Assembly: GCA_963668505.2 (NCBI GenBank)
Contig: CAXXWY010000026.1
Coordinates: 621 to 64,620 of the forward strand
DNA from: Dehalococcoidia bacterium
GTDB lineage: Bacteria; Chloroflexota; Dehalococcoidia; Lucifugimonadales; UBA3495
Length of the DNA stretch: 64,000 nucleotides
Reading direction: 5' to 3'
How positions within the stretch are numbered: the first letter of the stretch is position 1; every line of letters starts with the position of its first letter. The notes under the pieces were generated by a model. It was not told the origin of the DNA, did no database searches, and saw only the letters and a program-made list of their open reading frames with translations. Position numbers and translations under genes: made by a program. Below are positions 1-64,000 of the stretch, one piece after another.

Positions 1-822
1 TTCTGGGGCCATCAGCGACGGTAGAAGCCCTGCAGCCAAGCCAAGCAATTTTTGAGCATCGTCATCTTCCAAGGCTTCGAAATCGGCAACAATGTCGAAC
101 AAATCCCCCACGTATTTATCTGAGTCGGGAGACAGCCATCGCACTCCTTGGAGGGCCTTCAACATTTGCAGTGGGGCTGGAGGATTTAGCCCTTGGGTTG
201 CCATGGACCTAGCAACCCAGTAAGCTCCAGCCAAATCGTCTTGCGCTACAAGAGACCATAGGGTTGATCGCAGATCATCGACAGGTTGTCGCTTGGCTAT
301 AACTTTGTAGTTTTGAATCGTCTCATTGTCTTCTGCTGTCACCGCAATGTGTAGTTCAATGTCTCCGTCCTCTAAGGCATCATTGGCAATCTCAAAATGG
401 CCGTCCATGGACATTACTCCATGAACTTGCGCGCCACTAACCAGAACGGCTGTCAATGCCACAGTCGCTGCTGGATGAGTCGTTCTAGGGACAACGGTCA
501 CAGTGTCTAGTTCTTCAGTGAGACCGATGCTAACCTGCGTCTCGCCTTCTGGAAAATCGATGGGCATTCCTTGAAGGTGTAGGGATTCAAGACTTGCATC
601 CTCGCTTGGAGCGGAGGCCGTATGGTTGCTGGACGCACAAGTTTCAGCTTCTTCATCCGCGGTTTGGACGGAACAGTCTAGTATAGCCTCGCTGGATTCT
701 TGACCTTCCGGGCTCTCGCTAGTCAGAGCATTGTCTAATATCAGTTTGTGTTCGTTTATCATTAGAGCAACCGCGTCGTGTTCCTCTCTAAGGCGTCGCG
801 TTTCGCTGAAGGAGGACCCCAT
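1..822 (-). CDS. hypothetical protein; 3' end runs off the left edge and it may be continuous with 893..1696 through a frame change
   Basis: Manual minus-strand translation: the frame is open from 972 down to base 1, with the first ATG at 822 (MGSSFSETRRLREEHDAVALMINEHKLILD...LLGLAAGLLPSLMAPE-). Composition is realistic and acidic. No motif recognised. AT-richer than core genes. Confidence 0.45.
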   Translation of the reverse strand, partial: MGSSFSETRRLREEHDAVALMINEHKLILDNALTSESPEGQESSEAILDCSVQTADEEAETCASSNHTASAPSEDASLESLHLQGMPIDFPEGETQVSIGLTEELDTVTVVPRTTHPAATVALTAVLVSGAQVHGVMSMDGHFEIANDALEDGDIELHIAVTAEDNETIQNYKVIAKRQPVDDLRSTLWSLVAQDDLAGAYWVARSMATQGLNPPAPLQMLKALQGVRWLSPDSDKYVGDLFDIVADFEALEDDDAQKLLGLAAGLLPSLMAPE

Positions 823-892
823 CTTGGGGTCGGGATCATACTTCCCCAGTAAACTACTGAATTCTTCCAATCTCTTTGCGACCTCGGCAATC

Positions 893-1696
893 TCAGATGA
901 GGACAAACTGGCCGGGACCTCCCAACCGCTCAAGTCGAGTTCCAAAATATTCCAACACAGTGGAGTATTTGCTTAATTCAGCTATCTTTCCGCTGACCGC
1001 TTCGACAGCTGCCACCGACTCACGCTCGTTTTTCTTCCTATCAGTGATATCGCTGACCCACGCTATGAAATCAGGGATATCGGAATTCCACTCTGGGGCA
1101 TCAGCAGGCAACTGGTCTAAGAAACGGCGGGCTTGCGAAAGGATGTTCTGGTTAGTCATATTCGCCTCGTGTTTGGCCTCGACTCTACTGCTATCAGGCA
1201 TCTTATCTGTCGCGAAACACAGCATTAGAGCCACATCATTTTTATTCAAAGACTCGTGAACAGCCAAGATACTGTCACGTTCTGAAATCCAGTCATCGGA
1301 TGACCAAGCCTCTCTGAATTTGTGGTTAACAAAATCGGGATATTCGACCTCGATGTCCCTACCGTAAAGGTATCCCTTGACTAATGCGTACAGGGTCTCA
1401 TGTGATGCGAACCAAGCTTGAAAGACTGCGTTTGCTAATGATTCCGAAATGTCCAACTGGCCGAGAATATGTTGCTTAACAACCGGGACTGGTGCTATAG
1501 CCGGCTGGTTGGGAAACTGTGGTATTTTTACAACCGAATTGATAGCGGAATCGAGTTTACGACGCACATCGTTGGGCAATTCTCCTTTGTGCTTGAGGAC
1601 GCGAACTACGAGCGATTCCTCGAATTCCGGGGACATCAAGGCCAGAAGTGACGCGTGCCTGAGGTCGGTTGGCGTTATTGACGTGTGTTCGGTCAC
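893..1696 (-). CDS. hypothetical protein
   Basis: 267-aa ORF with a GTG start and AAGGAG about 11 nt upstream. Non-repetitive composition. No motif recognised. AT-richer than core genes. Confidence 0.5.
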   Translation of the reverse strand: MTEHTSITPTDLRHASLLALMSPEFEESLVVRVLKHKGELPNDVRRKLDSAINSVVKIPQFPNQPAIAPVPVVKQHILGQLDISESLANAVFQAWFASHETLYALVKGYLYGRDIEVEYPDFVNHKFREAWSSDDWISERDSILAVHESLNKNDVALMLCFATDKMPDSSRVEAKHEANMTNQNILSQARRFLDQLPADAPEWNSDIPDFIAWVSDITDRKKNERESVAAVEAVSGKIAELSKYSTVLEYFGTRLERLGGPGQFVLI

Positions 1697-1978
1697 CGCA
1701 GCTCAGACTCCTTATCCTAAAAGATATCGTTTGAATGCCCCGGTGGACTTCAACCCTTCGGAGATTATCGCAAACCGACCTTTGATTGGCAACGAATCGC
1801 CTTGTTCCAACCGAATTCGGCGATCACTTGTTTGAACCCATTCATCGTCATGGGTAACGACACGGGGTGACCAGAAACCAGCCTCCGCAGCCTGCTAAGG
1901 TATTGATTACCCAAGACTTGACCATTAGAATTGTTCTTCGCTGCGAAACCAGTAATCCTAAAGCAGGAGGGCAGGTGA

Positions 1979-2344
1979 TTGAATGGACTAGGACTTCATC
2001 TTTTGCTGGAGCTCAATGATTGTAATCCCAGGCTCCTCAACGACGTCGATTACATACGACGGGAGCTACTCAACACAGCCCGCGAGGTGGGCGCCACTGT
2101 CGTGGGCGAATCGTTTCACCGGTTTAGTCCCCAGGGGGTGACTGGCATTCTCGCCATAGCCGAGTCCCACATTTCCATACATACCTGGCCCGAGTTCGGT
2201 TACGCCGCAGCCGATATTTTCGCCTGCGGTTCCTCCTTCCGGCCCAGGGAGGCCGCCGATATCCTCGCCAGCAAGCTGGAATGCCGGGACCCGGAGATCA
2301 CAGAAGTCCCCCGGGGTATGACCCAAAAAGCCGCTGCTGGTTGA
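1979..2344 (+). CDS. speH: S-adenosylmethionine decarboxylase proenzyme (pyruvoyl-dependent, class 1)
   Basis: Signature AESHISIHTWPEFGYAAADIFACG with the E-S self-cleavage site. TTG start with AGGAGG 8 nt upstream. Followed by speE. Confidence 0.9.
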   Translation: MNGLGLHLLLELNDCNPRLLNDVDYIRRELLNTAREVGATVVGESFHRFSPQGVTGILAIAESHISIHTWPEFGYAAADIFACGSSFRPREAADILASKLECRDPEITEVPRGMTQKAAAG

Positions 2345-2364
2345 GCCGTCAGTCCTACGAGAGC

Positions 2365-3363
2365 ATGGACATATCTGGCAAATGGTATTTGGAGACAATC
2401 TGCCCGGACCTGGCTGTAATGCTTCAGGTGCGGCAGGTTCTCTATTCCGGTAAAACGGCGTTTCAGAAAGTTGAGGTGCTGGACTCCAGCGTCTTCGGCC
2501 GCAGCTTGGTGCTGGACGGTAAGACCCAGTCCACCGAGCGGGACGAACACATCTATCATGAAGCCCTGGTGCATCCTACCATGCTGCTCCATCCCAATCC
2601 CCGCTCCGTTTTCATAGCCGGCGGAGGCGAGGGAGCTTCTCTCCGCGAGGTACTGGCCCACAAGTCCGTCGAGCGCGCCGTCATGCTGGACTTGGACCGC
2701 GAGGTGGTGGAAATCTGCCGCCGGTTCCTGCCCCAGCATCACCAGGGCAGCTTCGACGACCCCAGGGTGGAACTCAGCCACCAAGACGCAAGGGAGTACC
2801 TGTCCGGCGGTGGCCAGACCTTCGACGTGATGATTATGGACCTGGTCGATCCGTTAGAGGCGGGGACGGCCTTCCTGCTGTACACCCAGGAATACTACCA
2901 GATCGCCCGTTCGAGACTGAACCCCGGAGGCATTCTGGTAACCCAGTCGGGCCCCTCCGGCCTGCTCAGCTACCACGAGTGCTTCACCACCATCTTCAAC
3001 ACCCTGGGCAGCATTTTCCAGTACACGCTCCCCGCCCAGGTGCACGTTCCGGCGTTCGGGACCTTGTGGGGATTCACTCTGGTTTCCGATTCCCCCATTC
3101 CCCTGCTTACGGACGGGGAACTCGACGACATGATCGCCCGGCGGGTGTCCAAGCCGTTGACGTTCTACGACGGCGAGTCCCACCGCAGCATGTTCGCCCT
3201 GCCCAAGTTCCTGCGGGGACGGCATCCAGCAGGAGCAGCGCATCAACCGGGACTCCGCTCCGGTGTTCATGGTCTAATCGCCCTAGCGCCCTCTAGCCCC
3301 GGCCGTTGCCGTTGGGCTGGATCAGCACCCGCACCGTGCCGTCCGTCTCTTTCCGCTGGCTGA
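2365..3363 (+). CDS. speE: spermidine synthase / polyamine aminopropyltransferase
   Basis: VLDGKTQSTERDEHIYHEALVHP and FIAGGGEGASLREVL motifs. Start moved to MDISGKWYLE (ATG 2365). The literal ORF ends at 3363 with a low-complexity tail; the +1 frame ends at 3277 (see findings). Confidence 0.85.
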   Translation: MDISGKWYLETICPDLAVMLQVRQVLYSGKTAFQKVEVLDSSVFGRSLVLDGKTQSTERDEHIYHEALVHPTMLLHPNPRSVFIAGGGEGASLREVLAHKSVERAVMLDLDREVVEICRRFLPQHHQGSFDDPRVELSHQDAREYLSGGGQTFDVMIMDLVDPLEAGTAFLLYTQEYYQIARSRLNPGGILVTQSGPSGLLSYHECFTTIFNTLGSIFQYTLPAQVHVPAFGTLWGFTLVSDSPIPLLTDGELDDMIARRVSKPLTFYDGESHRSMFALPKFLRGRHPAGAAHQPGLRSGVHGLIALAPSSPGRCRWAGSAPAPCRPSLSAG

Positions 3364-3790
3364 GCAGATGATGCCCCGCATTCTCCGCCCATACAATCAC
3401 GTCGTATATGTTCAGGGCGTCGGCCAGGATGGCTTCTACGATAGACCCCCTGTCTGCCTGCAGCTGGTGGGAGAGCGCGGCGATTACCCCGGCGCAGCTC
3501 TTGCCCCGCCCGTCGATAATCACCCAGCCGCTGCTGCCGTTCCCGTTGCCCGACACCACGGGTTGGTCGACGTGAACCGCCACTTCCCCGCTCTTCCTCA
3601 TGTCCAGTTGTCGCTTGAACTCCGCCACAGCTTCCCAGGCCACCGCCCGGTCCCGTTCTCCCTGGCTGCACACCGCTCCCCGCACCCCAACGATGTCTGG
3701 GTTGATGCGGGCCAGTTCGTCCCAGGTCTTCGATCCTGAGATGACCCGAAAGCGATGTGCTGAGTCCCAGTTCCTTGCCTTCCAGCACAA
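3293..3790 (-). CDS. MfnB/DUF556 C-terminal segment plus TusA/SirA-like domain; probably the 3' part of the 3820..5340 gene
   Basis: The translation contains PDIVGVRGAVCSQGERD (MfnB C-terminus). This is followed by IIDGRGKSCAGV...DVIVWAENAGHHLL...DGTVRVLIQ (TusA-like fold pattern with Cys). The listed ATG is unlikely to be a true start. Confidence 0.5.
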   Translation of the reverse strand: MCWKARNWDSAHRFRVISGSKTWDELARINPDIVGVRGAVCSQGERDRAVAWEAVAEFKRQLDMRKSGEVAVHVDQPVVSGNGNGSSGWVIIDGRGKSCAGVIAALSHQLQADRGSIVEAILADALNIYDVIVWAENAGHHLLSQRKETDGTVRVLIQPNGNGRG

Positions 3791-3819
3791 TCTCCTTCAG
3801 CTTGGACTCGGGGATGAAG

Positions 3820-5340
3820 TCAAACAGGTTCCGTCCGTCCCTTGCTCAGGGTGTCTATCAAGAAGCCGTCGCATTCGCCCTCTTTGGCCAGTTGCACCAT
3901 GCACAGTGGGTCCAAACCGTTGTACAGGTGGTTGTCGGCGAACAGCGACCCAATCAGCTTGGTGTTGAAACCCTCCATGGCTCGCCGCGACTGCCGCAGC
4001 GTTTCCACCGCCGTCTCGTAGTCGGTCTCGCAGAACCCCACCTTTACCGACGTGGCGTCCAGCGCCGCTGCTGCATAGGCGGCCATGGCCACGGTGCCTG
4101 GCTGGCTGGGCACCACCCCCAGCGTAACGCTTACGTGCTTTTCCGGCGGGATTTGGCCTTTGACCTCCCTCACTACCGAGGGGTGCCCCGACCCCACCAG
4201 GGCCTCTTGCAGGTTCTTGATGTCAACCACGTCCGCGCCGCCCCGCTCCGCTTCCAATGCCTCCGCCACGTTCTGGACGCTGACCATCAGCAGCATCCCG
4301 GAGAAGAAGCTGTTGTTCCCGGTAAGCCACGCAACCCGGGGATTGGGGACTGCTGCCACCGCCGGCGCCGGCGCCTTGGGCTTCAACGGCTCCAATTCCT
4401 CCCGCAGCGTCTGCTTTTCCTGCGGCGTGAGTTCTGCCAGCGGCGGTCGCACGGGCCCGCCCGTCATGCCCATCAGCTCACCCCAGTACTTGACCATCGA
4501 TACCGGCAGTGCGCCGTTGTACTTGTTGACCGTCCTGGTCCACCAGGTGTCGGAAAGCTCCTTCAGCCGCCGCAGGTGGGTCTCGTAGAACTGTTCGTCC
4601 AGGTCCCCTCTGGTAGCCCGCTCTACGAACTGGACGTAGTTGTTGCACTCCGGCGTGTCGAACCGCCAGTCCGACGTATTGGAAAACATCACCTGCTGCT
4701 GGAAGCCCAATTCCTTGCCCTTCCAGAATATCCACTCGTCCGGGGTGCTGATTACGTGGTCTTTGCCCAGAGACAGGTGGGTCTCAATCGACAGTTGCTG
4801 GTTGAAGCTCGCTTCCTTCAGTCCCACCACGTTGGGTATCCGGCACAGACGCTCCAGTCCCGACGGGCTCATCACGATGCCGAACTGCGGCGAGTTATAG
4901 AACATTATCGCCAGGTTGCTGTTCTCGGCCAGCAGTTGCACGTATTCTATGACCTGCTCTTCAGTCTTGGTCACCATGTATGGCGGGGCGACTATCAAGA
5001 CATCGAAGCCCGCCGTCTCGGCGTGCCGGGCCAGCGACAGCATCTCCGGGGCCGAGGTATGCGTCACGTGGGCCCCGATGGGCCACCCGTCCCTTGCCTC
5101 GTCGGCCAGCACGTCCATGATGTGTGTCCGCTCGTCGTGGGTCAGGCTCCAGAACTCTCCCATGCCCCACGTGCAGCCGGCGCCCCTCGTCCCCAGCTTG
5201 CGGACGTGCCGGATATTCCGCCTCAGCCCCTCCTCGTCCACGCGGTTGTCCTGCGTAAACGGGGTGATCAAGGTCGTCCACTGCCCCTTCAGGTTCTCCC
5301 AGGCCCACTCCTGGGCCTCGTGCTTGCTATAGGTTGCCAT
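3820..5340 (-). CDS. DapA/DHDPS-family class I aldolase fused to the N-terminal two thirds of an MfnB-like (4-HFC-P synthase, DUF556) domain
   Basis: The N-terminal ~310 aa carry LITPF, GMGEFWSL, IVAPPY, FYNSP and VGLKEAS (Schiff-base Lys). After a Pro/Ala linker come GGADVVDIKN, SVKVGF and FLIDT, matching the MfnB catalytic Lys/Lys/Asp positions. The ORF stops at DTLSKGRTEPV, exactly where MfnB continues. Confidence 0.75.
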   Translation of the reverse strand: MATYSKHEAQEWAWENLKGQWTTLITPFTQDNRVDEEGLRRNIRHVRKLGTRGAGCTWGMGEFWSLTHDERTHIMDVLADEARDGWPIGAHVTHTSAPEMLSLARHAETAGFDVLIVAPPYMVTKTEEQVIEYVQLLAENSNLAIMFYNSPQFGIVMSPSGLERLCRIPNVVGLKEASFNQQLSIETHLSLGKDHVISTPDEWIFWKGKELGFQQQVMFSNTSDWRFDTPECNNYVQFVERATRGDLDEQFYETHLRRLKELSDTWWTRTVNKYNGALPVSMVKYWGELMGMTGGPVRPPLAELTPQEKQTLREELEPLKPKAPAPAVAAVPNPRVAWLTGNNSFFSGMLLMVSVQNVAEALEAERGGADVVDIKNLQEALVGSGHPSVVREVKGQIPPEKHVSVTLGVVPSQPGTVAMAAYAAAALDATSVKVGFCETDYETAVETLRQSRRAMEGFNTKLIGSLFADNHLYNGLDPLCMVQLAKEGECDGFLIDTLSKGRTEPV

Positions 5341-5401
5341 ATTCTCCTAACTCCATCAGAGTAAGTTGCCAGCCTTTCGCCTTTCGCTCTTTGGTACTGG
5401 C

Positions 5402-5815
5402 CTAGCCTTCTCCCGCCCCGTTGCGGACCTCCTCCGGCAACAGCGCAAGAATCTGGGCAATAGCTTGCTGGATGCCCGGTATTAGAAGTTCCACATCTTC
5501 CCTGGTTCGCGCGGGCATATAGAAATTGTGGTGCAGGCTACTGGCGGCCTCAACGCTTGTGGGAAAGGCGGGGTCGTTAATTTCCCGGCCAATCCGCTGG
5601 TAGGCAAAGTTCATCAGGCTGCGATGGTCATATATTACCGGCCCTCGCCAGGCGTCGACGGCGTGGACGGCTTGACTTACGCTTCCCCACAACATCTCCC
5701 CGGCCTTACCCGGCTCGTCCTTTCGCAACGCATCCAGCGCATTGTCCATGTACTGACGGCAATGGTAGGCGTGGTTCCGGGCGGCTTCCGGGTCTCGGGC
5801 GGGCGCTGTTGTCAT
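5402..5815 (-). CDS. hypothetical helical protein (possibly PaREP1/HEPN-like)
   Basis: 137-aa ORF with realistic composition. The SLHHNFY segment and overall helical pattern resemble PaREP1-type proteins. The family call is weak. Confidence 0.5.
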   Translation of the reverse strand: MTTAPARDPEAARNHAYHCRQYMDNALDALRKDEPGKAGEMLWGSVSQAVHAVDAWRGPVIYDHRSLMNFAYQRIGREINDPAFPTSVEAASSLHHNFYMPARTREDVELLIPGIQQAIAQILALLPEEVRNGAGEG

Positions 5816-6004
5816 TCGTGAACTCTCCGTTAAATTCCTTACTGCTGAGTTTCGTTTCGGTCAGGGTGCTCCTTGGACTTCTCCGCAAACTCCGTTAGGA
5901 TCAAGTTGCTAGGATCGTTTCAACCATATTTTGAAGGATGATGTCTTCTCAGGCATATCCACTATCCTGTCATTCAGTTGCTGCATAGAGAAATGGGCGG
6001 ACAC

Positions 6005-8116
6005 TTAGTCAGAGGCTAGGTTATACGCTTGGCGTATAATTTGCATTACACTGTCGGTCCAACTTGACTGCCACATATCCACCACTACACCCACTGGGTG
6101 ATTGAAAGTTGAGTTCGGAATGAATTTCCAATCATTCCCGTCTTTCGCAAGCCAAGCGGGGGCCTCAATCTCCGACAGGTCAGCGTCCAACAGTAGCCTG
6201 ATGTTGTACTTCTGTGGCAGCAACTCCAAGAAAAATTCTGCTCCAGGTGTGTAGTAGCAGACCGACTTGCGCTCTTGCACAACTTGGATGCCGTCATCGA
6301 GATTCGTTATCTCTTTGTGGAGAGGATCGAACAAATTCTTTGCCCTTACGGTCATTCGGATTTTGCTAACATCGGTTCGTTCTGCCCGTTCTTGCACGCG
6401 CTTCATGTGGCGCGCTTCTACATAAGCTCGAGGAGGCTGCGGATGCTTCCAAACGGTTAACGCGCGGTTGGCCAGCAGTTGCCCGCGTTCCTTCATTTTT
6501 TCTTCCGTCCATTCCGACTGCTGCCTCACGAAGGCATTCAATCGTACCGCGCTTTCGTTGAAACCGCCGGGGATGGTCTTTTTCTTCTCAAACGGCCGGT
6601 CGGAAATTCGAGAATTGTTAGCGGCTGCGGTCAAGGTAAGATTCCCCAAGCGGTGAAGCCAAAGACTGTGAATCTCTTGCCAGTTGTCTCCCAGCATTTC
6701 TTGCCATTCGGGTGCCAGGTTCTCCGTTTGTGGCATTATGTGTTCGATGGAATAGGTCCCCGTGGGACTCGGTTCTGGTGAGCCATGATTTTCGAGTCTG
6801 GACAGAAGCTTCCAACAGACCCGCGTTCGGTACAATTCTCCTTCTTCCAGAGACCTGCGGAAATCGGAATCGGGTGGCCAGGCATACGTTCCGCGCTGTT
6901 GCGTGTATGCGAACAATAGAGAGTCCAAGGGAGCACTGTCTTCTATCTGCTTGGCCACCCCGGCAAAATTGTCCCAATAGGAACGGGTCTGCGCCCGCGC
7001 CACCGCACGGCGCATGAGGTAGCTCTCAGTGGCTTCCAAAGCCGCCACGAATTCTTCCTGTCTCAGGGTGCCCTTATCATGACAGTCGAAAAGTCGCATT
7101 ACCAGAACGGCAGTAGTGTCGCCGTGATAGCGCACATTGGCTAGAGCCTGCGAAGTTGCCAGTGAAGAATCGCGGTCAAATCCCTTGAACCTCGCATAAT
7201 ATCCGGCGAACCGCAGCATTTCTTGTAGTTGGTCTTCCAATTCTACTAATGCGAACGGCGAACTACGAAAACGTTTGAATTCTTCGTAGATATGGTCCCC
7301 TCTGGCTTGTTTAGTATCTCCCCGCTTCAACGCGATGTAGTCCCTGATAAACGAGTCCAAGGCGCTGTCGTGTGTTAAGAACAGCATCTCGATTTTACGC
7401 CAATACTGATCGTACAGCCGGGTCTGTTCAGCTTCTTCCAGCCCCATGAGCAAGTAGTTGCGAACGAGGTCACTCTGGCTGAGATCAATGCCAGTGGAGT
7501 TCATGCTTTCGAAAATGTTTTGCGGGTTGTCGATATTCCGGTCCAGCGTCATCTCGACTAACCTGAGACCCATGACGCCGCGATAGACTGTTCCCGGGTC
7601 GATGTCGCCTTCTCGCAGCAGGTCCCGGAAATGTTGGTAGGCCTCATCAATCAGGGACATCTCAGCCCCGGTTTCGTTGTCGAGGGGATGGCCGTCCACC
7701 ACTGAGCGCAAGACATCGTTATCGGTTCGTCTAAGCACCAGCTTATATCTAAAGTCGCCGGTTTCCAGGCTGTTCTTGAGGCAGTATTCATCTATCTGCT
7801 CGGCTGTCGGGCCAGCCCCATTGCCCTGCGAACTCGTCTCGCTGATGTGGTCGCGCAAGGCGGCGCACAGTACCGTGAGAGTCGCGAGCCTCTGCTGGCC
7901 GTCGATTACGAGGTATGTAGGTATCGAAGCATATGCGGTATCCGGAGCATGGACGATTGAACCGGCGAAATGCCCCGCACTACCTGCACCAAGAATGTCA
8001 TCCCACAGTTTTTGCCAGTTGTCTTCCTGCCACTTGTAATCTCGTTGGAACACCGGGATCAGGAACTGCCTGGGCCCAAAGATTATTTGTTGAAATGTAG
8101 TGTTTCTTGCCTGCAC
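6005..8116 (-). CDS. GmrSD-family type IV (modification-dependent) restriction endonuclease, DUF262 + DUF1524, with a C-terminal extension
   Basis: N-terminus has IPVFQRDYKW and VIDGQQRLATL (DUF262). The C-terminal half has YSIEHIMPQ...LHRLGNLTLT...NN (DUF1524 His-Me finger). About 130 extra C-terminal residues. AT-rich relative to the flanks. Confidence 0.8.
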   Translation of the reverse strand: MQARNTTFQQIIFGPRQFLIPVFQRDYKWQEDNWQKLWDDILGAGSAGHFAGSIVHAPDTAYASIPTYLVIDGQQRLATLTVLCAALRDHISETSSQGNGAGPTAEQIDEYCLKNSLETGDFRYKLVLRRTDNDVLRSVVDGHPLDNETGAEMSLIDEAYQHFRDLLREGDIDPGTVYRGVMGLRLVEMTLDRNIDNPQNIFESMNSTGIDLSQSDLVRNYLLMGLEEAEQTRLYDQYWRKIEMLFLTHDSALDSFIRDYIALKRGDTKQARGDHIYEEFKRFRSSPFALVELEDQLQEMLRFAGYYARFKGFDRDSSLATSQALANVRYHGDTTAVLVMRLFDCHDKGTLRQEEFVAALEATESYLMRRAVARAQTRSYWDNFAGVAKQIEDSAPLDSLLFAYTQQRGTYAWPPDSDFRRSLEEGELYRTRVCWKLLSRLENHGSPEPSPTGTYSIEHIMPQTENLAPEWQEMLGDNWQEIHSLWLHRLGNLTLTAAANNSRISDRPFEKKKTIPGGFNESAVRLNAFVRQQSEWTEEKMKERGQLLANRALTVWKHPQPPRAYVEARHMKRVQERAERTDVSKIRMTVRAKNLFDPLHKEITNLDDGIQVVQERKSVCYYTPGAEFFLELLPQKYNIRLLLDADLSEIEAPAWLAKDGNDWKFIPNSTFNHPVGVVVDMWQSSWTDSVMQIIRQAYNLASD

Positions 8117-8126
8117 CGGGATCCCC

Positions 8127-10085
<1,959 letters not shown>

Positions 10086-10324
10086 ACCTCCAATACATCG
10101 GCCGTTCCTTCACACTGCACACGCTGCCGCCGGCAGGCTTTGGCCGGCTGGCAGTCCCTCAAGCCAAATTTTGACATACGGCGGCCCCCTTGTAAACGCC
10201 ACTCCCGGAAGCCGATCATGTTCCGACTCTCATAGGACCGGCGCTATAGCCCTCGATGGGTCGTGTCTCCTGTCTCCCTTCCATACATTCCCTCTGCAAC
10301 CCGTCACCCTCCGCCTTCCACAGA

Positions 10325-10475
10325 GTCATTCCCGCGCAGGGAGGCCTTTGTACAACTCCCAAAATAGCATAACTTGCGGAGAACGGACGGCATTTTCCAA
10401 CCTATCTCCTACCCATAGATTCCGGCTCTGAGGTCGAAATGACGGTTACGCAAGGGTCTCCGCAGGCGGGAATCC
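10325..10475. repeat. REP-type hairpin (GTCATTCCCGCGCAGG / CGCAGGCGGGAATCC) split by a ~120-bp insert (10341-10460) flanked by direct CGCAGG
   Basis: The left half at 10325-10340 and the right half at 10461-10475 together reconstitute the palindromic unit. CGCAGG is present at both junctions. The insert ends are GAGGCC / GGTCTC. Confidence 0.6.
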
Positions 10476-10601
10476 CGCAACTCTGGAATCCTTACCCCAT
10501 CCCCTTGCAAATCCCGCTGGCTTGGTAAAGAATAGACTCGGACCCCAACCCTAGACCACGGACTTCCCCCAAACGGGTTAATTCATATCCTGCGAGGGCT
10601 T

Positions 10602-11990
10602 ATGAACCTGCTCGCTAACCGCAACCGCATCGCCATAACACTTATAGCCGGTATCGTCACGATTGGCGCCATCCTGGCCCGGCCCGCCGTGGCCCAGGCC
10701 GCGGGAGTCGACGAGGAGACCCAATTCGTCCTCAACACTTTCGCCTTCCTGATATGGGGAGCGCTGGTGATGTGGATGTGCGCCGGGTTCACCATGCTGG
10801 AATCCGGGGCCGTGCGCACCAAGAACGCCTCCATGATCTGCCTCAAGAACATCGGCATCTATTCCATCGCCGGCCTGGCCTACTTCTTCCTCGGCTACAA
10901 GCTCATGTACGGCGATTTGCTAGGCAACTTCATCGGCGCCGTCGACGGCTTGCCCGGCGCCAGTTCCGCCGAAATGGCTCTGGTAGGCGATAACGCGGAG
11001 AAAGCGAGCAAAGCCATAGGCGATGTTATCGAGAACGGCTACTCCTCCATGTCCGACTGGTTCTTCCAAATGGTCTTCGTGGCCACCGCCGCCTCCATCG
11101 TCTCCGGCGCCATCGCCGAACGTATCAAGATGTGGCTGTTCTTCCTCTTCACCCTGGCCCTTACCGCGGTCATTTACCCCATAGTTGGCGCCTGGACCTG
11201 GGGCGGCGGCTGGCTTGCCGCCGAGGGATTCCAGGACTTCGCCGGCTCCACCATCGTCCACAGCACCGGCGGCTGGGCGGCCCTGGCCGGGGTGCTGATA
11301 ATCGGTCCCCGGCTCGGCAAATTCCGTAAAGACGGGAGCGTCAGGCCAACGCCCCCGTCCAACGTGCTGCTGGTGACCCTGGGAGTGTTCATCCTTTGGC
11401 TTGGCTGGTTCGGCTTCAACGGCGGGTCCCAGTTGGCCCTCGGCAGCGCCTTTGACGCGGTGTCCATGAGTCACGTGCTGGTCAACACCAACCTGGCCGC
11501 CGCCGCCGGGGTGGTCGCCGCCCTCGCCATATCCCGCCCCCTCCTGGGTCGCATCGACCTATTCGCCGGACTCAACGGCGCCATCGCCGGCCTGGTCTCC
11601 ATCACCGCCGGCCCCGACATCGTGGACCACTACTGGGCGGTGATCATAGGCGCCGTCGGCGGCGTATTGTGCACCGGGGGCCTTAAGTTCTTGGAAATGG
11701 CCAAGATTGACGACGTAGTTGGGGCCATTCCAGCCCACCTATTCGCCGGCATCTGGGGCACCCTGGCCGTCTGCATCGCCGCCGGCGGAGAGTTCCACAT
11801 CCAGTTGATGGGCGTAGCAGCTATCGGCACCTTCGTGTTCACCGCCGCCGGCCTATTCTGGTTTGCTCTCGACCGTGTTTTTGGTCTACGGGTAGCTCCT
11901 GAAGCAGAGCGCCTGGGACAGGACGTCGCCGAACTGCACATCGAAGCCTACCCTGAATTCGTCGTGATGCCCGAAGACTACGACGACTAG
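10602..11990 (+). CDS. amt: ammonium transporter
   Basis: 462 aa with a signal-like N-terminus, AGFTMLESGAVRTKN, and multi-pass hydrophobic segments typical of Amt/MEP. Confidence 0.95.
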   Translation: MNLLANRNRIAITLIAGIVTIGAILARPAVAQAAGVDEETQFVLNTFAFLIWGALVMWMCAGFTMLESGAVRTKNASMICLKNIGIYSIAGLAYFFLGYKLMYGDLLGNFIGAVDGLPGASSAEMALVGDNAEKASKAIGDVIENGYSSMSDWFFQMVFVATAASIVSGAIAERIKMWLFFLFTLALTAVIYPIVGAWTWGGGWLAAEGFQDFAGSTIVHSTGGWAALAGVLIIGPRLGKFRKDGSVRPTPPSNVLLVTLGVFILWLGWFGFNGGSQLALGSAFDAVSMSHVLVNTNLAAAAGVVAALAISRPLLGRIDLFAGLNGAIAGLVSITAGPDIVDHYWAVIIGAVGGVLCTGGLKFLEMAKIDDVVGAIPAHLFAGIWGTLAVCIAAGGEFHIQLMGVAAIGTFVFTAAGLFWFALDRVFGLRVAPEAERLGQDVAELHIEAYPEFVVMPEDYDD

Positions 11991-12054
11991 AGGCGCGCCG
12001 CTGTCCAATTTGTAATCAGCCTGCGCAAGGCCAATCTCAGGGAGGTCAGGCGAT

Positions 12055-12350
12055 ATGCCCAAGCTTAAGCCGACGCACGTCGTCCCCACGCCTGAAGAAG
12101 ACGAGGAGATCAACAGGGGCATTGCTCTGGACCCAGATGCGCCAGAGTTGACGACGATTGGTTCGCCCGCGCTCGGCCCGCCGCAGAGGTACACCCTGAG
12201 TTGGTCGAATATTCCCTACGGAAGCGCGGCAAACAAAAGGCTCCGGTCAAAGAGCGGATAACACTCAGGCTGGACGCCGACATCGCAGCCCATCGCCGGC
12301 AGACCACCCCGGCTAGTTCCGGGCCCGATGGGCAGCCGGTGGTCCCCTAA
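12055..12350 (+). pseudogene. DUF4415/BrnA-type antitoxin remnant, frameshifted and C-terminally decayed
   Basis: Frame 1 gives MPKLKPTHVVPTPEEDEEINRGIALDPDAPELT. From 12153 another frame gives DDWFARARPAAEVHPELVEYSLRKRGKQKAPVKERITLRLDADIAAH, the typical DUF4415 core. The expected GxGxQTRIN end is missing. No brnT-like partner. Confidence 0.55.
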
Positions 12351-12352
12351 CG

Positions 12353-13474
12353 TCACAGCCCGTGCACCGGAAATACCATCTCCCTAACTTCCTCTACCCT
12401 TTCCTCCGCATACCGACGTCCTTCCCGCACGACGTGCTGGGAAACCTCCGGAGCCTCGGAATCTCGTAGGGTGGTTACTCCATATTTCCGGGTAAAGGAC
12501 TCCGGGATGGCATCGGGCCACTCGGCCCCCAGCATCACCCCGTAGGCCAGCGTCCACGCCCGCGCCACCGCCATTACGTCGTAACCCCCTCCGCCCAGGG
12601 CCAGCCAGGGTATCCCCATTTGCGAAAACGTTGAAACCGTCTCCACAAACCCCCGAGTCGTAATCTGCAAGTGGGTCAGCGGGTCGGTGTGGTAGCTGTC
12701 TATTCCCAGTTGGGTCACTAGAATGTCCGGGGCAAAGGCTTGCAGCAACGGAGGGACCACCGCATGGAAAGCCTCCAGGTAGACCTCGTCGCCGGTGTAC
12801 GGGTACAGCGGCAGGTTCACCGAATACCCGGCGCCCCCGCCCGCGCCCACTTCCCGCACGAATCCCGTCCCCGGAAACAGGTACTGCCCCGACTCGTGCA
12901 CCGATATCGTCAACACCCTGTCGTCGCTGAAAAATGCCTCCTGCACCCCGTCGCCGTGGTGCGCGTCTATGTCCACGTAGGCCACCCGTAGCCCCCGGCC
13001 CAACAGGTAATGTATCGCCAACGCCGGGTCGTTGAACACGCAGAACCCCGATGCGTGGTTCGCCGCCGCATGGTGCAGCCCGCCCGAAATGCTGAAGGCT
13101 GCGTCAACCTGCCCGTCCGCCACCAGCTCAGCCGCCGCCAGCGAAGCCCCCGTGCTAAGCGCCGCCGCATCGTACATCCCCGGATACGTCGGATTGTCCC
13201 CAGCAGCAGAGAAGTTGTACCGTTGCGGGTCGTAACCGCTCAGGCCCAGGCTGAAACTCCGCACCGCCGCTATGTACTCCGCGCCGTGCAGCCACCGCAG
13301 TTCTTCTACGGTCGCAGCCCGGGGCGGCGTCATGGCCGATGCCGCCAAGTCGAACGCCCCGTAGTCCTGCAGCAGTTCGTAGGTGTACTGCAAACGCACC
13401 GGCCGCATCGGATGGTCACTCCGTAGCTGGTGGCGAGAAAGGGCGTCGTCGTAAATGAAGGCAACCTGGCGCAT
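12353..13474 (-). CDS. histone deacetylase-family protein (AcuC/acetoin utilisation-type deacetylase)
   Basis: GGLHHAAANHASGFCVFND and VDIDAHHGDGVQEAF motifs. Start moved to MRQVAFIYDD (ATG 13474), because the upstream part of the ORF is low-complexity. Confidence 0.9.
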   Translation of the reverse strand: MRQVAFIYDDALSRHQLRSDHPMRPVRLQYTYELLQDYGAFDLAASAMTPPRAATVEELRWLHGAEYIAAVRSFSLGLSGYDPQRYNFSAAGDNPTYPGMYDAAALSTGASLAAAELVADGQVDAAFSISGGLHHAAANHASGFCVFNDPALAIHYLLGRGLRVAYVDIDAHHGDGVQEAFFSDDRVLTISVHESGQYLFPGTGFVREVGAGGGAGYSVNLPLYPYTGDEVYLEAFHAVVPPLLQAFAPDILVTQLGIDSYHTDPLTHLQITTRGFVETVSTFSQMGIPWLALGGGGYDVMAVARAWTLAYGVMLGAEWPDAIPESFTRKYGVTTLRDSEAPEVSQHVVREGRRYAEERVEEVREMVFPVHGL

Positions 13475-13864
13475 TGCAAGACCTGTGGCTGGCCTGGGGC
13501 AACTGAGCGGAATTGTATTCAGTACCTTGTGGCGCCGCAACCCTGGCTGGGCTGGGCCTTGCACCCAGGGAGTGCCGCAACGGCTCGCAGGGCATGGGGT
13601 TGGCCCTGCGCCAAACATGATCCGTAAAGTTTCCAGGCGCCGCGCCGCTGTCAGGCGAGAAAATTCTGCCAATGCTAAAAATTTATTGAAATTCGTTGCA
13701 TCAACACGTATGCGTTATGTTGCGCAGTGCGGTATATTGCTATTGGATCGACAGGCAGGCAGGTGGCGCAACCTGCTCGTCCGTCGACAATCCCATATTG
13801 CGTGCGCTCTCCGCAAAGGGCGGCTTGCCGACGGAGGAGCGTACTCAGAGGAGCGGTGAAGGAG

Positions 13865-14461
13865 ATGACTATGCCGACTATATACAACGAAACCCTGGAA
13901 GAAAGGTTGCGGGTCGCCGAAGAGGCCGAATCCGAGGTGTCCAGGCTCCAACCTCTGGCTTCCGAAGCTCCAAATTTGCGGACCGAGAAGGCCAGGAAGG
14001 ACAAGACCGCCGAGCGCGACCGGCTCCGGTTGTCCCACATGGACCAGGCCAGGCAGGCTGTCGGGACCGCCAACGACAAGCAGGCTCGCGTCCCCGAACT
14101 ACTCGGCTCTGCGGCCAGGGCCATCAACGAGCTGTACACCAATCTCCGCCAAATCGAGACTCTCCACAAGGACGCTGTGCAGATGCTGGCCGTCGTCGAC
14201 CGCATCGAGTATGAACAGGAACTCGAAAGGAACGAGGACCAAGACGACGCCAACGCCCGCGACAACCGGGGGATGGCTTACGTTTTGGCCGGCAAGCACG
14301 GTGAGGCCCGGGTCAAGCAGCTAATGGACGACATGCAGCCCCAGGTCAATCTGCTGGAGGGTTGCAACCTCGACGAGCCGCTGTACCGCGACGTTGCCCA
14401 CTTTGTGATGGACCGGGTGGAAAAAGCCAGGTCGCCTCGGGCCGCCCATATCAGAAAGTAG
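13865..14461 (+). CDS. hypothetical coiled-coil protein
   Basis: GAAGGAG precedes ATG 13865/13871. The 198-aa charged helical sequence has no recognised motif. Confidence 0.55.
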   Translation: MTMPTIYNETLEERLRVAEEAESEVSRLQPLASEAPNLRTEKARKDKTAERDRLRLSHMDQARQAVGTANDKQARVPELLGSAARAINELYTNLRQIETLHKDAVQMLAVVDRIEYEQELERNEDQDDANARDNRGMAYVLAGKHGEARVKQLMDDMQPQVNLLEGCNLDEPLYRDVAHFVMDRVEKARSPRAAHIRK

Positions 14462-14572
14462 CCCCGGCGCCTCTTTCCTCTCGATAAACGGCGGCGCGGT
14501 TTGGCCGCGTCCGCCGTGGGCCCCATGCGCGCCAAACTTGAACTGTAATGGCATTTCTGGCAACATAGGGCC

Positions 14573-15481
14573 ATGAGAGTAGGGGCATTCGATATACACG
14601 AGCCCGCACCCGATCTGAGAGACCCTCACGTATTCGCCATGGTCCGACCCTGGGTTGACGTTGGCAGCGTGGGAACATTGACTCTCAACCGCCTGGAACG
14701 ATACTTGGCCTCCAACGAGTTGGGCCGGTTGGTCCGGCCTGGAGAGTTCTTTGACTTCACCAGGTACCGGCCCACCGTGCGCACAGTGGACGGAAAACGG
14801 GAATTCAAAATCCCCAACACCATCCTCCGCTACGCCAGGACACAAGATGGGCCCGATTTCATATTCTTCCATCTCCTCGAACCCCACTCCAACGGAGAGG
14901 ACTACGTCGATTCCCTGTTGGCGGTGGTCAAGCACTTCAACGTGAAGCGCTACTGCCGCGTCGGGGCCATGTACGACGCCGTGCCCCACACCAGGCCGTT
15001 GCTCGTCACCGGCACCCTGGGGCAGGTGCAGCCCAGTCGTCAGGTGCCCAACCTCAAGACCCAAGGCAGTACCTACCAGGGACCCACAACCATCATGAAT
15101 CTTCTGTCCGAGGGCATCGACGCCCTGGACATCGAGTCCATCGGATTCATGGTCCACCTCCCCCACTACGTCCGGCTCGATGAAGACTACGCCGGCGCCG
15201 CCAGGATGATCGAAGCTCTGTCTTCGGTCTACGACAACATCCCCACAGACCTCGCTCCACTGAGAAGAGGCCAGCGTCAATACCGGGAGCTTAGCGCCAG
15301 CCTGGAGCGCAACTCCGATCTCAAGGAAGTCATCCAGCAGATGGAAGCCTACTACGATGTCCAAGTCGACTCGTCCCAGTCCGCCTCCGAAAAGTCCGTC
15401 CCCACGGCTGTCCTGTCCCCTGAAATCGAGCGCTTCCTAGCCGAACTGGGCCAACGCCTCGACTCCGACACTCCCCAGTAA
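14573..15481 (+). CDS. PAC2 (proteasome assembly chaperone 2-like) family protein
   Basis: The overall pattern (VRPWVDVGSVG..., LLEPHSNGEDYV, GSTYQGPTTIMNLL, FMVHLPHY) matches bacterial PAC2-family proteins. Confidence 0.7.
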   Translation: MRVGAFDIHEPAPDLRDPHVFAMVRPWVDVGSVGTLTLNRLERYLASNELGRLVRPGEFFDFTRYRPTVRTVDGKREFKIPNTILRYARTQDGPDFIFFHLLEPHSNGEDYVDSLLAVVKHFNVKRYCRVGAMYDAVPHTRPLLVTGTLGQVQPSRQVPNLKTQGSTYQGPTTIMNLLSEGIDALDIESIGFMVHLPHYVRLDEDYAGAARMIEALSSVYDNIPTDLAPLRRGQRQYRELSASLERNSDLKEVIQQMEAYYDVQVDSSQSASEKSVPTAVLSPEIERFLAELGQRLDSDTPQ

Positions 15482-15504
15482 CCCCTCCGCCCACCACTCC
15501 ACCC

Positions 15505-15520
15505 GTCATTCCCGCGCAGG
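15505..15520. repeat. REP half-site GTCATTCCCGCGCAGG, identical to 10325-10340
   Basis: 16/16 identity. The next 16 nt (15521-15536) match the left end of the 10341-10460 insert at 14/16. Confidence 0.7.
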
Positions 15521-15821
15521 GAGACCTTTGCACAACGTCGTTTCTTCGCATGAAGACCATCGCATAGGCTGGGCCTAGGCTGGCCGTTCGCCCGTGTATC
15601 TTGGCTTTACCCGTTCGCCCTGAGGGAAATCGAAGGGCCTGCCCTTGTATCTTAAACAGGGACGTGACAGACCGCTTCGCCCCAGGTCTTTAAGACCGTA
15701 GCTCAGCAGGGTCGTCACGTCCAGCGCCCCTCGGAGCCCGAACAGTTGACTGGGCAATGAAGCCCGAATTAAGCAAGGATGGGCCAGAGGCAGGGAGAAT
15801 ATCTTGAAAGGAGGTAGATGA
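15521..15821 (+). ncRNA. candidate IS110 bridge (seeker) RNA / structured 5' leader
   Basis: Three-way junction. The outer 9-bp stem is 15660-15668 GGACGTGAC with 15714-15722 GTCACGTCC. The inner hairpins are AGACC/GGTCT (15669-15689) and GACC/GGTC (15694-15713). Near-repeat CCCGTGTATCTT (15589-15600) / CCCTTGTATCTT (15639-15650). Confidence 0.35.
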
Positions 15822-16769
<948 letters not shown>

Positions 16770-16820
16770 CTTTCAAGACAGTTGCTGAGCTTGTCGAAGG
16801 ACACCACCGCACCTCTCTCC

Positions 16821-17738
16821 TCACTCCCGCCGCGTTACCTTGTTGCGCAGCACACCTATCCCCTCCACTTCCAACTCCACCACGTCTCCCGCCTGCAGCC
16901 AGCGGTCCAGTTCCAGCCCGCAGCCGCCGCCAACGGTCCCCGAACCAAGAACGTCGCCGGGGTACAGCGTCTCGTCCATGGATGCGTGGGCGATCATCTG
17001 CGCAAAGCTCCAATGGATTTGCCCGATGTTCCCGTCCGACCACACTTCGCCGTTGATCCTGGCGGTCATGCGGGCATCGGCCGGGTTGAACTCGTCGGGA
17101 GTCACCAGCCACGGTCCCAGCGACGTGGCAAAGTCCTTGCCCTTGGCGGGGCCCAGTCCGACGCTCATCTCCTCCATCTGGATGTCCCGCGCGCTCCAAT
17201 CGTTCATCACCGTGTACCCGCCGATATACGCTTCTGCACCCTCCTCGCTGATGTCGATGCCTTCTTTCCCGATGATGCACGCCAGCTCCAGTTCGTAGTC
17301 CATCCGCTGCGAGTACCGCGGCCACGTCAGCGTTTGCCCGTGGCCCAGCAGGGACCGGTAGTTGCCCTTGTAGTAGACGGGCATCTTGTACCAGGCCGCC
17401 GGTATCTCAGCGCCCCTGAGAAACCTGACAGCCCTGATGTGCTCCTCGAAGGCGATGAAGTCCCGCAGCGACGCCGCTTCCACCGGGGGAAGGAACACCA
17501 CCTCGTTCAGCCCCCACCTGGGAGCATCGTGCCGGTCAAGCTCGCTAACCGCTTGTGAGAGCGCCCCCGATTGCTCCGTGTTGTAGGCGATAACGTCCAC
17601 GGCCCGCTCCAGTGGCTCAGCGATCCCCAAGCGGTCCAGCACTGCGGCGCAGTCCACCGCCTGGTTGTTCACTAGGTCAACCAACCCGACTTTGCTCCCC
17701 CCCGGATGCCCCGGCAATTCGAACCTCAAGACTTTCAT
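16821..17738 (-). CDS. fumarylacetoacetate hydrolase (FAH) family protein
   Basis: DYELELACIIGKEG, GGYTVMNDWSARD and GDVLGSGT motifs. Start moved to MKVLRFELPG (ATG 17738). Confidence 0.9.
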   Translation of the reverse strand: MKVLRFELPGHPGGSKVGLVDLVNNQAVDCAAVLDRLGIAEPLERAVDVIAYNTEQSGALSQAVSELDRHDAPRWGLNEVVFLPPVEAASLRDFIAFEEHIRAVRFLRGAEIPAAWYKMPVYYKGNYRSLLGHGQTLTWPRYSQRMDYELELACIIGKEGIDISEEGAEAYIGGYTVMNDWSARDIQMEEMSVGLGPAKGKDFATSLGPWLVTPDEFNPADARMTARINGEVWSDGNIGQIHWSFAQMIAHASMDETLYPGDVLGSGTVGGGCGLELDRWLQAGDVVELEVEGIGVLRNKVTRRE

Positions 17739-17916
17739 GGCCAGACTCCTACCTGCAACTATGCCCGCAGCCCCAGTATAGACCAGCATCCCGCCTCCGG
17801 GGCCTCTATTCCCACCCGTAACGGATTTTGCTAAACTGGCCCGTGGCTCTCTCGTCCCACCTATTGCCGCGGGATTCTGAGGCCCCGGTTAGACAACACC
17901 GTTAAGGAGAAAGGCT

Positions 17917-18537
17917 ATGATCTACGAGGTCCGCACCTATACTCTGAGGCCCGGCGGGATACCCGAATTCGAAAGGACCTTTGCCGAGGCCCTTCCTCAC
18001 CGTGAGAAATACTCCAAGCTGGGCGCGTTCTGGCACACCGAATTCGGCCCGCAGAACCAGGTCATCCACGTTTGGCCCTACGAAGACCTGGCCGAGCGCG
18101 ACCGCATCAGGGCCGAGGCCGCCAAAGACCCCCACTGGCCGCCCAAGAACGACCTCGACATCTACAGGAACATGCAATCGGAGATTTTCATTCCCGCAGA
18201 GGGCAGCCCCCCTCTGGGAGGAGACCAAGCCCTGGGCAACATCTATGAGATGCGTATTTACACCTACAAGACGGGCTCCATGCCTGAGGTGATCCGGCGT
18301 TGGGAGGCCGCAATCCCCCACCGTGTGCCCTATTCGCCCATCGCCGCCGCCTGGTACTCAGAGATCGGCAAGCTCAACGTGTGGGTCCACATCTGGCCCT
18401 ATCAGAGCCTGGAGCACCGGGCCGAGGTCCGCGCCAAGGCCCGCGAGAACCCCAACTGGCCCCCGCCCACCGGCGAGTTCCTGATTAGCGAGGAGAACAA
18501 GCTGTTGGAGCCCGCGGCTTTCTCGCCCATGCACTAG
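17917..18537 (+). CDS. NIPSNAP family protein (two tandem NIPSNAP domains)
   Basis: Two repeats of the pattern IYE[VM]R.Y....G......W........VW.Y..L..R...R. Confidence 0.8.
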   Translation: MIYEVRTYTLRPGGIPEFERTFAEALPHREKYSKLGAFWHTEFGPQNQVIHVWPYEDLAERDRIRAEAAKDPHWPPKNDLDIYRNMQSEIFIPAEGSPPLGGDQALGNIYEMRIYTYKTGSMPEVIRRWEAAIPHRVPYSPIAAAWYSEIGKLNVWVHIWPYQSLEHRAEVRAKARENPNWPPPTGEFLISEENKLLEPAAFSPMH

Positions 18538-18570
18538 GCTCCACCTCAATCGAGCCCTCGAGAGCAACAT

Positions 18571-18966
18571 TTGCAGGCAGACGAGGCAGTCGTCCAAGCG
18601 GTGAAAGAGGCCAACCAGGCGTTCTACGACGCCTTCGGCGCCCTGGACATCGACGCCATGGAGGCTGCCTGGGAACCCTCCGAGCGGGCCCTGTGCGTCC
18701 ATCCCGGCTGGCCTCCCTTGACCGGCTGGGAGCACATCCGGGAAAGCTGGCGGCGCATCTTCGACAACGCCACCCTGATGCACTTCAACGTCCAATACGT
18801 CAATGTAACGGTGCAGGAAGACTGCGGATGGGTCACCTGCGTCGAGAATATCTCCAGCGTTCTGCAGGGCCGCGCCGACAACTTCGGCGTGCTGGCCACC
18901 AACATCTTCGTCCGCACTCCCCAGGGATGGCGCATGGTCGCCCACCACGCCTCTCCCAACACATGA
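18571..18966 (+). CDS. SnoaL-like / NTF2-fold protein (DUF4440-like)
   Basis: 131 aa, N-terminus AVVQAVKEANQAFYDAFGALDIDAMEAAW, ending GWRMVAHHAS. Typical NTF2-like fold. TTG start. Confidence 0.7.
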   Translation: MQADEAVVQAVKEANQAFYDAFGALDIDAMEAAWEPSERALCVHPGWPPLTGWEHIRESWRRIFDNATLMHFNVQYVNVTVQEDCGWVTCVENISSVLQGRADNFGVLATNIFVRTPQGWRMVAHHASPNT

Positions 18967-18984
18967 CGGGCGCCGCCCCGCTTT

Positions 18985-19662
18985 GTGACAGCTAACATGT
19001 CTCCAGACTCTTCGGCTGACCGTAATCCGATGTTCAGCCCAGATGACTTTCAGCGCGTAGACGACGGCCTCGACAGCCTGTTCTACTCCTGGCCCCGCAA
19101 GGTGGTGCACATAGACGCGCAGGCCATCGAGGCCGTGGGACGGTTGTTCCGAGACCTGATCCCTCCAGGAGCGGTGGTCCTGGACCTGATGAGCAGTTGG
19201 CGCTCCCATTGGCCGGCGGGCCATCCCAAGGGCCGCATGGTGGGACTGGGGTTGAACGCCGAGGAGATGGTGGATAACCCGGACCTGGACGAATACGTGA
19301 TTCACGACCTCAACCGCGACCCGGCGCTGCCGTGTCAGGACGGCGAGTTCGACGCCGTGGTCTTGACCGTTTCGGCCCAATACCTGACCCGGCCTATTGA
19401 GATCTTCCGGCAGGTCAACCGGGTGCTGAAATCCGGCGGCATATTCATCGTCACCTTTTCCAACCGCATGTTCCCGACCAAGGCTGTGCGCATCTGGCGG
19501 GAGTCCACTGACCGCGGCCGCATCGATCTGGTGACCTCGTACTTCGAGGCCGCTGGCAACTTCCACGACATCCGCTCGGGCTTCGTCAACCCCGACGCCG
19601 GACCCTACGGCGACCCCCTCTTTGCAGTAATCGGCCGCAAGGCCTCATCCACAGCGGCATGA
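18985..19662 (+). CDS. class I SAM-dependent methyltransferase
   Basis: VVLDLMSSW (motif I-like), FDAVVLTVSAQYL and LKSGGIFIVTF. GTG at 18985 or in-frame ATG at 18997. Confidence 0.75.
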   Translation: MTANMSPDSSADRNPMFSPDDFQRVDDGLDSLFYSWPRKVVHIDAQAIEAVGRLFRDLIPPGAVVLDLMSSWRSHWPAGHPKGRMVGLGLNAEEMVDNPDLDEYVIHDLNRDPALPCQDGEFDAVVLTVSAQYLTRPIEIFRQVNRVLKSGGIFIVTFSNRMFPTKAVRIWRESTDRGRIDLVTSYFEAAGNFHDIRSGFVNPDAGPYGDPLFAVIGRKASSTAA

Positions 19663-19731
19663 TTCCGTTGGCATAAGCCAGCCCCGGTCTGTATACTCGG
19701 CGGCAAGGACTGGTGGATTAGTGGATTAAAC

Positions 19732-21420
19732 ATGGCGCGAACCTTCCGGCTGGCCCTGGCCCAGATCAACACCACGGTGGGGGACATACCGGGCAACGCG
19801 GCCAAGATTGTCGAGTACATGGATAAGGCGCGCTCCCTTCGCTGCGATCTGGTCGCCTTCCCCGAACTGGCCGTGACCGGCTACCCACCGGAGGACCTGG
19901 TTTTCCGATCTCACTTCGTCCAGGAGAACCTGGAGCGGACCCGTGAGATAGCCGCCGCTACCCAGGGCATCACCGCGGTCTACGGCTTCGTCGACGACAG
20001 CGGCGGCCTGCGCAACGCGGCCGCCATCGCCCACGACGGCAGGCTCGCCGGCGTCTACCATAAGAAGCGCCTGCCCAACTACGGCGTCTTCGACGAGGCC
20101 CGCTACTTCGCGTCCGGCCACGACTGCCCCGTCTATCGGCTTGGCGGCGTGCCCTTCGCCGTCAACGTCTGCGAGGACATCTGGTTCGAGGAGGACGGCG
20201 ACCCCCTGGTAACCCAGGGCCGCTTGGGAGCCAAGCTGGTGGTCACCATCAACGGCTCGCCCTACCACGCCGGCAAACTCAAGGCCACCCGGGAAAAGCT
20301 GGTGTCAGGCCTGGCTCGCAGGTACAACCTGCACCTGGCCTACGTGAACCTGGTCGGGGGGCAGGACGAGCTTGTCTTCGACGGCGCAAGCATGGTCTTC
20401 GGCCCCGACGGCAAGCCCGTCGTGCGGGGGAGCCAGTTCCAGGAAGAGATGATAGTGGTCGACATCGAATTGGAGGAGACCGCGGCCTCGGGCTTTGTTG
20501 AACTTAGCGGGGACACTTTGGAGGGTGCCAGGCCAGCCATTCCGCTCCGGCAGACCAAGACCTACGACGAGGTGGGCGAGGTCTACGCCGCCCTGGTTTT
20601 GGGCACCGGGGACTACGTGAGAAAGTGCGGCTTCACCAAGGCGTTGGTGGGCCTGTCCGGCGGCGTTGATTCCGCCCTGACCGCCGCCGTGGCCGCCGAC
20701 GCCCTGGGCCCGGACAACGTGGTTGGCATCACCATGCCCTCCCGCTACTCGTCGGAAGGCAGCTTCACCGATGCCCGTGACCTGGCCGCCAACCTGGGCA
20801 TCGGTCTCTGGAACGTACCCATAGAGCCGGCGCATCAGGCCTTTTCCGGCATGCTGGAGTCCTACTTCCAGGGCGCCGAGCCCAACGTGGCAGAGGAGAA
20901 CGTCCAAGCCCGGATACGGGGCAACGTGCTGATGACCGTCTCCAACAAGTTCGGGTGGATCGTCCTGACAACCGGCAACAAGAGCGAGATGGCCATGGGC
21001 TACGCCACCCTCTACGGCGACATGGCCGGGGGATTCGCCGTGCTCAAGGACGTGCCCAAGACCCTGGTTTACCGCTTGTGCGAGTGGCGCAACGGCAACG
21101 GCGGCTCCAAGCCGGCGATTCCCCAGGCGATCATCGACAAGCCCCCCACGGCTGAACTGAAGAACGACCAGTTGGACCAGGACACCCTGCCCCCCTACGA
21201 CCTGCTGGACCAGGTGGTCAAGGCCTACGTGGAGGACGACTGCAGCTACCAGGATATGGTGAGCAGGGACTTTGACCCCGAGGTGGTGCGCCAGGTGATA
21301 CGAGCCGTCGACCTGGCCGAGTACAAGCGGCGGCAGGCGCCGCCGGGGGTCAAGATTACGCCCAGGGCCTTCGGCAGGGACCGCCGCCTGCCCATAGTCA
21401 ACCGCTACCAGCAGCGCTGA
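19732..21420 (+). CDS. nadE: glutamine-dependent NAD+ synthetase (CN-hydrolase + NAD synthetase domains)
   Basis: N-terminal nitrilase-type domain (LVAFPELAVTGY, CEDIW) and C-terminal GLSGGVDSALTA PP-loop. Confidence 0.95.
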   Translation: MARTFRLALAQINTTVGDIPGNAAKIVEYMDKARSLRCDLVAFPELAVTGYPPEDLVFRSHFVQENLERTREIAAATQGITAVYGFVDDSGGLRNAAAIAHDGRLAGVYHKKRLPNYGVFDEARYFASGHDCPVYRLGGVPFAVNVCEDIWFEEDGDPLVTQGRLGAKLVVTINGSPYHAGKLKATREKLVSGLARRYNLHLAYVNLVGGQDELVFDGASMVFGPDGKPVVRGSQFQEEMIVVDIELEETAASGFVELSGDTLEGARPAIPLRQTKTYDEVGEVYAALVLGTGDYVRKCGFTKALVGLSGGVDSALTAAVAADALGPDNVVGITMPSRYSSEGSFTDARDLAANLGIGLWNVPIEPAHQAFSGMLESYFQGAEPNVAEENVQARIRGNVLMTVSNKFGWIVLTTGNKSEMAMGYATLYGDMAGGFAVLKDVPKTLVYRLCEWRNGNGGSKPAIPQAIIDKPPTAELKNDQLDQDTLPPYDLLDQVVKAYVEDDCSYQDMVSRDFDPEVVRQVIRAVDLAEYKRRQAPPGVKITPRAFGRDRRLPIVNRYQQR

Positions 21421-21435
21421 ACGAAGCGCCTGGGG

Positions 21436-22548
21436 CTAGTCGAAACCGTACAGGCGGGCGGTGTTCTCCCCGGCGATAAGGGCTTTTTCGTCGTCGGGTA
21501 CGCCTTGGAAGATTTCCTCCAGTATCTCCCGGGACTTGGGGAAGGTCGACTCGGCGTGGGGATAGTCCGAGCCCCACAGCAGGTTCTCAACCCCGATAAA
21601 GTGGCGAAGCTGCATGCCCAAGGCGTCCTCCTGGAATCCCAGGAACACGTTGCGGCGGAAGAAGTCGCTGGGCAGCATGCCGTCCTTGAATCTGGCCCCC
21701 TGCACACCCACGGCCCGCTCCTGGTAGAAGTTGTCCATGCGGCTCATGAAGTAGGGCGCCCAAGAGACCTCGAATTCGACAACGCCGACTTTCAGCTTGG
21801 GGTAGCGCTCGAACACCCCGGCGAAGGTCATGCCGTTGATGCACTGGCGGGGATCGTACTCCCGGTTGGGGAAGTCCACGGGGTTCTGCAGCACCACGCC
21901 GCCGGTGTCCATGCCGGGCTTCCAGCGCGACGTGCCGACGTGCAGGCTCAGGGGCATGTCCAGGTCCTGGGCGGCCGCCCAGAACGGGTCGTAGGCCGAA
22001 TGGGAGTAGGGCAGTATGGGGTTGACCGAAATCATGGCCCCGGCCAGGCCCCGGCCCGCCGCCCGCTGCAGCTCCTCCACCCCGTCGGCCACCGCGTCCA
22101 GGTTGATCATGGCGATGCCCTTGAGGCGGTCCGGGTAGGGCCGGCAGAACTCGGCCAGGTAGTCGTTGTAGGCGCGGAACGAGGCTGATAAAACGTCGGT
22201 GGCGGGCACCCGGAACAGGGTCAGGCCCTGGGACGGGTACAGCAACCCGGCGGCCACCCCGTCCACGTCCATGTCCTTCACGTGCTCGTGGGGGTCAAGT
22301 CCGCCCAGGGGAACGGTCTCCATGCTGCCGCCGGTGGTCAGCGCCTCCGGGTTTTCGAACCGAAGTCCGGCCTGCTGGTTGATGCCGATGGCCCCGAACC
22401 GCAGCCCGTCGCAAATCCACTGGTCCTGCCCGTCCTCGTGGAGCAGCCGCGGTCCCCGTTCCTTGAAACGGGAATCTATCCGCTCGGCCCAAAGGTCCTC
22501 GGGCTCGACGATGTGGGAGTCCGACGATATAACCCGGTAGTCTGTCAT
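21436..22548 (-). CDS. amidohydrolase 2 family protein (ACMSD-like metal-dependent hydrolase/decarboxylase)
   Basis: VISSDSHIVEP N-terminus, LSLHVG and WGSDYPHAES C-terminal metal-ligand motifs. Confidence 0.85.
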   Translation of the reverse strand: MTDYRVISSDSHIVEPEDLWAERIDSRFKERGPRLLHEDGQDQWICDGLRFGAIGINQQAGLRFENPEALTTGGSMETVPLGGLDPHEHVKDMDVDGVAAGLLYPSQGLTLFRVPATDVLSASFRAYNDYLAEFCRPYPDRLKGIAMINLDAVADGVEELQRAAGRGLAGAMISVNPILPYSHSAYDPFWAAAQDLDMPLSLHVGTSRWKPGMDTGGVVLQNPVDFPNREYDPRQCINGMTFAGVFERYPKLKVGVVEFEVSWAPYFMSRMDNFYQERAVGVQGARFKDGMLPSDFFRRNVFLGFQEDALGMQLRHFIGVENLLWGSDYPHAESTFPKSREILEEIFQGVPDDEKALIAGENTARLYGFD

Positions 22549-22651
22549 GGCCTAGCCAACCTGAAAGCCTCCGTTTGCGGCGAGAGCTTGGTGGGGCGAC
22601 ACGTATTCTAAGATTTTCGCAAAAACCCGGTCAACCTTGGGGCCGGAGACA

Positions 22652-22726
22652 GGGCGCCCACGAGGGACGCCCCTACGTCGCGCCCACCAACCACAGGGCA
22701 GGGCGCCCACGAGGGACGCCCCTACG
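22652..22726. repeat. two REP units GGGCGCCCACGAGGGACGCCCCTACG (22652-22677, 22701-22726)
   Basis: Exact 26-nt duplicates. Each can fold as a GGGCG/CGCCC hairpin. The same unit recurs at 26394, 26781 and 27101-27393. Confidence 0.85.
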
Positions 22727-22741
22727 GGCGGGGGGAAGGCT

Positions 22742-22858
22742 GAAAATTTTAGATTCGCTTTCATTTGCTCCCATTCCCTCCCATTTTGCGGGGTTGGCCG
22801 AGGTGCGGACGAAATTTTGATTTCCCCTCCATTTTCGCTCATATCCGCTCATTTCAGG
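22742..22858 (-). repeat. two copies of a ~50-bp phased iteron-like box (22742-22789, 22811-22858)
   Basis: Minus-strand reading: GCAAAATGGGAGGGAATGGGAGCAAATGAAAGCGAATCTAAAATTTTC and CCTGAAATGAGCGGATATGAGCGAAAATGGAGGGGAAATCAAAATTTC. Same architecture as the copies at 43186, 53306 and 53393. Confidence 0.8.
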
Positions 22859-23011
22859 GTGACGGCCTGCGGGCCGCGGTGCAGGGCCGCCGGTTGGCTG
22901 GGTATGCCTGGTGTTATAGTAATGAAACGTTACAGGGGTTGGCAACGGGCAACTGTCAGTAAATGGGGTTCGGACAGGGGGCGCCAGGAGTGACTAAAGG
23001 CAGGATGGGCA

Positions 23012-26000
23012 ATGACGGATAGCGGCGGGCCGGGCAATTGGCCGGGCGAGGGCGCGTCCAGGCACATCGACTACGACGACCCCAAGTATGAAAAGGCCGC
23101 GAGGGAAATACTACAGCGGCACGTCAGCTTTCAGGCCGAGGCGAACATCACCAGCGCGGTGCGGGACTTTCTCATTCTCACCGGCCTGGCCCGGAGCGAA
23201 GAAATAATCGAGGAAAACCCGCCTTCGGACGGCTCTCGTCGCGCCGTAGACCTGACTGCCCTGGACACCTTCATCGAGTTCAAGCGCAGGATCGGCACCG
23301 CCGCCAGCGGCGAACCCGACCCGGAAAACGTGCGGCAACTTGACGATTACCTGGCCCAGTCTGCGGCCCAGGGACGAGTACGCATGGGCGTCCTCACCGA
23401 CGGCAAGCGGTGGCTGCTGCGCTGGCCGGGAGCGGGGGAAGTACGTCTAACCCAACCCTACTTTTTTACCCTGGACAATGCGGAGAAGTGGCTCCCGCTA
23501 TACGAATGGCTGCGAGACACCGCCCTGGTGTCCCTGGAAGACGTCATCCCGGACAGGGACGGAATTGCGGCGCACTTCGGCCCCGACAGCCCGTCTTATC
23601 AACGGGACATCGCCGCCCTGAAGGACCTGTACCATCAGAACGCGGGACTGGAGACCATCCGGGTCAAGCGGCGGTTGTGGTACGACCTGCTGCGCACCGC
23701 CCTGGGTGAAGTCGCCTACAGCACCGAGGGGATGAGTCACCCGGTACGACGGGACACGGAGGAGATGGACGACCTGTTCGTCCGCCACACTTACCTTGGG
23801 GCGGTCACCGGCATGGTGGTGCAGGCGTCCTTCGGCATCGACATTCGACAACTGGCCGCCAACGACCCCGCCGACCTGCTCCAGGGGCGGAGGCTGACCC
23901 AAGATACGGGGCTTACAGGGGTGTTGGAATCAGACTTCTTCGCCTGGCCCAACGAGGTAGGCGGCGTACCGCTGCTGCAAACCCTGGCCCGCCGGGCGGC
24001 CCGGTTCAACTGGACCGAGACGCCGCCGGACACCGCCGCCGTTCTTTACCAGAGCGTCATCCCGCCGGAGGAGCGGCGTTCGCTGGGGGAATACTACACT
24101 CCCGCATGGCTGGCCCGGGCCATGGTCGGCGAATTGATAACCGACCCCCTGCGGCAGCGCGTCCTGGACCCGGCATGCGGCTCAGGAACATTTATAGCCG
24201 AAGCCGTAACCCATTTCATCCAGGCCTCCAAGAAGAGCGGCCTTCACCCCAAGCAGGTGTTGGACAGGCTGCGTATGTCCGTCACCGGCATCGACGTTCA
24301 CCCCGTCGCCGTCCACCTTGCCCGGTCTGCGTGGACACTGGCGGCCCGCCCGGCCATCAACGCCGCGGGCGCCGCCGGGTACAACGCATCTTTGTCCATC
24401 CCGGTGTACCTGGGAGACGCCCTGCAACTGCGTTATCGCACGGGAGACATGTTCGCCGAAAACGAAATCACCATCCGGACCAGCGACGACGAGAACACCG
24501 AATTGGTCTTTCCGGTCAGCCTGGTGGAGCGGGCCGAGGACTTCGACGCCCTGATGAGCGACGTTGCGGCCTATGTCGAGAGCGGCGAGGACCCATCCCT
24601 GGCATTGGCGGACAACCACATCAACGATCCCGGCGAGCGGGAGGTCATGGGAAAAACCATCGAGGCCTTGCAGCGTCTCCACCACCGGGGACGGGACCAC
24701 ATCTGGGCGTACTACACCCGCAACATGGTGCGGCCGGTAGTGTTGTCCCGCGCCAAGGTCGACGTGGTGATCGGAAACCCGCCCTGGATAAACTTCAACC
24801 AGACCGCTGACATCCTGAGGGACGCGTTGCAGGATATGAGCCGGAACCGCTACGGCATCTGGACCGGGGGCCGCTATGCCACCCACCAGGACGTGGCCGG
24901 GCTCTTCTTCGCCCGCAGCGTCGACCTGTACTTGAAAGATGGCGGCGTCATCGGCTTCGTCATGCCCCATAGCGCCTTGCAGTCCGGACAGCACTCCAAG
25001 TGGCGCACTGGCCAATGGCAGTCGCCGGCCAAGGGGCGGGGAAAGAGGAGAGCGCACGATTTCACATTGTCAGTCCAGTTCGATTACAAGACGGCCTGGG
25101 ACCTGGAGAAACTGGATCCCAACACCTTCTTCCCCATAGTTTCTTGCGTGGTGTTCGCACGCAGCACCGGACAAAGCGGAATCGCCGCGCCGCTGGCCGG
25201 AGTGGTAGAGAGGTGGCTGGGAAAAGCCGGGGCCGAAGACGTGAGGAGGCAGTTGACGGGTATTACCGACACTTCCATTACAGGCGATTCGCCTTACTAT
25301 AACCTTTCTCGTTTAGGAGCAATTCTTTATCCTCGCTGCTTGATTTTCGTCAATGAAACGGAAAACACCGCTATCGTACGGGCCGCGCAGACGGTCACCG
25401 TAAATCCACGACGAGGCAGCCAGGACAAAGCGCCGTGGAAGGACCTGGACCTGACCAAAATCACCGGCCAGACCATCGAGAGAGCGCACTTGTTTGATGT
25501 CCACTTGGGGGAAACGGTTGCACCCTACGTCACACTGGAACCCCTCAAGGCGCTGTTGCCCCTCAAGCAGGGCGACGCAGCCATACCCACTGATGACAAA
25601 GGCCCTGGCGGTATACGGCCAGGCGAACTGGAAAGACGGATGCGGAAACGCTGGAGGACCGTCAGCACTCTCTGGGACGAGCACAAAGCTCCTGTGAATA
25701 AGCTTGCTCTGTTGGGTCAGTTGAACTACTGGGGCCACTTACAGGCTCAACTGAAGTGGAGCCATCATCTCGGTGAGCGTGGGCCGCGGGTCGTATATAC
25801 CAAATCAGGTGAGCCAACCGCCGCTCTGATTCACGATGATCAGTCAATTATCGACCACAAACTCTTTTGGATACCCTGTAGGGATGTTGATGAAGCCAAC
25901 TACCTGTTGGCAATCATCAATAGCAATACGCTGTACCAAAGGGTAAAGCCGCTTATGCCCAAAGGCTTATTCGGAGCTCGAGATGTGCAAAAGCACCTGT

Positions 26001-26233
26001 GGAGGCTGCCCATCCCGGAGTTCGACCCGTCGCAGAAGTTGCACGTAACTATATCCAAGGCCGGGGCAACGGCGGCGGCAGGGGCGCAGGAGAAGTTGGA
26101 GGAACTCAGGAAGCAGGAGGGCGACAAGCTGACCGTGACCATAGCCCGGCGGGATTTGCGGGCGTGGCTGCGCACGTCGGAGGAGGGCAGGGCGGTGGAG
26201 GACGCGGTGGCGGAGTTGTTGGGGGGCGGGTAG
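23012..26233 (+). CDS. fused restriction endonuclease / N6-adenine DNA methyltransferase (type IIG/IIL, MmeI-like architecture)
   Basis: N-terminus has a PD-(D/E)xK-like VDLTALDTFIEFKRR followed by QLDDYL and VLTDGKRWLL. The middle has LGEYYTP, DPACGSGTF (motif I) and VIGNPPW (motif IV). About 450 aa of C-terminal presumed specificity region. Confidence 0.7.
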   Translation: MTDSGGPGNWPGEGASRHIDYDDPKYEKAAREILQRHVSFQAEANITSAVRDFLILTGLARSEEIIEENPPSDGSRRAVDLTALDTFIEFKRRIGTAASGEPDPENVRQLDDYLAQSAAQGRVRMGVLTDGKRWLLRWPGAGEVRLTQPYFFTLDNAEKWLPLYEWLRDTALVSLEDVIPDRDGIAAHFGPDSPSYQRDIAALKDLYHQNAGLETIRVKRRLWYDLLRTALGEVAYSTEGMSHPVRRDTEEMDDLFVRHTYLGAVTGMVVQASFGIDIRQLAANDPADLLQGRRLTQDTGLTGVLESDFFAWPNEVGGVPLLQTLARRAARFNWTETPPDTAAVLYQSVIPPEERRSLGEYYTPAWLARAMVGELITDPLRQRVLDPACGSGTFIAEAVTHFIQASKKSGLHPKQVLDRLRMSVTGIDVHPVAVHLARSAWTLAARPAINAAGAAGYNASLSIPVYLGDALQLRYRTGDMFAENEITIRTSDDENTELVFPVSLVERAEDFDALMSDVAAYVESGEDPSLALADNHINDPGEREVMGKTIEALQRLHHRGRDHIWAYYTRNMVRPVVLSRAKVDVVIGNPPWINFNQTADILRDALQDMSRNRYGIWTGGRYATHQDVAGLFFARSVDLYLKDGGVIGFVMPHSALQSGQHSKWRTGQWQSPAKGRGKRRAHDFTLSVQFDYKTAWDLEKLDPNTFFPIVSCVVFARSTGQSGIAAPLAGVVERWLGKAGAEDVRRQLTGITDTSITGDSPYYNLSRLGAILYPRCLIFVNETENTAIVRAAQTVTVNPRRGSQDKAPWKDLDLTKITGQTIERAHLFDVHLGETVAPYVTLEPLKALLPLKQGDAAIPTDDKGPGGIRPGELERRMRKRWRTVSTLWDEHKAPVNKLALLGQLNYWGHLQAQLKWSHHLGERGPRVVYTKSGEPTAALIHDDQSIIDHKLFWIPCRDVDEANYLLAIINSNTLYQRVKPLMPKGLFGARDVQKHLWRLPIPEFDPSQKLHVTISKAGATAAAGAQEKLEELRKQEGDKLTVTIARRDLRAWLRTSEEGRAVEDAVAELLGGG

Positions 26234-26393
26234 GCGGTCTTGCAGTAGAAGGTGATTCGTCCGATTGCAAGGTTTAGGCGCGGACGATTGGAACGTTACG
26301 GTGCGGCCAATTGCAAGGTTGCAGTCGCCTGAAACAACGCATGAGCAACGGTGGTGGTGGCCTTGGCGTTGATCTTGGCGGCCCAAAGGGGCA

Positions 26394-26419
26394 GGGCGCC
26401 CACGAGGGACGCCCCTACG
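26394..26419. repeat. REP unit GGGCGCCCACGAGGGACGCCCCTACG
   Basis: Identical to the units at 22652 and 22701. Confidence 0.85.
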
Positions 26420-26454
26420 GATGGGTTGGGCGCCCTGGGGTTTGGTGGAGGCGT

Positions 26455-27090
26455 CTAGGGAGTCTTTTCCGTTGGAACGATTCCAGAGCCAGTACGGGCA
26501 GGGTTTTCTCTGTCGAGTTCCCATTTCATGGGGTTATTGGCGATGTATTCCCTGGCTAGAGCGGTCTCGGACTCGTTCCTGATAATGCGTTCGTAGTAGT
26601 CCCGTTGCCACAGTCGTTTGTGGAACGGCGGCCAGTCCGTTTCCCGCACACCCTTGCCATAGTCCAGGGTGGTCAAGGATTTGTACGCGCCGACCACATC
26701 GCCCAAGGCAGGGGAAACGCCGGTGGTTGCCTTGGTGTCGTTTCGGGCGTCCCCGGTGGTCAGGACGTCCCCGGTAGTCAGGGCGCCCACTAGGGACGCC
26801 CCTACGGATGGGGTGTGTGGTTGGTGGATGAATATGACGCCGTGGACGTGGTTGGGCATCACCACGAATGCGTCCATTTCGACGGACGGGAACCGGTCGG
26901 GTATCCCATCCCACACCCTGCGAACCATCTTTCCTGCATCGTTCAGGAGCATCTCCCCATCAATCACGTCGCCGAACAGACATACCCTGCCTTGCGTAAC
27001 GATGGTGATGAAGTACGCGCCAGCCTGGGAGTAGTCGTAGCCCTTGAGCCGTATAGACCGGCGATGATGTGTGTCCGGTTTGTAGACCAT
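26455..27090 (-). CDS. REP-associated tyrosine transposase (RAYT, IS200/IS605-like Y1 HUH enzyme)
   Basis: HRRSIRLKGYDYSQAGAYFIT, VVMPNHVHGVI (HUH) and LWQRDYYERIIR (catalytic Tyr). Start moved to MVYKPD (ATG 27090), because the upstream ORF part is a translated REP array. Confidence 0.85.
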   Translation of the reverse strand: MVYKPDTHHRRSIRLKGYDYSQAGAYFITIVTQGRVCLFGDVIDGEMLLNDAGKMVRRVWDGIPDRFPSVEMDAFVVMPNHVHGVIFIHQPHTPSVGASLVGALTTGDVLTTGDARNDTKATTGVSPALGDVVGAYKSLTTLDYGKGVRETDWPPFHKRLWQRDYYERIIRNESETALAREYIANNPMKWELDRENPARTGSGIVPTEKTP

Positions 27091-27100
27091 TTGGTTACCC

Positions 27101-27393
27101 GTAGGGGCGCCTCTTGTGGGCGCCCGGAACGATGTCAAGCGCAGGGCGCCCACAAGGGACGCCCCTACGTCCCGCCCACCAAACACGGGGCAGGGCGCCC
27201 ACCAACCACAGGGCAGGGCGCCCACAAGGGACGCCCCTACGTCCCGCCCACCAAACACGGGGCAGGGCGCCCACCAACCGCAGGGCAGGGCGCCCACGAG
27301 GGAGCCCCTACGTCCCGCCCACCAAACACGGGGCAGGGCGCCCACCAACCGCAGGGCAGGGCGCCCACAAGAGGCGCCCCTACGTGGCGCGGG
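27101..27393. repeat. BIME-like REP cluster: ~3.4 tandem copies of a 72-bp unit bracketed by a perfect 25-bp inverted repeat
   Basis: Units at 27141-27212, 27213-27284, 27285-27355 (71 bp) and 27356-~27393. GTAGGGGCGCCTCTTGTGGGCGCCC (27101-27125) is the exact reverse complement of 27360-27384. Confidence 0.9.
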
Positions 27394-29617
27394 CCGGGGC
27401 GGGGAGGCCGGATTGGTCGCGGGTGACGGAGATGGCGCCACGGACTCCCTCCAGCTTGGAGAACAGCTTGCCCAGTTGGTCCACGCCGGTGGTGTGCAGG
27501 GTCAAGTCCATGGTCACGGTGCCGTCGGGGTGTTCGTCGGTAATCACCCCGGCGATGTTGACGTGCTCTTCAGAGACCAGGACGGTGACGTCCCTCAACA
27601 GCCCAACCCGGTCGTAAGCCCGAATCCTTACCCTGACCGGATGCAGCTCTTTGGCCGTGCCCCATTCCACCTTCACCACCCGTTCCTGCTCGTCCTCGTT
27701 GCGGATGCCGGGACAGTCCTTCTTGTGCACGGTGACTCCCCTGGCCCTGGTGATGAAGCCCAGGATGTCGTCGCCGGGAATCGGGTTGCAGCACCGGCCG
27801 ATGCGGACCAGCAGGTCGCCTACCCCCAGCACCGAAATGCCCGAACTGGGGCTGGACAATGGGAGGTTGGGTCTGACCAACTGGGTCTGTTCCTGGGAGT
27901 CCTGGCGCGCCTGGGCCAGCCGGTGGGCCACCTGGCTCTCGGTGAGGACGCCGGATCCCAGGTTGGCCAGTAGCTCGTCCATGTCGTCGTACTTGCACAG
28001 GGCCAGGATTTCGGCGTCGTCGAAGCGCTGGTTGAACCGCTTGATCTCCCGTCGCAGCAATTCCCGGCCCCGCCGGATGTTGGCGCTGCGGGCCTGCCGC
28101 CGGAACCAGTGGCGGACCTTCTGCCGGGCGCTGGCGGAGGCCACGTATCCCCGGCTGGGGTTGAGCCAGTCCAGGCTGGGGCCCCTCTCCGACTTGGAGG
28201 CCAGCACTTCCACGGTGTCGCCGTTCTGGAGAGGCGAGTCCAGGGACACCAGGCGGCCGTTGACCTTGGCGCCGATGCAGCGGTGGCCGAGTTCGGTGTG
28301 AATCTTGTAGGCGAAGTCCACCGGCGTGGATCCCACGGTAAGCTCCACGATTTCTCCCTTGGGGGTGTAGACGAACACCTGGTCGTGGAAGATGTCCTGC
28401 TTGACCGACTCGATGAACTCGTCGGTCCCGGCGACTTCACGCTGCCAATCCAGTAGCTGGCGCAGCCAGGTCATCTTTTCCTCGAAACGCAGGTCTCCGG
28501 AGTTTCCTTCCTTGTAGCGCCAGTGGGCCGCCACGCCGTACTCGGATATCTGGTGCATCTCTTGGGTCTTGACCTGGACTTCCAGGGGATTGCCGCCCTC
28601 GCAGATAACAGTGGTGTGCAGGGCCTGGTACATGTTTTCCTTGGGATTGGCGATATAGTCGTCGAACTGGCCCGGAATGGGATGCCACAGTTGGTGGACC
28701 ACTCCCAGGGTCTTGTAGCAGTCGCCCGGGGTGTCCACCAGGACGCGCAGGGCGTACAGGTCGTAGATGTCCCGCAGTTCCTGACCTTGTTCCGCGTATT
28801 TCTGCATCTTGCGGTGGGTGCTGTATATGCCCTTGGGGCGGCCTACGACCTCGCCTTCCAGCCCCAGACGGTCCATGGCCTCGCGGAGGATGCCGGCGAC
28901 TTTTTCTACGTATTCCTCCCGTTCCCCACGCTTGGCGGCCAGCATCCTGGAGATTTCGTGGTAGCGCTCCTCGTCCAGGTGGCGGAAGGCCATGTCGTCC
29001 AGCCGCCACTTGATGTCCCAGATGCCCAGGCGGTGGGCCAGCGGCGAATAGATGTCCAGAGTCTCCTGGGCTATTCGCTTCCGCTTCTCCGGCGGCAGAG
29101 CGTCGAGGGTGTGCATGTTGTGCATGCGGTCGGCCAGCTTGATGAGCACCACCCGGACGTCCTCGGCCATGGACACCAGCATCTTGCGCAGGCTTTCGGC
29201 CTGCAGGTTGTCCTGCTCTTCGGCCCCGTCTCCGGCGGTCTTGGGCTCGTAGAAGCGGGCGTCCATGCGGGCCAGCTTGGTTACGCCGTCAACGAGCTTG
29301 GCCGTTTCCGGTCCGAACTGGGCATCAACCTGTTCCAGGGTTACGCCGCAGTCTTCGACCACGTCGTGAAGCAGGGCGGCGATGATGGTGTGACCGTCGA
29401 GGCGGAGGTCGCTGAGGAAAAGGGCGGCTTCCAGAGGATGGGCGATGTAGGGCTCGCCGGACTTGCGCGTCTGGCCCTGGTGGCATTGGTCGGCAAAATC
29501 GTACGCCTGCCCGATGAGGTCCGTCGTTTCCTTGGGCAGGTAGGAAGAGACCCGCTCGGTGAGCTTGTCGACGCTGTCCGCCATTACCCCGTTCCGGGAA
29601 GTCTTGGTGTTAGTCAA
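27380..29617 (-). CDS. relA: bifunctional (p)ppGpp synthetase/hydrolase RelA/SpoT
   Basis: HD domain (HPLEAALFL...LHDVVED), a RelA_SpoT synthetase core, and TGS and ACT C-terminal domains. TTG at 29617 or ATG at 29584. Confidence 0.95.
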   Translation of the reverse strand: MTNTKTSRNGVMADSVDKLTERVSSYLPKETTDLIGQAYDFADQCHQGQTRKSGEPYIAHPLEAALFLSDLRLDGHTIIAALLHDVVEDCGVTLEQVDAQFGPETAKLVDGVTKLARMDARFYEPKTAGDGAEEQDNLQAESLRKMLVSMAEDVRVVLIKLADRMHNMHTLDALPPEKRKRIAQETLDIYSPLAHRLGIWDIKWRLDDMAFRHLDEERYHEISRMLAAKRGEREEYVEKVAGILREAMDRLGLEGEVVGRPKGIYSTHRKMQKYAEQGQELRDIYDLYALRVLVDTPGDCYKTLGVVHQLWHPIPGQFDDYIANPKENMYQALHTTVICEGGNPLEVQVKTQEMHQISEYGVAAHWRYKEGNSGDLRFEEKMTWLRQLLDWQREVAGTDEFIESVKQDIFHDQVFVYTPKGEIVELTVGSTPVDFAYKIHTELGHRCIGAKVNGRLVSLDSPLQNGDTVEVLASKSERGPSLDWLNPSRGYVASASARQKVRHWFRRQARSANIRRGRELLRREIKRFNQRFDDAEILALCKYDDMDELLANLGSGVLTESQVAHRLAQARQDSQEQTQLVRPNLPLSSPSSGISVLGVGDLLVRIGRCCNPIPGDDILGFITRARGVTVHKKDCPGIRNEDEQERVVKVEWGTAKELHPVRVRIRAYDRVGLLRDVTVLVSEEHVNIAGVITDEHPDGTVTMDLTLHTTGVDQLGKLFSKLEGVRGAISVTRDQSGLPAPARAT

Positions 29618-29825
29618 CGGTCTCCAATCGCCGGGTCGGCCCGGCGACCCTTGAAATGGTTTCTAAAGAGCCGGTTTACAAGACGATGATATCAGGAATG
29701 CTCCAAAGCCGGAAAGGTGGTTGCGGATGTTTGCAGAAATTCTACTCTCTTACGGTGGAAAACGCCAATATAGCCGGCGGCCGGAAACCGGCCAGTGTTG
29801 AGGCGATTCGACGGTCCCGCCGCAG

Positions 29826-30689
29826 CTAACCCAGGAATTCGTCCTCCCACCTGCTGTAGTCTCCGCTGCGGGTGACCTGGGCCATGAGGTCCGCCGGCGC
29901 CAGCCGGGACGCCAGTTCATTGGGATCGACTCCCTCTTTCAGGGCCTGCAGCGCGTCGTACACTGCCTTCACCGCCGCCCGGAAGGGCTGGTGGCCCTGC
30001 AGCGCGATGCGCACGCCGTTGGCGGCCAGGAAATCCGGGTCCAGCAGTTCTTCTGAGGCGCCTCCCAGCACCAGGGGAAGATTCACCTCGGCCCGCACCG
30101 CCGCCACTTCCTCCCTGGAGCGGGCCCCCGCCAGGAACAGGGCGTCCACTCCTGTCTCCCGGTAGGCCCTGGCCCGGCGGACCGTTTCCTGGACACCGGA
30201 GAAGCGCAGGGCGCTGGTGCGGGCGGCGATTACCAGGGCCGGGTCCCGCCTGGCGGCCACGGCGGCTTTCATCTTGCCCACGCCTTCTTCCAACGGGACC
30301 ATCCGCCGTGCGCCGCCATCTCCGAAGCCCCTGGGCAACAGCGTGTCCTCGATGGTCAGGCCAGCCGTTCCGGCGTTTTCCAGTTCTTCCACGGTGCGCA
30401 TGACGTTCAGGGCGTTGCCGTAGCCGTGGTCGGCGTCCACGAGCAGGGGCAGCTCGCCGGCCCGGCAGATGCGGTGCAACTGTTGGGCCAGCTCGGTCAG
30501 CGTCAGGACTACGAGATCGGGGGCACCCAGCACCGTTGCTGAGGCCACGGAGCCCGCCAGCATCCCGACCTCGAATCCCAGGTCCTCGGCGATGCGGGCC
30601 GAGATGGGGTCGAACACCGAGGCGGCGTAAACGCACCGGTCTCCGTCGAGGATGGAGCGGAACCGCTCCCGCCGCGGGGTGGGGTTCAT
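29826..30689 (-). CDS. isocitrate lyase/PEP mutase family protein (oxaloacetate decarboxylase / methylisocitrate lyase-like)
   Basis: PLLVDADHGYGNALNV and AGLTIEDT motifs of the ICL/PEPM superfamily. Confidence 0.8.
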   Translation of the reverse strand: MNPTPRRERFRSILDGDRCVYAASVFDPISARIAEDLGFEVGMLAGSVASATVLGAPDLVVLTLTELAQQLHRICRAGELPLLVDADHGYGNALNVMRTVEELENAGTAGLTIEDTLLPRGFGDGGARRMVPLEEGVGKMKAAVAARRDPALVIAARTSALRFSGVQETVRRARAYRETGVDALFLAGARSREEVAAVRAEVNLPLVLGGASEELLDPDFLAANGVRIALQGHQPFRAAVKAVYDALQALKEGVDPNELASRLAPADLMAQVTRSGDYSRWEDEFLG

Positions 30690-30750
30690 CGGCTGACCTC
30701 GCTAGGCATGGTTCATGCTAAGATTCTCGTGACCGCCGGCCAATTCTAGC

Positions 30751-31677
30751 ATGACCGGAGACGGGATGGCAGAGACGCATATTTTGGGCGTGGACTTTAG
30801 CGGGGCCCAGTCCGACAAGAACACCTGGATTACCGAAGGTTGGTTGACCGGCGGCGCATTACACATTGAGCGTTGCCGCTCCATCAAGAGAAACGTTCTT
30901 ACGGACTTCCTGAAGACCCTTGGCAGCAACGCCGTCGCGGCGTTGGATTTCCCATTTGGCGTACCGTTGGATTTCGCCAATGTCTTGGCGCCTGAGGCTC
31001 ACACAATGCCCGAGGTGTGGGCTGCCGTGGGAGACATGTGCCTGGACGATTTCATAGACCAGCGCAACCGCTTTGTAGGCGACCCCAGGCAAGGGGAACT
31101 TCTGAGAGCTGGCGATATTCACTTCCCAGGTTGCTATTCGTGCCTGCACGACGTCAATCCCAACATGGTGCCCATGACTTATTACGGGATGAAGATGCTC
31201 AACAAACTCCGGGGATTCTACGGGGAGGTTCCACCGTTGCCTAAAGAAGGCCGCGATGGGCCGGTACTGCTCGAAACCATGCCTGGTGCCATTCTGTGGT
31301 CGCTGAAGTTACCCGCGAAAAACAGCGGCAAGAGCTATAAGACTGCAAAAGATGCTCTGGAACGCCGCCGAGAAATCTTGAATGGTCTGGGATCACAGTC
31401 CGGTATTTCACTTGGCGATCTTCACGACGGTTTCACCAAGATGTGCCTTGATAACCACGACTGCCTGGACTCCTTGGTTGCTGCCGTCGGTGCCGCGATG
31501 TGGGTGCAGTCCCAGCGCGACTTTCGAATCCCCGACTGCAAACGCACGGTAGCGCAAGTAACTGTTGGTTCACCTCGTTTACCTCGCGTCTCTCCCGAAG
31601 TCAAGGATATGGTTGAGGTCGATGCTGCCCGCATGGAAGGCTGGATATACGCTCCGATACCCGACACAAGCAACTAA
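30751..31677 (+). CDS. hypothetical protein, possibly a DUF429-like RNase H-fold nuclease
   Basis: ILGVDFSG near the N-terminus, LLETMPG, and HDCLDSLVAAVGA near the C-terminus resemble the DUF429 acidic-residue pattern. The assignment is weak. Confidence 0.45.
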   Translation: MTGDGMAETHILGVDFSGAQSDKNTWITEGWLTGGALHIERCRSIKRNVLTDFLKTLGSNAVAALDFPFGVPLDFANVLAPEAHTMPEVWAAVGDMCLDDFIDQRNRFVGDPRQGELLRAGDIHFPGCYSCLHDVNPNMVPMTYYGMKMLNKLRGFYGEVPPLPKEGRDGPVLLETMPGAILWSLKLPAKNSGKSYKTAKDALERRREILNGLGSQSGISLGDLHDGFTKMCLDNHDCLDSLVAAVGAAMWVQSQRDFRIPDCKRTVAQVTVGSPRLPRVSPEVKDMVEVDAARMEGWIYAPIPDTSN

Positions 31678-31720
31678 CCACTAACCACTGGCCACTAATG
31701 ACTAATCAGGAGGAACAACC

Positions 31721-32059
31721 ATGCAAATAGTCAGAATCTATGCCGGCGACGACGGCGAGTCCCATTTCCAGGACTTGACCCTGGACCAGTTCGTCGAGAT
31801 CGCCGCCGGCGGCGCCCAGGGGGATATCATCCTGGTGCGCATGCCCTCGCCAACTAACGGCGATTACCACAACCCTCCGCGCCGCCTGTGCCTGGTGCAT
31901 TTGGACGGGGCCGCCGAGTTCGAGACGTCGGACGGCGACAAGCGGCGGCTGGAGCCCGGGGACGTGGTGATTTCCGAGGACCTGACCGGCCGCGGGCACA
32001 TCACCCGCAACCTGGACCCTGGACTTAAGGTTAACTTGGCGATTCCCCTGGCCGGTTAG
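31721..32059 (+). CDS. cupin domain protein
   Basis: 112 aa, AGGAGG upstream, with a beta-barrel-type pattern H..P......V.L.G..E....DG....L.PGD. Confidence 0.6.
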   Translation: MQIVRIYAGDDGESHFQDLTLDQFVEIAAGGAQGDIILVRMPSPTNGDYHNPPRRLCLVHLDGAAEFETSDGDKRRLEPGDVVISEDLTGRGHITRNLDPGLKVNLAIPLAG

Positions 32060-33359
32060 AGTGCTCCGGCCGGCCTTCGCCCCTTAGTAACGCAGCCAGG
32101 TGGAGCAGCCCCTGCTGCCGCCGGGCCGTGGACGCCGCTCCAGCCCAGGCAGGGTCGATTAGCTGCGCCGCCATCTCCCGGGTCAGTTCGTTCTCCTGGA
32201 GCTTGGGAAAGCGGGCGTACAGGCCCAATGTGGCCTCCCCGGCGCCAGGGTCCCGCCGCACCGCGGCCAGCCCGTGCATGAAGGGCAGCGCCACGTTGAC
32301 CGCGAGGTCCCGCGCCCGGTCCTGGCCGATGAACGATCCCTTATGGCCGGGGTCGGCCTCTACCGTAAGGGCCGCCGTCAACTCCTTGGGACCTGTGGCC
32401 GCGAGGGTCAAACCGCGGGCCGGGCCCGAATCCAGGAAGCGGTCCAGTATCCGAGCCGCACCGGCGATGCGCCGCCGGGGATGGTTGGAGGGCCGCACCC
32501 GGAACAGCCGCCACTCCTTGACGGACAGGGCGGGACCGAACCCGCTCCGGCGGGAGGGCGTTGCTGCACCGTGCCCCTGCAGAGGAAACCCCGCCAGGGA
32601 CAGCAGCAGCGATTCCAGTTGTTCCACCCGCTTGCTCCCCGGTGATCCGTCAGCGGCCCTGGCAAGGGCCTCGTAGGGCGCCCGCTGGGCCAGCTTCAAG
32701 AAGGGCTGTTGATTGAAGCGATAGCCCAGCCCTTCTAACATCCCCTCGTACAGGACCTGGTCTGGGCCCTGCTCCTGAAGCAGGCTTTGGATCCATGCGC
32801 TCTTGCCCAGGAACCGCCGGTCGCCGGCCTCGTCCAGCAGCGACTCCAACTCGTCCTTGCTAGCCGGTTCCGGGTACCCGTGACGGGCCAGCACCTCCCA
32901 AAGAGCAGGGTTGGGGCCGCCTTCGGGAGGGTCGTCGCCTTCCAGCAGCGCCTGCAATGACACCACCGGGGCCTGTCGTCCGCTTTGCAGCTCGGTGGCG
33001 GGCGACTCCACTTCCAGCGCGGCGTGAAGGACCACCCCGTTGTAGTTGGGGTCGCTGCCGTGGCCGTGGCTGCGCCAGTCTCTCTGGTGCAGGTGGATTT
33101 CCACGTCGCCCCGCACCAGGCCCACTCCGTCCAGCTGGAGCAGCGCATCTCGGAAGTCCGGGCCAGCTCCGCCGCCGGGGTGTCCGGGGTACAGCACCCT
33201 GAAGCGCGTCCCGTTCCCGGTGCGGAACTCGGCCTGCCGGGCGGCGCGTTTGCTCCACAGGCGGGCGAGCAGGCTTTCCGGCATGGGCTTTCCGGCGGGC
33301 TTCTTCTCCCGCAGCAGAGGCCCCGGCCCGCGGTGGGCGCTGCCGGCGGCGTATTCCAT
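32031..33359 (-). CDS. DUF2851 family protein
   Basis: LLARLW...FRVLYPGHPGGGAGPDFRDALLQLDG...GDVEIHLHQRDWRSHGHGSDPNYNGVVLHAA matches the DUF2851 N-terminal signature. Start at ATG 33359, or alternatively 33284. Confidence 0.7.
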   Translation of the reverse strand: MEYAAGSAHRGPGPLLREKKPAGKPMPESLLARLWSKRAARQAEFRTGNGTRFRVLYPGHPGGGAGPDFRDALLQLDGVGLVRGDVEIHLHQRDWRSHGHGSDPNYNGVVLHAALEVESPATELQSGRQAPVVSLQALLEGDDPPEGGPNPALWEVLARHGYPEPASKDELESLLDEAGDRRFLGKSAWIQSLLQEQGPDQVLYEGMLEGLGYRFNQQPFLKLAQRAPYEALARAADGSPGSKRVEQLESLLLSLAGFPLQGHGAATPSRRSGFGPALSVKEWRLFRVRPSNHPRRRIAGAARILDRFLDSGPARGLTLAATGPKELTAALTVEADPGHKGSFIGQDRARDLAVNVALPFMHGLAAVRRDPGAGEATLGLYARFPKLQENELTREMAAQLIDPAWAGAASTARRQQGLLHLAALLRGEGRPEHSNRPGESPS

Positions 33360-33496
33360 ATCCCCCACCTCTACGGTACTTCGATCTTTTACTGAAGATA
33401 CCACACTCGCCCGCCTTCCGGTAAGGATGCGTCGCCTTGCCCTTTTGTGCGCCAAGCCCGTAAAATGGCCCAACACCAGAAGGGGGTTCCTGGGCG

Positions 33497-34711
33497 ATGG
33501 CAGGCTTTAATCATCCTCTGGAGGATATCCGGGTTATTGACTTGGGCCGGCACCAGGCGGGGCCCCGGTGCGCCCAGGTGCTGGCCCGCATGGGCGCCGA
33601 GGTAATCAAAGTCGAGCGGTTGGGTGGAGAGGAGACCCGCTACCACGCCCCCTGGGTTAAGAAGCAAAGCTCTTACTGGGTACAGTACAACTCGGGCAAG
33701 AAGAGCCTGAGCATGGACCTGCGTAAGGAAGAAGGCAAGGAGGTTCTGCGCAAGCTGGTGAAGATTTCCGACGTCGTGATACAGAATTTCCGGCCCGGCA
33801 CCATCGAAAAGATCGGCTTCGGCTACGACGCGCTCAGGGAGATCAACCCCAGGATCATCATGGTGAATATCTCCGCCTACGGCCAGTTCGGGCCGTACCG
33901 TGACAACATCGGCTACGACCCCATCGGGCAGACGATGGCCGGCATCACCATGGTGACCGGCGAGGAGTGGATGCCGCCCATCCCCACCGGCGTGCCCTTC
34001 ATCGACCGCATCACCGCCCTGCACGGGGCCATCGGGACCCTGGCGGCGTTGCACGAGCGGGAGGTCTCCGGCGAGGGCCAGTCAATGGACGTTTGCCTGG
34101 CCGACTCCGGCTACAGCATGACCGAGATTCCCGTAACCGCCTTCCACGGCACCAGGGTGCCGCCCAAGCGCGGCGGCCCGGCGGCACCTCCCCACGGCAT
34201 CTATCCCTGCAAGGGCGGCTGGGTGATGCTTTCCTCGGGGGACCAGCACCACTGGTACCGGGTCTGCGACGCCCTGGGAAAGCCCGAGTGGGAGCACGAC
34301 CCAAGGTTCACCACCAGGCACGCGCGGACGGAGAACGCCGCCGTCGTCAACGAGGCCCTCAACGAGCTGCTGTCCAAGATGACCATGCAGGAGGCCATTG
34401 ACTACTTCACCAAGTACGACGTGGTGGCGGCGCCGGTCAACGACATCCCCATGGCCGCCGACGACCCTCACCCCTGGGAGCGCCGGGCCATGGTGGAAGT
34501 CCCCGACTTTCTGGCCGGCAGCATCGCGGTGTCCGGGGATTACTGGCACTTCAGCAGGACCCCCGTGGTCATTGGGACGACCCCCAAGGTCGGCGAGCAC
34601 AACGAGGAAGTGCTCTGCGATATTCTGGGCTACTCGCCGGAGGACGTGGCCCGCTTGCGCGATGAGCAGGTCATAGGGGAGACGGACTTCTACGACGAGG
34701 TGCCCGGCTAG
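33497..34711 (+). CDS. CoA transferase family III (CaiB/BaiF)
   Basis: IRVIDLGRHQAGPRCAQVLARMGAEVIKVE and NFRPG motifs. Confidence 0.9.
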   Translation: MAGFNHPLEDIRVIDLGRHQAGPRCAQVLARMGAEVIKVERLGGEETRYHAPWVKKQSSYWVQYNSGKKSLSMDLRKEEGKEVLRKLVKISDVVIQNFRPGTIEKIGFGYDALREINPRIIMVNISAYGQFGPYRDNIGYDPIGQTMAGITMVTGEEWMPPIPTGVPFIDRITALHGAIGTLAALHEREVSGEGQSMDVCLADSGYSMTEIPVTAFHGTRVPPKRGGPAAPPHGIYPCKGGWVMLSSGDQHHWYRVCDALGKPEWEHDPRFTTRHARTENAAVVNEALNELLSKMTMQEAIDYFTKYDVVAAPVNDIPMAADDPHPWERRAMVEVPDFLAGSIAVSGDYWHFSRTPVVIGTTPKVGEHNEEVLCDILGYSPEDVARLRDEQVIGETDFYDEVPG

Positions 34712-34845
34712 CCTCGTATCCTGGCCCGCGAGGCCCTTACTCTACAGTCCAGCAAGCGGTCTCGTTCCCCGATAATCCGGCCCCGATAGTTTGGCCGCGC
34801 TTCAGGTGGCCGTCCGCCATCACTTCCCGGGTTATCCGGCGCGCT

Positions 34846-34863
34846 CCTCGGCGGCCGCCGAGG
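34846..34863 (+). terminator. candidate hairpin terminator (18-bp perfect palindrome CCTCGGCGGCCGCCGAGG followed by TTCTTCC)
   Basis: The palindrome was read directly. It lies 135 nt downstream of the CoA-transferase stop. The T tract is poor. Confidence 0.3.
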
Positions 34864-34968
34864 TTCTTCCGCAAGGCCACCGGCTATGTTATCCTCAGGG
34901 CATCTATCTATCCTTTTTCCGAACCTGTTTTTTCTCTATCGCCACCGCTGGAAGGGAGGTGAAGTACG

Positions 34969-36018
34969 GTGGTAGCCCTTTGGATGCTCAGGGCATTGGG
35001 CGCCGGGGGATTTGGTGTCATAGGCTGGAGATTGGGCGCAATTATCTCTGATTTGTCTTCAGGTGAGCAGAGTTTTATCCCCTGGGGCTTGGCCCTAACC
35101 GTCGCCGGAATTCCGTTGGGCGCTCTTTTGGCGCCCTACCTGACCGTAAAACCTTGGCGCATGGGTGGCGAGTACATCAGCGCCCTTTCCGGCTCCACGC
35201 TGGTAAGCGGCACCGCCGGCTTGCTGGTAGGCCTGGTGGTGGCCGCTCTTGTGTCGATTCCCCTGTTCAGCCTGGGCGGCTGGCTGGGTTGGGGCGTGCC
35301 GGTGATTGTCACCGCATGCCTGGGCCTTTTGGGACTGTGGACCGGCGTCAACCGCAGAAGGGACGTGCAGGCCCTGTTCCCCGCCTTGGAGAACGCCCAG
35401 GGCCGGCAAAAGGCCCAACGAAATGGGAGCATACTGGTCGACACCAGCGCTATCATCGACGGCCGTATCGCCGACCTGACATCGACGGGATTTCTCGAGG
35501 GGGCCTTTGTGGTTCCCCGTTTCATCCTGGACGAGTTGCGGCACATCGCTGATTCCAGCGACCCCTTGAGGCGCGTCAGGGGCCGCAGGGGGTTGGAGGT
35601 GCTGGGCCGCCTGCGCAACGACAGCGCCGTTCCACTGGAGGTGCTGGACGTGGGCGTCGCCCGGGGCGACGAGGTGGACTCCAGCCTGGTGCAGCTTGCC
35701 CGCAGCATGAAATCGCCCATACTTACCACTGACTACAACCTCAACCGCGTGGCCGAGCTGCAGGGGGTGCAGGTGTTGAACGTCAACGAACTGGCCAACG
35801 CCGTGAAGTCCATCGTGCTGCCCGGCGAGGAACTGAGGGTCAACATCGTGCAGGAAGGAAAAGAAGCAGGACAGGGGGTGGCCTACCTGGACGACGGCAC
35901 CATGGTGGTGGTCGAGGGCGGCCGGCGATATCTGAACGCCTTCCACGACGTGGCGGTGACCCGGGTTCTGCAGACCGCGGCGGGCCGCATAATCTTCGCC
36001 CAGCCCAAGGGCGGCTGA
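34969..36018 (+). CDS. membrane-anchored PIN/TRAM domain protein (YacL-like)
   Basis: N-terminal TM helices, a PIN domain (ILVDTSAIIDGRI...LTTDYNLN) and a C-terminal TRAM-like beta domain. Precedes ispD-ispF, as yacL does in Bacillus. Confidence 0.8.
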   Translation: MVALWMLRALGAGGFGVIGWRLGAIISDLSSGEQSFIPWGLALTVAGIPLGALLAPYLTVKPWRMGGEYISALSGSTLVSGTAGLLVGLVVAALVSIPLFSLGGWLGWGVPVIVTACLGLLGLWTGVNRRRDVQALFPALENAQGRQKAQRNGSILVDTSAIIDGRIADLTSTGFLEGAFVVPRFILDELRHIADSSDPLRRVRGRRGLEVLGRLRNDSAVPLEVLDVGVARGDEVDSSLVQLARSMKSPILTTDYNLNRVAELQGVQVLNVNELANAVKSIVLPGEELRVNIVQEGKEAGQGVAYLDDGTMVVVEGGRRYLNAFHDVAVTRVLQTAAGRIIFAQPKGG

Positions 36019-36040
36019 GCCCCCAGGGTTTGGTCCGGAA

Positions 36041-36754
36041 ATGCTTTCTCGTGAAACGGTGGGAGCGGTGGTGGCGGCCGCCGGCAAGAGCAGCCGCATG
36101 GGTGGCCTGGACAAGATCTTCACCCCCGTCCTGGGCCAACCGCTCCTGTCCTACGCCCTGGCCCAATTGGAGACATTCCCTGCTGTGACTCGGGTTGCGG
36201 TGGTGTTGGACGAGGGTTCTGTAGAGCAGGGGGATGAGCTGGTGCGCCGGCGCGAATTCCGCAAGGTCGTCAAAGTTTGCCCCGGAGGCGCGCGCCGCCA
36301 GGACTCGGTGCGCCTGGGCATGGAAGCCCTTGGCTCCTGCGATTTGGTGGTTGTCCACGACGGCGCCCGCCCCTGCCTGGACCACTGCATGCTGGCCCGC
36401 GGCCTGGAAGCCGCCCGGGAGTGGGGAGCGGCGGTGGCCGGGGTCCCGGTGAAGGACACCATCAAGGTTGCCACGCCCCAGGGCTTGGTGCTGGACACTC
36501 CGCCCAGGGAAACCCTCTGGGCTGCCCAGACGCCCCAGGTATTCCGGTATTCCCTGCTTTGGGATGCCCACCAGCGCTGCCGAGGGGAGTTTACCGACGA
36601 CGCTTCCATGTTGGAGAGCCTGGGCCATTCGGTCAAGATGTTCCTGGGCTCCTACCAGAACCTGAAGGTCACCACGCCGGAGGACCTGGCAGTGGCGGAA
36701 GCGTTCCTGGCGGCCCGCGGCGGGGCCCGCGATTTTTTATCGAGAGAGTGCTAG
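36041..36754 (+). CDS. ispD: 2-C-methyl-D-erythritol 4-phosphate cytidylyltransferase
   Basis: AVVAAAGKSSRMG, GGARRQDSV and VHDGARP motifs. Confidence 0.95.
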   Translation: MLSRETVGAVVAAAGKSSRMGGLDKIFTPVLGQPLLSYALAQLETFPAVTRVAVVLDEGSVEQGDELVRRREFRKVVKVCPGGARRQDSVRLGMEALGSCDLVVVHDGARPCLDHCMLARGLEAAREWGAAVAGVPVKDTIKVATPQGLVLDTPPRETLWAAQTPQVFRYSLLWDAHQRCRGEFTDDASMLESLGHSVKMFLGSYQNLKVTTPEDLAVAEAFLAARGGARDFLSREC

Positions 36755-36763
36755 CATGAGGCC

Positions 36764-37255
36764 ATGTCGCAAATAGACTTCCGGGTGGGCACAGGCTTTG
36801 ACGCTCATGCCCTGGTCTCAGGCCGGCGGCTGGTGCTGGGCGGCGTACCCATACCCCATGATTACGGCCTGGCCGGGCACAGCGATGGCGACGTGCTGCT
36901 CCACGCCGTCATGGACGCTTTGCTTGGAGCCGCTGGGCTGGGGGATATAGGGGTCCAGTTTCCATCGGACGACGCCCAATACGAGGGTATTTCAAGCCTG
37001 CTGCTGCTGTCCCGGGTGAAGGACCTTGTAAGCTCCGCCGGTTGGCGCATATCCAACGTCGATGCTACAATGGTGGCCCAAACGCCCAGGCTGGGCCCCT
37101 TCGTGGAAGCTATACGGCAACAGACGGCTTCCGCCCTTTCCATCGAGGCCCGGCGGGTCGGAATCAAGGCCACCACCACAGACCACCTGGGATTCACCGG
37201 CAGGGAAGAAGGCATCGCCGCCTACGCCGTCGCATCGATAGTAACGGAGCAATGA
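36764..37255 (+). CDS. ispF: 2-C-methyl-D-erythritol 2,4-cyclodiphosphate synthase
   Basis: RVGTGFDAHAL, GHSDGDVLLHAVMDALLGA and ATTTDHLGFTGR motifs. Confidence 0.95.
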   Translation: MSQIDFRVGTGFDAHALVSGRRLVLGGVPIPHDYGLAGHSDGDVLLHAVMDALLGAAGLGDIGVQFPSDDAQYEGISSLLLLSRVKDLVSSAGWRISNVDATMVAQTPRLGPFVEAIRQQTASALSIEARRVGIKATTTDHLGFTGREEGIAAYAVASIVTEQ

Positions 37256-38631
37256 AGCTTTACAACACCCTGGCCGGCGAGTCCCAGACCTTTACCCCCG
37301 TTGACCCCCAGATCGTCAAGATGTACGTCTGCGGAGTGACTCCCTACGCCGCCTCCCACGTGGGCCACGCCCTAAGCTACGTCGTGTTCGACGTGCTCCG
37401 TCGCTACCTGGAGTTTCAGGGCTACCAGGTGCGTCACGTCCAGAACTTCACCGACGTGGACGACAAGATAATTCAGAGAGCCCAGGAGCAGGGCGTGTCC
37501 GTCGACGACTTGGCCGACAGGCACATCGAAGAGTTCTTCCGCTCCATAGACGCCCTGAACATCCAGCGGGCCCACGTATATCCCCGGGCCACCAAGGAGA
37601 TCGGCCCCATCATCGGAACGATCTCCGAACTGGTGGACAAAGGCTACGCCTACCAGGCGGATGGCGACGTGTTCTTCCGGGTGACCCGCAGCGAGGGGTA
37701 TGGGAAGCTGAGCCGCCGCACGCTGGACGGCATGGTGGCCGGCGCCAGGGTTGAAGTAGACGGCCGCAAAGAGCACCCCATGGACTTCACCCTGTGGAAG
37801 GCGTCCCAACCCGGCGAGCCGGCCTGGGACAGCCCTTGGGGCCCCGGACGCCCCGGATGGCACATCGAGTGCACGTCGATGGCCAATACCTACCTGGGGG
37901 AATGCCTGGACATCCACGGCGGCGGGCAGGACCTGATTTTTCCCCATCACGAGAACGAGATAGCCCAAAGCGAGGCCGCTTCCGGACGGGAACCCTTCTC
38001 CCGCTGCTGGGTGCACAACGGCCTGTTGCGGTTGGGCGAAGACAAGATGAGCAAGTCCCTGGGCAACCTGGTGCTGGTGGAAGAGGCCCTGGAACGGTAC
38101 TCCCCCGACGCCCTGCGTCTCTATTTCCTGAGTTCCCACTATCGCAGCCCCTTCCAGTTCAGCGACGACGGCTGCGCCGCCATGGAACGCAGCGTCCAGA
38201 GGCTGGGACAGGCCCTGGTCCGAGACGATTCAGGCGCCGGTCAGGACCTGGAGCCGGAGCCGTACCAACAACGTTTCCTGGAAGCCATGGACGATGATCT
38301 GAACACGCCCCGGGCGCTGGCGGCGCTCTTCGACCTGGCCCGGGAGATAAACCGGGCCGGTGACGACGGCCGCAGCATCGGCCAGGCCCAGGACTGTCTC
38401 AGACGCCTGGGACAGGTTCTGGGCCTCACCTTCCAAGACCAACAGTCCGGGAAAGAGGATCGGTTGCCGGCAGAGCCCTTTGTCCGGCTGCTGCTGGACA
38501 TCCGGACCCAGTTGCGGCAGGCCAAGCAGTACGAGATGGCGGACCGGATCAGGCAGGAACTGGACGCCCAGGGGGTATCGGTGGAAGATTCCCCCGACGG
38601 CACCCATTGGCAGTTCCGCCGCCGGCCCTGA
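37252..38631 (+). CDS. cysS: cysteine--tRNA ligase
   Basis: MYVCGVTPYAASHVGHA (HIGH) and KMSKSLGN (KMSKS). True ATG at 37252 overlaps the ispF stop (ATGA). Confidence 0.95.
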   Translation: MKLYNTLAGESQTFTPVDPQIVKMYVCGVTPYAASHVGHALSYVVFDVLRRYLEFQGYQVRHVQNFTDVDDKIIQRAQEQGVSVDDLADRHIEEFFRSIDALNIQRAHVYPRATKEIGPIIGTISELVDKGYAYQADGDVFFRVTRSEGYGKLSRRTLDGMVAGARVEVDGRKEHPMDFTLWKASQPGEPAWDSPWGPGRPGWHIECTSMANTYLGECLDIHGGGQDLIFPHHENEIAQSEAASGREPFSRCWVHNGLLRLGEDKMSKSLGNLVLVEEALERYSPDALRLYFLSSHYRSPFQFSDDGCAAMERSVQRLGQALVRDDSGAGQDLEPEPYQQRFLEAMDDDLNTPRALAALFDLAREINRAGDDGRSIGQAQDCLRRLGQVLGLTFQDQQSGKEDRLPAEPFVRLLLDIRTQLRQAKQYEMADRIRQELDAQGVSVEDSPDGTHWQFRRRP

Positions 38632-38637
38632 AATACT

Positions 38638-40026
38638 GTGCTGGATAGCTCGACCATCGAGGCCCTGGCCCGGATCGTCGGTGCGCCCAACGTCCTCACC
38701 AGCCCCTACGACTTGGACCGGTATTCGGCCGACGCCCTGACTCCCTTCCGGGCCTTTGGCGCCGAAGCCAAGTTCGAACGGTTGGCCGACCTGGTGGCCC
38801 GTCCCGGCAGCACCGGAGAGGTCTCACGCATCGTAGCCCTGGCCAACCAGCGCGGGATTCCCTTGGTGCCCTACGGCGGAGGCACCGGCGTCATGGGCGG
38901 CGTGCTGCCGGTTTGCGGCGGGATTATCGTAGACGTCGGACGAATGGACCGGGTGCTGGACGTGAATGGGGAAGACCTGACCGCACGGGTCGAAGCGGGG
39001 GTTGTGCTCCAGGACTTGGAGGACAACCTGTCGGAGCACGATCTCATGCCGGGCCACGACCCCTACAGCGTGCCCGTCGCCACCGTGGGAGGGGCCATAT
39101 CCACCAACGGCGTAGGCTATCGCGCTGGGGCCTTTGGCCCCATGGGAGAGCAGGTCCTGGGTCTGGAGGCGGTGCTTCCCAACGGCAGTGTCATCACCAC
39201 CCGTCCATTGCCCAAGTACTCCTCAGGTCCCAACCTCAACCAGTTGTTAATCGGCAGTGAAGGCGTGTTCGGCATCGTTACCCAGGCAACGATTCGCGTT
39301 TACAGGCGGCCGGAAGCCCGGGTCTTTGCCACGGCGTCCTTCGACAGCTTTGACCAGGGATTTGCCGCCGCCGCCGAGTTGCTGGCCCTGGGAATCCGGC
39401 CCACGCTGCTGGACCTGACCGAGGAAGAGTCCGGTATACGGCTCTTTCTGCTGTTCGAGGGATACCGGCAAGGAGTCGCCGCACAGCAACAGCGCTCGGC
39501 CCAGGTTTGCGCCCAGTTCGGAGGCCGCGATATCGGCCCCGGACCCACGGAGGTCTACTGGCGGGACCGGCATCAGTCGGGGCAAACCTACAAGGAGTCG
39601 TTCCTGGGGCTGCCCCGGCAGGTCAGGTGGGAACGCAGTTGGGGCCGCGGCTTCGACTACCTGCACCTGGCGCTGCCGGTTTCCAAGGTGCTGGAATACC
39701 GGCGGCGCTGCGACGAGTTGATGGCCGGCAGCGGGGTCAGGGCTGTGGAGTACTCAATCTGGAGCCGGCCGGAGTTGTTTTCCATGCTCATGGTGTCGGA
39801 CCCTGAAGCCGGCGACGACTATCGTGACAGGCTGGCCCAAGTGGTTGACCAGGCATTGAAGCTGGCCCAGGACATGGGCGGGGCAATGGAATACTGCCAC
39901 GGCGTGGGAGTAAAGCTGGACCGCCTGCTGGGGCGGGAACTGGGCGCGGGCCACGACGTTCTACGAGAACTAAAGCAAGCCCTGGACCCAGCCAACATCA
40001 TGAATCCCGGGAAGCTGGGGTTGTAA
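38638..40026 (+). CDS. FAD-binding oxidase (GlcD/D-lactate dehydrogenase family)
   Basis: PGSTGEVSRIVALANQRGIPLVPYGGGTGVMGG FAD_binding_4 signature, with a C-terminal FAD-oxidase_C region. GTG start. Confidence 0.85.
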   Translation: MLDSSTIEALARIVGAPNVLTSPYDLDRYSADALTPFRAFGAEAKFERLADLVARPGSTGEVSRIVALANQRGIPLVPYGGGTGVMGGVLPVCGGIIVDVGRMDRVLDVNGEDLTARVEAGVVLQDLEDNLSEHDLMPGHDPYSVPVATVGGAISTNGVGYRAGAFGPMGEQVLGLEAVLPNGSVITTRPLPKYSSGPNLNQLLIGSEGVFGIVTQATIRVYRRPEARVFATASFDSFDQGFAAAAELLALGIRPTLLDLTEEESGIRLFLLFEGYRQGVAAQQQRSAQVCAQFGGRDIGPGPTEVYWRDRHQSGQTYKESFLGLPRQVRWERSWGRGFDYLHLALPVSKVLEYRRRCDELMAGSGVRAVEYSIWSRPELFSMLMVSDPEAGDDYRDRLAQVVDQALKLAQDMGGAMEYCHGVGVKLDRLLGRELGAGHDVLRELKQALDPANIMNPGKLGL

Positions 40027-40084
40027 GCCGTCGAAAGCCGGCGGGTATTATCGCATGATACCGACTTGAAACTGGTGTCCCTGC

Positions 40085-41227
40085 CTAGCCGGAAGCTGTG
40101 GCGGCGTCTATGACGCCCAGCAACTGCCTGGCTTCATACAGCCTGGGCCAGCTATCACGGTGAACGTCGACGACGCCTAAATCGGCAAGCCTGTCCAGAA
40201 TTCGCCTTGTCCCGGCGCTAGTAAGGCCCAGCAGACCAGCGGCCACGGGGACTGTCATAAGCGGCCTCTCAAACAACAGGTCAAGCAGTCTTAGCGTGTT
40301 CCCGGAATGATGCTGCAGGAGCGATCGGGTATCCTCATGCAACTTTCGCACACGGCGGATACGGAGCAAGGCGTCGTGGCTCTGCTCGGAGACCCCGCTA
40401 AGGAAGTAGACTAACCAGGGCGTCCAATTCCCGGTACGGGTGACTCCCTGCAATTGCGCATAATATTCGTCGCGGTTGTGCTCGAAGTAGGCGCTTAGAT
40501 AGAGCAGTGGCTGTGAAAGAATCCCCCTGGCGCAAAGAAACAGGGTGATTAACAACCGGCCTACCCGCCCGTTCCCGTCCAGGTAGGGATGGATGGCTTC
40601 GAACTGGTAATGCATCAACGCACATTGGACCAACGGCGGCAACCTGGAATCCGAGTTGACGAATCTTTCCCAGTCCTCCAGCAGTCCTCTGACTATCGAC
40701 GGCGGAGGGGGAACGTACTGGGCTTCGTGGATGGGAGTCCCCGGGGCGCCTATCCAATTCTGCGCCTCCCTTAATTCACCAGGACGCATTTCCGATCCCC
40801 GCACTCCCCTCATAAGCCCTGCATGCAATTCGTTGACCAACCGGAGGCAAATGGGCAACTCCTCGAGGAGTTCCAGGCCGCGCTCCAGCGCTCGAACGTA
40901 ATTGGAAACCTCGCCGACGTCGCCCACAGCCCGCTGTGTGGGTGAGACCTCGTGCAGGTACAAGTCTGTAAGCGACGCCTGCGTCCCTTCGATCTTTGAC
41001 GAAAGCACAGCCTCCCGGCGTACGAATGGTCGGATCAGGAGGTGGGGATTCGGCAGCGTTTCCCCGACTCCTGCCAGCGTTCCAACCGCCCTCGATGCTT
41101 CATCCAGGTGGTAGACTACATCTGGGCCTAAATTCAACCGATATGGAAGCGGGCTGGGGACGAACCCCCTGTGGCCGTCAATGATAGGGACCCATTCTCC
41201 GGCGGGGCCATTCGCTGGTTGAGTCAT
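40085..41227 (-). CDS. Fic family protein (class II, N-terminal inhibitory helix, C-terminal wHTH)
   Basis: Fic motif HPYLDGNGRVGRLL, inhibitory motif SSKIEG in the Fic_N region, and a C-terminal DNA-binding-like tail. Start at MTQPANG (ATG 41227). Confidence 0.9.
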   Translation of the reverse strand: MTQPANGPAGEWVPIIDGHRGFVPSPLPYRLNLGPDVVYHLDEASRAVGTLAGVGETLPNPHLLIRPFVRREAVLSSKIEGTQASLTDLYLHEVSPTQRAVGDVGEVSNYVRALERGLELLEELPICLRLVNELHAGLMRGVRGSEMRPGELREAQNWIGAPGTPIHEAQYVPPPPSIVRGLLEDWERFVNSDSRLPPLVQCALMHYQFEAIHPYLDGNGRVGRLLITLFLCARGILSQPLLYLSAYFEHNRDEYYAQLQGVTRTGNWTPWLVYFLSGVSEQSHDALLRIRRVRKLHEDTRSLLQHHSGNTLRLLDLLFERPLMTVPVAAGLLGLTSAGTRRILDRLADLGVVDVHRDSWPRLYEARQLLGVIDAATASG

Positions 41228-41499
41228 GGCAGGTTTGATACTCCTGTTGCACTTTGGCAACCATTTGATACTTATTGCTTAATTTGTTGCAATTATACCA
41301 GAAATATCAACTGGCGTATCAATTGTCTACATTAGGTAGCGCGCGGGCATTTACTTACGCTATATGGTGTTGCGGCCGTTCACCTGGGAAAAGCGCATGT
41401 AAAACGGCGGGACTTGTCGCGAGTGGATACGGGGATGGAGTTCCAAACAAAGTTTGACTGCCGCGGCGCAACTATCGATGATGTGAAAGCAGGCAAACC

Positions 41500-42492
41500 A
41501 TGAACAGTCCCCGCGTGTTCGTAACCCGCCAGATATTCCCGGAAGCGTTGGACTTGATTGGCCAACAAGCGCAGTTGGAGGTCTGGCCGCACGATGCGCC
41601 TCCGTCTGCACAGGAACTGGCCGACAAAGTAAGCGGGGCGGAAGGCCTGGTTACCAACGTCATGGACCGGGTCGACGCCGAGTTGCTCGACCGCGCTCCC
41701 AAGCTCAGGGTCATCAGCCAGGTGGCCGTGGGGCTGGACAACATCGACGTGGATGCCGCATCCCAGCGGGGAATTCTTGTGGGCCACACCCCCGGGGTGT
41801 TGTCCAAGGCCACCGCCGACCTGGGATTCGCCATCCTGATGGCCGCTGCCCGGCGGGTCAGCGAGAGCGAGCGGTGGGTCCGGTCCGGAGAATGGAAGAT
41901 AGCCTTTCATCCCATGTACTGGCTGGGCGCCGACGTTCACGGGGCGACCATGGGAATCCTCGGCCTAGGCCAGACTGGGCTGGAAATGGCCAAGCGCGCC
42001 TTGGGCTTCGACATGAGGGTGCTCTACCACTCCCGCACCCGCAGACCGGAGTTGGAGCAACTCTACGGGCTGGAATACGCCAGACTGGACACGCTGTTGA
42101 ACGCCGCCGATTTCGTGTCGGTGCATCTCCCGCTGACGCCTGAGACCCGCCACTTTATCGGGGAGCGTGAACTGAGGGCCATGAAGTCCACGGCCATCCT
42201 CATCAATCTGGCCAGGGGCCCGGTGGTGGACTCCAAGGCCCTATACACCGCCCTCAGCGAGAATTGGATACAAGCCGCCGCGTTGGACGTGACCGACCCG
42301 GAACCGATTTCCCCCGACGACCCGCTGCTGACATTGGACAACCTGGTTATCACCCCCCACATCGGCAGCGCTTCGGTGGCTTCCCGGAGGGGGATGTGCA
42401 TGATGGCGGCCCGCAACCTGCTGGCGGGGCTCGACGGGCGCCCCATGGAGCATTGCGCCAACCCGGAGTTGAATTCGTCCAAGGGCGTGTGA
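41500..42492 (+). CDS. D-isomer-specific 2-hydroxyacid dehydrogenase (glyoxylate/hydroxypyruvate reductase-like)
   Basis: GILGLGQTGLEMAKRA NAD-binding motif and the LINLARGPVVD and TPHIGSAS catalytic region. Confidence 0.9.
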   Translation: MNSPRVFVTRQIFPEALDLIGQQAQLEVWPHDAPPSAQELADKVSGAEGLVTNVMDRVDAELLDRAPKLRVISQVAVGLDNIDVDAASQRGILVGHTPGVLSKATADLGFAILMAAARRVSESERWVRSGEWKIAFHPMYWLGADVHGATMGILGLGQTGLEMAKRALGFDMRVLYHSRTRRPELEQLYGLEYARLDTLLNAADFVSVHLPLTPETRHFIGERELRAMKSTAILINLARGPVVDSKALYTALSENWIQAAALDVTDPEPISPDDPLLTLDNLVITPHIGSASVASRRGMCMMAARNLLAGLDGRPMEHCANPELNSSKGV

Positions 42493-42563
42493 CCGCCCGC
42501 GGCGCTGAAATCCCGTTGATTACTGCTTTGTTCAAGGTTGTTCGAGGAAGCGCCACAACACGC

Positions 42564-43235
42564 TCATGTCCCGTGGGAAACAAGCCCCGTCAAGCCTCGC
42601 GCTGGCTCAAACACTTGCGCTCCCATATCTAACAGGTTCTCGTTGGCCGGGCTGTCAAGCGTGTGCAGAGGCTTGCCTGATTCAATGAGCTTGCGGGCGA
42701 ATTCCTCGGTCCTGCCGCCGGGGGCGGCGTGGGCTATGAAGACCCGGCTGGCCAGCGACGCCACCAGGTCGTTGCGCCGGGCTGCGAGTTGCGCCGTCGG
42801 GCGTCGGACAGCGGCTGGGAAGGGCGATAGGACCAGCAGGCGGCCGTTGTCCAGGGCGGGGCGCCAGCCGCGTGGGATGCGCATGTTGTCGACGCCTCGG
42901 GCCGGGCAGATGACGACGGGCTGATTGCCCCGCAGCAGCAGGCGCAGGCATTCGCGTTCCATGGGCGTCTGGAAGCCGCCGGTGACTGGAACGCCGGAGT
43001 CGCGCATGGCCCTGGCAATGTCGTAGGTCTTCAGGATGAGGTCGCCGGGGCAGCGATTGGAGCAGAACAGGGCCGTTAGCGGCTCGTCGAGCAGGCGCAG
43101 GTTGCCCAGATCGGCCGTCCTGGGCGGCAGATAAGCCGTGCTCCCGGTTTTTTCAGCCGCATGGCAGACCGGAGGGCCGGCGCCGGAAAATTTTAGATTC
43201 CCTACCATTTCATCCCATTTCCTACCATTTGGCAA
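42564..43235 (-). CDS. short DprA/Smf-like (SLOG superfamily Rossmann) protein
   Basis: LFCSNRCPGDLILKTYDIARAMRDSGVPVTGGFQTPMERECLRLLLRG..QPVVICPARG...LLVLSPFP...PT...AARRNDLVASLASRVFIAHAAPGGRT parallels the DprA core. The only in-frame ATGs (43235, 43208) lie inside the iteron-like box. Confidence 0.6.
   Translation of the reverse strand: MPNGRKWDEMVGNLKFSGAGPPVCHAAEKTGSTAYLPPRTADLGNLRLLDEPLTALFCSNRCPGDLILKTYDIARAMRDSGVPVTGGFQTPMERECLRLLLRGNQPVVICPARGVDNMRIPRGWRPALDNGRLLVLSPFPAAVRRPTAQLAARRNDLVASLASRVFIAHAAPGGRTEEFARKLIESGKPLHTLDSPANENLLDMGAQVFEPARGLTGLVSHGT
43186..43233 (-). repeat. iteron-like box, copy 3
   Basis: Minus strand: GCCAAATGGTAGGAAATGGGATGAAATGGTAGGGAATCTAAAATTTTC. Confidence 0.8.
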
Positions 43236-43286
43236 GCGTTGGGGGCCGGTTGGACTTGGCTTTGGCCCCGGAAGGGGACTGATGCT

Positions 43287-43388
43287 TTACATGGTAGGGG
43301 GTTGGGCGGGATTTTGAAAGCGGCAAATGTCAGTGGGGGTGTCCAACCTAGGCGATAGGTTCATGTCAAGGAGGAGCGTCGGCTTCAT
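43287..43388 (-). pseudogene. 5' remnant of a DUF5615 (Mut7-C/PIN-like) toxin gene
   Basis: The ATG overlaps the DUF433 stop (ATGA). The translation MKPTLLLDMNLSPRL matches the conserved DUF5615 N-terminus, then becomes unrelated and stops after 33 codons. Confidence 0.55.
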
Positions 43389-43615
43389 GGCGTGGAGAGG
43401 GGAACCTCACGTTCTTCAAGCCTCCAAGCGGCGTAGGCCAGGGATTGGTCGATGTCCTCCTGCTCAAGATACGGGTAAGCTTGGAGTATCTCTGCATGTG
43501 AGCGACCGGACGCCAGCAGGCCGACCACCGTCCCGACCGTTACGCGCATGCCGCGAACACACGCCTTACCCCCCATGACAGCGGGATCGATAGTAATTCT
43601 GTCGAGTGATTTCAT
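43385..43615 (-). CDS. DUF433 domain protein (antitoxin-like HTH)
   Basis: ITIDPAVMGGKACVRGMRVTV...ILQAYPYLEQEDIDQSLAYA is the canonical DUF433 pattern. Confidence 0.9.
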   Translation of the reverse strand: MKSLDRITIDPAVMGGKACVRGMRVTVGTVVGLLASGRSHAEILQAYPYLEQEDIDQSLAYAAWRLEEREVPLSTP

Positions 43616-43678
43616 TGTCTATCTCCTCCCATGCTCAGGCCTTCAAAACTTGCGGCCGTGCGCGCCGGTGTTCAAGGT

Positions 43679-43912
43679 CTAGCGGTCCCACGATTCCTTC
43701 TCTTCTTTCAGGTAGGCCGCTACGTCCTCCGCCGTCTTGAAGAGGCGATGCCCCCGCGCCTCAGCCAAGACGGCGACTGCGGACCGTCGTTCGGTAGACG
43801 AGGAGGGCGTCACCACCACGTCCACCGTCTGCCCCGCTTCCAATTCCGGGCTGGCGGACTCCACCCTGCCGCCGGGTTGTGCCGTTGTTCTGATATGCAA
43901 TTTCTTTTGCAT
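43679..43912 (-). CDS. small hypothetical protein (77 aa)
   Basis: The pattern ...GRVESASPELEAGQTVDVVV...GHRLFKTAEDVAAYLKEEKESWDR resembles a small protein family common in cyanobacterial and Chloroflexi TA-rich regions. Function unknown. Confidence 0.6.
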   Translation of the reverse strand: MQKKLHIRTTAQPGGRVESASPELEAGQTVDVVVTPSSSTERRSAVAVLAEARGHRLFKTAEDVAAYLKEEKESWDR

Positions 43913-44003
43913 TGTCAGTGCCCCCTTAACGTTCGACTATCCAGCCTCATGCGGCGCCGGGTGTTCGTGGTTAGTGGTGATGTTTGGCTGCTATTCAACG
44001 AGG

Positions 44004-47000
44004 TTAGAGGTGGAATTTTGCGATGATTTCTTCGAGTCCTGTTTTCGTTTTAGCGTCCAAGGGTGTTTGAAGCAGTTGGTCTATAACGGGTTTCGACCCG
44101 TGCCACATATAATGTAAGTCATCGGCTTCGCCAAGGCGGATTAGAAGTTTCGCCAATGCCTCTGGGTGCTTACCTGGTATGGCAGAGTCAGTGAGTCGAA
44201 GACTAGGCATAAGTCGTTGCAGGGGCTGAACAGGCATCTTTATTGCCAATTCAACCGCCTCCGGGTAGACCGCAGTTAGACTGAAAGTCCACTCGATCAT
44301 CGCCTCTGTTTCCTCTGCGTCCAGCGGCGCTGGTATGCCGTCGAGACGATTTTCCCAATATCCCCTCAGCCAGGTATTCCACCATTCCTTTTGCATGGGT
44401 TCGTCCAAGTACTGCAGGAAGTGCCGGATTTCCGTCGAAAATTTCCGCCGGACTTCTTGGCCGCTACTTGCCAGTAGTTTGGTAATCCACTGGTCGGTGG
44501 GACAGGAGACGAACACGGTGAGCATCCAAGTGTATCTTGTGATGAATCTGCATCTGGTTTGTGGGGTCATCCTGTCGTTGATGTGTTCGACTGCTTGCAA
44601 GAACGGCTCCTTCAGAAGTTCAGCAGCCCTAGCAGTGAAGTTGGACGAGTAAGTTATGCCATTCCATGCGCTCTCGAATTCTTCGTGGCTGTGATCCAAC
44701 AGAGGTATCAGGTTCAGCTTGCTCCACTCTTCATCTACAAAGGTTAGAAAGGGGATGTTTGATACGAGAATCACCCTGGCGAGTTTGCCGGGTAATTCCT
44801 GGTTTGCCATCATCCTTGCCAGCACATCCTGGTAGTCGTCTCCAAGCGTCGTGGGCGGCTGTTCCTGTTGTTGCCTCCATAAGGCAATACTTTGCAGCCA
44901 GAATTGAGCGAGGCGGCCTGAGGGACTGTTGATGGCTTCGGTGTACCAATCGACTTCTTCTTCAACCCCTCCAACGTATCGAGTCATTTGGCTTGGCTCG
45001 ACTTTTATTGCGTAGTCATGCAAATTGCCGGCGATGGTGTTGGCTCGGGCGATAAGTTCCGAAGTTTCTGGACCTGTAACTTTTTTGACAACTTCACATA
45101 GAGCGTTGGTTAGTTCATGAACGTGATCTTGGTATAGGTTATCGTCAGAAAGACGTTCCAGAACTTGACGAACGCAGTCTTGGTCTAACTCGGCAGCCCC
45201 CCAAGCTCTAATGAGGAATGGCCACAGGTCTACATCCCACAGACCTGCGCTCGCCATTTCGCTTGCCAGTTCAAGACCCCACTCGACATTTTTTTGTGCG
45301 GCCTCCCCAATAGCAGTTAGTAGCCCCGCTCTGTTGACAGGGTCGGAAGGCTGTGTCGATTGATACTCGACTAATTCCGCCAGCCATTCTCTTGCTGGCT
45401 TTCCCAATAATTCCTCAACCGTCCACGGACTCCGAACTCTCGCCCAAGTCTCCGTCCAAAACAGCATATCCGGACGTTCACTTTGGGAAAAATCCGGGTA
45501 CTGGACCAATATGGTCTCTAGGGCATGTTTAGCGAGTGGGCAATCAGGGGCAGCGTCGTTCAGCCATTTGAGCCATTCGAATTTGTGGAATGCTGTGAGG
45601 CTTTCTTTATCTGGATGGTCCTTTCTAGGCCATTGGTAGCTTAGCACTGATTCGATAACCCTTTCCCTCTGCTCCAAGGATGCTTCGGGATATACACTGG
45701 CGACAGCCCTGTAGATTTCATGCTTGGCAGGGAGTTCGTTCAAGTCGTAGTGTTCCAATAGCCAGGCGATTTTCTCGTCGGCGGAGAGATCATTCCGGCT
45801 CGGAAGGATGTGTACTGCCAGCCGGCGCAGCAGAGCTGATTTAGAGCGGCTGTAGCGTTCCGACCGTAGCTTGGCCGCATCGGGTTGGTTGGCAACCAGC
45901 CATTCAAGACAATCTCGTGCAATGTCGATAAGCGCGTCTATTCCTCTGGGGTGCCTGTCTTGCGCATGGGGTTCAATGGCAGATCGCCGGAAAGTGTCGG
46001 AATCTAGAAGACGTTCGCCTTCCCAAGCCATTATCAGAGAGTGACGCTCTTCCAACCGCCAGACGGTTTTATCGATCAGTGACTCGGCTATTTCCGGTAA
46101 ATTGGGTTTCAGGCATTGCTCCCACAAGGTTCGGATTTGATAGGTAGAGAGGTCCGCGTTGCGCCTGGCAAATCGCCGGCCAGGATGGCGACAGATCGCC
46201 GTCATTGTGTCGTAGATTTGCAACACGTTGACCAGTAATCCTGGGTTTGCACAATTTTCGGCGATTTTCCCCAACAACACATCATTGAAATTAGGCGGAG
46301 TAGCGCTGATCAGGAGGTGTATCCACCGGGAAAGGGTCTTCGCATCTGCTAGAGGTTCGACATTTACGAGCATCCGTTGCGCAATCATGTTCCACAAATC
46401 GACATTGAGTCTTGAGCCGTGCCGCCATATAACTGAAAACAGCACGTCAGGTTTCTCGATGGCGAAACGACTTGGCAACCAGCCAGCCAGCCACTTCTCT
46501 CCTTCTGTAAGGTCGCCGTAGGAAAACAGGGCATCCAGGTAACCGCGAGTGTCCAGCCAATCAATCCATTCCGGTGATTTCGCGGCATCTGTGAAGAAAC
46601 GGGTATATACGGGGTTTGTGAGGGCGTGTTCGATTACACCGGCGGATTCTTCTTCCAAAGGCGGCGGCCCACTTGCTATTTTGGTGATTTCCTGGCGCCA
46701 ACCCAGTGTGCCGCGCCGCCTGTAATCAGCAAGACTTGATATTGCCCGATCCAGGCCGGTGTAGTCGCCGCCCACTTGTGGAAACGGTATGGGTTCAATG
46801 CCCAAATTACGCCAACGCTCCTGCTCGTCGCTCAGGCCGCCAATGAGGGCGTAGCGGCGGTCGTCTTCACCCTTGGGCAGGGATGGAGTCAAATAAGTCA
46901 TGATGGTGTCATTGTGGCTGTAGCCTACGAACAGCAAGGTGTGCTCGGTGAATAGGTCAACCAGAAAGCGCCTCGCCCAGCCGTCGGCTTCTGTTAGGTA

Positions 47001-47510
47001 AGCACGTCCAAAGTCCTGGCTGGTAAGCACCATTTCCTCAGGTTGGCTAACTGACCCATGAATATGGACAATACCCTTAAATCGCCTGCCATAGGGGAGC
47101 GCCGGGGCCATGAACACGCTTGTTGTGGTTTCGAACAACTCTTGGGCGGCTTGATCAAGCAGTAGGTCGAAATTAGTTGTGACGATGCGGACATCTTCGG
47201 GTATAGTGAACAAACGCAGTAAGCTACGGTGAAGATCCGTAGGTTCGGGATTGTTCATTTGCAACACGTCCGCAGCGCGTCGATGCACGTCCGTGCCAGC
47301 TACTTTCAAGCGGTCCAAAAATCGGTCTTCTGTCTCCCCCTCACCGATTGCCTGGCCGGTCCCCACGGCAATTTGTTGGGCTAGGCCTGAGAAGTCTGGC
47401 ATGTTTGCCGGGGCACCCATGGAGACGCCTGCTCCGGCAAAAATCACCAGCCGTCCATCACGGAGGGCGTTCAGCAACGGATCCGGGAAATTAACGCCTT
47501 TGATTATCAT
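44004..47510 (-). CDS. SIR2-domain protein with a large helical C-terminal region (defense-associated sirtuin, DSR1/DSR2-like architecture)
   Basis: The N-terminal ~280 aa carry RLVIFAGAGVS, VRIVTTNFD, GIVHIHGS and LLFVGYSHND (SIR2_2 pattern with catalytic Asn and His). The remaining ~880 aa are W/L/E-rich and helical, with no motif recognised. AT-rich (48% in the 60-nt spot count). Confidence 0.85.
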   Translation of the reverse strand: MIIKGVNFPDPLLNALRDGRLVIFAGAGVSMGAPANMPDFSGLAQQIAVGTGQAIGEGETEDRFLDRLKVAGTDVHRRAADVLQMNNPEPTDLHRSLLRLFTIPEDVRIVTTNFDLLLDQAAQELFETTTSVFMAPALPYGRRFKGIVHIHGSVSQPEEMVLTSQDFGRAYLTEADGWARRFLVDLFTEHTLLFVGYSHNDTIMTYLTPSLPKGEDDRRYALIGGLSDEQERWRNLGIEPIPFPQVGGDYTGLDRAISSLADYRRRGTLGWRQEITKIASGPPPLEEESAGVIEHALTNPVYTRFFTDAAKSPEWIDWLDTRGYLDALFSYGDLTEGEKWLAGWLPSRFAIEKPDVLFSVIWRHGSRLNVDLWNMIAQRMLVNVEPLADAKTLSRWIHLLISATPPNFNDVLLGKIAENCANPGLLVNVLQIYDTMTAICRHPGRRFARRNADLSTYQIRTLWEQCLKPNLPEIAESLIDKTVWRLEERHSLIMAWEGERLLDSDTFRRSAIEPHAQDRHPRGIDALIDIARDCLEWLVANQPDAAKLRSERYSRSKSALLRRLAVHILPSRNDLSADEKIAWLLEHYDLNELPAKHEIYRAVASVYPEASLEQRERVIESVLSYQWPRKDHPDKESLTAFHKFEWLKWLNDAAPDCPLAKHALETILVQYPDFSQSERPDMLFWTETWARVRSPWTVEELLGKPAREWLAELVEYQSTQPSDPVNRAGLLTAIGEAAQKNVEWGLELASEMASAGLWDVDLWPFLIRAWGAAELDQDCVRQVLERLSDDNLYQDHVHELTNALCEVVKKVTGPETSELIARANTIAGNLHDYAIKVEPSQMTRYVGGVEEEVDWYTEAINSPSGRLAQFWLQSIALWRQQQEQPPTTLGDDYQDVLARMMANQELPGKLARVILVSNIPFLTFVDEEWSKLNLIPLLDHSHEEFESAWNGITYSSNFTARAAELLKEPFLQAVEHINDRMTPQTRCRFITRYTWMLTVFVSCPTDQWITKLLASSGQEVRRKFSTEIRHFLQYLDEPMQKEWWNTWLRGYWENRLDGIPAPLDAEETEAMIEWTFSLTAVYPEAVELAIKMPVQPLQRLMPSLRLTDSAIPGKHPEALAKLLIRLGEADDLHYMWHGSKPVIDQLLQTPLDAKTKTGLEEIIAKFHL

Positions 47511-48099
47511 ATACAGCTACCGCCTCTTAGCAGTTCACCCCTCCCGCTGAACACCCAGTTGCCCCCCACCTTTCCAGGCATGCTTTCCACCGCCGTACAC
47601 TTGCTCCAGTCCGTAATACGGTCACCTCCCGTTCGATTGCCGTTTGTCCTTCCGTAGGCATGCGCCCGTTGAAGGCGCCACCGCCTCCCGCACGTGCCAC
47701 CCTGCCGCGTTATATTTCTCTTATGCGGCTAATTGGTCTCTTGGCATATTCTAATAGAGGCCTTTTGTGGAAACAATCGAAGATGTGCTGGCCGATGGGA
47801 GTGGGGCCTGGCACCATGTGTCCTATGACTTCACAACGTAGCCCGTTCCCTCTAGCGCAGGGGGTTCCCGGTTCTTGAGCGACCCATTGGTGCCATCGGC
47901 AATCTTGTCCGCCAGGGGGACCCTTTCCCAGAGGTCTTCTACAGGGCAGTATCCAGCCGAGGGTAGCGTGTCCTTGTCCATCCCGTTCAAGGCCCCACCA
48001 GGAGCCCCGGGCTTCGCGGTTTACGGAGTTGACCGGGGAGTTGCCAATAGAGGAAATTTAGAGACCGCAGCCAGTCGAAGGCCAAGAAATGAGCGGCAA

Positions 48100-48190
48100 T
48101 GGCGGAGAGGGCGGGATTCGAACCCGCGAGAAGCTGTTGACCTCTACGCGATTTCCAGTCGCGCCCGTTCGGCCGCTCCGGCACCTCTCC
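48100..48190 (-). tRNA. tRNA-Ser (anticodon GGA), CCA encoded
   Basis: The reverse complement folds as a cloverleaf. Acceptor stem GGAGAGG/CCTCTCC, anticodon stem CGCGA/TCGCG with loop CTGGAAA, a long variable arm, T arm GCGGG-TTCGAAT-CCCGC, discriminator G plus CCA. Confidence 0.95.
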
Positions 48191-48331
48191 AGAACAGCGC
48201 AGCGTCCACAGCCCGGCGTTAGCGGCGCATCTTAGCCAAGGGGGGGTGGCTGCAGGCTGGCCGGCGTCATTATATTCAATGCCCGTTGGGACTGTCCACC
48301 GCACGGCTTTCATTTGACGCCTGCGGTGACC

Positions 48332-48401
48332 TATAATGTCCCATCATTCGTCGTCAGCCGGCCTCGGCTTGCCGTTGGCTGCCCTAACAGGCCGGACGAC
48401 G
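48332..48401 (+). promoter_or_regulatory. perfect TATAAT box (48332-48337) followed by a leader hairpin (48349-48363 / 48390-48401), upstream of the Rieske gene
   Basis: TATAAT lies 84 nt upstream of the ATG. The -35 is weak (TTCATT at 17-nt spacing). The imperfect stem is CGTCGTC(AG)CCGGCC / GGCCGGACGACG. Confidence 0.3.
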
Positions 48402-48420
48402 CGACTAGGAGTGGAGACTT

Positions 48421-48744
48421 ATGGCCGAGCCAGGCTTTGTAAAAGTTGCGGACTTAAGCGACCTTCCCCCGGGGGAGATGATAGTCGTGGAGTCGGGAGG
48501 CGAGCAGGTATTGCTGGTAAACGTCGAGGGCAATGTGTACGCCTGCGACGACATTTGCTCTCACGCCTTCGCCTCACTCTCCGAGGGCGACTTGAACGGG
48601 GAAGAGGTCGAGTGCCCGCTGCACGGGTCGGCCTTCAACGTGACCACCGGCGAGGCGCTCACTCCGCCGGCCTTCGAAAACGTCAAGACCTATCAACTGC
48701 GGGTGGAAGACGGGAACATTCTGCTGGGGCCGCCCAACAGCTAG
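48421..48744 (+). CDS. Rieske [2Fe-2S] ferredoxin-type protein
   Basis: CSH...(17 aa)...CPLHG cluster-binding motifs in 107 aa. Confidence 0.9.
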   Translation: MAEPGFVKVADLSDLPPGEMIVVESGGEQVLLVNVEGNVYACDDICSHAFASLSEGDLNGEEVECPLHGSAFNVTTGEALTPPAFENVKTYQLRVEDGNILLGPPNS

Positions 48745-48850
48745 CGCCCGGCGGCTCAGCCCGTGTCAGCCCCAGACGCCGCGTGTTCCCCATGCCGGCG
48801 GACCCGTTGCCTTTCTACAAGGCCGCCGGTGGTGCGGCTGGCCTACCGGA

Positions 48851-49462
48851 CTATTTGAACAGGTTCTGCACCAAGGACGACGCGGGACTCAACAACTGGA
48901 ACTGCGAGAAGGGCCAGTAGACCAGCCACACCTTTCCACGGATATTTTCCTCGGGCACCGGGCCCCAGGTGCGGGAGTCCCGGCTGTTGCGCCGGTTGTC
49001 TCCAATCACGTAGTACTCTCGCTCTTTCAGCAACGTCGGCCCGTCGTTGGAGCGGTCATGTTCCAGCAAGTACGGTTCATCCAAGAGAACGCCGTCGATG
49101 TACACCATACCGTTGCGTACCGCCACCTCTTCTCCGGGTAGGCCCACGACCCTTTTGACGAAGTCTTTCCTGGTGTCTCCGGGGAATTGGAACACGATCA
49201 CCTCGCCTCGCTCAGGAGGATGGATGGCAAAGTGCCCCTCCGGCTCTTCCACGTTCCAAAACGGAATTATCCGGGCTATGCGGCCGGTGTCTATCTTGAA
49301 GTAGACCAGCTTGTTGACCAAGAGATACTGGCCGTTTTCCACCGTCGGCTGCATGCTCGACCCGTCGACCTTGAAGTTGGATACGCTTATCTGCAGTAAC
49401 AGGAAGACAATCAAGGCCAGGGCCACGGCCTCGACGGCTTCCCTCACAACGCGCGACATCAT
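48851..49462 (-). CDS. lepB: signal peptidase I
   Basis: N-terminal TM segment, GSSMQPT (catalytic Ser), KRVVGLPGE (Lys) and GDNRRNSRDSR boxes. Confidence 0.95.
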   Translation of the reverse strand: MMSRVVREAVEAVALALIVFLLLQISVSNFKVDGSSMQPTVENGQYLLVNKLVYFKIDTGRIARIIPFWNVEEPEGHFAIHPPERGEVIVFQFPGDTRKDFVKRVVGLPGEEVAVRNGMVYIDGVLLDEPYLLEHDRSNDGPTLLKEREYYVIGDNRRNSRDSRTWGPVPEENIRGKVWLVYWPFSQFQLLSPASSLVQNLFK

Positions 49463-49664
49463 AGTTGCCAGAAGCCCGGATTCAGATTGCGACTCGAATC
49501 AGTTATAGTAGGAGCGCCGTATTTGGCGGAGGCGTGAGAAAATTATACACCTGCGCCACTGACGCGCCGTATTCTGCGCCGGCGGTGTTTGGGCCTAAAC
49601 GGCGCATTTGCTACAATCGCCCGGAGGCCCGCCGCGGCAGTCACCACACCGGGAAGGTCAATCC

Positions 49665-50012
49665 ATGTCCTTGCATGAACGCTGGATGAACAGAAGGCAA
49701 ATTCGGCAAGGCGGCGGCCGGGGCAATGGGGACGACCACGTAGACGCCATGTTCGGCAGCACCGAGCTTTATATCTATCAGACTCCCAACACCAGGCCCA
49801 AGGGCTTTGAATCCCTGAAGACCTACCTTGAGACCCAGGGCTGCCAGGTCGCGTTCACCGCCGACGGCCCCCCCGAACTCAGCCGACACCAGACCGTGAG
49901 AATCACCCGCCGGGACTCGGAGGAAATACCGGCGGCCGTCATCAAACGGTCCCACAGTTGGGCCCACCGCAGAAACTATCTGCACAGCTTCTTCAGGCCA
50001 ATGTACCGCTAG
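49665..50012 (+). CDS. hypothetical protein
   Basis: GGAAGG lies 8 nt upstream of ATG 49665. The plus-frame translation has a realistic composition, whereas the opposite-strand ORF is G/A/V-rich shadow. Confidence 0.4.
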   Translation: MSLHERWMNRRQIRQGGGRGNGDDHVDAMFGSTELYIYQTPNTRPKGFESLKTYLETQGCQVAFTADGPPELSRHQTVRITRRDSEEIPAAVIKRSHSWAHRRNYLHSFFRPMYR

Positions 50013-50044
50013 CGGCCACAAGGCGCCGCCGCTTGTGGGCCCGC

Positions 50045-50932
50045 CTAGCCCTTGCCCTGCAGTTGTTCCACCAGCCGGCGTATGGTCTGGTCCCAGGTGC
50101 GGGACAGGTCCCGGGTCTCCGGAGTTTCATCTCCCAACTCCGAGCTTCCGATGAGCCGGTACATTTCCGCCACTCCCTGGAAGAGCAGGGGCGTCAGCCC
50201 CACGCCGCCGAACGTGGCTTCTATCTCCTGCATCTCGCTGACCCAGCGGCGGGACCTGGCCGGCAGCGCCGGAATAAAACCCTCCATCCTTTTCCACGCC
50301 GCCGGTTCGCTGTTCTCGAACTCCTCTTGCAGCGGTTTGGACAGCCCCATGATCTCCGCCGCCATCAGGAGTTGGGCTTGGAGGGCCGCCGACCCCTTGG
50401 TCAGCGCGGCGTAGCACATCTTGATGCCGGAGGCCTGGCCGACCTCGGCCCCGATGATTCGCACGTCCAGCCCGTAGCGCTCCAGTCCCTGAAACTCCGC
50501 CGCGTTGGGGCCCGACGCGTAGAACCTGGGGCAGTGACCGTCTCTTGGCGGTCCGCCGATTATCGACGCATCGACGTACCGGCCTCCGGCTCCGGTGATG
50601 AGCTTGTCCATGCGCTGTGAGAGCTGGGGGGCTATGGCGTTGCACTCGGCGAACAGCAGGTCGGCCCCGGTGCGTTGCAGAACATCGGCGATGTCCTGGC
50701 ACAGACCGGGCACCGCTTCGCTGACGGTGATGGACAGGAGCATGTCCGCCTGCTGCACCAACTCGTCCAAACTTGGGACGTCAGGGATCCCTGCCTGTTG
50801 GGCCAACCCCCTGGTGCGGGCGCTCCTCCCAGTCAGGCAGGTGATGACCCGGAGTCCGTTCTCTCGCAGCAGGCGGCCCACGGCGTGCCCCATGTCGCCG
50901 GGGCTGATGATGGCGACCGTTTCAACCGGCAT
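50045..50932 (-). CDS. NAD(P)-binding dehydrogenase, 6PGDH/HIBADH-like with a DUF1932-type C-terminus
   Basis: VAIISPGDMGHAVG Rossmann start and a C-terminal helical domain (GIKMCYAALTKG). Confidence 0.7.
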   Translation of the reverse strand: MPVETVAIISPGDMGHAVGRLLRENGLRVITCLTGRSARTRGLAQQAGIPDVPSLDELVQQADMLLSITVSEAVPGLCQDIADVLQRTGADLLFAECNAIAPQLSQRMDKLITGAGGRYVDASIIGGPPRDGHCPRFYASGPNAAEFQGLERYGLDVRIIGAEVGQASGIKMCYAALTKGSAALQAQLLMAAEIMGLSKPLQEEFENSEPAAWKRMEGFIPALPARSRRWVSEMQEIEATFGGVGLTPLLFQGVAEMYRLIGSSELGDETPETRDLSRTWDQTIRRLVEQLQGKG

Positions 50933-51035
50933 GATAAGTCCTCAACTCGTCCACGATAGAAAGCCCATCGAGCGATTGGCCCCAAAAGCGTTATGCGGGG
51001 CAATCTCCGGTAGGTTTTCGAGCTACGACGGTGGA

Positions 51036-51545
51036 TTAAGCCTGGGGCTCGGGCTCCAACCAGGGCTGGCCGAACTCCCGGCCGTCGGTGATTATGGACC
51101 TTCCCCGTAACGTCGAAAACTCGACCTCGTGCATCGACATTACCTTGTCTATCGTCACCTCCAGCACCAGCAGCTCCGTTCTCCCGGTCCTGGCCAGCAC
51201 CTCCTGGGTGAGGGCCGCTCCCCGTTCTTCCCCTACGTACCCAATCAAGATGCGTTCCAGCACCTGGTCACGGTTTTCCGACGTAATCCGGCCCTCCCCT
51301 TCCAGGACTACGTATTTGTAGGGGCGTTCGTCGGTGGCGATGGACAGGGCCACCTTGGGATTGTGGCGGATGTTGTTTAGCTTCACCGTCCCTTCGTAAA
51401 CCGCCACGTAGGCCTTGCCGTCCCAGGCTCCAAAAGAGACCGGCGCCACGTGGGGACGCCCGTCGGGCCGCACGGTCGCCACGTGGGCTATGTGGGCCCC
51501 TCTTTCGATGAAATCCTTTATTTCTTCCGGGCTCAATCCGGCCAT
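51036..51545 (-). CDS. pyridoxamine 5'-phosphate oxidase family (FMN/F420-binding split-barrel) protein
   Basis: IAHVATVRPDGRPHVAPV...KLNNIRHNPKVAL pattern. Confidence 0.75.
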   Translation of the reverse strand: MAGLSPEEIKDFIERGAHIAHVATVRPDGRPHVAPVSFGAWDGKAYVAVYEGTVKLNNIRHNPKVALSIATDERPYKYVVLEGEGRITSENRDQVLERILIGYVGEERGAALTQEVLARTGRTELLVLEVTIDKVMSMHEVEFSTLRGRSIITDGREFGQPWLEPEPQA

Positions 51546-51612
51546 CTCTACCTCCTTGCCCCCAGGGATAGAATCTCCAGTCCTGAGGGTCCCGGCCCTT
51601 TGCCCCGTCGCT

Positions 51613-53241
51613 CTAAGAGCCTTGCAAGTCCTCGACGGCGCCCTCTACGTAGAGAATCGCCAACGAGTCCAGCACTGCACGTTCGATCTGGTCTTTCTGC
51701 TCCGGTTCCGTCCCGCTGCTGAGCCTGGCCAGCAGGTCTCCAACCGGGGTCTTGCCGTCGATGAGGGACACCAGCACCGCCACCAGGCCGCTGCACGGAG
51801 CCCCTTCGGGATGGCCGGGAGTCTTGACCGCGTAGCCCCACACGAACTCGCCCTGGCCTACAATGGGCTTCCGCTCCACGGTTACGCCCTCGGCCAAGAC
51901 CGGCGTCAGTTGTCTGAGCAGGGTGTCCCCGTCGCCGCTACAGCGAAGCTCGGCCGCCCGCCCCTGACGGAGCGCCCGGTCCGCCTCTACCGCTCCCAGG
52001 CTTTCCAGGAAGGCCGACGGGGCCATCCCGCGGTCCAAGACCGCCCGCTCGTAGCCCCTGGGCGGCTGCCCGGCCACCGCGCGGATGAAGGCGTGGCGCG
52101 GCGAGAACTCTGCCCCGCCGTCGACCAGGCGGCGCGCCTCCCAGAAATACGAGTCCACGCTGAGGTTGCTGGAGTAGAACAGCCGGGCCATCTCGCGGAA
52201 CTGGTTGTATTCCTGCAGAAACAACTCCTGGTACACCTGGGCCGCCGCAGCCTTCAGCCCAGCGTCTTTCAGGGCCGACGTTACGTAGGCCGCCGCCAGG
52301 ACGCCGGACATCAGGGCCAGGTGGACGCCGGAAGAAAACAGGGGGTCCACGAAGCAGGCGGCGTCACCAGCCAGGATGTAGCCGTCGCCGACCAGCCGCC
52401 GGCAGACGTATGACCAGTCCTTGAGCACGGTGGGACCGGCGGTCAGCCGGGCTTCCCTTAGCATCTCCGCCGTCTTTGGGGCCTGGGCGATCTGGTCCAT
52501 CAGGAATTCGCGGGGGCCTGATTGCTGGACTCCCTCCTGGTTCGAGGCGCTGTCGACGACCGCGCCGACGCTGGCCCATCCGGTGTGGAGGGGTATGACC
52601 CACAGCCAGCCGTTGGCGTAGGACTCTATGAATATGTTGGTCTGGTCCGGCTTGGGCAAATGGCGAAAGTTGTCGAAGTAGGCGTAGACCGCCAGGTTCC
52701 GAAAGAAATCGTCCCACTCCCGCATCCCAAGCTGGTGGGCCAGCAGCCCGCCCTGGCCGCTGGCGTCGACCACGAACCGGGCCGGCTCGCTCCGGCGTTT
52801 GCCGTCCGTCGATTCGTAGCGCACCCCGGTGGCCCTGTCGCCGTCGAACGTGACGTCCGAGACCCGGCAGCCCTCCCGGACGTCTACCCCGGCGGACCGG
52901 CTGTTCTCCAACAGGATCTGGTCGAACTGGGGCCGCCATACCTGGTATGAGTGGGGGTACTGGGGGTTGGTCTCTTGGAAGTACCAGCTCCACGGCGTCC
53001 TGTCCTTGCCCCACACCATGGTTGCGCCCCACTTGGGCAGAAACCCCGCCCGCTGCACCGCAGGCAGGACGCCCAACTCCTCCAAAACGGGCACGCTGGC
53101 GGGCAGCAGCGACTCTCCCACGTGGTCCCTGGGGAACCGCTCCCTTTCCAGCAGCAGCACGCTGGCACCCTGGCGCGCCAGCATAGTGGCGGCGGCGCTT
53201 CCCGCCGGGCCGCCGCCGACCACTATAACGTCATAGGTCAT
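51613..53241 (-). CDS. FAD-dependent oxidoreductase of the flavin-dependent halogenase family
   Basis: YDVIVVGGGPAGS (GxGxxG), HVGESLLP, the GWLWVIPL match to the WxWxIP motif, and AGDAACFVDPLFSSGVHLA. About 120 aa of extra C-terminus. Confidence 0.7.
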   Translation of the reverse strand: MTYDVIVVGGGPAGSAAATMLARQGASVLLLERERFPRDHVGESLLPASVPVLEELGVLPAVQRAGFLPKWGATMVWGKDRTPWSWYFQETNPQYPHSYQVWRPQFDQILLENSRSAGVDVREGCRVSDVTFDGDRATGVRYESTDGKRRSEPARFVVDASGQGGLLAHQLGMREWDDFFRNLAVYAYFDNFRHLPKPDQTNIFIESYANGWLWVIPLHTGWASVGAVVDSASNQEGVQQSGPREFLMDQIAQAPKTAEMLREARLTAGPTVLKDWSYVCRRLVGDGYILAGDAACFVDPLFSSGVHLALMSGVLAAAYVTSALKDAGLKAAAAQVYQELFLQEYNQFREMARLFYSSNLSVDSYFWEARRLVDGGAEFSPRHAFIRAVAGQPPRGYERAVLDRGMAPSAFLESLGAVEADRALRQGRAAELRCSGDGDTLLRQLTPVLAEGVTVERKPIVGQGEFVWGYAVKTPGHPEGAPCSGLVAVLVSLIDGKTPVGDLLARLSSGTEPEQKDQIERAVLDSLAILYVEGAVEDLQGS

Positions 53242-53305
53242 ACGAGACTTTCAAGCATTGCTTTAATGGGGCGGGAGCCATTAAGGGTCAATTCGGTCAT
53301 CGGGC

Positions 53306-53443
53306 GAACAATTTTATTTCCCCACCATTTCCGCTCATTTTCGCCCATTTGGGGGGGTGCTCGGTCGAGGGCCAGGGCCGGCGAGGCGGGGGGAGAAATT
53401 TTTAGTTTCCCTTCCATTTCCTCTCATTTCGTCCCATTTTGCC
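53306..53443 (-). repeat. two copies of the iteron-like box (53306-53353, 53393-53443)
   Basis: Minus strand: CCCAAATGGGCGAAAATGAGCGGAAATGGTGGGGAAATAAAATTGTTC and GGCAAAATGGGACGAAATGAGAGGAAATGGAAGGGAAACTAAAAATTTCTC. Confidence 0.8.
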
Positions 53444-53740
53444 GGGCCGTCGCCGGGCGGGAGTCGTTTCGCAGTTGGAACGAACAAGGGACGAATCGGG
53501 CATGGGGCCGAAATCCTCCAGGTCCTCTCTTAAGAAATAGCCGAGGGCCAATTGCCGGTGATAAACAATTAAGGCGTTACCGGCCCTTGGTATGGGGATA
53601 ATGTGGTTTGAGTGTAGGTATTGGCGTTCGGGCCTGTCAAGCGAGGTGTGTCATCGCCGGGGGGGCGTTTGCTTCTAGGGTTTAGCCTATGTAACCGTAG
53701 GTGCCGCAGGCCCTAAAAGAAAACGGAACCGTGAAAGCGC

Positions 53741-56700
53741 CTAGTCCGCGTATGGGCCGCCGTGCAGCCGCCGATACACTTCCAGGAAGGCATCTACTCT
53801 CTCAGGAGGCGTGTTTTCGAGCAAGGTCTGGTAGAACACCTCTTCAACCCGACGGAGCTCGTTTTCGTCCTTGAAAAAGTTGCGTTCCTCCCCTTCTACA
53901 ACGACGGTGTGGTCTTGGTCATGGAATTCCAAGTACAATGCCCGCATTGTTGCCGACAGCGCGTCCTCGCCCACCGCTTCGTACAGTTCCAGCAGGAAGT
54001 ACGCTCCAAGTACGTAGTTGCACTCAAGCGGAGCACGGGGGTCTTGGAATTCCCTTTCATTCAACTCGTGGATGTTTCTTATTCCTTGTTTGAAGCAGCC
54101 CGCCTCGACATCCCGTCTGAGGTCGCTCCTTTGATCTTCGAGGCTCACCAGACCGGCCCTGTCGGTGGTATACAACCGCATGAAATCGGCCCCGCCTTCA
54201 GCAATCCAACGTGGTCCGAAATCAAAGTAGTAGTGGGCTACTTCGTGATATATGGTCTCCCGCGAAATTGGATGGGGCTCGTATCGTGTAACATAGAAAA
54301 AGCCGGGCCAGTGCTCACCGGCCCAGTAATCCCCGCCGATGGGGACTATTAGGATAACGTCCGTCGCGGGGAAGGGTTCGCCCATAAACCCCTCGGTGGC
54401 TCGTACTGCGTCTTCAATCATTGCCGTCAAATCTTCGCCGGGAGAAAAGGGTTCAGATTGGACGGCCCACAAGTTGATGTCGCCCGCCAGGGGTAGTGAC
54501 ACTGCCGACCTCTGGACGAAAGTGGCATTGAGAAAGTCGCCGTACATCGACTCGTTGTTAAGTGTGCTCTTCACGTACCCCAGTACGGCCATGCGGGCCA
54601 TTGATTCATAGTCGGCTACCCGGTCCAACCATGTCCTCGCCATCTCCGGGTCGCTCCACAATAGTCCAAGCACCCCCGAATCAACCTCGGTAATGCCGTC
54701 CGCTACCCAAGGGAGAGCGGCAACCTGCTGGCCTAAAGCAAGGTCCGTGCCCGCAAGCTCCCGCAAGAAATAAAGCCCTAGCTCCTCCGTTATGGTAATG
54801 CCGTCTGCGAGCCAAGGGAGAGCGGCAACCTGTTGGGCTAGGGCAAGGTCTGCGTCCACCAGGTTCCGAAAGCTTGAAATCACCCTGTACTCACTTACGG
54901 TAACGGCGTCTGCATACCAGGGGAAGCCTGTTATCCGCAGAGCGAGCTCCACGTCTCGGTGCCCGAGCGCCGACGAATGCGCAATCGCCCATCGCTCATT
55001 TACAGTAATGCCGTCGGCTATCCAAGGGAGCGCAAACACGCGGCGGGCGAGCGCCGCATCAATAGGGAAAAGATAGTCCACCCTATCAATGTAGGTAAGC
55101 CCCCCCAATAAATCAATCGTGCCCACCTCCACTTCGCCGATGCCGTCGGCTACCCACGGTAGACGGGCGAGAAAATCCCCGGCCTCGGGGTTTTGAAGAT
55201 AAATAATCAGGATTTCGCTCCCGGCCGAGACATGGTATTCATCGGGAGGGTCGTCGAACCAAGGGATGATGTCGCTCAGATGCCTCTCCGCCCTTTCGCG
55301 TAAGGCGGGCGCAGGGTCTGGTGTCGGCGTAAGACTGACCTCGATGCCCCCTACATCCTCACCGTCTAAGGTCACTTCAAGCGCCTGCCCGCGCTCGGTC
55401 ACTGTCCCTCCTTCCCCGTCATACCACCCCACCGAGTGCCAGCCGTCGCCGTCCTTCGTTGCCCAAATCTGCAGGACATAGCCGCCCCTCGGCGCTTGTA
55501 TCTCGAAAGCTCCGTCGGGTTCAGCTTCCACCCAATATTCCTGGTCGTATTGGCTCCACGCCGAAACCGCTACCCCCGCTGCTGTATGCCTTACTACGCC
55601 ACTTAAGGTCACCCCCATAGAGGTCGGAACTGGCGTTGGAGTAACTGTGGGAGCAGGCGTAGGGGTCGCCGTGGGTGTTGGCGTGGGCGTAGGTTCTGGC
55701 GTCGGAGCCGGGGGCAGTGTGGGCATAGGCGTAGGCGTGAGTGTAGAAACCTGGGTTGGGGCTACTGTTGGCGTAGCCGTCGGAGTGGGAGTAGGCGCCG
55801 GGCCGTCCTGGCGCAGGCGGAGCATGAGCTTGTCCCCGGCCTGCCACGGCTGGGATGCTACGCTCCAGGTCAACGTGTTGCCTGAAACCGTGGCCGCGCT
55901 CCAATCCAGAGAGTGTATTACCGTTCCGTCCAGGGTGATGAAGTCGAGGGTGTGGCCCGACAGGGACGTGGGGGCGCTCAGGGTCAGCGTCGCCGAGCCG
56001 CTCTCCCACTTCAGTGACTGGAGCTCCGTGCTCACGTCGTCGAACGTGAATGCCTTGGGCTTCAGCACGCCGTTGGAAGCGTCCACTCCCACGGCGGAGC
56101 CGATGGCCACCGGGTCGAACAAGGCTTCATGCACCGTGCCCGAAGGCGCAGTGACGGTAACCGTCCAAGCCGAGTAGCTATCTGTTGGCTTGAAGTTGCA
56201 CGGGAAGTAGTAATGGTGCTGTGCGATATAATCAACGCTGTACGAGCCTCCGGGCAATGGCCGCTCGGTGAAAAGGCCAGCGTAATAGCCGTTTAAGGAG
56301 GACTTGTCGTTGTCGATTATCACGGCCTCGAATAAACCTGCATCGGCGCCGCGCAGCCACCACCGGTTATACTGCGGCTCCCTGTAATGGTGGTCATATC
56401 TAAAGACCTCTGCGCCGGCCGCTAAGCCGGAGGCGAGCGTCTTAGCCATTTGGTACGGTGCTAGGTCATGCGCGCGAACGGTGCGCTCACGTAGAATCCT
56501 ACTGCTAACGCAGTCTTTGAAGCCCGCGGTTCCCTCCCCAGCCTTGAGTTCGGCCTTTAGTGCCGCGATCTGGGACTTTAGCGCCGCCAGGGTAATGGTC
56601 GGAGGCGGCGTCTTGGCTCCGTTTGTGACAAACTCGGTGGATGGGCTGGCTGCGCTTGCGCCTCCGCTGGCATTTTGGGCTGGCAGCCAGGCCCGGCTCA

Positions 56701-57376
56701 GATTGTCGATGGTATAGTTCCAGGGCGATCCGGCGGTGTCGGACGTGATGAACTCGGCGGTCCTGGTGGAAGAGGTTCCGGTTGCGCCCGATGCAGCAGA
56801 CGTCGTCTGGCTCAAGTCAACGAATAGAATCGCCTGCCGATTGTCCCAGGTGGTGTTACGCGTCGATGCAGTGTGTTTTGCATAACTAAGAGCCCCGTTC
56901 CTAGTGTCTTCGGTAAAGTTGTTTCGGACCACCACCACGATTTCGTTGGGCCCGCTGCCCTCAAGATATTCGTGGACGGTGAACCTGAGTTCATGGATGG
57001 CCCGGTATAGTGTCTCTGTGCCTGAAACAGTCTCCACCGTCGGTGTCAAGGACACAAAGGTCGCCCGCACGACGACCGTGGAGTCAGAATCCAATGCGTT
57101 AAATATCTGTTCCTCCAATGAGGGGGCGACATACAACTCCGGGGGGCCGCCGTGATGGTCGTACTCGCTTTCCGAGTCTGGGGTGGGTGAATCCGTTGCT
57201 GCCGGGGTTGGCTGCGAATCAGGTTGAACTGTTGTAGGTGTTGGCTCAGGACTGGGTTGCTGCGTCGCGCCGGGGTTTGGCTGGGCGGAGTTGCACGCCG
57301 ATAGAAAAGCTATGGCTAGGCACAGCGTCAGGACAGTGGCCCCAAGGCGTCTCATTAGGCTGGGGGTTGCGGTCAT
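53741..57376 (-). CDS. secreted lipoprotein with a C-terminal gluzincin-type metallopeptidase domain
   Basis: Lipobox LSAC after a hydrophobic signal. Pro/Thr-rich linkers. Five LPW[IVL]ADGI[TG] repeats. YHEVAHYY (HExxH) followed by WIAEGGADF. Confidence 0.75.
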   Translation of the reverse strand: MTATPSLMRRLGATVLTLCLAIAFLSACNSAQPNPGATQQPSPEPTPTTVQPDSQPTPAATDSPTPDSESEYDHHGGPPELYVAPSLEEQIFNALDSDSTVVVRATFVSLTPTVETVSGTETLYRAIHELRFTVHEYLEGSGPNEIVVVVRNNFTEDTRNGALSYAKHTASTRNTTWDNRQAILFVDLSQTTSAASGATGTSSTRTAEFITSDTAGSPWNYTIDNLSRAWLPAQNASGGASAASPSTEFVTNGAKTPPPTITLAALKSQIAALKAELKAGEGTAGFKDCVSSRILRERTVRAHDLAPYQMAKTLASGLAAGAEVFRYDHHYREPQYNRWWLRGADAGLFEAVIIDNDKSSLNGYYAGLFTERPLPGGSYSVDYIAQHHYYFPCNFKPTDSYSAWTVTVTAPSGTVHEALFDPVAIGSAVGVDASNGVLKPKAFTFDDVSTELQSLKWESGSATLTLSAPTSLSGHTLDFITLDGTVIHSLDWSAATVSGNTLTWSVASQPWQAGDKLMLRLRQDGPAPTPTPTATPTVAPTQVSTLTPTPMPTLPPAPTPEPTPTPTPTATPTPAPTVTPTPVPTSMGVTLSGVVRHTAAGVAVSAWSQYDQEYWVEAEPDGAFEIQAPRGGYVLQIWATKDGDGWHSVGWYDGEGGTVTERGQALEVTLDGEDVGGIEVSLTPTPDPAPALRERAERHLSDIIPWFDDPPDEYHVSAGSEILIIYLQNPEAGDFLARLPWVADGIGEVEVGTIDLLGGLTYIDRVDYLFPIDAALARRVFALPWIADGITVNERWAIAHSSALGHRDVELALRITGFPWYADAVTVSEYRVISSFRNLVDADLALAQQVAALPWLADGITITEELGLYFLRELAGTDLALGQQVAALPWVADGITEVDSGVLGLLWSDPEMARTWLDRVADYESMARMAVLGYVKSTLNNESMYGDFLNATFVQRSAVSLPLAGDINLWAVQSEPFSPGEDLTAMIEDAVRATEGFMGEPFPATDVILIVPIGGDYWAGEHWPGFFYVTRYEPHPISRETIYHEVAHYYFDFGPRWIAEGGADFMRLYTTDRAGLVSLEDQRSDLRRDVEAGCFKQGIRNIHELNEREFQDPRAPLECNYVLGAYFLLELYEAVGEDALSATMRALYLEFHDQDHTVVVEGEERNFFKDENELRRVEEVFYQTLLENTPPERVDAFLEVYRRLHGGPYAD

Positions 57377-57389
57377 GTCGTTGTTCTCC

Positions 57390-59039
57390 CTACTGGGCTA
57401 TCGGAGTGGGAGTAGGCGCCGGGCTGCCCTGGCGGATGCGGAGCATGAGCTTGTCCCCGGCCTGCCACGGCTGGGCTGCGACGCTCCAGGTCAACGTGTT
57501 GCCGGAGACCGTGGCCGCGCTCCAATCCAGAGAGTGTATTACCGTTCCGTCCAGGGTGATGAAGTCGAGGGTGTGGCCCGACAGGGACGCGGGGGTGCTC
57601 AGGGTCAGCGTTGCCGAGCCGCTCTCCCACTTCAGGGACTGGAGCTCGGTGCTCACGTCGTCGAACGTGAATGCCTTGGGCTTCAGTACTCCGTTGGACG
57701 CGTCCGCTCCTACGGCGGAGCCGATGGCCACGGGGTCGAACAAGGCTTCATGCACCGCGCCGGCGGGCGCAGTGACGGTGACTGTCCAAGCCAGGTAGTC
57801 ATAGGTTTGTTTGAAGTTGCACGGAACGTCGGCATAGTCCTGCAGGAGATAATCAACGCGGTATGAGCCCCGAGGCAATGGCCGCGCCGTGGAGAGTCCC
57901 GCGTCGTAACCGTTCCAAGAGTGCTGGTCGTCGTCGATTATCACGGCTTCGAATAGTCCTGCGTCGGTCCCGCGCAGCCACCATAGGTTATATTGCGACT
58001 CTATGAAAGATTCGGAATACCTGTAGACCGCTGTGCCGGACGGCAAGCCCGAGGCGAGCGTCTTTGCAAGCTGGAGCGGCCCCAGTCCATGCGCGCGAGC
58101 GATCCGCTCATGCAAAATCCTGCCCCGAACGCAGTCCTTGAAGCCTGGAGTCCCCGCCCCTGTCGTTAGTTCGGACTTCAGTGCGGCGATCTTGGCCTTT
58201 AGCGCCGCTAGGGTAATCGTCGGGGGCGGACTCTTCGCTCCGTTGGTTATAAACTCCGGGTCGGACTGGCCGACTGCGCCTCCGCCGGAACCTTGGGCTG
58301 GCAACCATGCGCGGCTCAGGGTGTCGATTGTATAGTTCCAGGATGATTCGCGGGTGTTGGACATCATAAACTCGGCGGTTCTGGTGGAAGAACTTCCTAC
58401 TGCGCCCGCACTCCCAGCCGACGGTTGGCTCAACTCAACAAAGAGCACCGCCGGTCGATTGTCCCAAGTGCTGTTGCGATTCGATGCGGTGTATTTCGCA
58501 TGTCCAAGAGCCAGTTCTTCCTCGCCGTAGTTAAAGTCGTTTCGTACCACCACGACGATCTCATTGGGACCGCTGCCCTCAAGATATTCCTGAACGGTGA
58601 ATTTAATTTCATGGATGGGCCGGTAGAGTGTAGGTGTGCCTGAAACTGTCTCCACTTTCGGCGTCAACGACACAAAGGTCGCTCGCACGACGACCATGGA
58701 AGTCGAATCCAATGCGGAGAATATCTGTTCCTCTAGTGAGGGAGCTACATCCCAGGTAGGATCGGGAAGTTCCCCGCCCGAGCCGCCGTCGTGATACCAG
58801 TCCCAGCCGTCGTCGTCCGTTGTCGCCAAAGTTGGCTCGGAGTTGGGTTGAGCCGTTGTTGCCGGGGTTGGCTCAGGGCTGGGCTGCTGCGTCGCGCCGG
58901 GGTTTGGCTGGGTGGAGTTGCAGGCCGATAGAAATACGATGGCGAAGCACAGCGCCAGGACAGCGGCCATGGCAGTCCTGCCTGCAATCAACCTTAGCGC
59001 AGGGAGACGCCCGGTTAGTGCTCCATCGAACAACCGCAT
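57390..59039 (-). CDS. lipoprotein, paralogue of the N-terminal half of 53741..57376 (no peptidase domain)
   Basis: Same lipobox (FLSAC) and the same domain order. The 3' ~400 nt are about 95% identical to 55790-56170. It stops at the start of the Pro/Thr linker. Confidence 0.75.
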   Translation of the reverse strand: MRLFDGALTGRLPALRLIAGRTAMAAVLALCFAIVFLSACNSTQPNPGATQQPSPEPTPATTAQPNSEPTLATTDDDGWDWYHDGGSGGELPDPTWDVAPSLEEQIFSALDSTSMVVVRATFVSLTPKVETVSGTPTLYRPIHEIKFTVQEYLEGSGPNEIVVVVRNDFNYGEEELALGHAKYTASNRNSTWDNRPAVLFVELSQPSAGSAGAVGSSSTRTAEFMMSNTRESSWNYTIDTLSRAWLPAQGSGGGAVGQSDPEFITNGAKSPPPTITLAALKAKIAALKSELTTGAGTPGFKDCVRGRILHERIARAHGLGPLQLAKTLASGLPSGTAVYRYSESFIESQYNLWWLRGTDAGLFEAVIIDDDQHSWNGYDAGLSTARPLPRGSYRVDYLLQDYADVPCNFKQTYDYLAWTVTVTAPAGAVHEALFDPVAIGSAVGADASNGVLKPKAFTFDDVSTELQSLKWESGSATLTLSTPASLSGHTLDFITLDGTVIHSLDWSAATVSGNTLTWSVAAQPWQAGDKLMLRIRQGSPAPTPTPIAQ

Positions 59040-59221
59040 GCAATCACATCATGGGTTTCAAGCCAGGGGTCCGGTTGAGTTCCGGTTGCCGCTCTTGGGG
59101 TCACGGTAACAACAACCGCCGCGGGAGTCAATTTTCGCGACGGAAACCTTTTAACAACTCCCCGGAGGCGTCACTTCGGGACAATGGGCCGAGTTTTTGC
59201 AGCCCAGGCCCCTGCCCCTGG

Positions 59222-59243
59222 ATTCCGGTTCGGGGGCCGGAAT
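59222..59243. repeat. REP-type hairpin ATTCCGG-N8-CCGGAAT
   Basis: A 7-bp stem read directly. Same family as 61556-61575. Confidence 0.6.
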
Positions 59244-59291
59244 AACGGTTGTGCAAGGGCCTCCGGCCGCGGGCATCGCCAGTTGGATTCC

Positions 59292-59319
59292 TTGACACCC
59301 TTCGTTTGATTGTGATAAA
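59292..59319 (+). promoter_or_regulatory. candidate sigma70-type promoter (TTGACA-N16-GATAAA) for hppA
   Basis: Perfect -35 at 59292-59297 and a 4/6 -10 at 59314-59319, about 50 nt upstream of the GTG start. Confidence 0.3.
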
Positions 59320-59369
59320 TTTCGCACGCTCAAAGACAAGCCCGTTGCAAGCTGACGGAGAGTCGATTA

Positions 59370-61475
59370 GTGGAATCCTTTATCGTCGCAATCGTAGCCG
59401 GCGCCGTGGCCCTGGGTTTCGCCGGGGTCACCACGTTACGAGTCCTTAACACCGAGCAAGGCAACGAACGGATGCAGGCCATCGGCGCGGCCATCCGCCA
59501 GGGGGCGGGAGCCTTCCTGCGCCGCGAGTACATGACGCTGCTGCCCTTCGCCCTGGTCGTGACCATTGTCCTGGGCGTGCTGGACTACACCGTGTTCACC
59601 CACGAAATAGCGGCGCCCGCCACCGCCATTTCCTACGTGGCCGGCACCATCTGCTCGGCATTGGCCGGGTTCATCGGCATGAACGTCGCGGTGCGGGCCA
59701 ACGTGCGCACCGCCGCCGCGGCGCAGAGGGGCCTGAACCCCGCCCTGCGAGTTGCTTTCTCCAGCGGCTCGGTCATGGGCATAACCGTGGTGGGCATCGG
59801 GCTGCTGGGCGTCACCATCCTGTACCTGGTCTTCCAGAACATCAACGCCGTGGCCGGGTTCGGCTTCGGGGCCAGTTCCATCGCCCTCTTCGCCCGCGTG
59901 GGCGGCGGCATCTTCACCAAGGCCGCCGACGTGGGGTCCGACCTGGTGGGCAAGGTCGAGGCGGGTATTCCCGAGGACGACCCCCGCAACCCCGGCGTCA
60001 TCGCCGACAACGTAGGCGACAACGTGGGCGACGTTGCGGGCATGGGGGCCGACCTGTTCGAATCATACGTCGGGAGCATCATCTCCGCAGTGGCCCTGTC
60101 GGCCAGCGCGGTGGCCCTAGCCGTGGGGACCGGCGATTCCGACTTCAAGGACTCCCAGGCGGTGTTCCCGATGCTGCTGGCCGGAGCGGGCATCGTCGCC
60201 GCCATCCTGGGCACATTCGTCGTCCGCAGCGGCGAGCAGGCCGACTTCGAGCGGCTGCTCTGGGCGCTGCGCTACGGGATTTTCGCCGCCGGCGGTATCC
60301 TGGTCGTCTTTGCCGCCATTCTGACCATCACCTTGACCGACAACTGGTGGTGGTTCGGCTGCGTAGTCGCCGGGTTGGTAGCCGGAACGATTATCGGGCT
60401 GGCGACCGAATACTTCACGTCTTACAGCTACAGCCCGACCAAGAAGGTCTCTGAGTCGTCCCAGACCGGGGCCGCAACTGTGATTATCAGCGGCATCGCC
60501 ACCGGCATGATGAGCACCCTGATTCCGGTGATTTGCGTGTCCGCGGCCATCCTGCTGGCCTATTGGTTCGCCGGGTTCTACGGCGTGGCCCTGGCAGGTG
60601 TTGGACTGCTGTCCACTTTGGGCATAACCCTGGCCACCGACGCTTACGGTCCCGTGGCCGACAACGCGGGCGGCATCGCCGAGCAGGCCAACCTTGACCC
60701 ACAGGTCCGGCAGCGCACCGACGCCCTGGACGCCCTGGGCAACACCACGGCGGCCACCGGCAAGGGCTTCGCCATAGGTTCCGCGGCCCTCACCGCCCTG
60801 GCGCTGCTGGCCGCTTATTCGGTCAGCGCCGAGCTAATTAAAATCGGGGACGACGGCAAGCTAGACATACAAGCGATGCTGGCTAACGAGAACATTGGAA
60901 TTAACCTATTACAGCCTGAGATTCTAGTAGGGATGGTCATCGGCGCAATGCTGCCCTTCCTCTTCTCGGCCCTCACCATGCAGGCCGTGGGGCGAGCCGC
61001 CCAGGGCATCGTCGAAGAGGTGCGCCGCCAGTTCCGGGAGATCCCCGGACTGATGGAAGGCACGGCCACACCGGACTCCGCCCGTTGCGTGGACATCAGC
61101 ACCCGGGGCGCCCTGCGGGAAATGATTCTGCCCGGCGTGATGGCCGTCGTTGCGCCCATCGCCACAGGCTTCATCCTGGGCGAGGCCGCGTTGGGCGGGC
61201 TGCTCATCGGCGCAGTTGCCGCCGGGTTCATGCTGGCGATCATGATGGCCAGCGCCGGCGGAGCTTGGGACAACGCCAAGAAGTACGTGGAGTTGGGGAA
61301 CTTCGGCGGCAAGGGGTCGGAGGCCCACAAGGCGGCGGTGGAGGGAGACGTGGTCGGCGACCCGTTCAAGGACACTTCCGGGCCGTCGTTGAACATCCTG
61401 CTGAAGCTGATGGCCATCGTGTCACTGGTGTTCGCCCCGGTGTTCCTGAAAGTTCCGCCTCTCCTGCAGTTCTAG
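59370..61475 (+). CDS. hppA: membrane-bound proton/sodium-translocating pyrophosphatase
   Basis: GGIFTKAADVGSDLVGKVE, DNVGDNVGDVAGMGADLFESY and DAYGPVADNAGG motifs. About 16 TM segments. Confidence 0.95.
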   Translation: MESFIVAIVAGAVALGFAGVTTLRVLNTEQGNERMQAIGAAIRQGAGAFLRREYMTLLPFALVVTIVLGVLDYTVFTHEIAAPATAISYVAGTICSALAGFIGMNVAVRANVRTAAAAQRGLNPALRVAFSSGSVMGITVVGIGLLGVTILYLVFQNINAVAGFGFGASSIALFARVGGGIFTKAADVGSDLVGKVEAGIPEDDPRNPGVIADNVGDNVGDVAGMGADLFESYVGSIISAVALSASAVALAVGTGDSDFKDSQAVFPMLLAGAGIVAAILGTFVVRSGEQADFERLLWALRYGIFAAGGILVVFAAILTITLTDNWWWFGCVVAGLVAGTIIGLATEYFTSYSYSPTKKVSESSQTGAATVIISGIATGMMSTLIPVICVSAAILLAYWFAGFYGVALAGVGLLSTLGITLATDAYGPVADNAGGIAEQANLDPQVRQRTDALDALGNTTAATGKGFAIGSAALTALALLAAYSVSAELIKIGDDGKLDIQAMLANENIGINLLQPEILVGMVIGAMLPFLFSALTMQAVGRAAQGIVEEVRRQFREIPGLMEGTATPDSARCVDISTRGALREMILPGVMAVVAPIATGFILGEAALGGLLIGAVAAGFMLAIMMASAGGAWDNAKKYVELGNFGGKGSEAHKAAVEGDVVGDPFKDTSGPSLNILLKLMAIVSLVFAPVFLKVPPLLQF

Positions 61476-61511
61476 GGAACCTCCGAATAAGTTACTGTGC
61501 TCTCAATCGGA

Positions 61512-61579
61512 TCGTCATTCCGGCTTTCGCTGGCATCTACACTCCAAGATTTCTGGATTCCGGCCTGCGCCGGAATGAC
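61512..61579. repeat. REP element: 12-bp inverted repeat CGTCATTCCGGC / GCCGGAATGACG, enclosing a perfect hairpin ATTCCGGC-CTGC-GCCGGAAT (61556-61575)
   Basis: Read directly. It sits between the convergent genes hppA and otsA, so it may double as a bidirectional terminator. Confidence 0.7.
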
Positions 61580-61631
61580 GTTGTCCAGAGTTTCCCCAGG
61601 CCGGACTCAACCCACCCACAAGCCCCAGGTC

Positions 61632-63155
61632 TCAGTCGCCGACGCACTCCGCTATGTCTCTAAGTTGCCGGACAATCCAGTCTGAATTGTCCTCCCGGCA
61701 CACCGCCGACCCGAGCAGAGAGGCTCTCCGTTTGCGGTCTTCCGCGGGCATGGTTATCGCTTGGTGCAGGGCGTGCATCGTGCCCTCGACGTCGGTGGGG
61801 GCAATGGACAGGGACCCCTCGCCAAGTTGGTGGTGAACGCCGCTGTTTTCAGATAGGACAAGCACGCCGTCGCGATTGTTGACCACCGGCCCCTCTTTGG
61901 CCACCAGGTTCATGCCCTCGATTATCGTGTTGACCAGCAGGGCGTCGTACAGCTTCATTCCGGCGACGGCCTGGGTGTAGTTGTTCTCGATGAAAGCCGT
62001 GATGGGCTGCCACCCGTCTTTGCCGAAGCGGTCGTTGATTTGCCGGATCACCTGGTTGATTTCTTCCAGGTATCTCTGGTACTGGCGTATATGGGTGCGG
62101 GAGGGCACCAGGAACGCCAGGAATTTGACCCGGCCTTGGAGTTCGGGATGGCGGGACAGCAGCAACTCATACGCCCGGAATCCCCGGATTATGTTCTTGT
62201 TTGGCTCGGCCCGGTCGATGCGCACGATGTTGTGCTCGCCGCACACCGCCGCCAGCCGCTTCTCGTATTCCAGGGCCCTGGTGGAGTTGGCTATGCGCTG
62301 CACTTCGGCGACGTTTATCGATATAGGGTACGCCTTTACGCGGGCGCTGCGTCCCTGCCGGTAGACCGTCCCGCTCTTGTAGTCCACGTCCGCGTCCGGC
62401 AGAAAATGCTCTACGGTATCCAGGAAGCTGCGGCTGTCCTGCGGAGTCTGGAACCCAAGCAGGTCGGCGTCGCACAGGCTGGAGCAAATCCGGCTGACGA
62501 TATAGCTGGGGATCATCTGCCAGTAGCGTGCCGCGGGCCAGGGGACGTGCACGTAGTGCTGGATGACGGCCTCCGGCAACTCCTGCCGGACGTATCCGGG
62601 GACCAAGTACAGGTGATAGTCATGCCCCATTACGATTGGCGGCAGCGGCCCTTGCCGGGCCGCTTCCACCACGGCATTGGCGAAGGCCTGGTTTACCGGC
62701 GCGTAGCCGGTCTGCCAAGCGTCATGGATAGAGGCGTCCACGTTGGGGCTGTAAGGCGGGTTCCACATGTAGTGCTGTAGGAACCACAGCAGGGGATTGC
62801 ACAGAACGTTGTAGTACTTGTGGTACGTCCGGCGCGGCGTAACCACGTAACGTAGGTTGATTTTGTGCCCAGGGAGTGGCGACGGCAGCGTGCGGCCCTG
62901 GCTGCTCTTGGCCGCGGTGCGGTCCCCCTCGCCCATGGCGCTGGCGACCCAGGTGAATTCCACGCTCTGGGCCAGAGAGCTTAGCGCCGTAACCGCGCCG
63001 CTGCTTCCCCGCCGGGCCTCGGGACGGCCGCCGGGAGTCATTTGGAACTCCACCGGCCCCCGGTTGCTGACAAGAATGAGAGAACGACGGGAGAGCAGGG
63101 AGTCGCACAACTCCGTCAGTTCTTCCGCACCCGTTTCCTGGCCGTGCCGTTCCAT
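61632..63155 (-). CDS. otsA: trehalose-6-phosphate synthase (GT20 family)
   Basis: LILVSNRGPVEF, MGHDYHLYLVP, HYVHVPWP, RIDRAEPNKNI and EGMNLVAKE motifs. Confidence 0.85.
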   Translation of the reverse strand: MERHGQETGAEELTELCDSLLSRRSLILVSNRGPVEFQMTPGGRPEARRGSSGAVTALSSLAQSVEFTWVASAMGEGDRTAAKSSQGRTLPSPLPGHKINLRYVVTPRRTYHKYYNVLCNPLLWFLQHYMWNPPYSPNVDASIHDAWQTGYAPVNQAFANAVVEAARQGPLPPIVMGHDYHLYLVPGYVRQELPEAVIQHYVHVPWPAARYWQMIPSYIVSRICSSLCDADLLGFQTPQDSRSFLDTVEHFLPDADVDYKSGTVYRQGRSARVKAYPISINVAEVQRIANSTRALEYEKRLAAVCGEHNIVRIDRAEPNKNIIRGFRAYELLLSRHPELQGRVKFLAFLVPSRTHIRQYQRYLEEINQVIRQINDRFGKDGWQPITAFIENNYTQAVAGMKLYDALLVNTIIEGMNLVAKEGPVVNNRDGVLVLSENSGVHHQLGEGSLSIAPTDVEGTMHALHQAITMPAEDRKRRASLLGSAVCREDNSDWIVRQLRDIAECVGD

Positions 63156-63344
63156 GCTTTCCCCGGCGTTCGCCGGGTCGCCTCCTACGAGGGCCGCTTG
63201 AGTGGATTTTACACGAAACCCCCGTGCAATCCCATTTTCGCCGGGAGCAGAGACTGTCGGGAGAGGCCGCGGCGACCCGGAAACAGGGTTATATGGGTCT
63301 TGGCCCCGGACGTAACGTCTACAGCGCGGCCTGGGCTGGGGGAA

Positions 63345-64000
63345 TCATAGCGGCGGCCGTTGCTGTCCCCATTCGGTGGCCTGCTCGTAGGCGTGGGCCG
63401 CCCGTAGAACGGTCGCGTCGTCGAAAGGCCGGCCCGCCAGTTGCAGTCCTATGGGCAATCCGGCTTCGGAGAATCCGCAGGGAACCGACACCGCCGGGAA
63501 GCCGGTGAGGTTGTAGGCCCGCGTGTACTGGGTCAACGCCGTTACGGTACCCACTCTGTGTTCGCCGGCCTGGACGCTGTTGGCCAGCAGCTTGGGAGCG
63601 GTGACCGGCTCGGTGGGCCCGGCCAGCAGGTCCACCTGCTCCAACAGCCGCCGGGCCTGTTCGTTGAACATCGACCTGGCTTGCTGGGCCCGGAGATAGT
63701 CGGCGGCGGAGATGAACAGCCCGGCTTCCAACCGCAGGCGCACCAGAGGATATATCTTGTCGGCGTCGGTAGACAGCAGGTCGCGATAATATGCCGCGGC
63801 CTCGGCCATGATGATGGCGGTGGAGATGGGGTCGGATTGAACGAACATGGGTAATGACACCTCGGTGACCGCCGCGCCCATGTCCGCCAGCGCGTCGATG
63901 GCGGCCCGCACTGCCCGCTCCACCTGAGGGTCCAACGGGGCCTCGAAAAACTCCTTGGGAACGCCCACACGCAGGCCGCGAATGTCTCCCGTCAGGCCGC
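63345..64000 (-). CDS. amidase (amidase-signature family), C-terminal part; the 5' end lies beyond the right edge
   Basis: The frame stays open to base 64000 (..DIRGLRVGVPKEFF..). The C-terminus NLTGFPAVSVPCGFSEAGLPIGLQLAGRPFDD is typical of GatA-like amidases. Confidence 0.85.
   Translation of the reverse strand, partial: GLTGDIRGLRVGVPKEFFEAPLDPQVERAVRAAIDALADMGAAVTEVSLPMFVQSDPISTAIIMAEAAAYYRDLLSTDADKIYPLVRLRLEAGLFISAADYLRAQQARSMFNEQARRLLEQVDLLAGPTEPVTAPKLLANSVQAGEHRVGTVTALTQYTRAYNLTGFPAVSVPCGFSEAGLPIGLQLAGRPFDDATVLRAAHAYEQATEWGQQRPPL

Follow-up and report, generated by a model that had tools for sequence, protein, structure and literature searches.

A dispersed intergenic element of uncultured Dehalococcoidia that couples a sigma70-type module to phased-decamer boxes: a possible mobile promoter-leader cassette

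The DNA considered here is a stretch of 64,000 nucleotides from a Dehalococcoidia bacterium, referred to as the window. It contains five gap-free copies of a 48-bp box, c1 to c5, all of which are on the minus strand and which are distributed over three sites (Table 1). At the first site, the tandem boxes c2 and c1 are followed by an amidohydrolase gene (Amidohydro_2). At the second, c3 abuts or overlaps the 5' end of an ORF with a weak DprA-like match, and at the third, c5 and c4 precede the gene for a Trp-halogenase-like FAD enzyme, whose ATG is 64 nt beyond the 3' end of c4. These gene assignments agree with those of an earlier note on the window, which had also quoted the five copies and whose quoted sequences were verified. 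Its count is borne out by a pattern search for AATGR-N4-AAATGR-N4-AAATGR with two or fewer mismatches: this returned exactly five matches, 5/5 on the minus strand, against a chance expectation of 0.03 on average and a maximum of 1 in dinucleotide-preserving shuffles. A profile HMM search of the whole window found no sixth box.

The boxes are built from phased direct repeats. In c2, these are the decamers GAAATGAGCG, GATATGAGCG and AAAATGGAGG, which are followed by GGAAATCAAAATTTC. The description of each copy as carrying three phased AAATGR repeats holds for the five matches when two mismatches are allowed, but c1 and c2 have one deviant repeat each (GGAATG, ATATGA). A TAAAAT hexamer had been assigned to every copy and is found only in c1, c3 and c4, as c2 has CAAAAT and c5 has TAAAAA. 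Similarly, the boxes were thought always to be 5' of minus-strand genes. Their positions are as described, but orientation is informative only at the tandem sites of c3 and c4/c5, because c1 and c2 are in a divergent intergenic region where co-orientation with the 3' neighbor is automatic. The variable positions of the box are 4-nt blocks and not codon third positions. The signal is therefore non-coding and, as had been proposed, resides at the DNA or RNA level.

Table 1. Positions of the boxes, promoter-like sequences and recurrent small ORFs discussed in the text
Feature	Position	Strand	Description
Box c1	22742-22790	-	Profile HMM E = 1.3e-8; second unit of two-box tandem array, 66-nt period
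Box c2	22810-22858	-	Profile HMM E = 4.2e-10
Box c3	43185-43232	-	Profile HMM E = 5.9e-12
Box c4	53305-53353	-	Profile HMM E = 1.1e-11; 88-nt period with c5
Box c5	53393-53441	-	Profile HMM E = 8.9e-12
Module of c2/c1 composite	22911..22962	-	CTGACAG-N7-TTGCCA (22945-22940), N18, TACTAT (22921-22916)
Variable leader	22859..22910	-	About 55 nt, from predicted transcription start to box c2; module-box distance 57 nt
Degenerate module upstream of c3	43290..43345	-	CTGACA-N..-CTTTCAA-N17-TACCAT, seen in the sequence
Sigma70-like promoter	53611..53640	-	TTGACA-N18-TACACT, 163 nt upstream of c5; not of the conserved module type
Proximal amidohydrolase promoter	22605..22634	-	TTGACC-N18-TAGAAT; downstream of boxes, outside the repeat
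108-110-aa ORF family (MNLNEIRRRIDALR...)	L017 1974-2306, L034 5711-6037, L030 7399-7752, L010 5031-5315, L054-L056		

The box is found well beyond the window. A strict scan for AAATGR-N4-AAATGR-N4-AAATGG-NRGGGAA, covering bacteria and archaea with one genome per species, produced 36 loci where approximately 0.03 are expected by chance. Thirty-three of these are in 11 Dehalococcoidia/SAR202/'Chloroflexi' MAGs, and a single 4-Mb chromosome holds up to about 12. The remaining three (Prevotellaceae, Phaeodactylibacter and Peribacteria) were set aside as unrelated because they are long, simple tandem arrays of 10-12-mers that have no A/T core. Viral contigs contain no match to the strict box pattern, and a phage origin of the box was rejected on this result. 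The earlier note had suggested a profile scan beyond the window. A profile built from the copies found here, run on the window together with the 33 loci, identifies 57 boxes. Same-strand arrays of two to four boxes, with a period of 66-128 nt, are common.

The box consensus reads cCA-AAATGG-nnGg-AAATGr-nnGg-AAATGG-nrGGGAA-a(t/c)(t/c)-AAAA(a/t)(t/a)T(c/t)C. Information content peaks at the three AAATG motifs and at GGGAA, and the spacing of the AAATGR repeats is exactly 10 bp in 54 of the 57 copies. Each box thus consists of three or four phased GGAAATGR decamers, followed by GGGAA and an A/T run. The TAAAAT-like sequence resembling a -10 is not conserved, being CAAAAAAAAG in the CBDFLG copies and AAAAAC elsewhere. 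Variant boxes with AAATGTCCG units are also present. At L011 (~5727-5775) and L005 (~750-800, minus strand), three decamers of the form AAAT(T)GTCCG replace AAATGGNGG; these variants keep a GGGAAATC-A(n)-TCC tail, and AAATG and the tail alone are invariant. Decamers within one box are alike (2.83 vs 2.41 of 5 positions, p = 0.007), an effect so weak that concerted evolution of the decamers inside a box was rejected.

A larger composite contains the box as its downstream half. The view that the box is a self-contained unit did not survive, as a sigma70-like module is positioned 28-196 nt upstream, on the same strand, in the loci examined. The module reads CTGACAC-N7-(CCC)TTGCCA(ACCC)-N18-TA(a/c)CAT(AATA) or, written with its conserved flanks, CTGACAC-N7-CCCTTGCCA-N18-TA(a/c)CAT. 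Its distance to the first box is mostly 55-65 nt within the above range, in at least 10 box lineages, and it is present in OY282565, CBDFLG, S8_378, OZ253548, OZ219860, CATOSP, VXTR01 and MPMM01. When the window and the box loci were searched with a module profile, 31/31 significant matches were followed by a box on the same strand, a coupling that was measured on loci picked for containing boxes; the box behind the module at L010 4838 is weak (E = 0.016). Both the sequence and the length of the leader that separates the -10 from the box are variable. The complete composite is approximately 130-400 bp long, is intergenic and has so far been found solely in uncultured Dehalococcoidia. It comprises the sigma70-type module, a mostly C/A-rich leader of about 30-200 nt and one to four tandem boxes.

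In the window, the module takes the form TTGCCA-18-TACTAT and elsewhere TTGCCA-18-TAACAT or TAGCAT, each of which agrees with a sigma70-type sequence. The module of the c2/c1 composite is recognized by the module HMM (E = 4.4e-9) and by the sigma70 scan (9/12 matches), and the composite at 22747-22969 aligns with L029, which is from another species, at 69% identity over 233 nt. The module match upstream of c3 is weak (HMM E = 0.83 at 43334-43316) and does not pass the sigma70 scan. The c5/c4 region has no module, and the same is true of L013, L015, L018, L035 and L036. A few module-like 20-mers with no accompanying box turned up in an independent metagenome scan, one of them upstream of an integrase-like gene, so the module is not exclusive to the element. 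Separately, module and box contain reverse-complementary sequences: the -10 region reads CCCTACCAT and the last unit of the box ATGGTAGGG (43296-43304 vs 43199-43207; also in L003 and L006). An inverted CCATTTCC is located just upstream of CTGACAC in many modules. These inverted motifs may be extra sites for the same putative binding protein, or they may be coincidence.

It is quite unlikely that the box is itself the promoter, with ATGRNN of the middle repeat serving as a -35-like element, a spacer of 17-18 bp, a TAAAAT-like -10, and the upstream repeats acting as an UP element or as activator sites in the manner of a pho box. Here, the last repeat is 9-10 bp upstream of the A/T core, and the pho box is placed likewise relative to the -10. 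Good sigma70 scores are also obtained at L009 (ATGACA-17-TAAAAT), L032, L035 and L026, and a 108-aa ORF in CBDFLG begins just 33 nt past the box. A sigma70-type promoter has -35 and -10 hexamers separated by 16-18 bp, and the -10 has A at position 2 and T at position 6. However, 0/5 window boxes pass the sigma70 scan and the box exceeds the PWM cut-off in only 4/38 regions. Furthermore, the strongest conservation (AAATG three times, GGGAA) falls in the would-be spacer and not in the hexamers, the supposed -10 is unconserved as described above, arrays of three to four boxes would imply three to four tandem promoters, and a better, conserved promoter is present upstream.

Canonical TTGACA-N17/18-TAnnnT promoters, which are readily recognized in these genomes, occur upstream of boxes and, at many loci, between the box and the gene. 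Where one separates the box from the start codon, the box is not the proximal promoter of that gene. The amidohydrolase has such a proximal promoter, and its TTGACC-N18-TAGAAT sequence is conserved in L051, L052 and L053, of which L052 is without the composite. As many genes keep their own promoter after the box, any contribution of the composite to target expression is hypothetical.

The placement of the composites relative to genes was assessed with crude gene calls based on codon usage, and paralogous regions were collapsed to 26 clusters before counting. Among these clusters, 12 tandem regions are co-oriented with the gene and 1 is anti-oriented (p = 0.003), while 11 regions are divergent and only 1 is convergent; the background at the same loci is 42 divergent vs 46 convergent (p = 0.006). 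The element is therefore polar and confined to gene 5' regions, which extends across genomes what the earlier note had claimed for the window. Nearly all box copies are intergenic, with the start codon 33-560 nt from the box 3' end. Apart from a recurrent 110-aa ORF, the downstream genes are unrelated and include those for a Y-family polymerase, luciferase-like monooxygenases, an SDR, a cyclase, a DDE transposase, an MFS transporter, a TPP enzyme and a tRNA; they have no common function, and a shared regulon was rejected on this ground. The element also generates spurious ORFs, such as L017 1327-1848 and the extended ORF at L009, and annotation pipelines should for this reason mask it.

Iterons are tandem repeats of 17-22 bp which form one origin per replicon and are located beside an initiator (rep) gene. 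The box had been suggested to be an iteron, and as a replication or partition site of an integrated plasmid or phage it would have phased direct repeats beside an A/T-rich stretch, a likeness that is superficial only. Its units are 10 bp and not 17-22 bp, it occurs at dozens of loci, with at least 3 in 64 kb and at least 10 in single genomes, and its neighbors are metabolic (amidohydrolase, halogenase and similar) with no rep or par genes among them. Combined with the empty viral contigs, this leaves the iteron reading a negligible probability; copy number and gene context effectively refute it.

An RNA-level element is also improbable. The element would then be a small RNA gene that has its own promoter, or else a folded leader or riboswitch in which the box is the conserved part. 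Its position downstream of a conserved promoter, in the sense strand and with strict polarity, is consistent with transcription into RNA, and its purine-rich GGA and SD-like motifs could bind a protein or the ribosome. However, the Rfam search that had been proposed for the window matched no family at gathering or E-value thresholds and found tRNAs alone. The predicted transcripts fold no better than shuffles (z of +1.6 to -2.0) and each adopts a different fold, and with Rfam empty and the z-scores inconsistent, structured RNA was rejected. A GGGAAA/TTTCCC hairpin shows apparent compensatory changes, yet there is no copy-specific pairing or covariation: in a chimera-permutation test, the energy of GGGAAA-arm pairing with the 3' flank is -8.22 kcal/mol observed vs -8.16 permuted. 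As permuted chimeras pair equally, the pairing is attributed to generic G-rich/C-rich composition. In addition, no terminator follows the window boxes, and the strict 10-nt period suits the DNA helix better.

Other identities for the box were tried and rejected. The three box ATGs cover all three frames and one is in frame with the downstream ORF at two loci, which is no more than chance as frames and stops are unconserved and the variable blocks are 4 nt long; a leader peptide or three-frame ATG cassette was set aside on the same evidence. CRISPR arrays are characterized by near-identical repeats, unique spacers and cas genes or a leader. Here, divergence between boxes of the same array is 15-30%, paralogous loci conserve the 'spacers', and there are no cas genes. 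The ToxI-like arrays of type III toxin-antitoxin systems consist of abutting, near-identical repeats of 34-45 nt followed by a terminator and the toxin gene. The boxes, in contrast, have a period of 66-128 nt, are divergent, lack a terminator and mostly have no adjacent small ORF.

Composites are present in some relatives and absent from others. At the halogenase locus, neither box nor module is found in five syntenic relatives (80-92% aa identity, ~104 kb). The window and these relatives are homologous exactly up to 53243, the halogenase ATG, and again from 59284, so that the native halogenase promoter has been replaced by a 6.0-kb window-specific segment (53244-59283), with c5 and c4 at its gene-proximal edge. 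Two large proteins, paralogues of 1211 and 549 aa with no Pfam match, are encoded by this segment, which has internal 105-nt tandem repeats at 54680-55054. Reading it as a transposon with the boxes at one end was rejected, as the far end has no box or inverted copy and no transposase is encoded. Box c3 is in DNA that is missing from the fetched relatives, beyond tRNA-Ser (GGA) (48096-48190), where relatives carry a phage-type integrase. In the window, this region (42564-47510) encodes a SIR2_2 + DUF4020 protein (1168 aa) and the DprA-like gene and is probably a tRNA-linked defence island.

The c1/c2 composite is at the same place in relatives of 97% and 95% aa identity. One relative, at 89%, lacks it along with the adjacent RM and RAYT genes. 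The composite is located in a variable hotspot (22566-27392) between RelA/SpoT (27380-29617) and the amidohydrolase. The hotspot holds a type IIG-like RM gene (23012-26233) and a RAYT-like gene in the window, an AAA_14/DUF4143 gene and a remnant of the RM start in L051, and a RidA gene in L052.

Such positions bring to mind a recombination or cassette-boundary site, in which the phased repeats and A/T core would be recombinase binding and crossover sites that move adjacent genes. Two of the three window sites are at the gene-proximal edge of window-specific segments and the third is in the tRNA-Ser-linked region where relatives carry the integrase. Nevertheless, this reading is very improbable: no recombinase is consistently adjacent, L051 keeps the composite despite its replaced neighboring RM gene, and the 6-kb segment has no partner site at its other end.

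At the c1/c2 site, identity between relatives is highest on the -35 side of the module (88-92% in L051 and L053), followed by 78-86% for the proximal promoter, 60-85% for the boxes and 48-67% for the leader, which is lowest. Four-fold degenerate sites, used as the neutral baseline, are 70-77% identical in the amidohydrolase and 62% in the RM gene. Against the neutral expectation, and for this one orthologous site, the boxes are at 82% vs 72% (p = 0.018) and 64% vs 62% (p = 0.35). This near-neutral divergence is evidence against strong selection on single copies at the host level, and any selection on single boxes is at most weak.

Within genomes, copies are 83-97% identical over 200-600 nt and deletion derivatives exist. 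No target-site duplication was identified among relatives that differ by whole segments and offer no clean empty site. No mobilising enzyme associated with the composites was identified either, the only recurrent ORF being one of 110 aa. In CBDFLG, a 650-bp unit flanked by inverted repeats was considered and rejected, as the repeat brackets the composite in L034 only and sister copies carry it inverted or elsewhere; since it is absent around these sister copies, the 22-nt inverted repeat of L034 is assigned to a separate REP-like family.

Near-neutral decay and the pattern of presence and absence keep a purely selfish dispersed repeat as the main rival explanation, although we regard it as unlikely. 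It would be MITE-like or carried by recombination and would have no function for the neighboring gene, its motifs reflecting recent spread or its own propagation needs, such as sites for a mobilising protein. Consistent with this, the element sits in inserted or variable segments, within-genome copies reach 94-97% identity and include deletion derivatives, and decaying units are visible in L053. Like a MITE, it is small, non-coding and present in many copies per genome. However, MITEs are flanked by terminal inverted repeats, and no inverted repeats of at least 10 nt bracket the window composites; the repeat in L034 belongs elsewhere, and no associated transposase was identified. MITEs and REPs usually occur in either orientation and prefer gene 3' ends, whereas the element shows strong polarity and a 5' bias (12:1 and 11:1). 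Finally, its best-conserved part is a complete sigma70-type promoter.

A multi-copy ORF of 108-110 aa directly follows the composite in four species (Table 1). Three of the three loci that were fetched via the protein alone have two to three boxes just upstream and, where enough sequence is available, also the module. The ORF family is confined to the clade and the composite precedes every copy listed. The 110-aa protein has 13 homologues, none of which is named; it has no Pfam, PHROG or PDB match, its AlphaFold model is unusable (pLDDT 52), and there is no copy in the window. By association only, its product is a candidate box-binding protein. A further proposal, which we consider doubtful at best, is that composite and ORF form an autonomous unit. 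Here, the small protein would bind the decamers, and the promoter-box cassette would spread to new genes and would thereby either mobilise itself or bring horizontally acquired genes for catabolism and defence under a single regulon specific to the clade. On this view, the window's solo copies would be non-autonomous derivatives.

The element has features in common with several known systems. Putative mobile promoters (PMPs) were reportedly introduced by Matus-Garcia, Nijveen and van Passel in 2012. PMPs are defined as non-coding sequences that share 80% identity or more across 50 nt or longer and are located upstream of non-paralogous genes in one genome (summarized in PMC3575422). The likeness is that homologous non-coding sequence precedes unrelated genes, is multi-copy, is shared by species and has no match to Rfam or known IS; the difference is that PMPs are defined by identity only, whereas the element here is a module, a leader and a box array of phased decamers. 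In OY282565 and CBDFLG, copies are 83-97% identical over at least 200 nt and have unrelated downstream genes, which is within the PMP definition. The window's own copies are below its threshold, at 73-78% identity over 67 nt.

Correia elements and ERIC have terminal inverted repeats and are found in both orientations, whereas the present element is strictly polar and no inverted repeats were found around the window composites. Correia elements (of Neisseria) and ERIC are small dispersed repeats that carry promoters, and the likeness lies in short intergenic repeats able to give outward promoters and change the expression of neighbors (PMC3575422). REP/REPIN sequences with their RAYTs are likewise abundant, short intergenic repeats, but the box is non-palindromic, polar and at gene 5' ends and is a separate repeat family. 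The window has a REP-like family of its own, GGGCGCCCAC(G/A)AGGGACGCCCCTAC, with eight copies (22646-22732, 26388-27390), two of which are directly 3' of c1. The gene beside it at 26455-27090 (minus strand) resembles a REP-associated tyrosine transposase (NCBIfam 57 bits vs a cut-off of 80), and together these look like a REP/RAYT system. Additional intergenic repeats, GTCATTCTGAGCAAAGCGAAGAATC, GTTCGACAAGCTCACCAGGAACGG and GGGAGAGGGTTAGGGTGAGGGCG, are found near composites (L004, L012, L016, L018, L025, L031, L033 and L034), and these families give rise to spurious inverted repeats and ORFs.

Pneumococcal BOX elements are composed of boxA, boxB repeated n times and boxC, are found near gene 5' ends and have stable predicted RNA folds. 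They share with the present element a modular structure, a variable number of tandem internal units and a gene 5' location, but the sequences are unrelated and the element here has no stable predicted RNA fold. Direct-repeat operators of the OmpR/PhoB type (pho boxes) are positioned at or upstream of the -35. As expected of an operator of the response-regulator type, the box has AAATGR direct repeats at 10-bp spacing, and the likeness to pho-box, ParR and omega-type sites extends to direct repeats of 6-7 nt with a period of 10-11 bp near a promoter. The difference is that the array here starts at approximately +30 to +200 and is on a dispersed repeat. As far as checked, which covers only a small part of the literature, the element is undescribed.

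Taken together, the reading that we favor, at about even confidence, is that of a dispersed and probably mobile promoter-leader cassette, a composite of module, variable leader and boxes. Of the options that the earlier note had offered, a mobile promoter module comes closest, with the correction that the box itself is most likely not the promoter. In the proposed cassette, RNA polymerase would start at the module, whose promoter activity is predicted from its sequence, and would read through the box or boxes into whichever gene follows. The cassette itself would be gained and lost together with variable DNA. The boxes, located in the initially transcribed region, would offer an array of binding sites to a sequence-specific protein, which would modulate read-through. 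This protein may act on DNA as an operator or roadblock, where the phased A-tract DNA is probably bent, or it may act on an unstructured, purine-rich leader RNA. The box has four or five in-phase A-tracts, an arrangement that predicts a DNA bend. Exact 10-bp phasing, these A-tracts and strict polarity favor an array of protein sites over an RNA structure, and the box array most likely binds a protein.

Dehalococcoidia, SAR202 among them, are abundant, and hardly any have been cultured. If the proposed cassette is real, it would provide a native promoter for genetic tools and a sequence tag for recently rearranged regions of MAGs, and its phased AAATGR array could be used as DNA or RNA bait for the regulator. 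If the element is merely selfish, it is still a new repeat family. To our knowledge, nothing is known of how the expanded, horizontally acquired catabolic genes of Dehalococcoidia are regulated. Here, a cassette that is shared by 11 or more species and sits at the borders of inserted DNA would, if this reading is true, be a concrete way to wire acquired genes into expression.

Follow-up and report, generated by a model that had tools for sequence, protein, structure and literature searches.

The closest described relative of the protein reported here is Dsr1 (Gao et al. 2020; NCBIfam NF041818), the product of one gene of about 1200 aa that begins with a SIR2_2 domain. Expressed in B. subtilis, DSR1 depletes NAD+ on infection, as a single gene (bioRxiv 10.1101/2021.12.14.472415). 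Depletion of NAD+ in response to phage, with protection of the cell, is on record for DSR1 in that host and for E. coli Dsr1. In a 2026 preprint (Lee et al., PMC12803255), the sensor of E. coli Dsr1 is reported to be a helical-repeat domain of the Avs7 type, and the phage major capsid protein (MCP) to be the trigger of both the Avs7 and the Dsr1 sensors. In Avs7 itself, the sensor for the MCP is of the TPR type and belongs to a STAND NTPase. A TPR-like shape with two lobes and a sharp bend characterises sensors of the Dsr1/Avs7 type. DSR2 of Bacillus subtilis, a SIR2 NADase for which cryo-EM structures have been solved, places a SIR2 domain ahead of an alpha-solenoid and is reported to sense the phage tail tube protein; NAD+ depletion is the presumed output in common with the protein described here. 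ThsA, of the Thoeris system, is a SIR2-SLOG NADase. We compare here with these systems a gene found in a 64,000-nucleotide stretch of a Dehalococcoidia contig (CAXXWY010000026.1), referred to below as the window.

Family membership and catalytic domain

The gene is an intact open reading frame with an ATG start. Its parts, and the region upstream from it, are the following:

44004..47510, minus strand: Dsr1-family gene, 1168 aa plus stop codon, a single-gene candidate anti-phage NADase
46671..47510, minus strand: N-terminal SIR2_2 (predicted NADase) domain, residues ~1-280 (Pfam SIR2_2, ThsA alignment, AF2 model)
46011..46670, minus strand: helical middle region, residues ~281-500 (AF2 model, hhalign)
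44007..46010, minus strand: C-terminal alpha-solenoid, putative sensor region, residues ~501-1168 (Dsr1 HMMs, BLASTP, Pfam DUF4020, AF2)
44226-44498, minus strand: Pfam DUF4020 match, residues 1005-1095
47511..48099, minus strand: upstream intergenic region, 589 bp, with an AAGAGG Shine-Dalgarno-like motif inside (sequence read directly)

More than 120 full-length homologues were found, at 44-67% identity, which means that the frame is not a chance one; it aligns over 100% of its length with homologues of 1160-1179 aa. Dsr1 is the best family match of the whole protein in two independent libraries, with E values of 3.6e-64 for PADLOC PDLC04167 and 8.4e-72 for NCBIfam NF041818. The NCBIfam score, 242.4 bits, is far below the equivalog cut-off of 1400 bits, from which we conclude that the protein belongs to a divergent SIR2_2+DUF4020 clade and does not count as an equivalog of the curated Dsr1 proteins. 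At that score, PGAP is expected to name it only 'SIR2 family protein'.

The relationship was also apparent with a PGAP-annotated Dsr1 of E. coli (WP_053264524.1). When a profile of 79 homologues was compared with it by hhalign, a match of 100% probability (E 2.7e-41, ~24% identity) was obtained over 1054 columns, spanning positions 4-1220 of 1263, i.e. end to end. By BLASTP, the SIR2 domains are 34% identical (E 1e-29). VTTNFD is identical in both proteins, and the HG of the window protein is aligned with the LHG of E. coli Dsr1. As expected of a Dsr1, the gene stands alone, without a conserved partner. The window protein is nevertheless ~95 aa shorter, and it has a match to Pfam DUF4020 whereas E. 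coli Dsr1 has none, which places it in a separate clade, whose hosts are Dehalococcoidia and other uncultured phyla. With an identity of ~24%, a shared trigger specificity should not be assumed. An earlier note on this DNA had proposed a DSR-like defence NADase candidate, and these comparisons sharpen the proposal to the Dsr1 family.

The Pfam SIR2_2 match covers residues 108-241 (E 1.8e-22), within a region, residues ~1-280, modelled by AF2 as an alpha/beta fold. The four SIR2 motifs listed in the earlier note are all present in the translation and in the order given there: LVIFAGAGVS (21-30), VTTNFD (110-115), VHIHGS (148-153) and LLFVGYSHND (192-201). The Asn and His that it had called catalytic, N113 (codon 47172-47174) and H151 (codon 47058-47060), align with N112 and H152 of BcThsA, and also with the N-to-A and H-to-A positions of one deposited SIR2 mutant; they are the predicted catalytic pair. 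Together with G26-A27-G28, they are invariant in the 79 homologues, and every invariant residue of the family is kept in the window protein. The domain matches defence NADases (ThsA, Dsr1, KomC), not classical sirtuins.

The other SIR2 systems considered share this domain. The SIR2_2 domain aligns with ThsA over ~200 residues, but the window protein lacks a SLOG domain, its gene has no ThsB/TIR gene next to it, and a built-in protein sensor is expected rather than a response to the gcADPR signal. Thoeris was therefore rejected: only the SIR2 part matches ThsA, and no SLOG or TIR was found in the protein or in the neighbours scanned with Pfam and PADLOC (40-51 kb). [quoted passage not shown] Sequence similarity to DSR2 is confined to the SIR2 domain: the PADLOC Dsr2 match (E 1e-6) covers residues 56-171 only, the PDB profile match to DSR2 has an E value of 0.036, and the score against NCBIfam NF041819 is 24.6 bits, for the SIR2 domain only, against a cut-off of 1400. 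DSR2, with its own sensor and its tail-tube trigger, is a different family.

The C-terminal region

The earlier note had left the ~880-aa C-terminus unassigned, had recognised no motif in it and had suggested that the sensor might be new. None of this survives the comparison. Pfam DUF4020 matches at residues 1005-1095, and both Dsr1 HMMs cover residues ~500-1150. Taken alone, the C-terminal 868 aa match NF041818 at profile positions 609-1223 of 1263 (E 1.9e-27) and PDLC04167 at positions 583-1222 of 1248 (E 2e-23), colinearly in both cases. BLASTP aligns residues 511-1009 with residues 619-1104 of E. coli Dsr1 (22% identity, E 3e-14). The helical C-terminus is thus colinear with that of Dsr1 for ~650 residues, and the profile alignment extends from end to end. 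No match to a known non-defence domain was found in this region. We conclude from these alignments that it is homologous to the usual Dsr1 sensor and does not amount to a new sensor type or mechanism.

The part least well covered by the Dsr1 HMMs is the Trp-rich segment of residues ~281-500, within which residues ~330-500 lie outside the HMMER matches to the Dsr1 models but are aligned by hhalign. AF2 models this segment as all-helical, with pLDDT mostly above 85, and residues ~501-1168 as all-alpha; the whole model, which is confident (pLDDT 86), shows a SIR2 domain and, after it, an all-alpha solenoid. Foldseek ranked DSR2 first among PDB folds (E 3e-10, probability 1.0), ahead of ThsA and, in third place, HEAT-type solenoids; the similarity to the DSR2 fold extends over the whole protein but is weak, with TM-scores of only 0.20-0.25. 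The PDB entries searched included no structure of Dsr1 or Avs7.

The sensor of Avs7 is reported to be homologous to that of Dsr1 (PMC12803255), and it is through this homology, not through a direct comparison of sequence or structure, that the window protein is linked to Avs7. It differs from Avs7 in having neither a STAND NTPase module nor a Walker A motif, and its effector is SIR2 instead of an Avs7 effector. Avs5 (SIR2-STAND) was rejected as well: no NTPase was hit in Pfam, there is no Walker A, and beyond the SIR2 domain the model shows helices only.

The tRNA-Ser island and horizontal acquisition

Dsr1 genes are found in defence islands, and this one lies in a variable region next to a tRNA gene. 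The features of the region are:

42493..48099, no strand: variable region of 5.6 kb, from the 2-hydroxyacid dehydrogenase stop codon to tRNA-Ser (comparison with loci L098 and L099)
48100..48190, minus strand: tRNA-Ser(GGA) (ARAGORN and Rfam)
43679..43912, minus strand: orf77, 77 aa, no assigned function, 91 bp downstream of the Dsr1-family gene
43385..43615, minus strand: orphan DUF433 antitoxin-type gene, a toxin-antitoxin remnant (Pfam DUF433, E 2.5e-24)
42564..43235, minus strand: DprA-like (SMF/DprA Rossmann-type) small protein, partial PsyrA match (Pfam, PADLOC)
40085..41260, minus strand: SoFic-type Fic protein (PADLOC SoFic, E 5e-114, full profile length; Pfam Fic_N and Fic)

Two related contigs, L098 and L099, have the backbone CysRS-FADox-2Hacid_dh in common with the window. 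In L099 it goes on with tRNA-Ser, Rieske and signal peptidase genes, and L098 runs off the locus before the far side. The cargo at this site is a type I R-M with TIR proteins in L098, a CapP-like/MazG/DCD nucleotide-metabolism module (not classed as defence by PADLOC) in L099, and the DprA/PsyrA-like gene, DUF433, orf77 and the Dsr1-family gene in the window. DNA similarity to L099 resumes exactly at the 3′ end of tRNA-Ser, at position 48101. The edges of the island are therefore the 2Hacid_dh stop codon and, on the right, the 3′ end of tRNA-Ser(GGA). Between this tRNA gene, which the earlier note had placed 590 bp away, and the start codon there are 589 bp. Neither an att repeat nor an integrase was detected. 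Outside the island, 2.7 kb from the Dsr1-family gene, the SoFic gene forms an insertion of ~1.4 kb that separates the FAD oxidase gene from the 2-hydroxyacid dehydrogenase gene and is absent from L098 and L099; it is a separate single-gene defence candidate.

The DprA-like protein matches Pfam DNA_processg_A (E 4.6e-4, below its cut-off) and PADLOC PsyrA (E 1e-11), and has more than 1140 homologues, one of them in another defence island. The DprA and SLOG folds are related. One could thus imagine a multi-gene system comprising orf77, DUF433 and the DprA-like protein, where the latter would, for instance, bind an NAD+-derived nucleotide like the SLOG of ThsA. The four genes are all on the minus strand, separated by gaps of 91, 63 and 149 bp, and DprA-like relatives occur near Dsr1-like genes in two other loci (L024 and L042). 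We consider such a system very unlikely. Among 80 homologue loci, a DprA-like gene is nearby in only 2 and DUF433 in only 1, and no relative of orf77, which has no Pfam or PADLOC hit, was found in any; DprA-like homologues occur in other islands without a SIR2 gene; DNA similarity with the closest homologue loci stops at the ORF boundaries; and GC3 is 76% for the DprA-like gene, 76% for orf77 and 62% for DUF433, against 56% for the Dsr1-family gene. DSR1, moreover, works as a single gene (bioRxiv 10.1101/2021.12.14.472415). The DprA-like gene is co-located cargo beside the Dsr1-family gene, not a demonstrated partner.

As for the toxin-antitoxin debris mentioned in the earlier note, it corresponds to the orphan DUF433 gene: a 92% identical copy in another locus (L029) is followed by an overlapping 122-aa partner ORF, which is missing here. 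This orphan, adjoining a gene with no clear promoter upstream, might suggest that the Dsr1-family gene is itself an inactive relic, a passenger decaying in a tRNA-linked junk region. In the 589-bp upstream region, no promoter-like match above chance was detected on the minus strand, in a scan limited to sigma-70 consensus sites, nor any similarity to the syntenic locus L099. The same region holds the AAGAGG motif at 47523-47528, 12 nt ahead of the ATG, and the ORF is full length by comparison with its 1160-1179-aa homologues and retains the invariant residues, including N113 and H151. A relic is, in our opinion, extremely improbable.

The composition of the gene is foreign. Its GC content is 52.6%, versus 61.7% in the remainder of the window; for GC3 the values are 56% in the gene and about 80% in housekeeping neighbours. 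The AT-richness reported in the earlier note is therefore real, albeit smaller than the 48% versus 65% estimated there. The same tendency was found in the family, as the GC of the gene is below that of its flanks in 54 of 57 homologue loci. No conserved partner gene or synteny was detected among the 80 homologue loci (no window neighbour is present in more than 5 of them), and five close homologues have gene neighbourhoods that all differ. These neighbourhoods are variable and defence-rich rather than in housekeeping synteny, and include type ISP R-M, Abi_2, Cas9, a NACHT protein, CBASS and HigB. As with Dsr1, a relative is phage-borne: it is 35% identical and lies on a contig of a lambdoid phage, in the nin region. 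We conclude that horizontal transfer brought the gene in as a unit of one ORF, into a hotspot of defence genes delimited by the 3′ end of tRNA-Ser(GGA), and that 44004..47510 is an intact, horizontally acquired, divergent member of the known Dsr1 family.

The SIR2_2+DUF4020 clade is large and patchily spread across many phyla, and many of its members come from what appear to be sponge-symbiont MAGs. This abundance could point to a niche-specific role outside defence, in which the protein would deacylate other proteins in an NAD+-dependent manner, act as an ADP-ribosyltransferase, or regulate host physiology or symbiosis, with its helical region as a scaffold for host partners; alpha-solenoids are indeed generic protein-binding scaffolds, and karyopherin/HEAT proteins are among the fold hits. 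We find such a function highly improbable, given that the SIR2_2 domain matches defence NADases and not classical sirtuins, and that patchy cross-phylum spread, a GC content low for the host, variable position, defence neighbours and phage carriage are hallmarks of defence genes.

Proposed mechanism and its trigger

Whole-length family homology, intact catalytic residues, foreign composition, a variable-island context and a phage-borne relative are the observations on which our interpretation is based. It is quite probable that the gene is a divergent Dsr1-family anti-phage system made of a single protein, which combines a SIR2 NADase with a sensor of phage structural proteins and was acquired horizontally into a tRNA-Ser hotspot. 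We infer an NADase activity and an anti-phage function in the host, with the following trigger and mode of activation. The SIR2_2 domain would be an NAD+ glycohydrolase held inactive in uninfected cells. The sensor would be the ~890-aa helical region, chiefly the alpha-solenoid from ~500 to 1168, and would bind a conserved structural protein of the phage, with the MCP as the likeliest one by analogy with E. coli Dsr1. Binding would release or assemble the SIR2 domain, which could then cleave NAD+ into ADP-ribose and nicotinamide, so that phage replication is starved.

With the same architecture and the same NAD+-depletion output, the DUF4020 clade might also be triggered by a phage component other than the MCP (tail tube, portal or replication protein), or be activated differently from E. 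coli Dsr1. Its sensor is only ~22% identical to that of E. coli Dsr1, a protein without a DUF4020 match, and the equivalog cut-off is not reached. DSR2 shares the overall layout and is reported to sense the tail tube protein, and across sensor families many different phage proteins are reported as triggers (Lee et al.). On the other hand, the homology with the Dsr1 sensor runs colinearly for ~650 residues, and conservation of the sensor between phyla is good: in every sensor segment, 41-50% of residues are identical to those of the window protein, as fits a conserved target such as the MCP. The sensor alone, used as a query, retrieved ~750 clusters (50% identity) at E<=1e-30. We regard another trigger or mode of activation as possible, though not as what we expect; the MCP remains our preferred candidate.

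A more tentative proposal, which we would not favour at present, is that the SIR2_2+DUF4020 clade is a branch of the Dsr1 superfamily that differs in function, with its own trigger or activation mode, spread by cross-phylum transfer in sponge-type consortia among Dehalococcoidia/SAR202, Poribacteria, Latescibacterota and Ca. Synechococcus spongiarum. If so, its trigger would point to the poorly known phages of these uncultured lineages.

The hotspot bounded by tRNA-Ser could be mined for further defence genes, among which the DprA-like gene and the cargo of L099 are possible examples. If our interpretation is correct, defence by Dsr1-type NAD+ depletion extends to Dehalococcoidia and to other uncultured lineages, many of which appear to live with sponges and about whose phages very little is known. 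The value of the window protein would then be that of a divergent test case for the reach of MCP sensing by Dsr1/Avs7-type sensors.

Assignment of the SIR2 protein to the Dsr1 family

The ORF of 1168 aa proposed earlier as a SIR2 defence gene (44004..47510, minus strand, ATG start) was confirmed, and an AAGAGG motif lies 12 nt ahead of its ATG. The four SIR2 motifs quoted for it are all present and in the same order: LVIFAGAGVS (residues 21-30), VTTNFD (110-115), VHIHGS (148-153) and LLFVGYSHND (192-201). Pfam places SIR2_2 at residues 108-241 (E 1.8e-22) and DUF4020 at residues 1005-1095 (E 1e-6, exceeding the gathering score of the model), so that the C-terminus is not wholly unassigned. The gene does differ in composition from its surroundings, but by less than the spot counts of the earlier note had indicated: its GC is 52.6% and its GC3 56%, against 61.7% GC in the rest of the window and a GC3 of ~80% in the neighbouring housekeeping genes. 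A scan of its strand for promoters and terminators gave none exceeding shuffled expectation.

The top match of the full protein was Dsr1, both in PADLOC (PDLC04167, E 3.6e-64) and in NCBIfam (NF041818, E 8.4e-72). The decisive test of the central claim of the earlier note, a possibly new sensor, was to query the models with nothing but the C-terminal 868 aa. The claim was not supported: this part aligned colinearly with Dsr1 in both libraries, spanning positions 609-1223 of the 1263-position NCBIfam model (E 1.9e-27) and positions 583-1222 of the 1248-position PADLOC model (E 2e-23).

For direct comparison we used WP_053264524.1, a protein named Dsr1 by NCBI's pipeline, whose gene adjoins restriction genes on an E. 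coli plasmid. BLASTP aligned the SIR2 domains with 34% identity (E 1e-29), and residues 511-1009 with residues 619-1104 of the E. coli protein with 22% identity (E 3e-14). With hhalign, its alignment to a profile of 79 homologues spanned 1054 columns and positions 4-1220 of 1263 (probability 100%, E 2.7e-41). Homology to Dsr1 thus covers the window protein as a whole, its sensor as well. The distance is nevertheless large: the protein scores 242 bits against an equivalog cut-off of 1400 bits in NF041818, its overall identity to E. coli Dsr1 is ~24%, and no DUF4020 match was found by Pfam in the latter. For these reasons we conclude, from sequence comparison, that it belongs to the Dsr1 family, broadly defined, as a divergent member within a SIR2_2+DUF4020 clade, and is a distant relative, not an equivalog, of curated Dsr1.

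The protein is thus not new in kind; its clade is divergent and so far uncharacterised. None of ten NCBI homologues carries a source-given name, and a literature search returned no paper for DUF4020, nor for sponge or symbiont defence systems with SIR2. Exact-sequence searches with the Dsr1-like, signal peptidase and Rieske proteins of the window found no match on record.

Active site, fold and predicted mechanism

In HMMER alignments with solved SIR2 NADases, N113 pairs with N112 and H151 with H152 of B. cereus ThsA, which we take to be the catalytic residues of that enzyme; the Asn and His picked out in the earlier note therefore align as it had proposed. A deposited SIR2 double mutant carries Ala at the same two positions (9v12 vs 9v0g). 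G26-A27-G28, N113 and H151 are invariant in 79 of the 79 aligned homologues, and the active site of the window protein is intact. That the gene might be a decaying relic is contradicted by its full-length conservation and by the retention of every invariant residue.

An AlphaFold2 model built on the 79-homologue alignment was confident (mean pLDDT 86, pTM 0.69) and consists of an alpha/beta SIR2 domain followed by ~890 residues of nearly pure helix. In Foldseek searches against the PDB, the DSR2 cryo-EM structures came first (E 3e-10, full-length alignments, TM just 0.20-0.25), ThsA second, and generic HEAT/karyopherin solenoids third (TM ~0.2); we read the solenoid matches, on this model, as fold class and not homology. 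Sequence and profile searches of the PDB gave matches confined to SIR2 domains, and neither these nor Foldseek found a Dsr1 or Avs7 structure in our PDB copy. Neither a Walker A motif nor an NTPase domain was found in the protein by motif and Pfam scans, which excludes an Avs-type STAND protein. Membership tests for DSR2, ThsA, SIR2-HerA, SIR2-pAgo and Avs5 showed that none of these identities fits.

Three features are common to the protein and Dsr1: a SIR2_2 domain bearing the catalytic N and H, homology in the sensor, and a single-gene organisation. The protein differs from curated Dsr1 in not reaching the equivalog score, and a Dsr1-like mode of action is predicted by family membership. DSR1 expressed in B. 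subtilis depletes NAD+ upon phi29 infection, transiently and without culture collapse (bioRxiv 10.1101/2021.12.14.472415). A January 2026 preprint (PMC12803255) reports homology between the C-terminal region of Dsr1 and the TPR-type sensor of Avs7, a STAND family; in models, this region appears as a bent, bilobed helical-repeat domain. By homology, the most likely mechanism is sensor-triggered NAD+ hydrolysis. The helical sensor would bind a conserved phage protein, with the major capsid protein (MCP) as leading candidate; binding would relieve an inhibition of SIR2 or drive its assembly, and active SIR2 would hydrolyse NAD+ and so block phage replication. All of this is predicted by analogy, from the NADase activity and its trigger to the way of activation and the defence in this host. 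A trigger other than the MCP is a serious possibility for the window protein, given that its sensor is 22% identical to that of E. coli Dsr1.

Homologues and their neighbourhoods

More than 2600 relatives came out of a word-indexed search; its best 120 are mostly full length, 44-67% identical and nearly all of the SIR2_2 + DUF4020 type. The sensor alone was searched exhaustively (phmmer) against 1.84 billion cluster representatives, and matched 1956 clusters at E<=1e-3, 745 of them at E<=1e-30. Among the best 150 of the 1956, the match was either the sensor from about residue 300 of a protein of ~1170 aa, or a shorter, N-terminally truncated gene call starting within the SIR2 domain. The architecture was the same throughout these 150, no other effector domain being found on the sensor. 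Effector swapping is thus not seen at this range, and the sensor is firmly tied to SIR2 in the SIR2_2+DUF4020 clade.

Relatives are encoded in 455 stretches of the one-genome-per-species data. The best 80 (loci L001-L080) come from Dehalococcoidia/SAR202, Latescibacterota, Poribacteria, Ca. Synechococcus spongiarum, Acidobacteriota, Gemmatimonadota, Rhodothermales and several proteobacterial classes, and among them identities are alike across phyla (40-47%), which indicates horizontal transfer. Going by record titles, a large part of the taxa and bin names read as typical of sponge microbiomes, namely SAR202/Dehalococcoidia, Poribacteria, Latescibacterota and Ca. Synechococcus spongiarum; together with the similar identities, this suggests cross-phylum exchange inside a single habitat. 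A 1214-aa relative (35% identity) lies on a lambdoid phage contig (IMG/VR UViG_3300025728_000347; locus L088, 7860-11504), in the nin region, with the O/P replication genes on one side and NinB, Q, endolysin and small terminase on the other. The family therefore travels on temperate phages too.

The housekeeping synteny that the earlier note had set against a defence role was not found in the neighbourhood survey: five close homologues have differing gene sets, and none of the window's housekeeping neighbours recurs beside the 80 homologues. Close homologues are accompanied by a type ISP restriction enzyme and Abi_2, by Cas9-Cas1-Cas2, by a NACHT protein and a CBASS pair, or by HigB, a DNA methylase and a transposase. 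Of 57 homologue loci, 54 have a gene of lower GC than its 20-kb flanks, with a mean difference of 5.3 points. Domain type, distribution and context all contradict the reading as a sirtuin with a role outside defence. In the islands around the closest homologues L081, L083, L084 and L085, the following modules of no assigned function recur, suggesting that the island scaffolds of these genomes are related:

DUF6932 + ~300-aa ORF
DUF7689 beside a type ISP-like enzyme
small Asp_protease_2 proteins

The variable site between 2Hacid_dh and tRNA-Ser

The strongest context evidence is the comparison with L098 and L099, two contigs of related Dehalococcoidia that hold different cargo at this site and whose 2-hydroxyacid dehydrogenases (2Hacid_dh) are 86-89% identical to that of the window. 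L099 has the full backbone, IspD-IspF-CysRS-FAD oxidase-2Hacid_dh and, after the cargo, tRNA-Ser-Rieske-signal peptidase-DUF1932; in L098 the backbone is common through 2Hacid_dh, and the cargo then extends past the end of the fetched locus. The L099 cargo (11343-16487), between 2Hacid_dh and the tRNA, encodes a CapP-like M78 peptidase/HTH regulator, MazG/MazG_C, a DCD-like protein and HMUDK_hel. PADLOC did not recognise this module as defence, the CapP-like protein excepted, and it may be an unclassified nucleotide-targeting defence system. In L098 the cargo (11122-20738) is a type I R-M system in which two ThsB-like TIR proteins and a DUF433 gene are embedded.

By DNA alignment, the variable region of the window begins directly past the 2Hacid_dh stop codon (42492) and ends exactly at the tRNA-Ser 3' end (48100/48101). 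The closeness of a tRNA-Ser was correctly noted earlier: tRNA-Ser(GGA) occupies 48100..48190 (minus strand), 589 bp upstream of the Dsr1-like start codon. With just 8 tRNAs in the 80 homologue loci, adjacency to a tRNA is ruled out as a family trait. Direct repeats of the 3' end of tRNA-Ser (<=3 mismatches) were sought, as were repeats over 39-49.5 kb, and the only matches were short ones at chance level. Since an integrase is also lacking, a classical integrative element is unsupported. A near-consensus sigma-70-like promoter upstream of the tRNA-Ser (48269-48298, minus strand; TGGACA, 18-nt spacer, TATAAT; 11/12 positions) is conserved in L099.

The following other genes of the window, all on the minus strand, were considered.

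Other genes of the window
40085-41260, minus: SoFic-type Fic protein, 391 aa, Fic_N+Fic (PADLOC SoFic full-length, E 5e-114, 379 bits)
42564-43235, minus: small DprA-like protein (weak Pfam DNA_processg_A; partial PADLOC PsyrA, E 1e-11)
43385-43615, minus: DUF433 antitoxin-type gene, orphaned, without partner
43679-43912, minus: orf77, 77-aa ORF between DUF433 and the Dsr1-like gene (no family match)
53741-57376, minus: 1211-aa ORF (no Pfam/PADLOC match; intermediate GC3, 67% vs ~80% in housekeeping genes)

An operon with the DprA-like gene, DUF433 and orf77 is ruled out as the main reading by a co-occurrence in 1-2 of the 80 loci. A multi-gene system formed with same-strand neighbours is, more generally, unlikely, because of this co-occurrence, of the unlike composition of the Dsr1-like gene and its neighbours, and of a homology that ends at the ends of the ORF. 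Compared with the closest Dsr1-like loci, the region is similar at the DNA level in the ORF alone (76.6% identity over 44000-47517 with L001), meaning that the exchanged unit is essentially a single gene.

The SoFic gene sits in a separate insertion of ~1.4 kb (about 40034-41450) between the FAD oxidase and 2Hacid_dh, which are adjacent in L098 and L099; Fic relatives also occur near the Dsr1-like genes of L011, L023, L025, L037 and L038. The DprA-like family is very widespread (>1140 homologues of ~200 aa, many 75-85% identical), and no PsyrT-like helicase was found among the scanned ORFs near the window gene, which may be an uncharacterised defence-island gene. One homologue (P0419) is fused to a PIN domain, and another (L100) shares a defence island with a PLD-helicase, an Eco57I-type methylase, PIN, Vsr + Dcm and AddAB-like genes. 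In L029, one of the homologue loci, a 122-aa ORF follows a DUF433 copy of 92% identity and overlaps it, the pair lying directly upstream of another Dsr1-like gene. The 1211-aa ORF may be another foreign or defence-related gene; a relative in L076 (34% identity over 473 aa) is found ~8-10 kb from another Dsr1-like gene. Other low-GC patches of the window (1-2000, 6001-8000 and 25001-26000; 49-55% vs ~62% elsewhere) may be further acquired segments.

The significance of these results is modest, and the outcome is no surprise for a specialist. What the locus provides is a divergent case on which MCP sensing can be tested, together with a clearly bounded defence hotspot in uncultured Dehalococcoidia.
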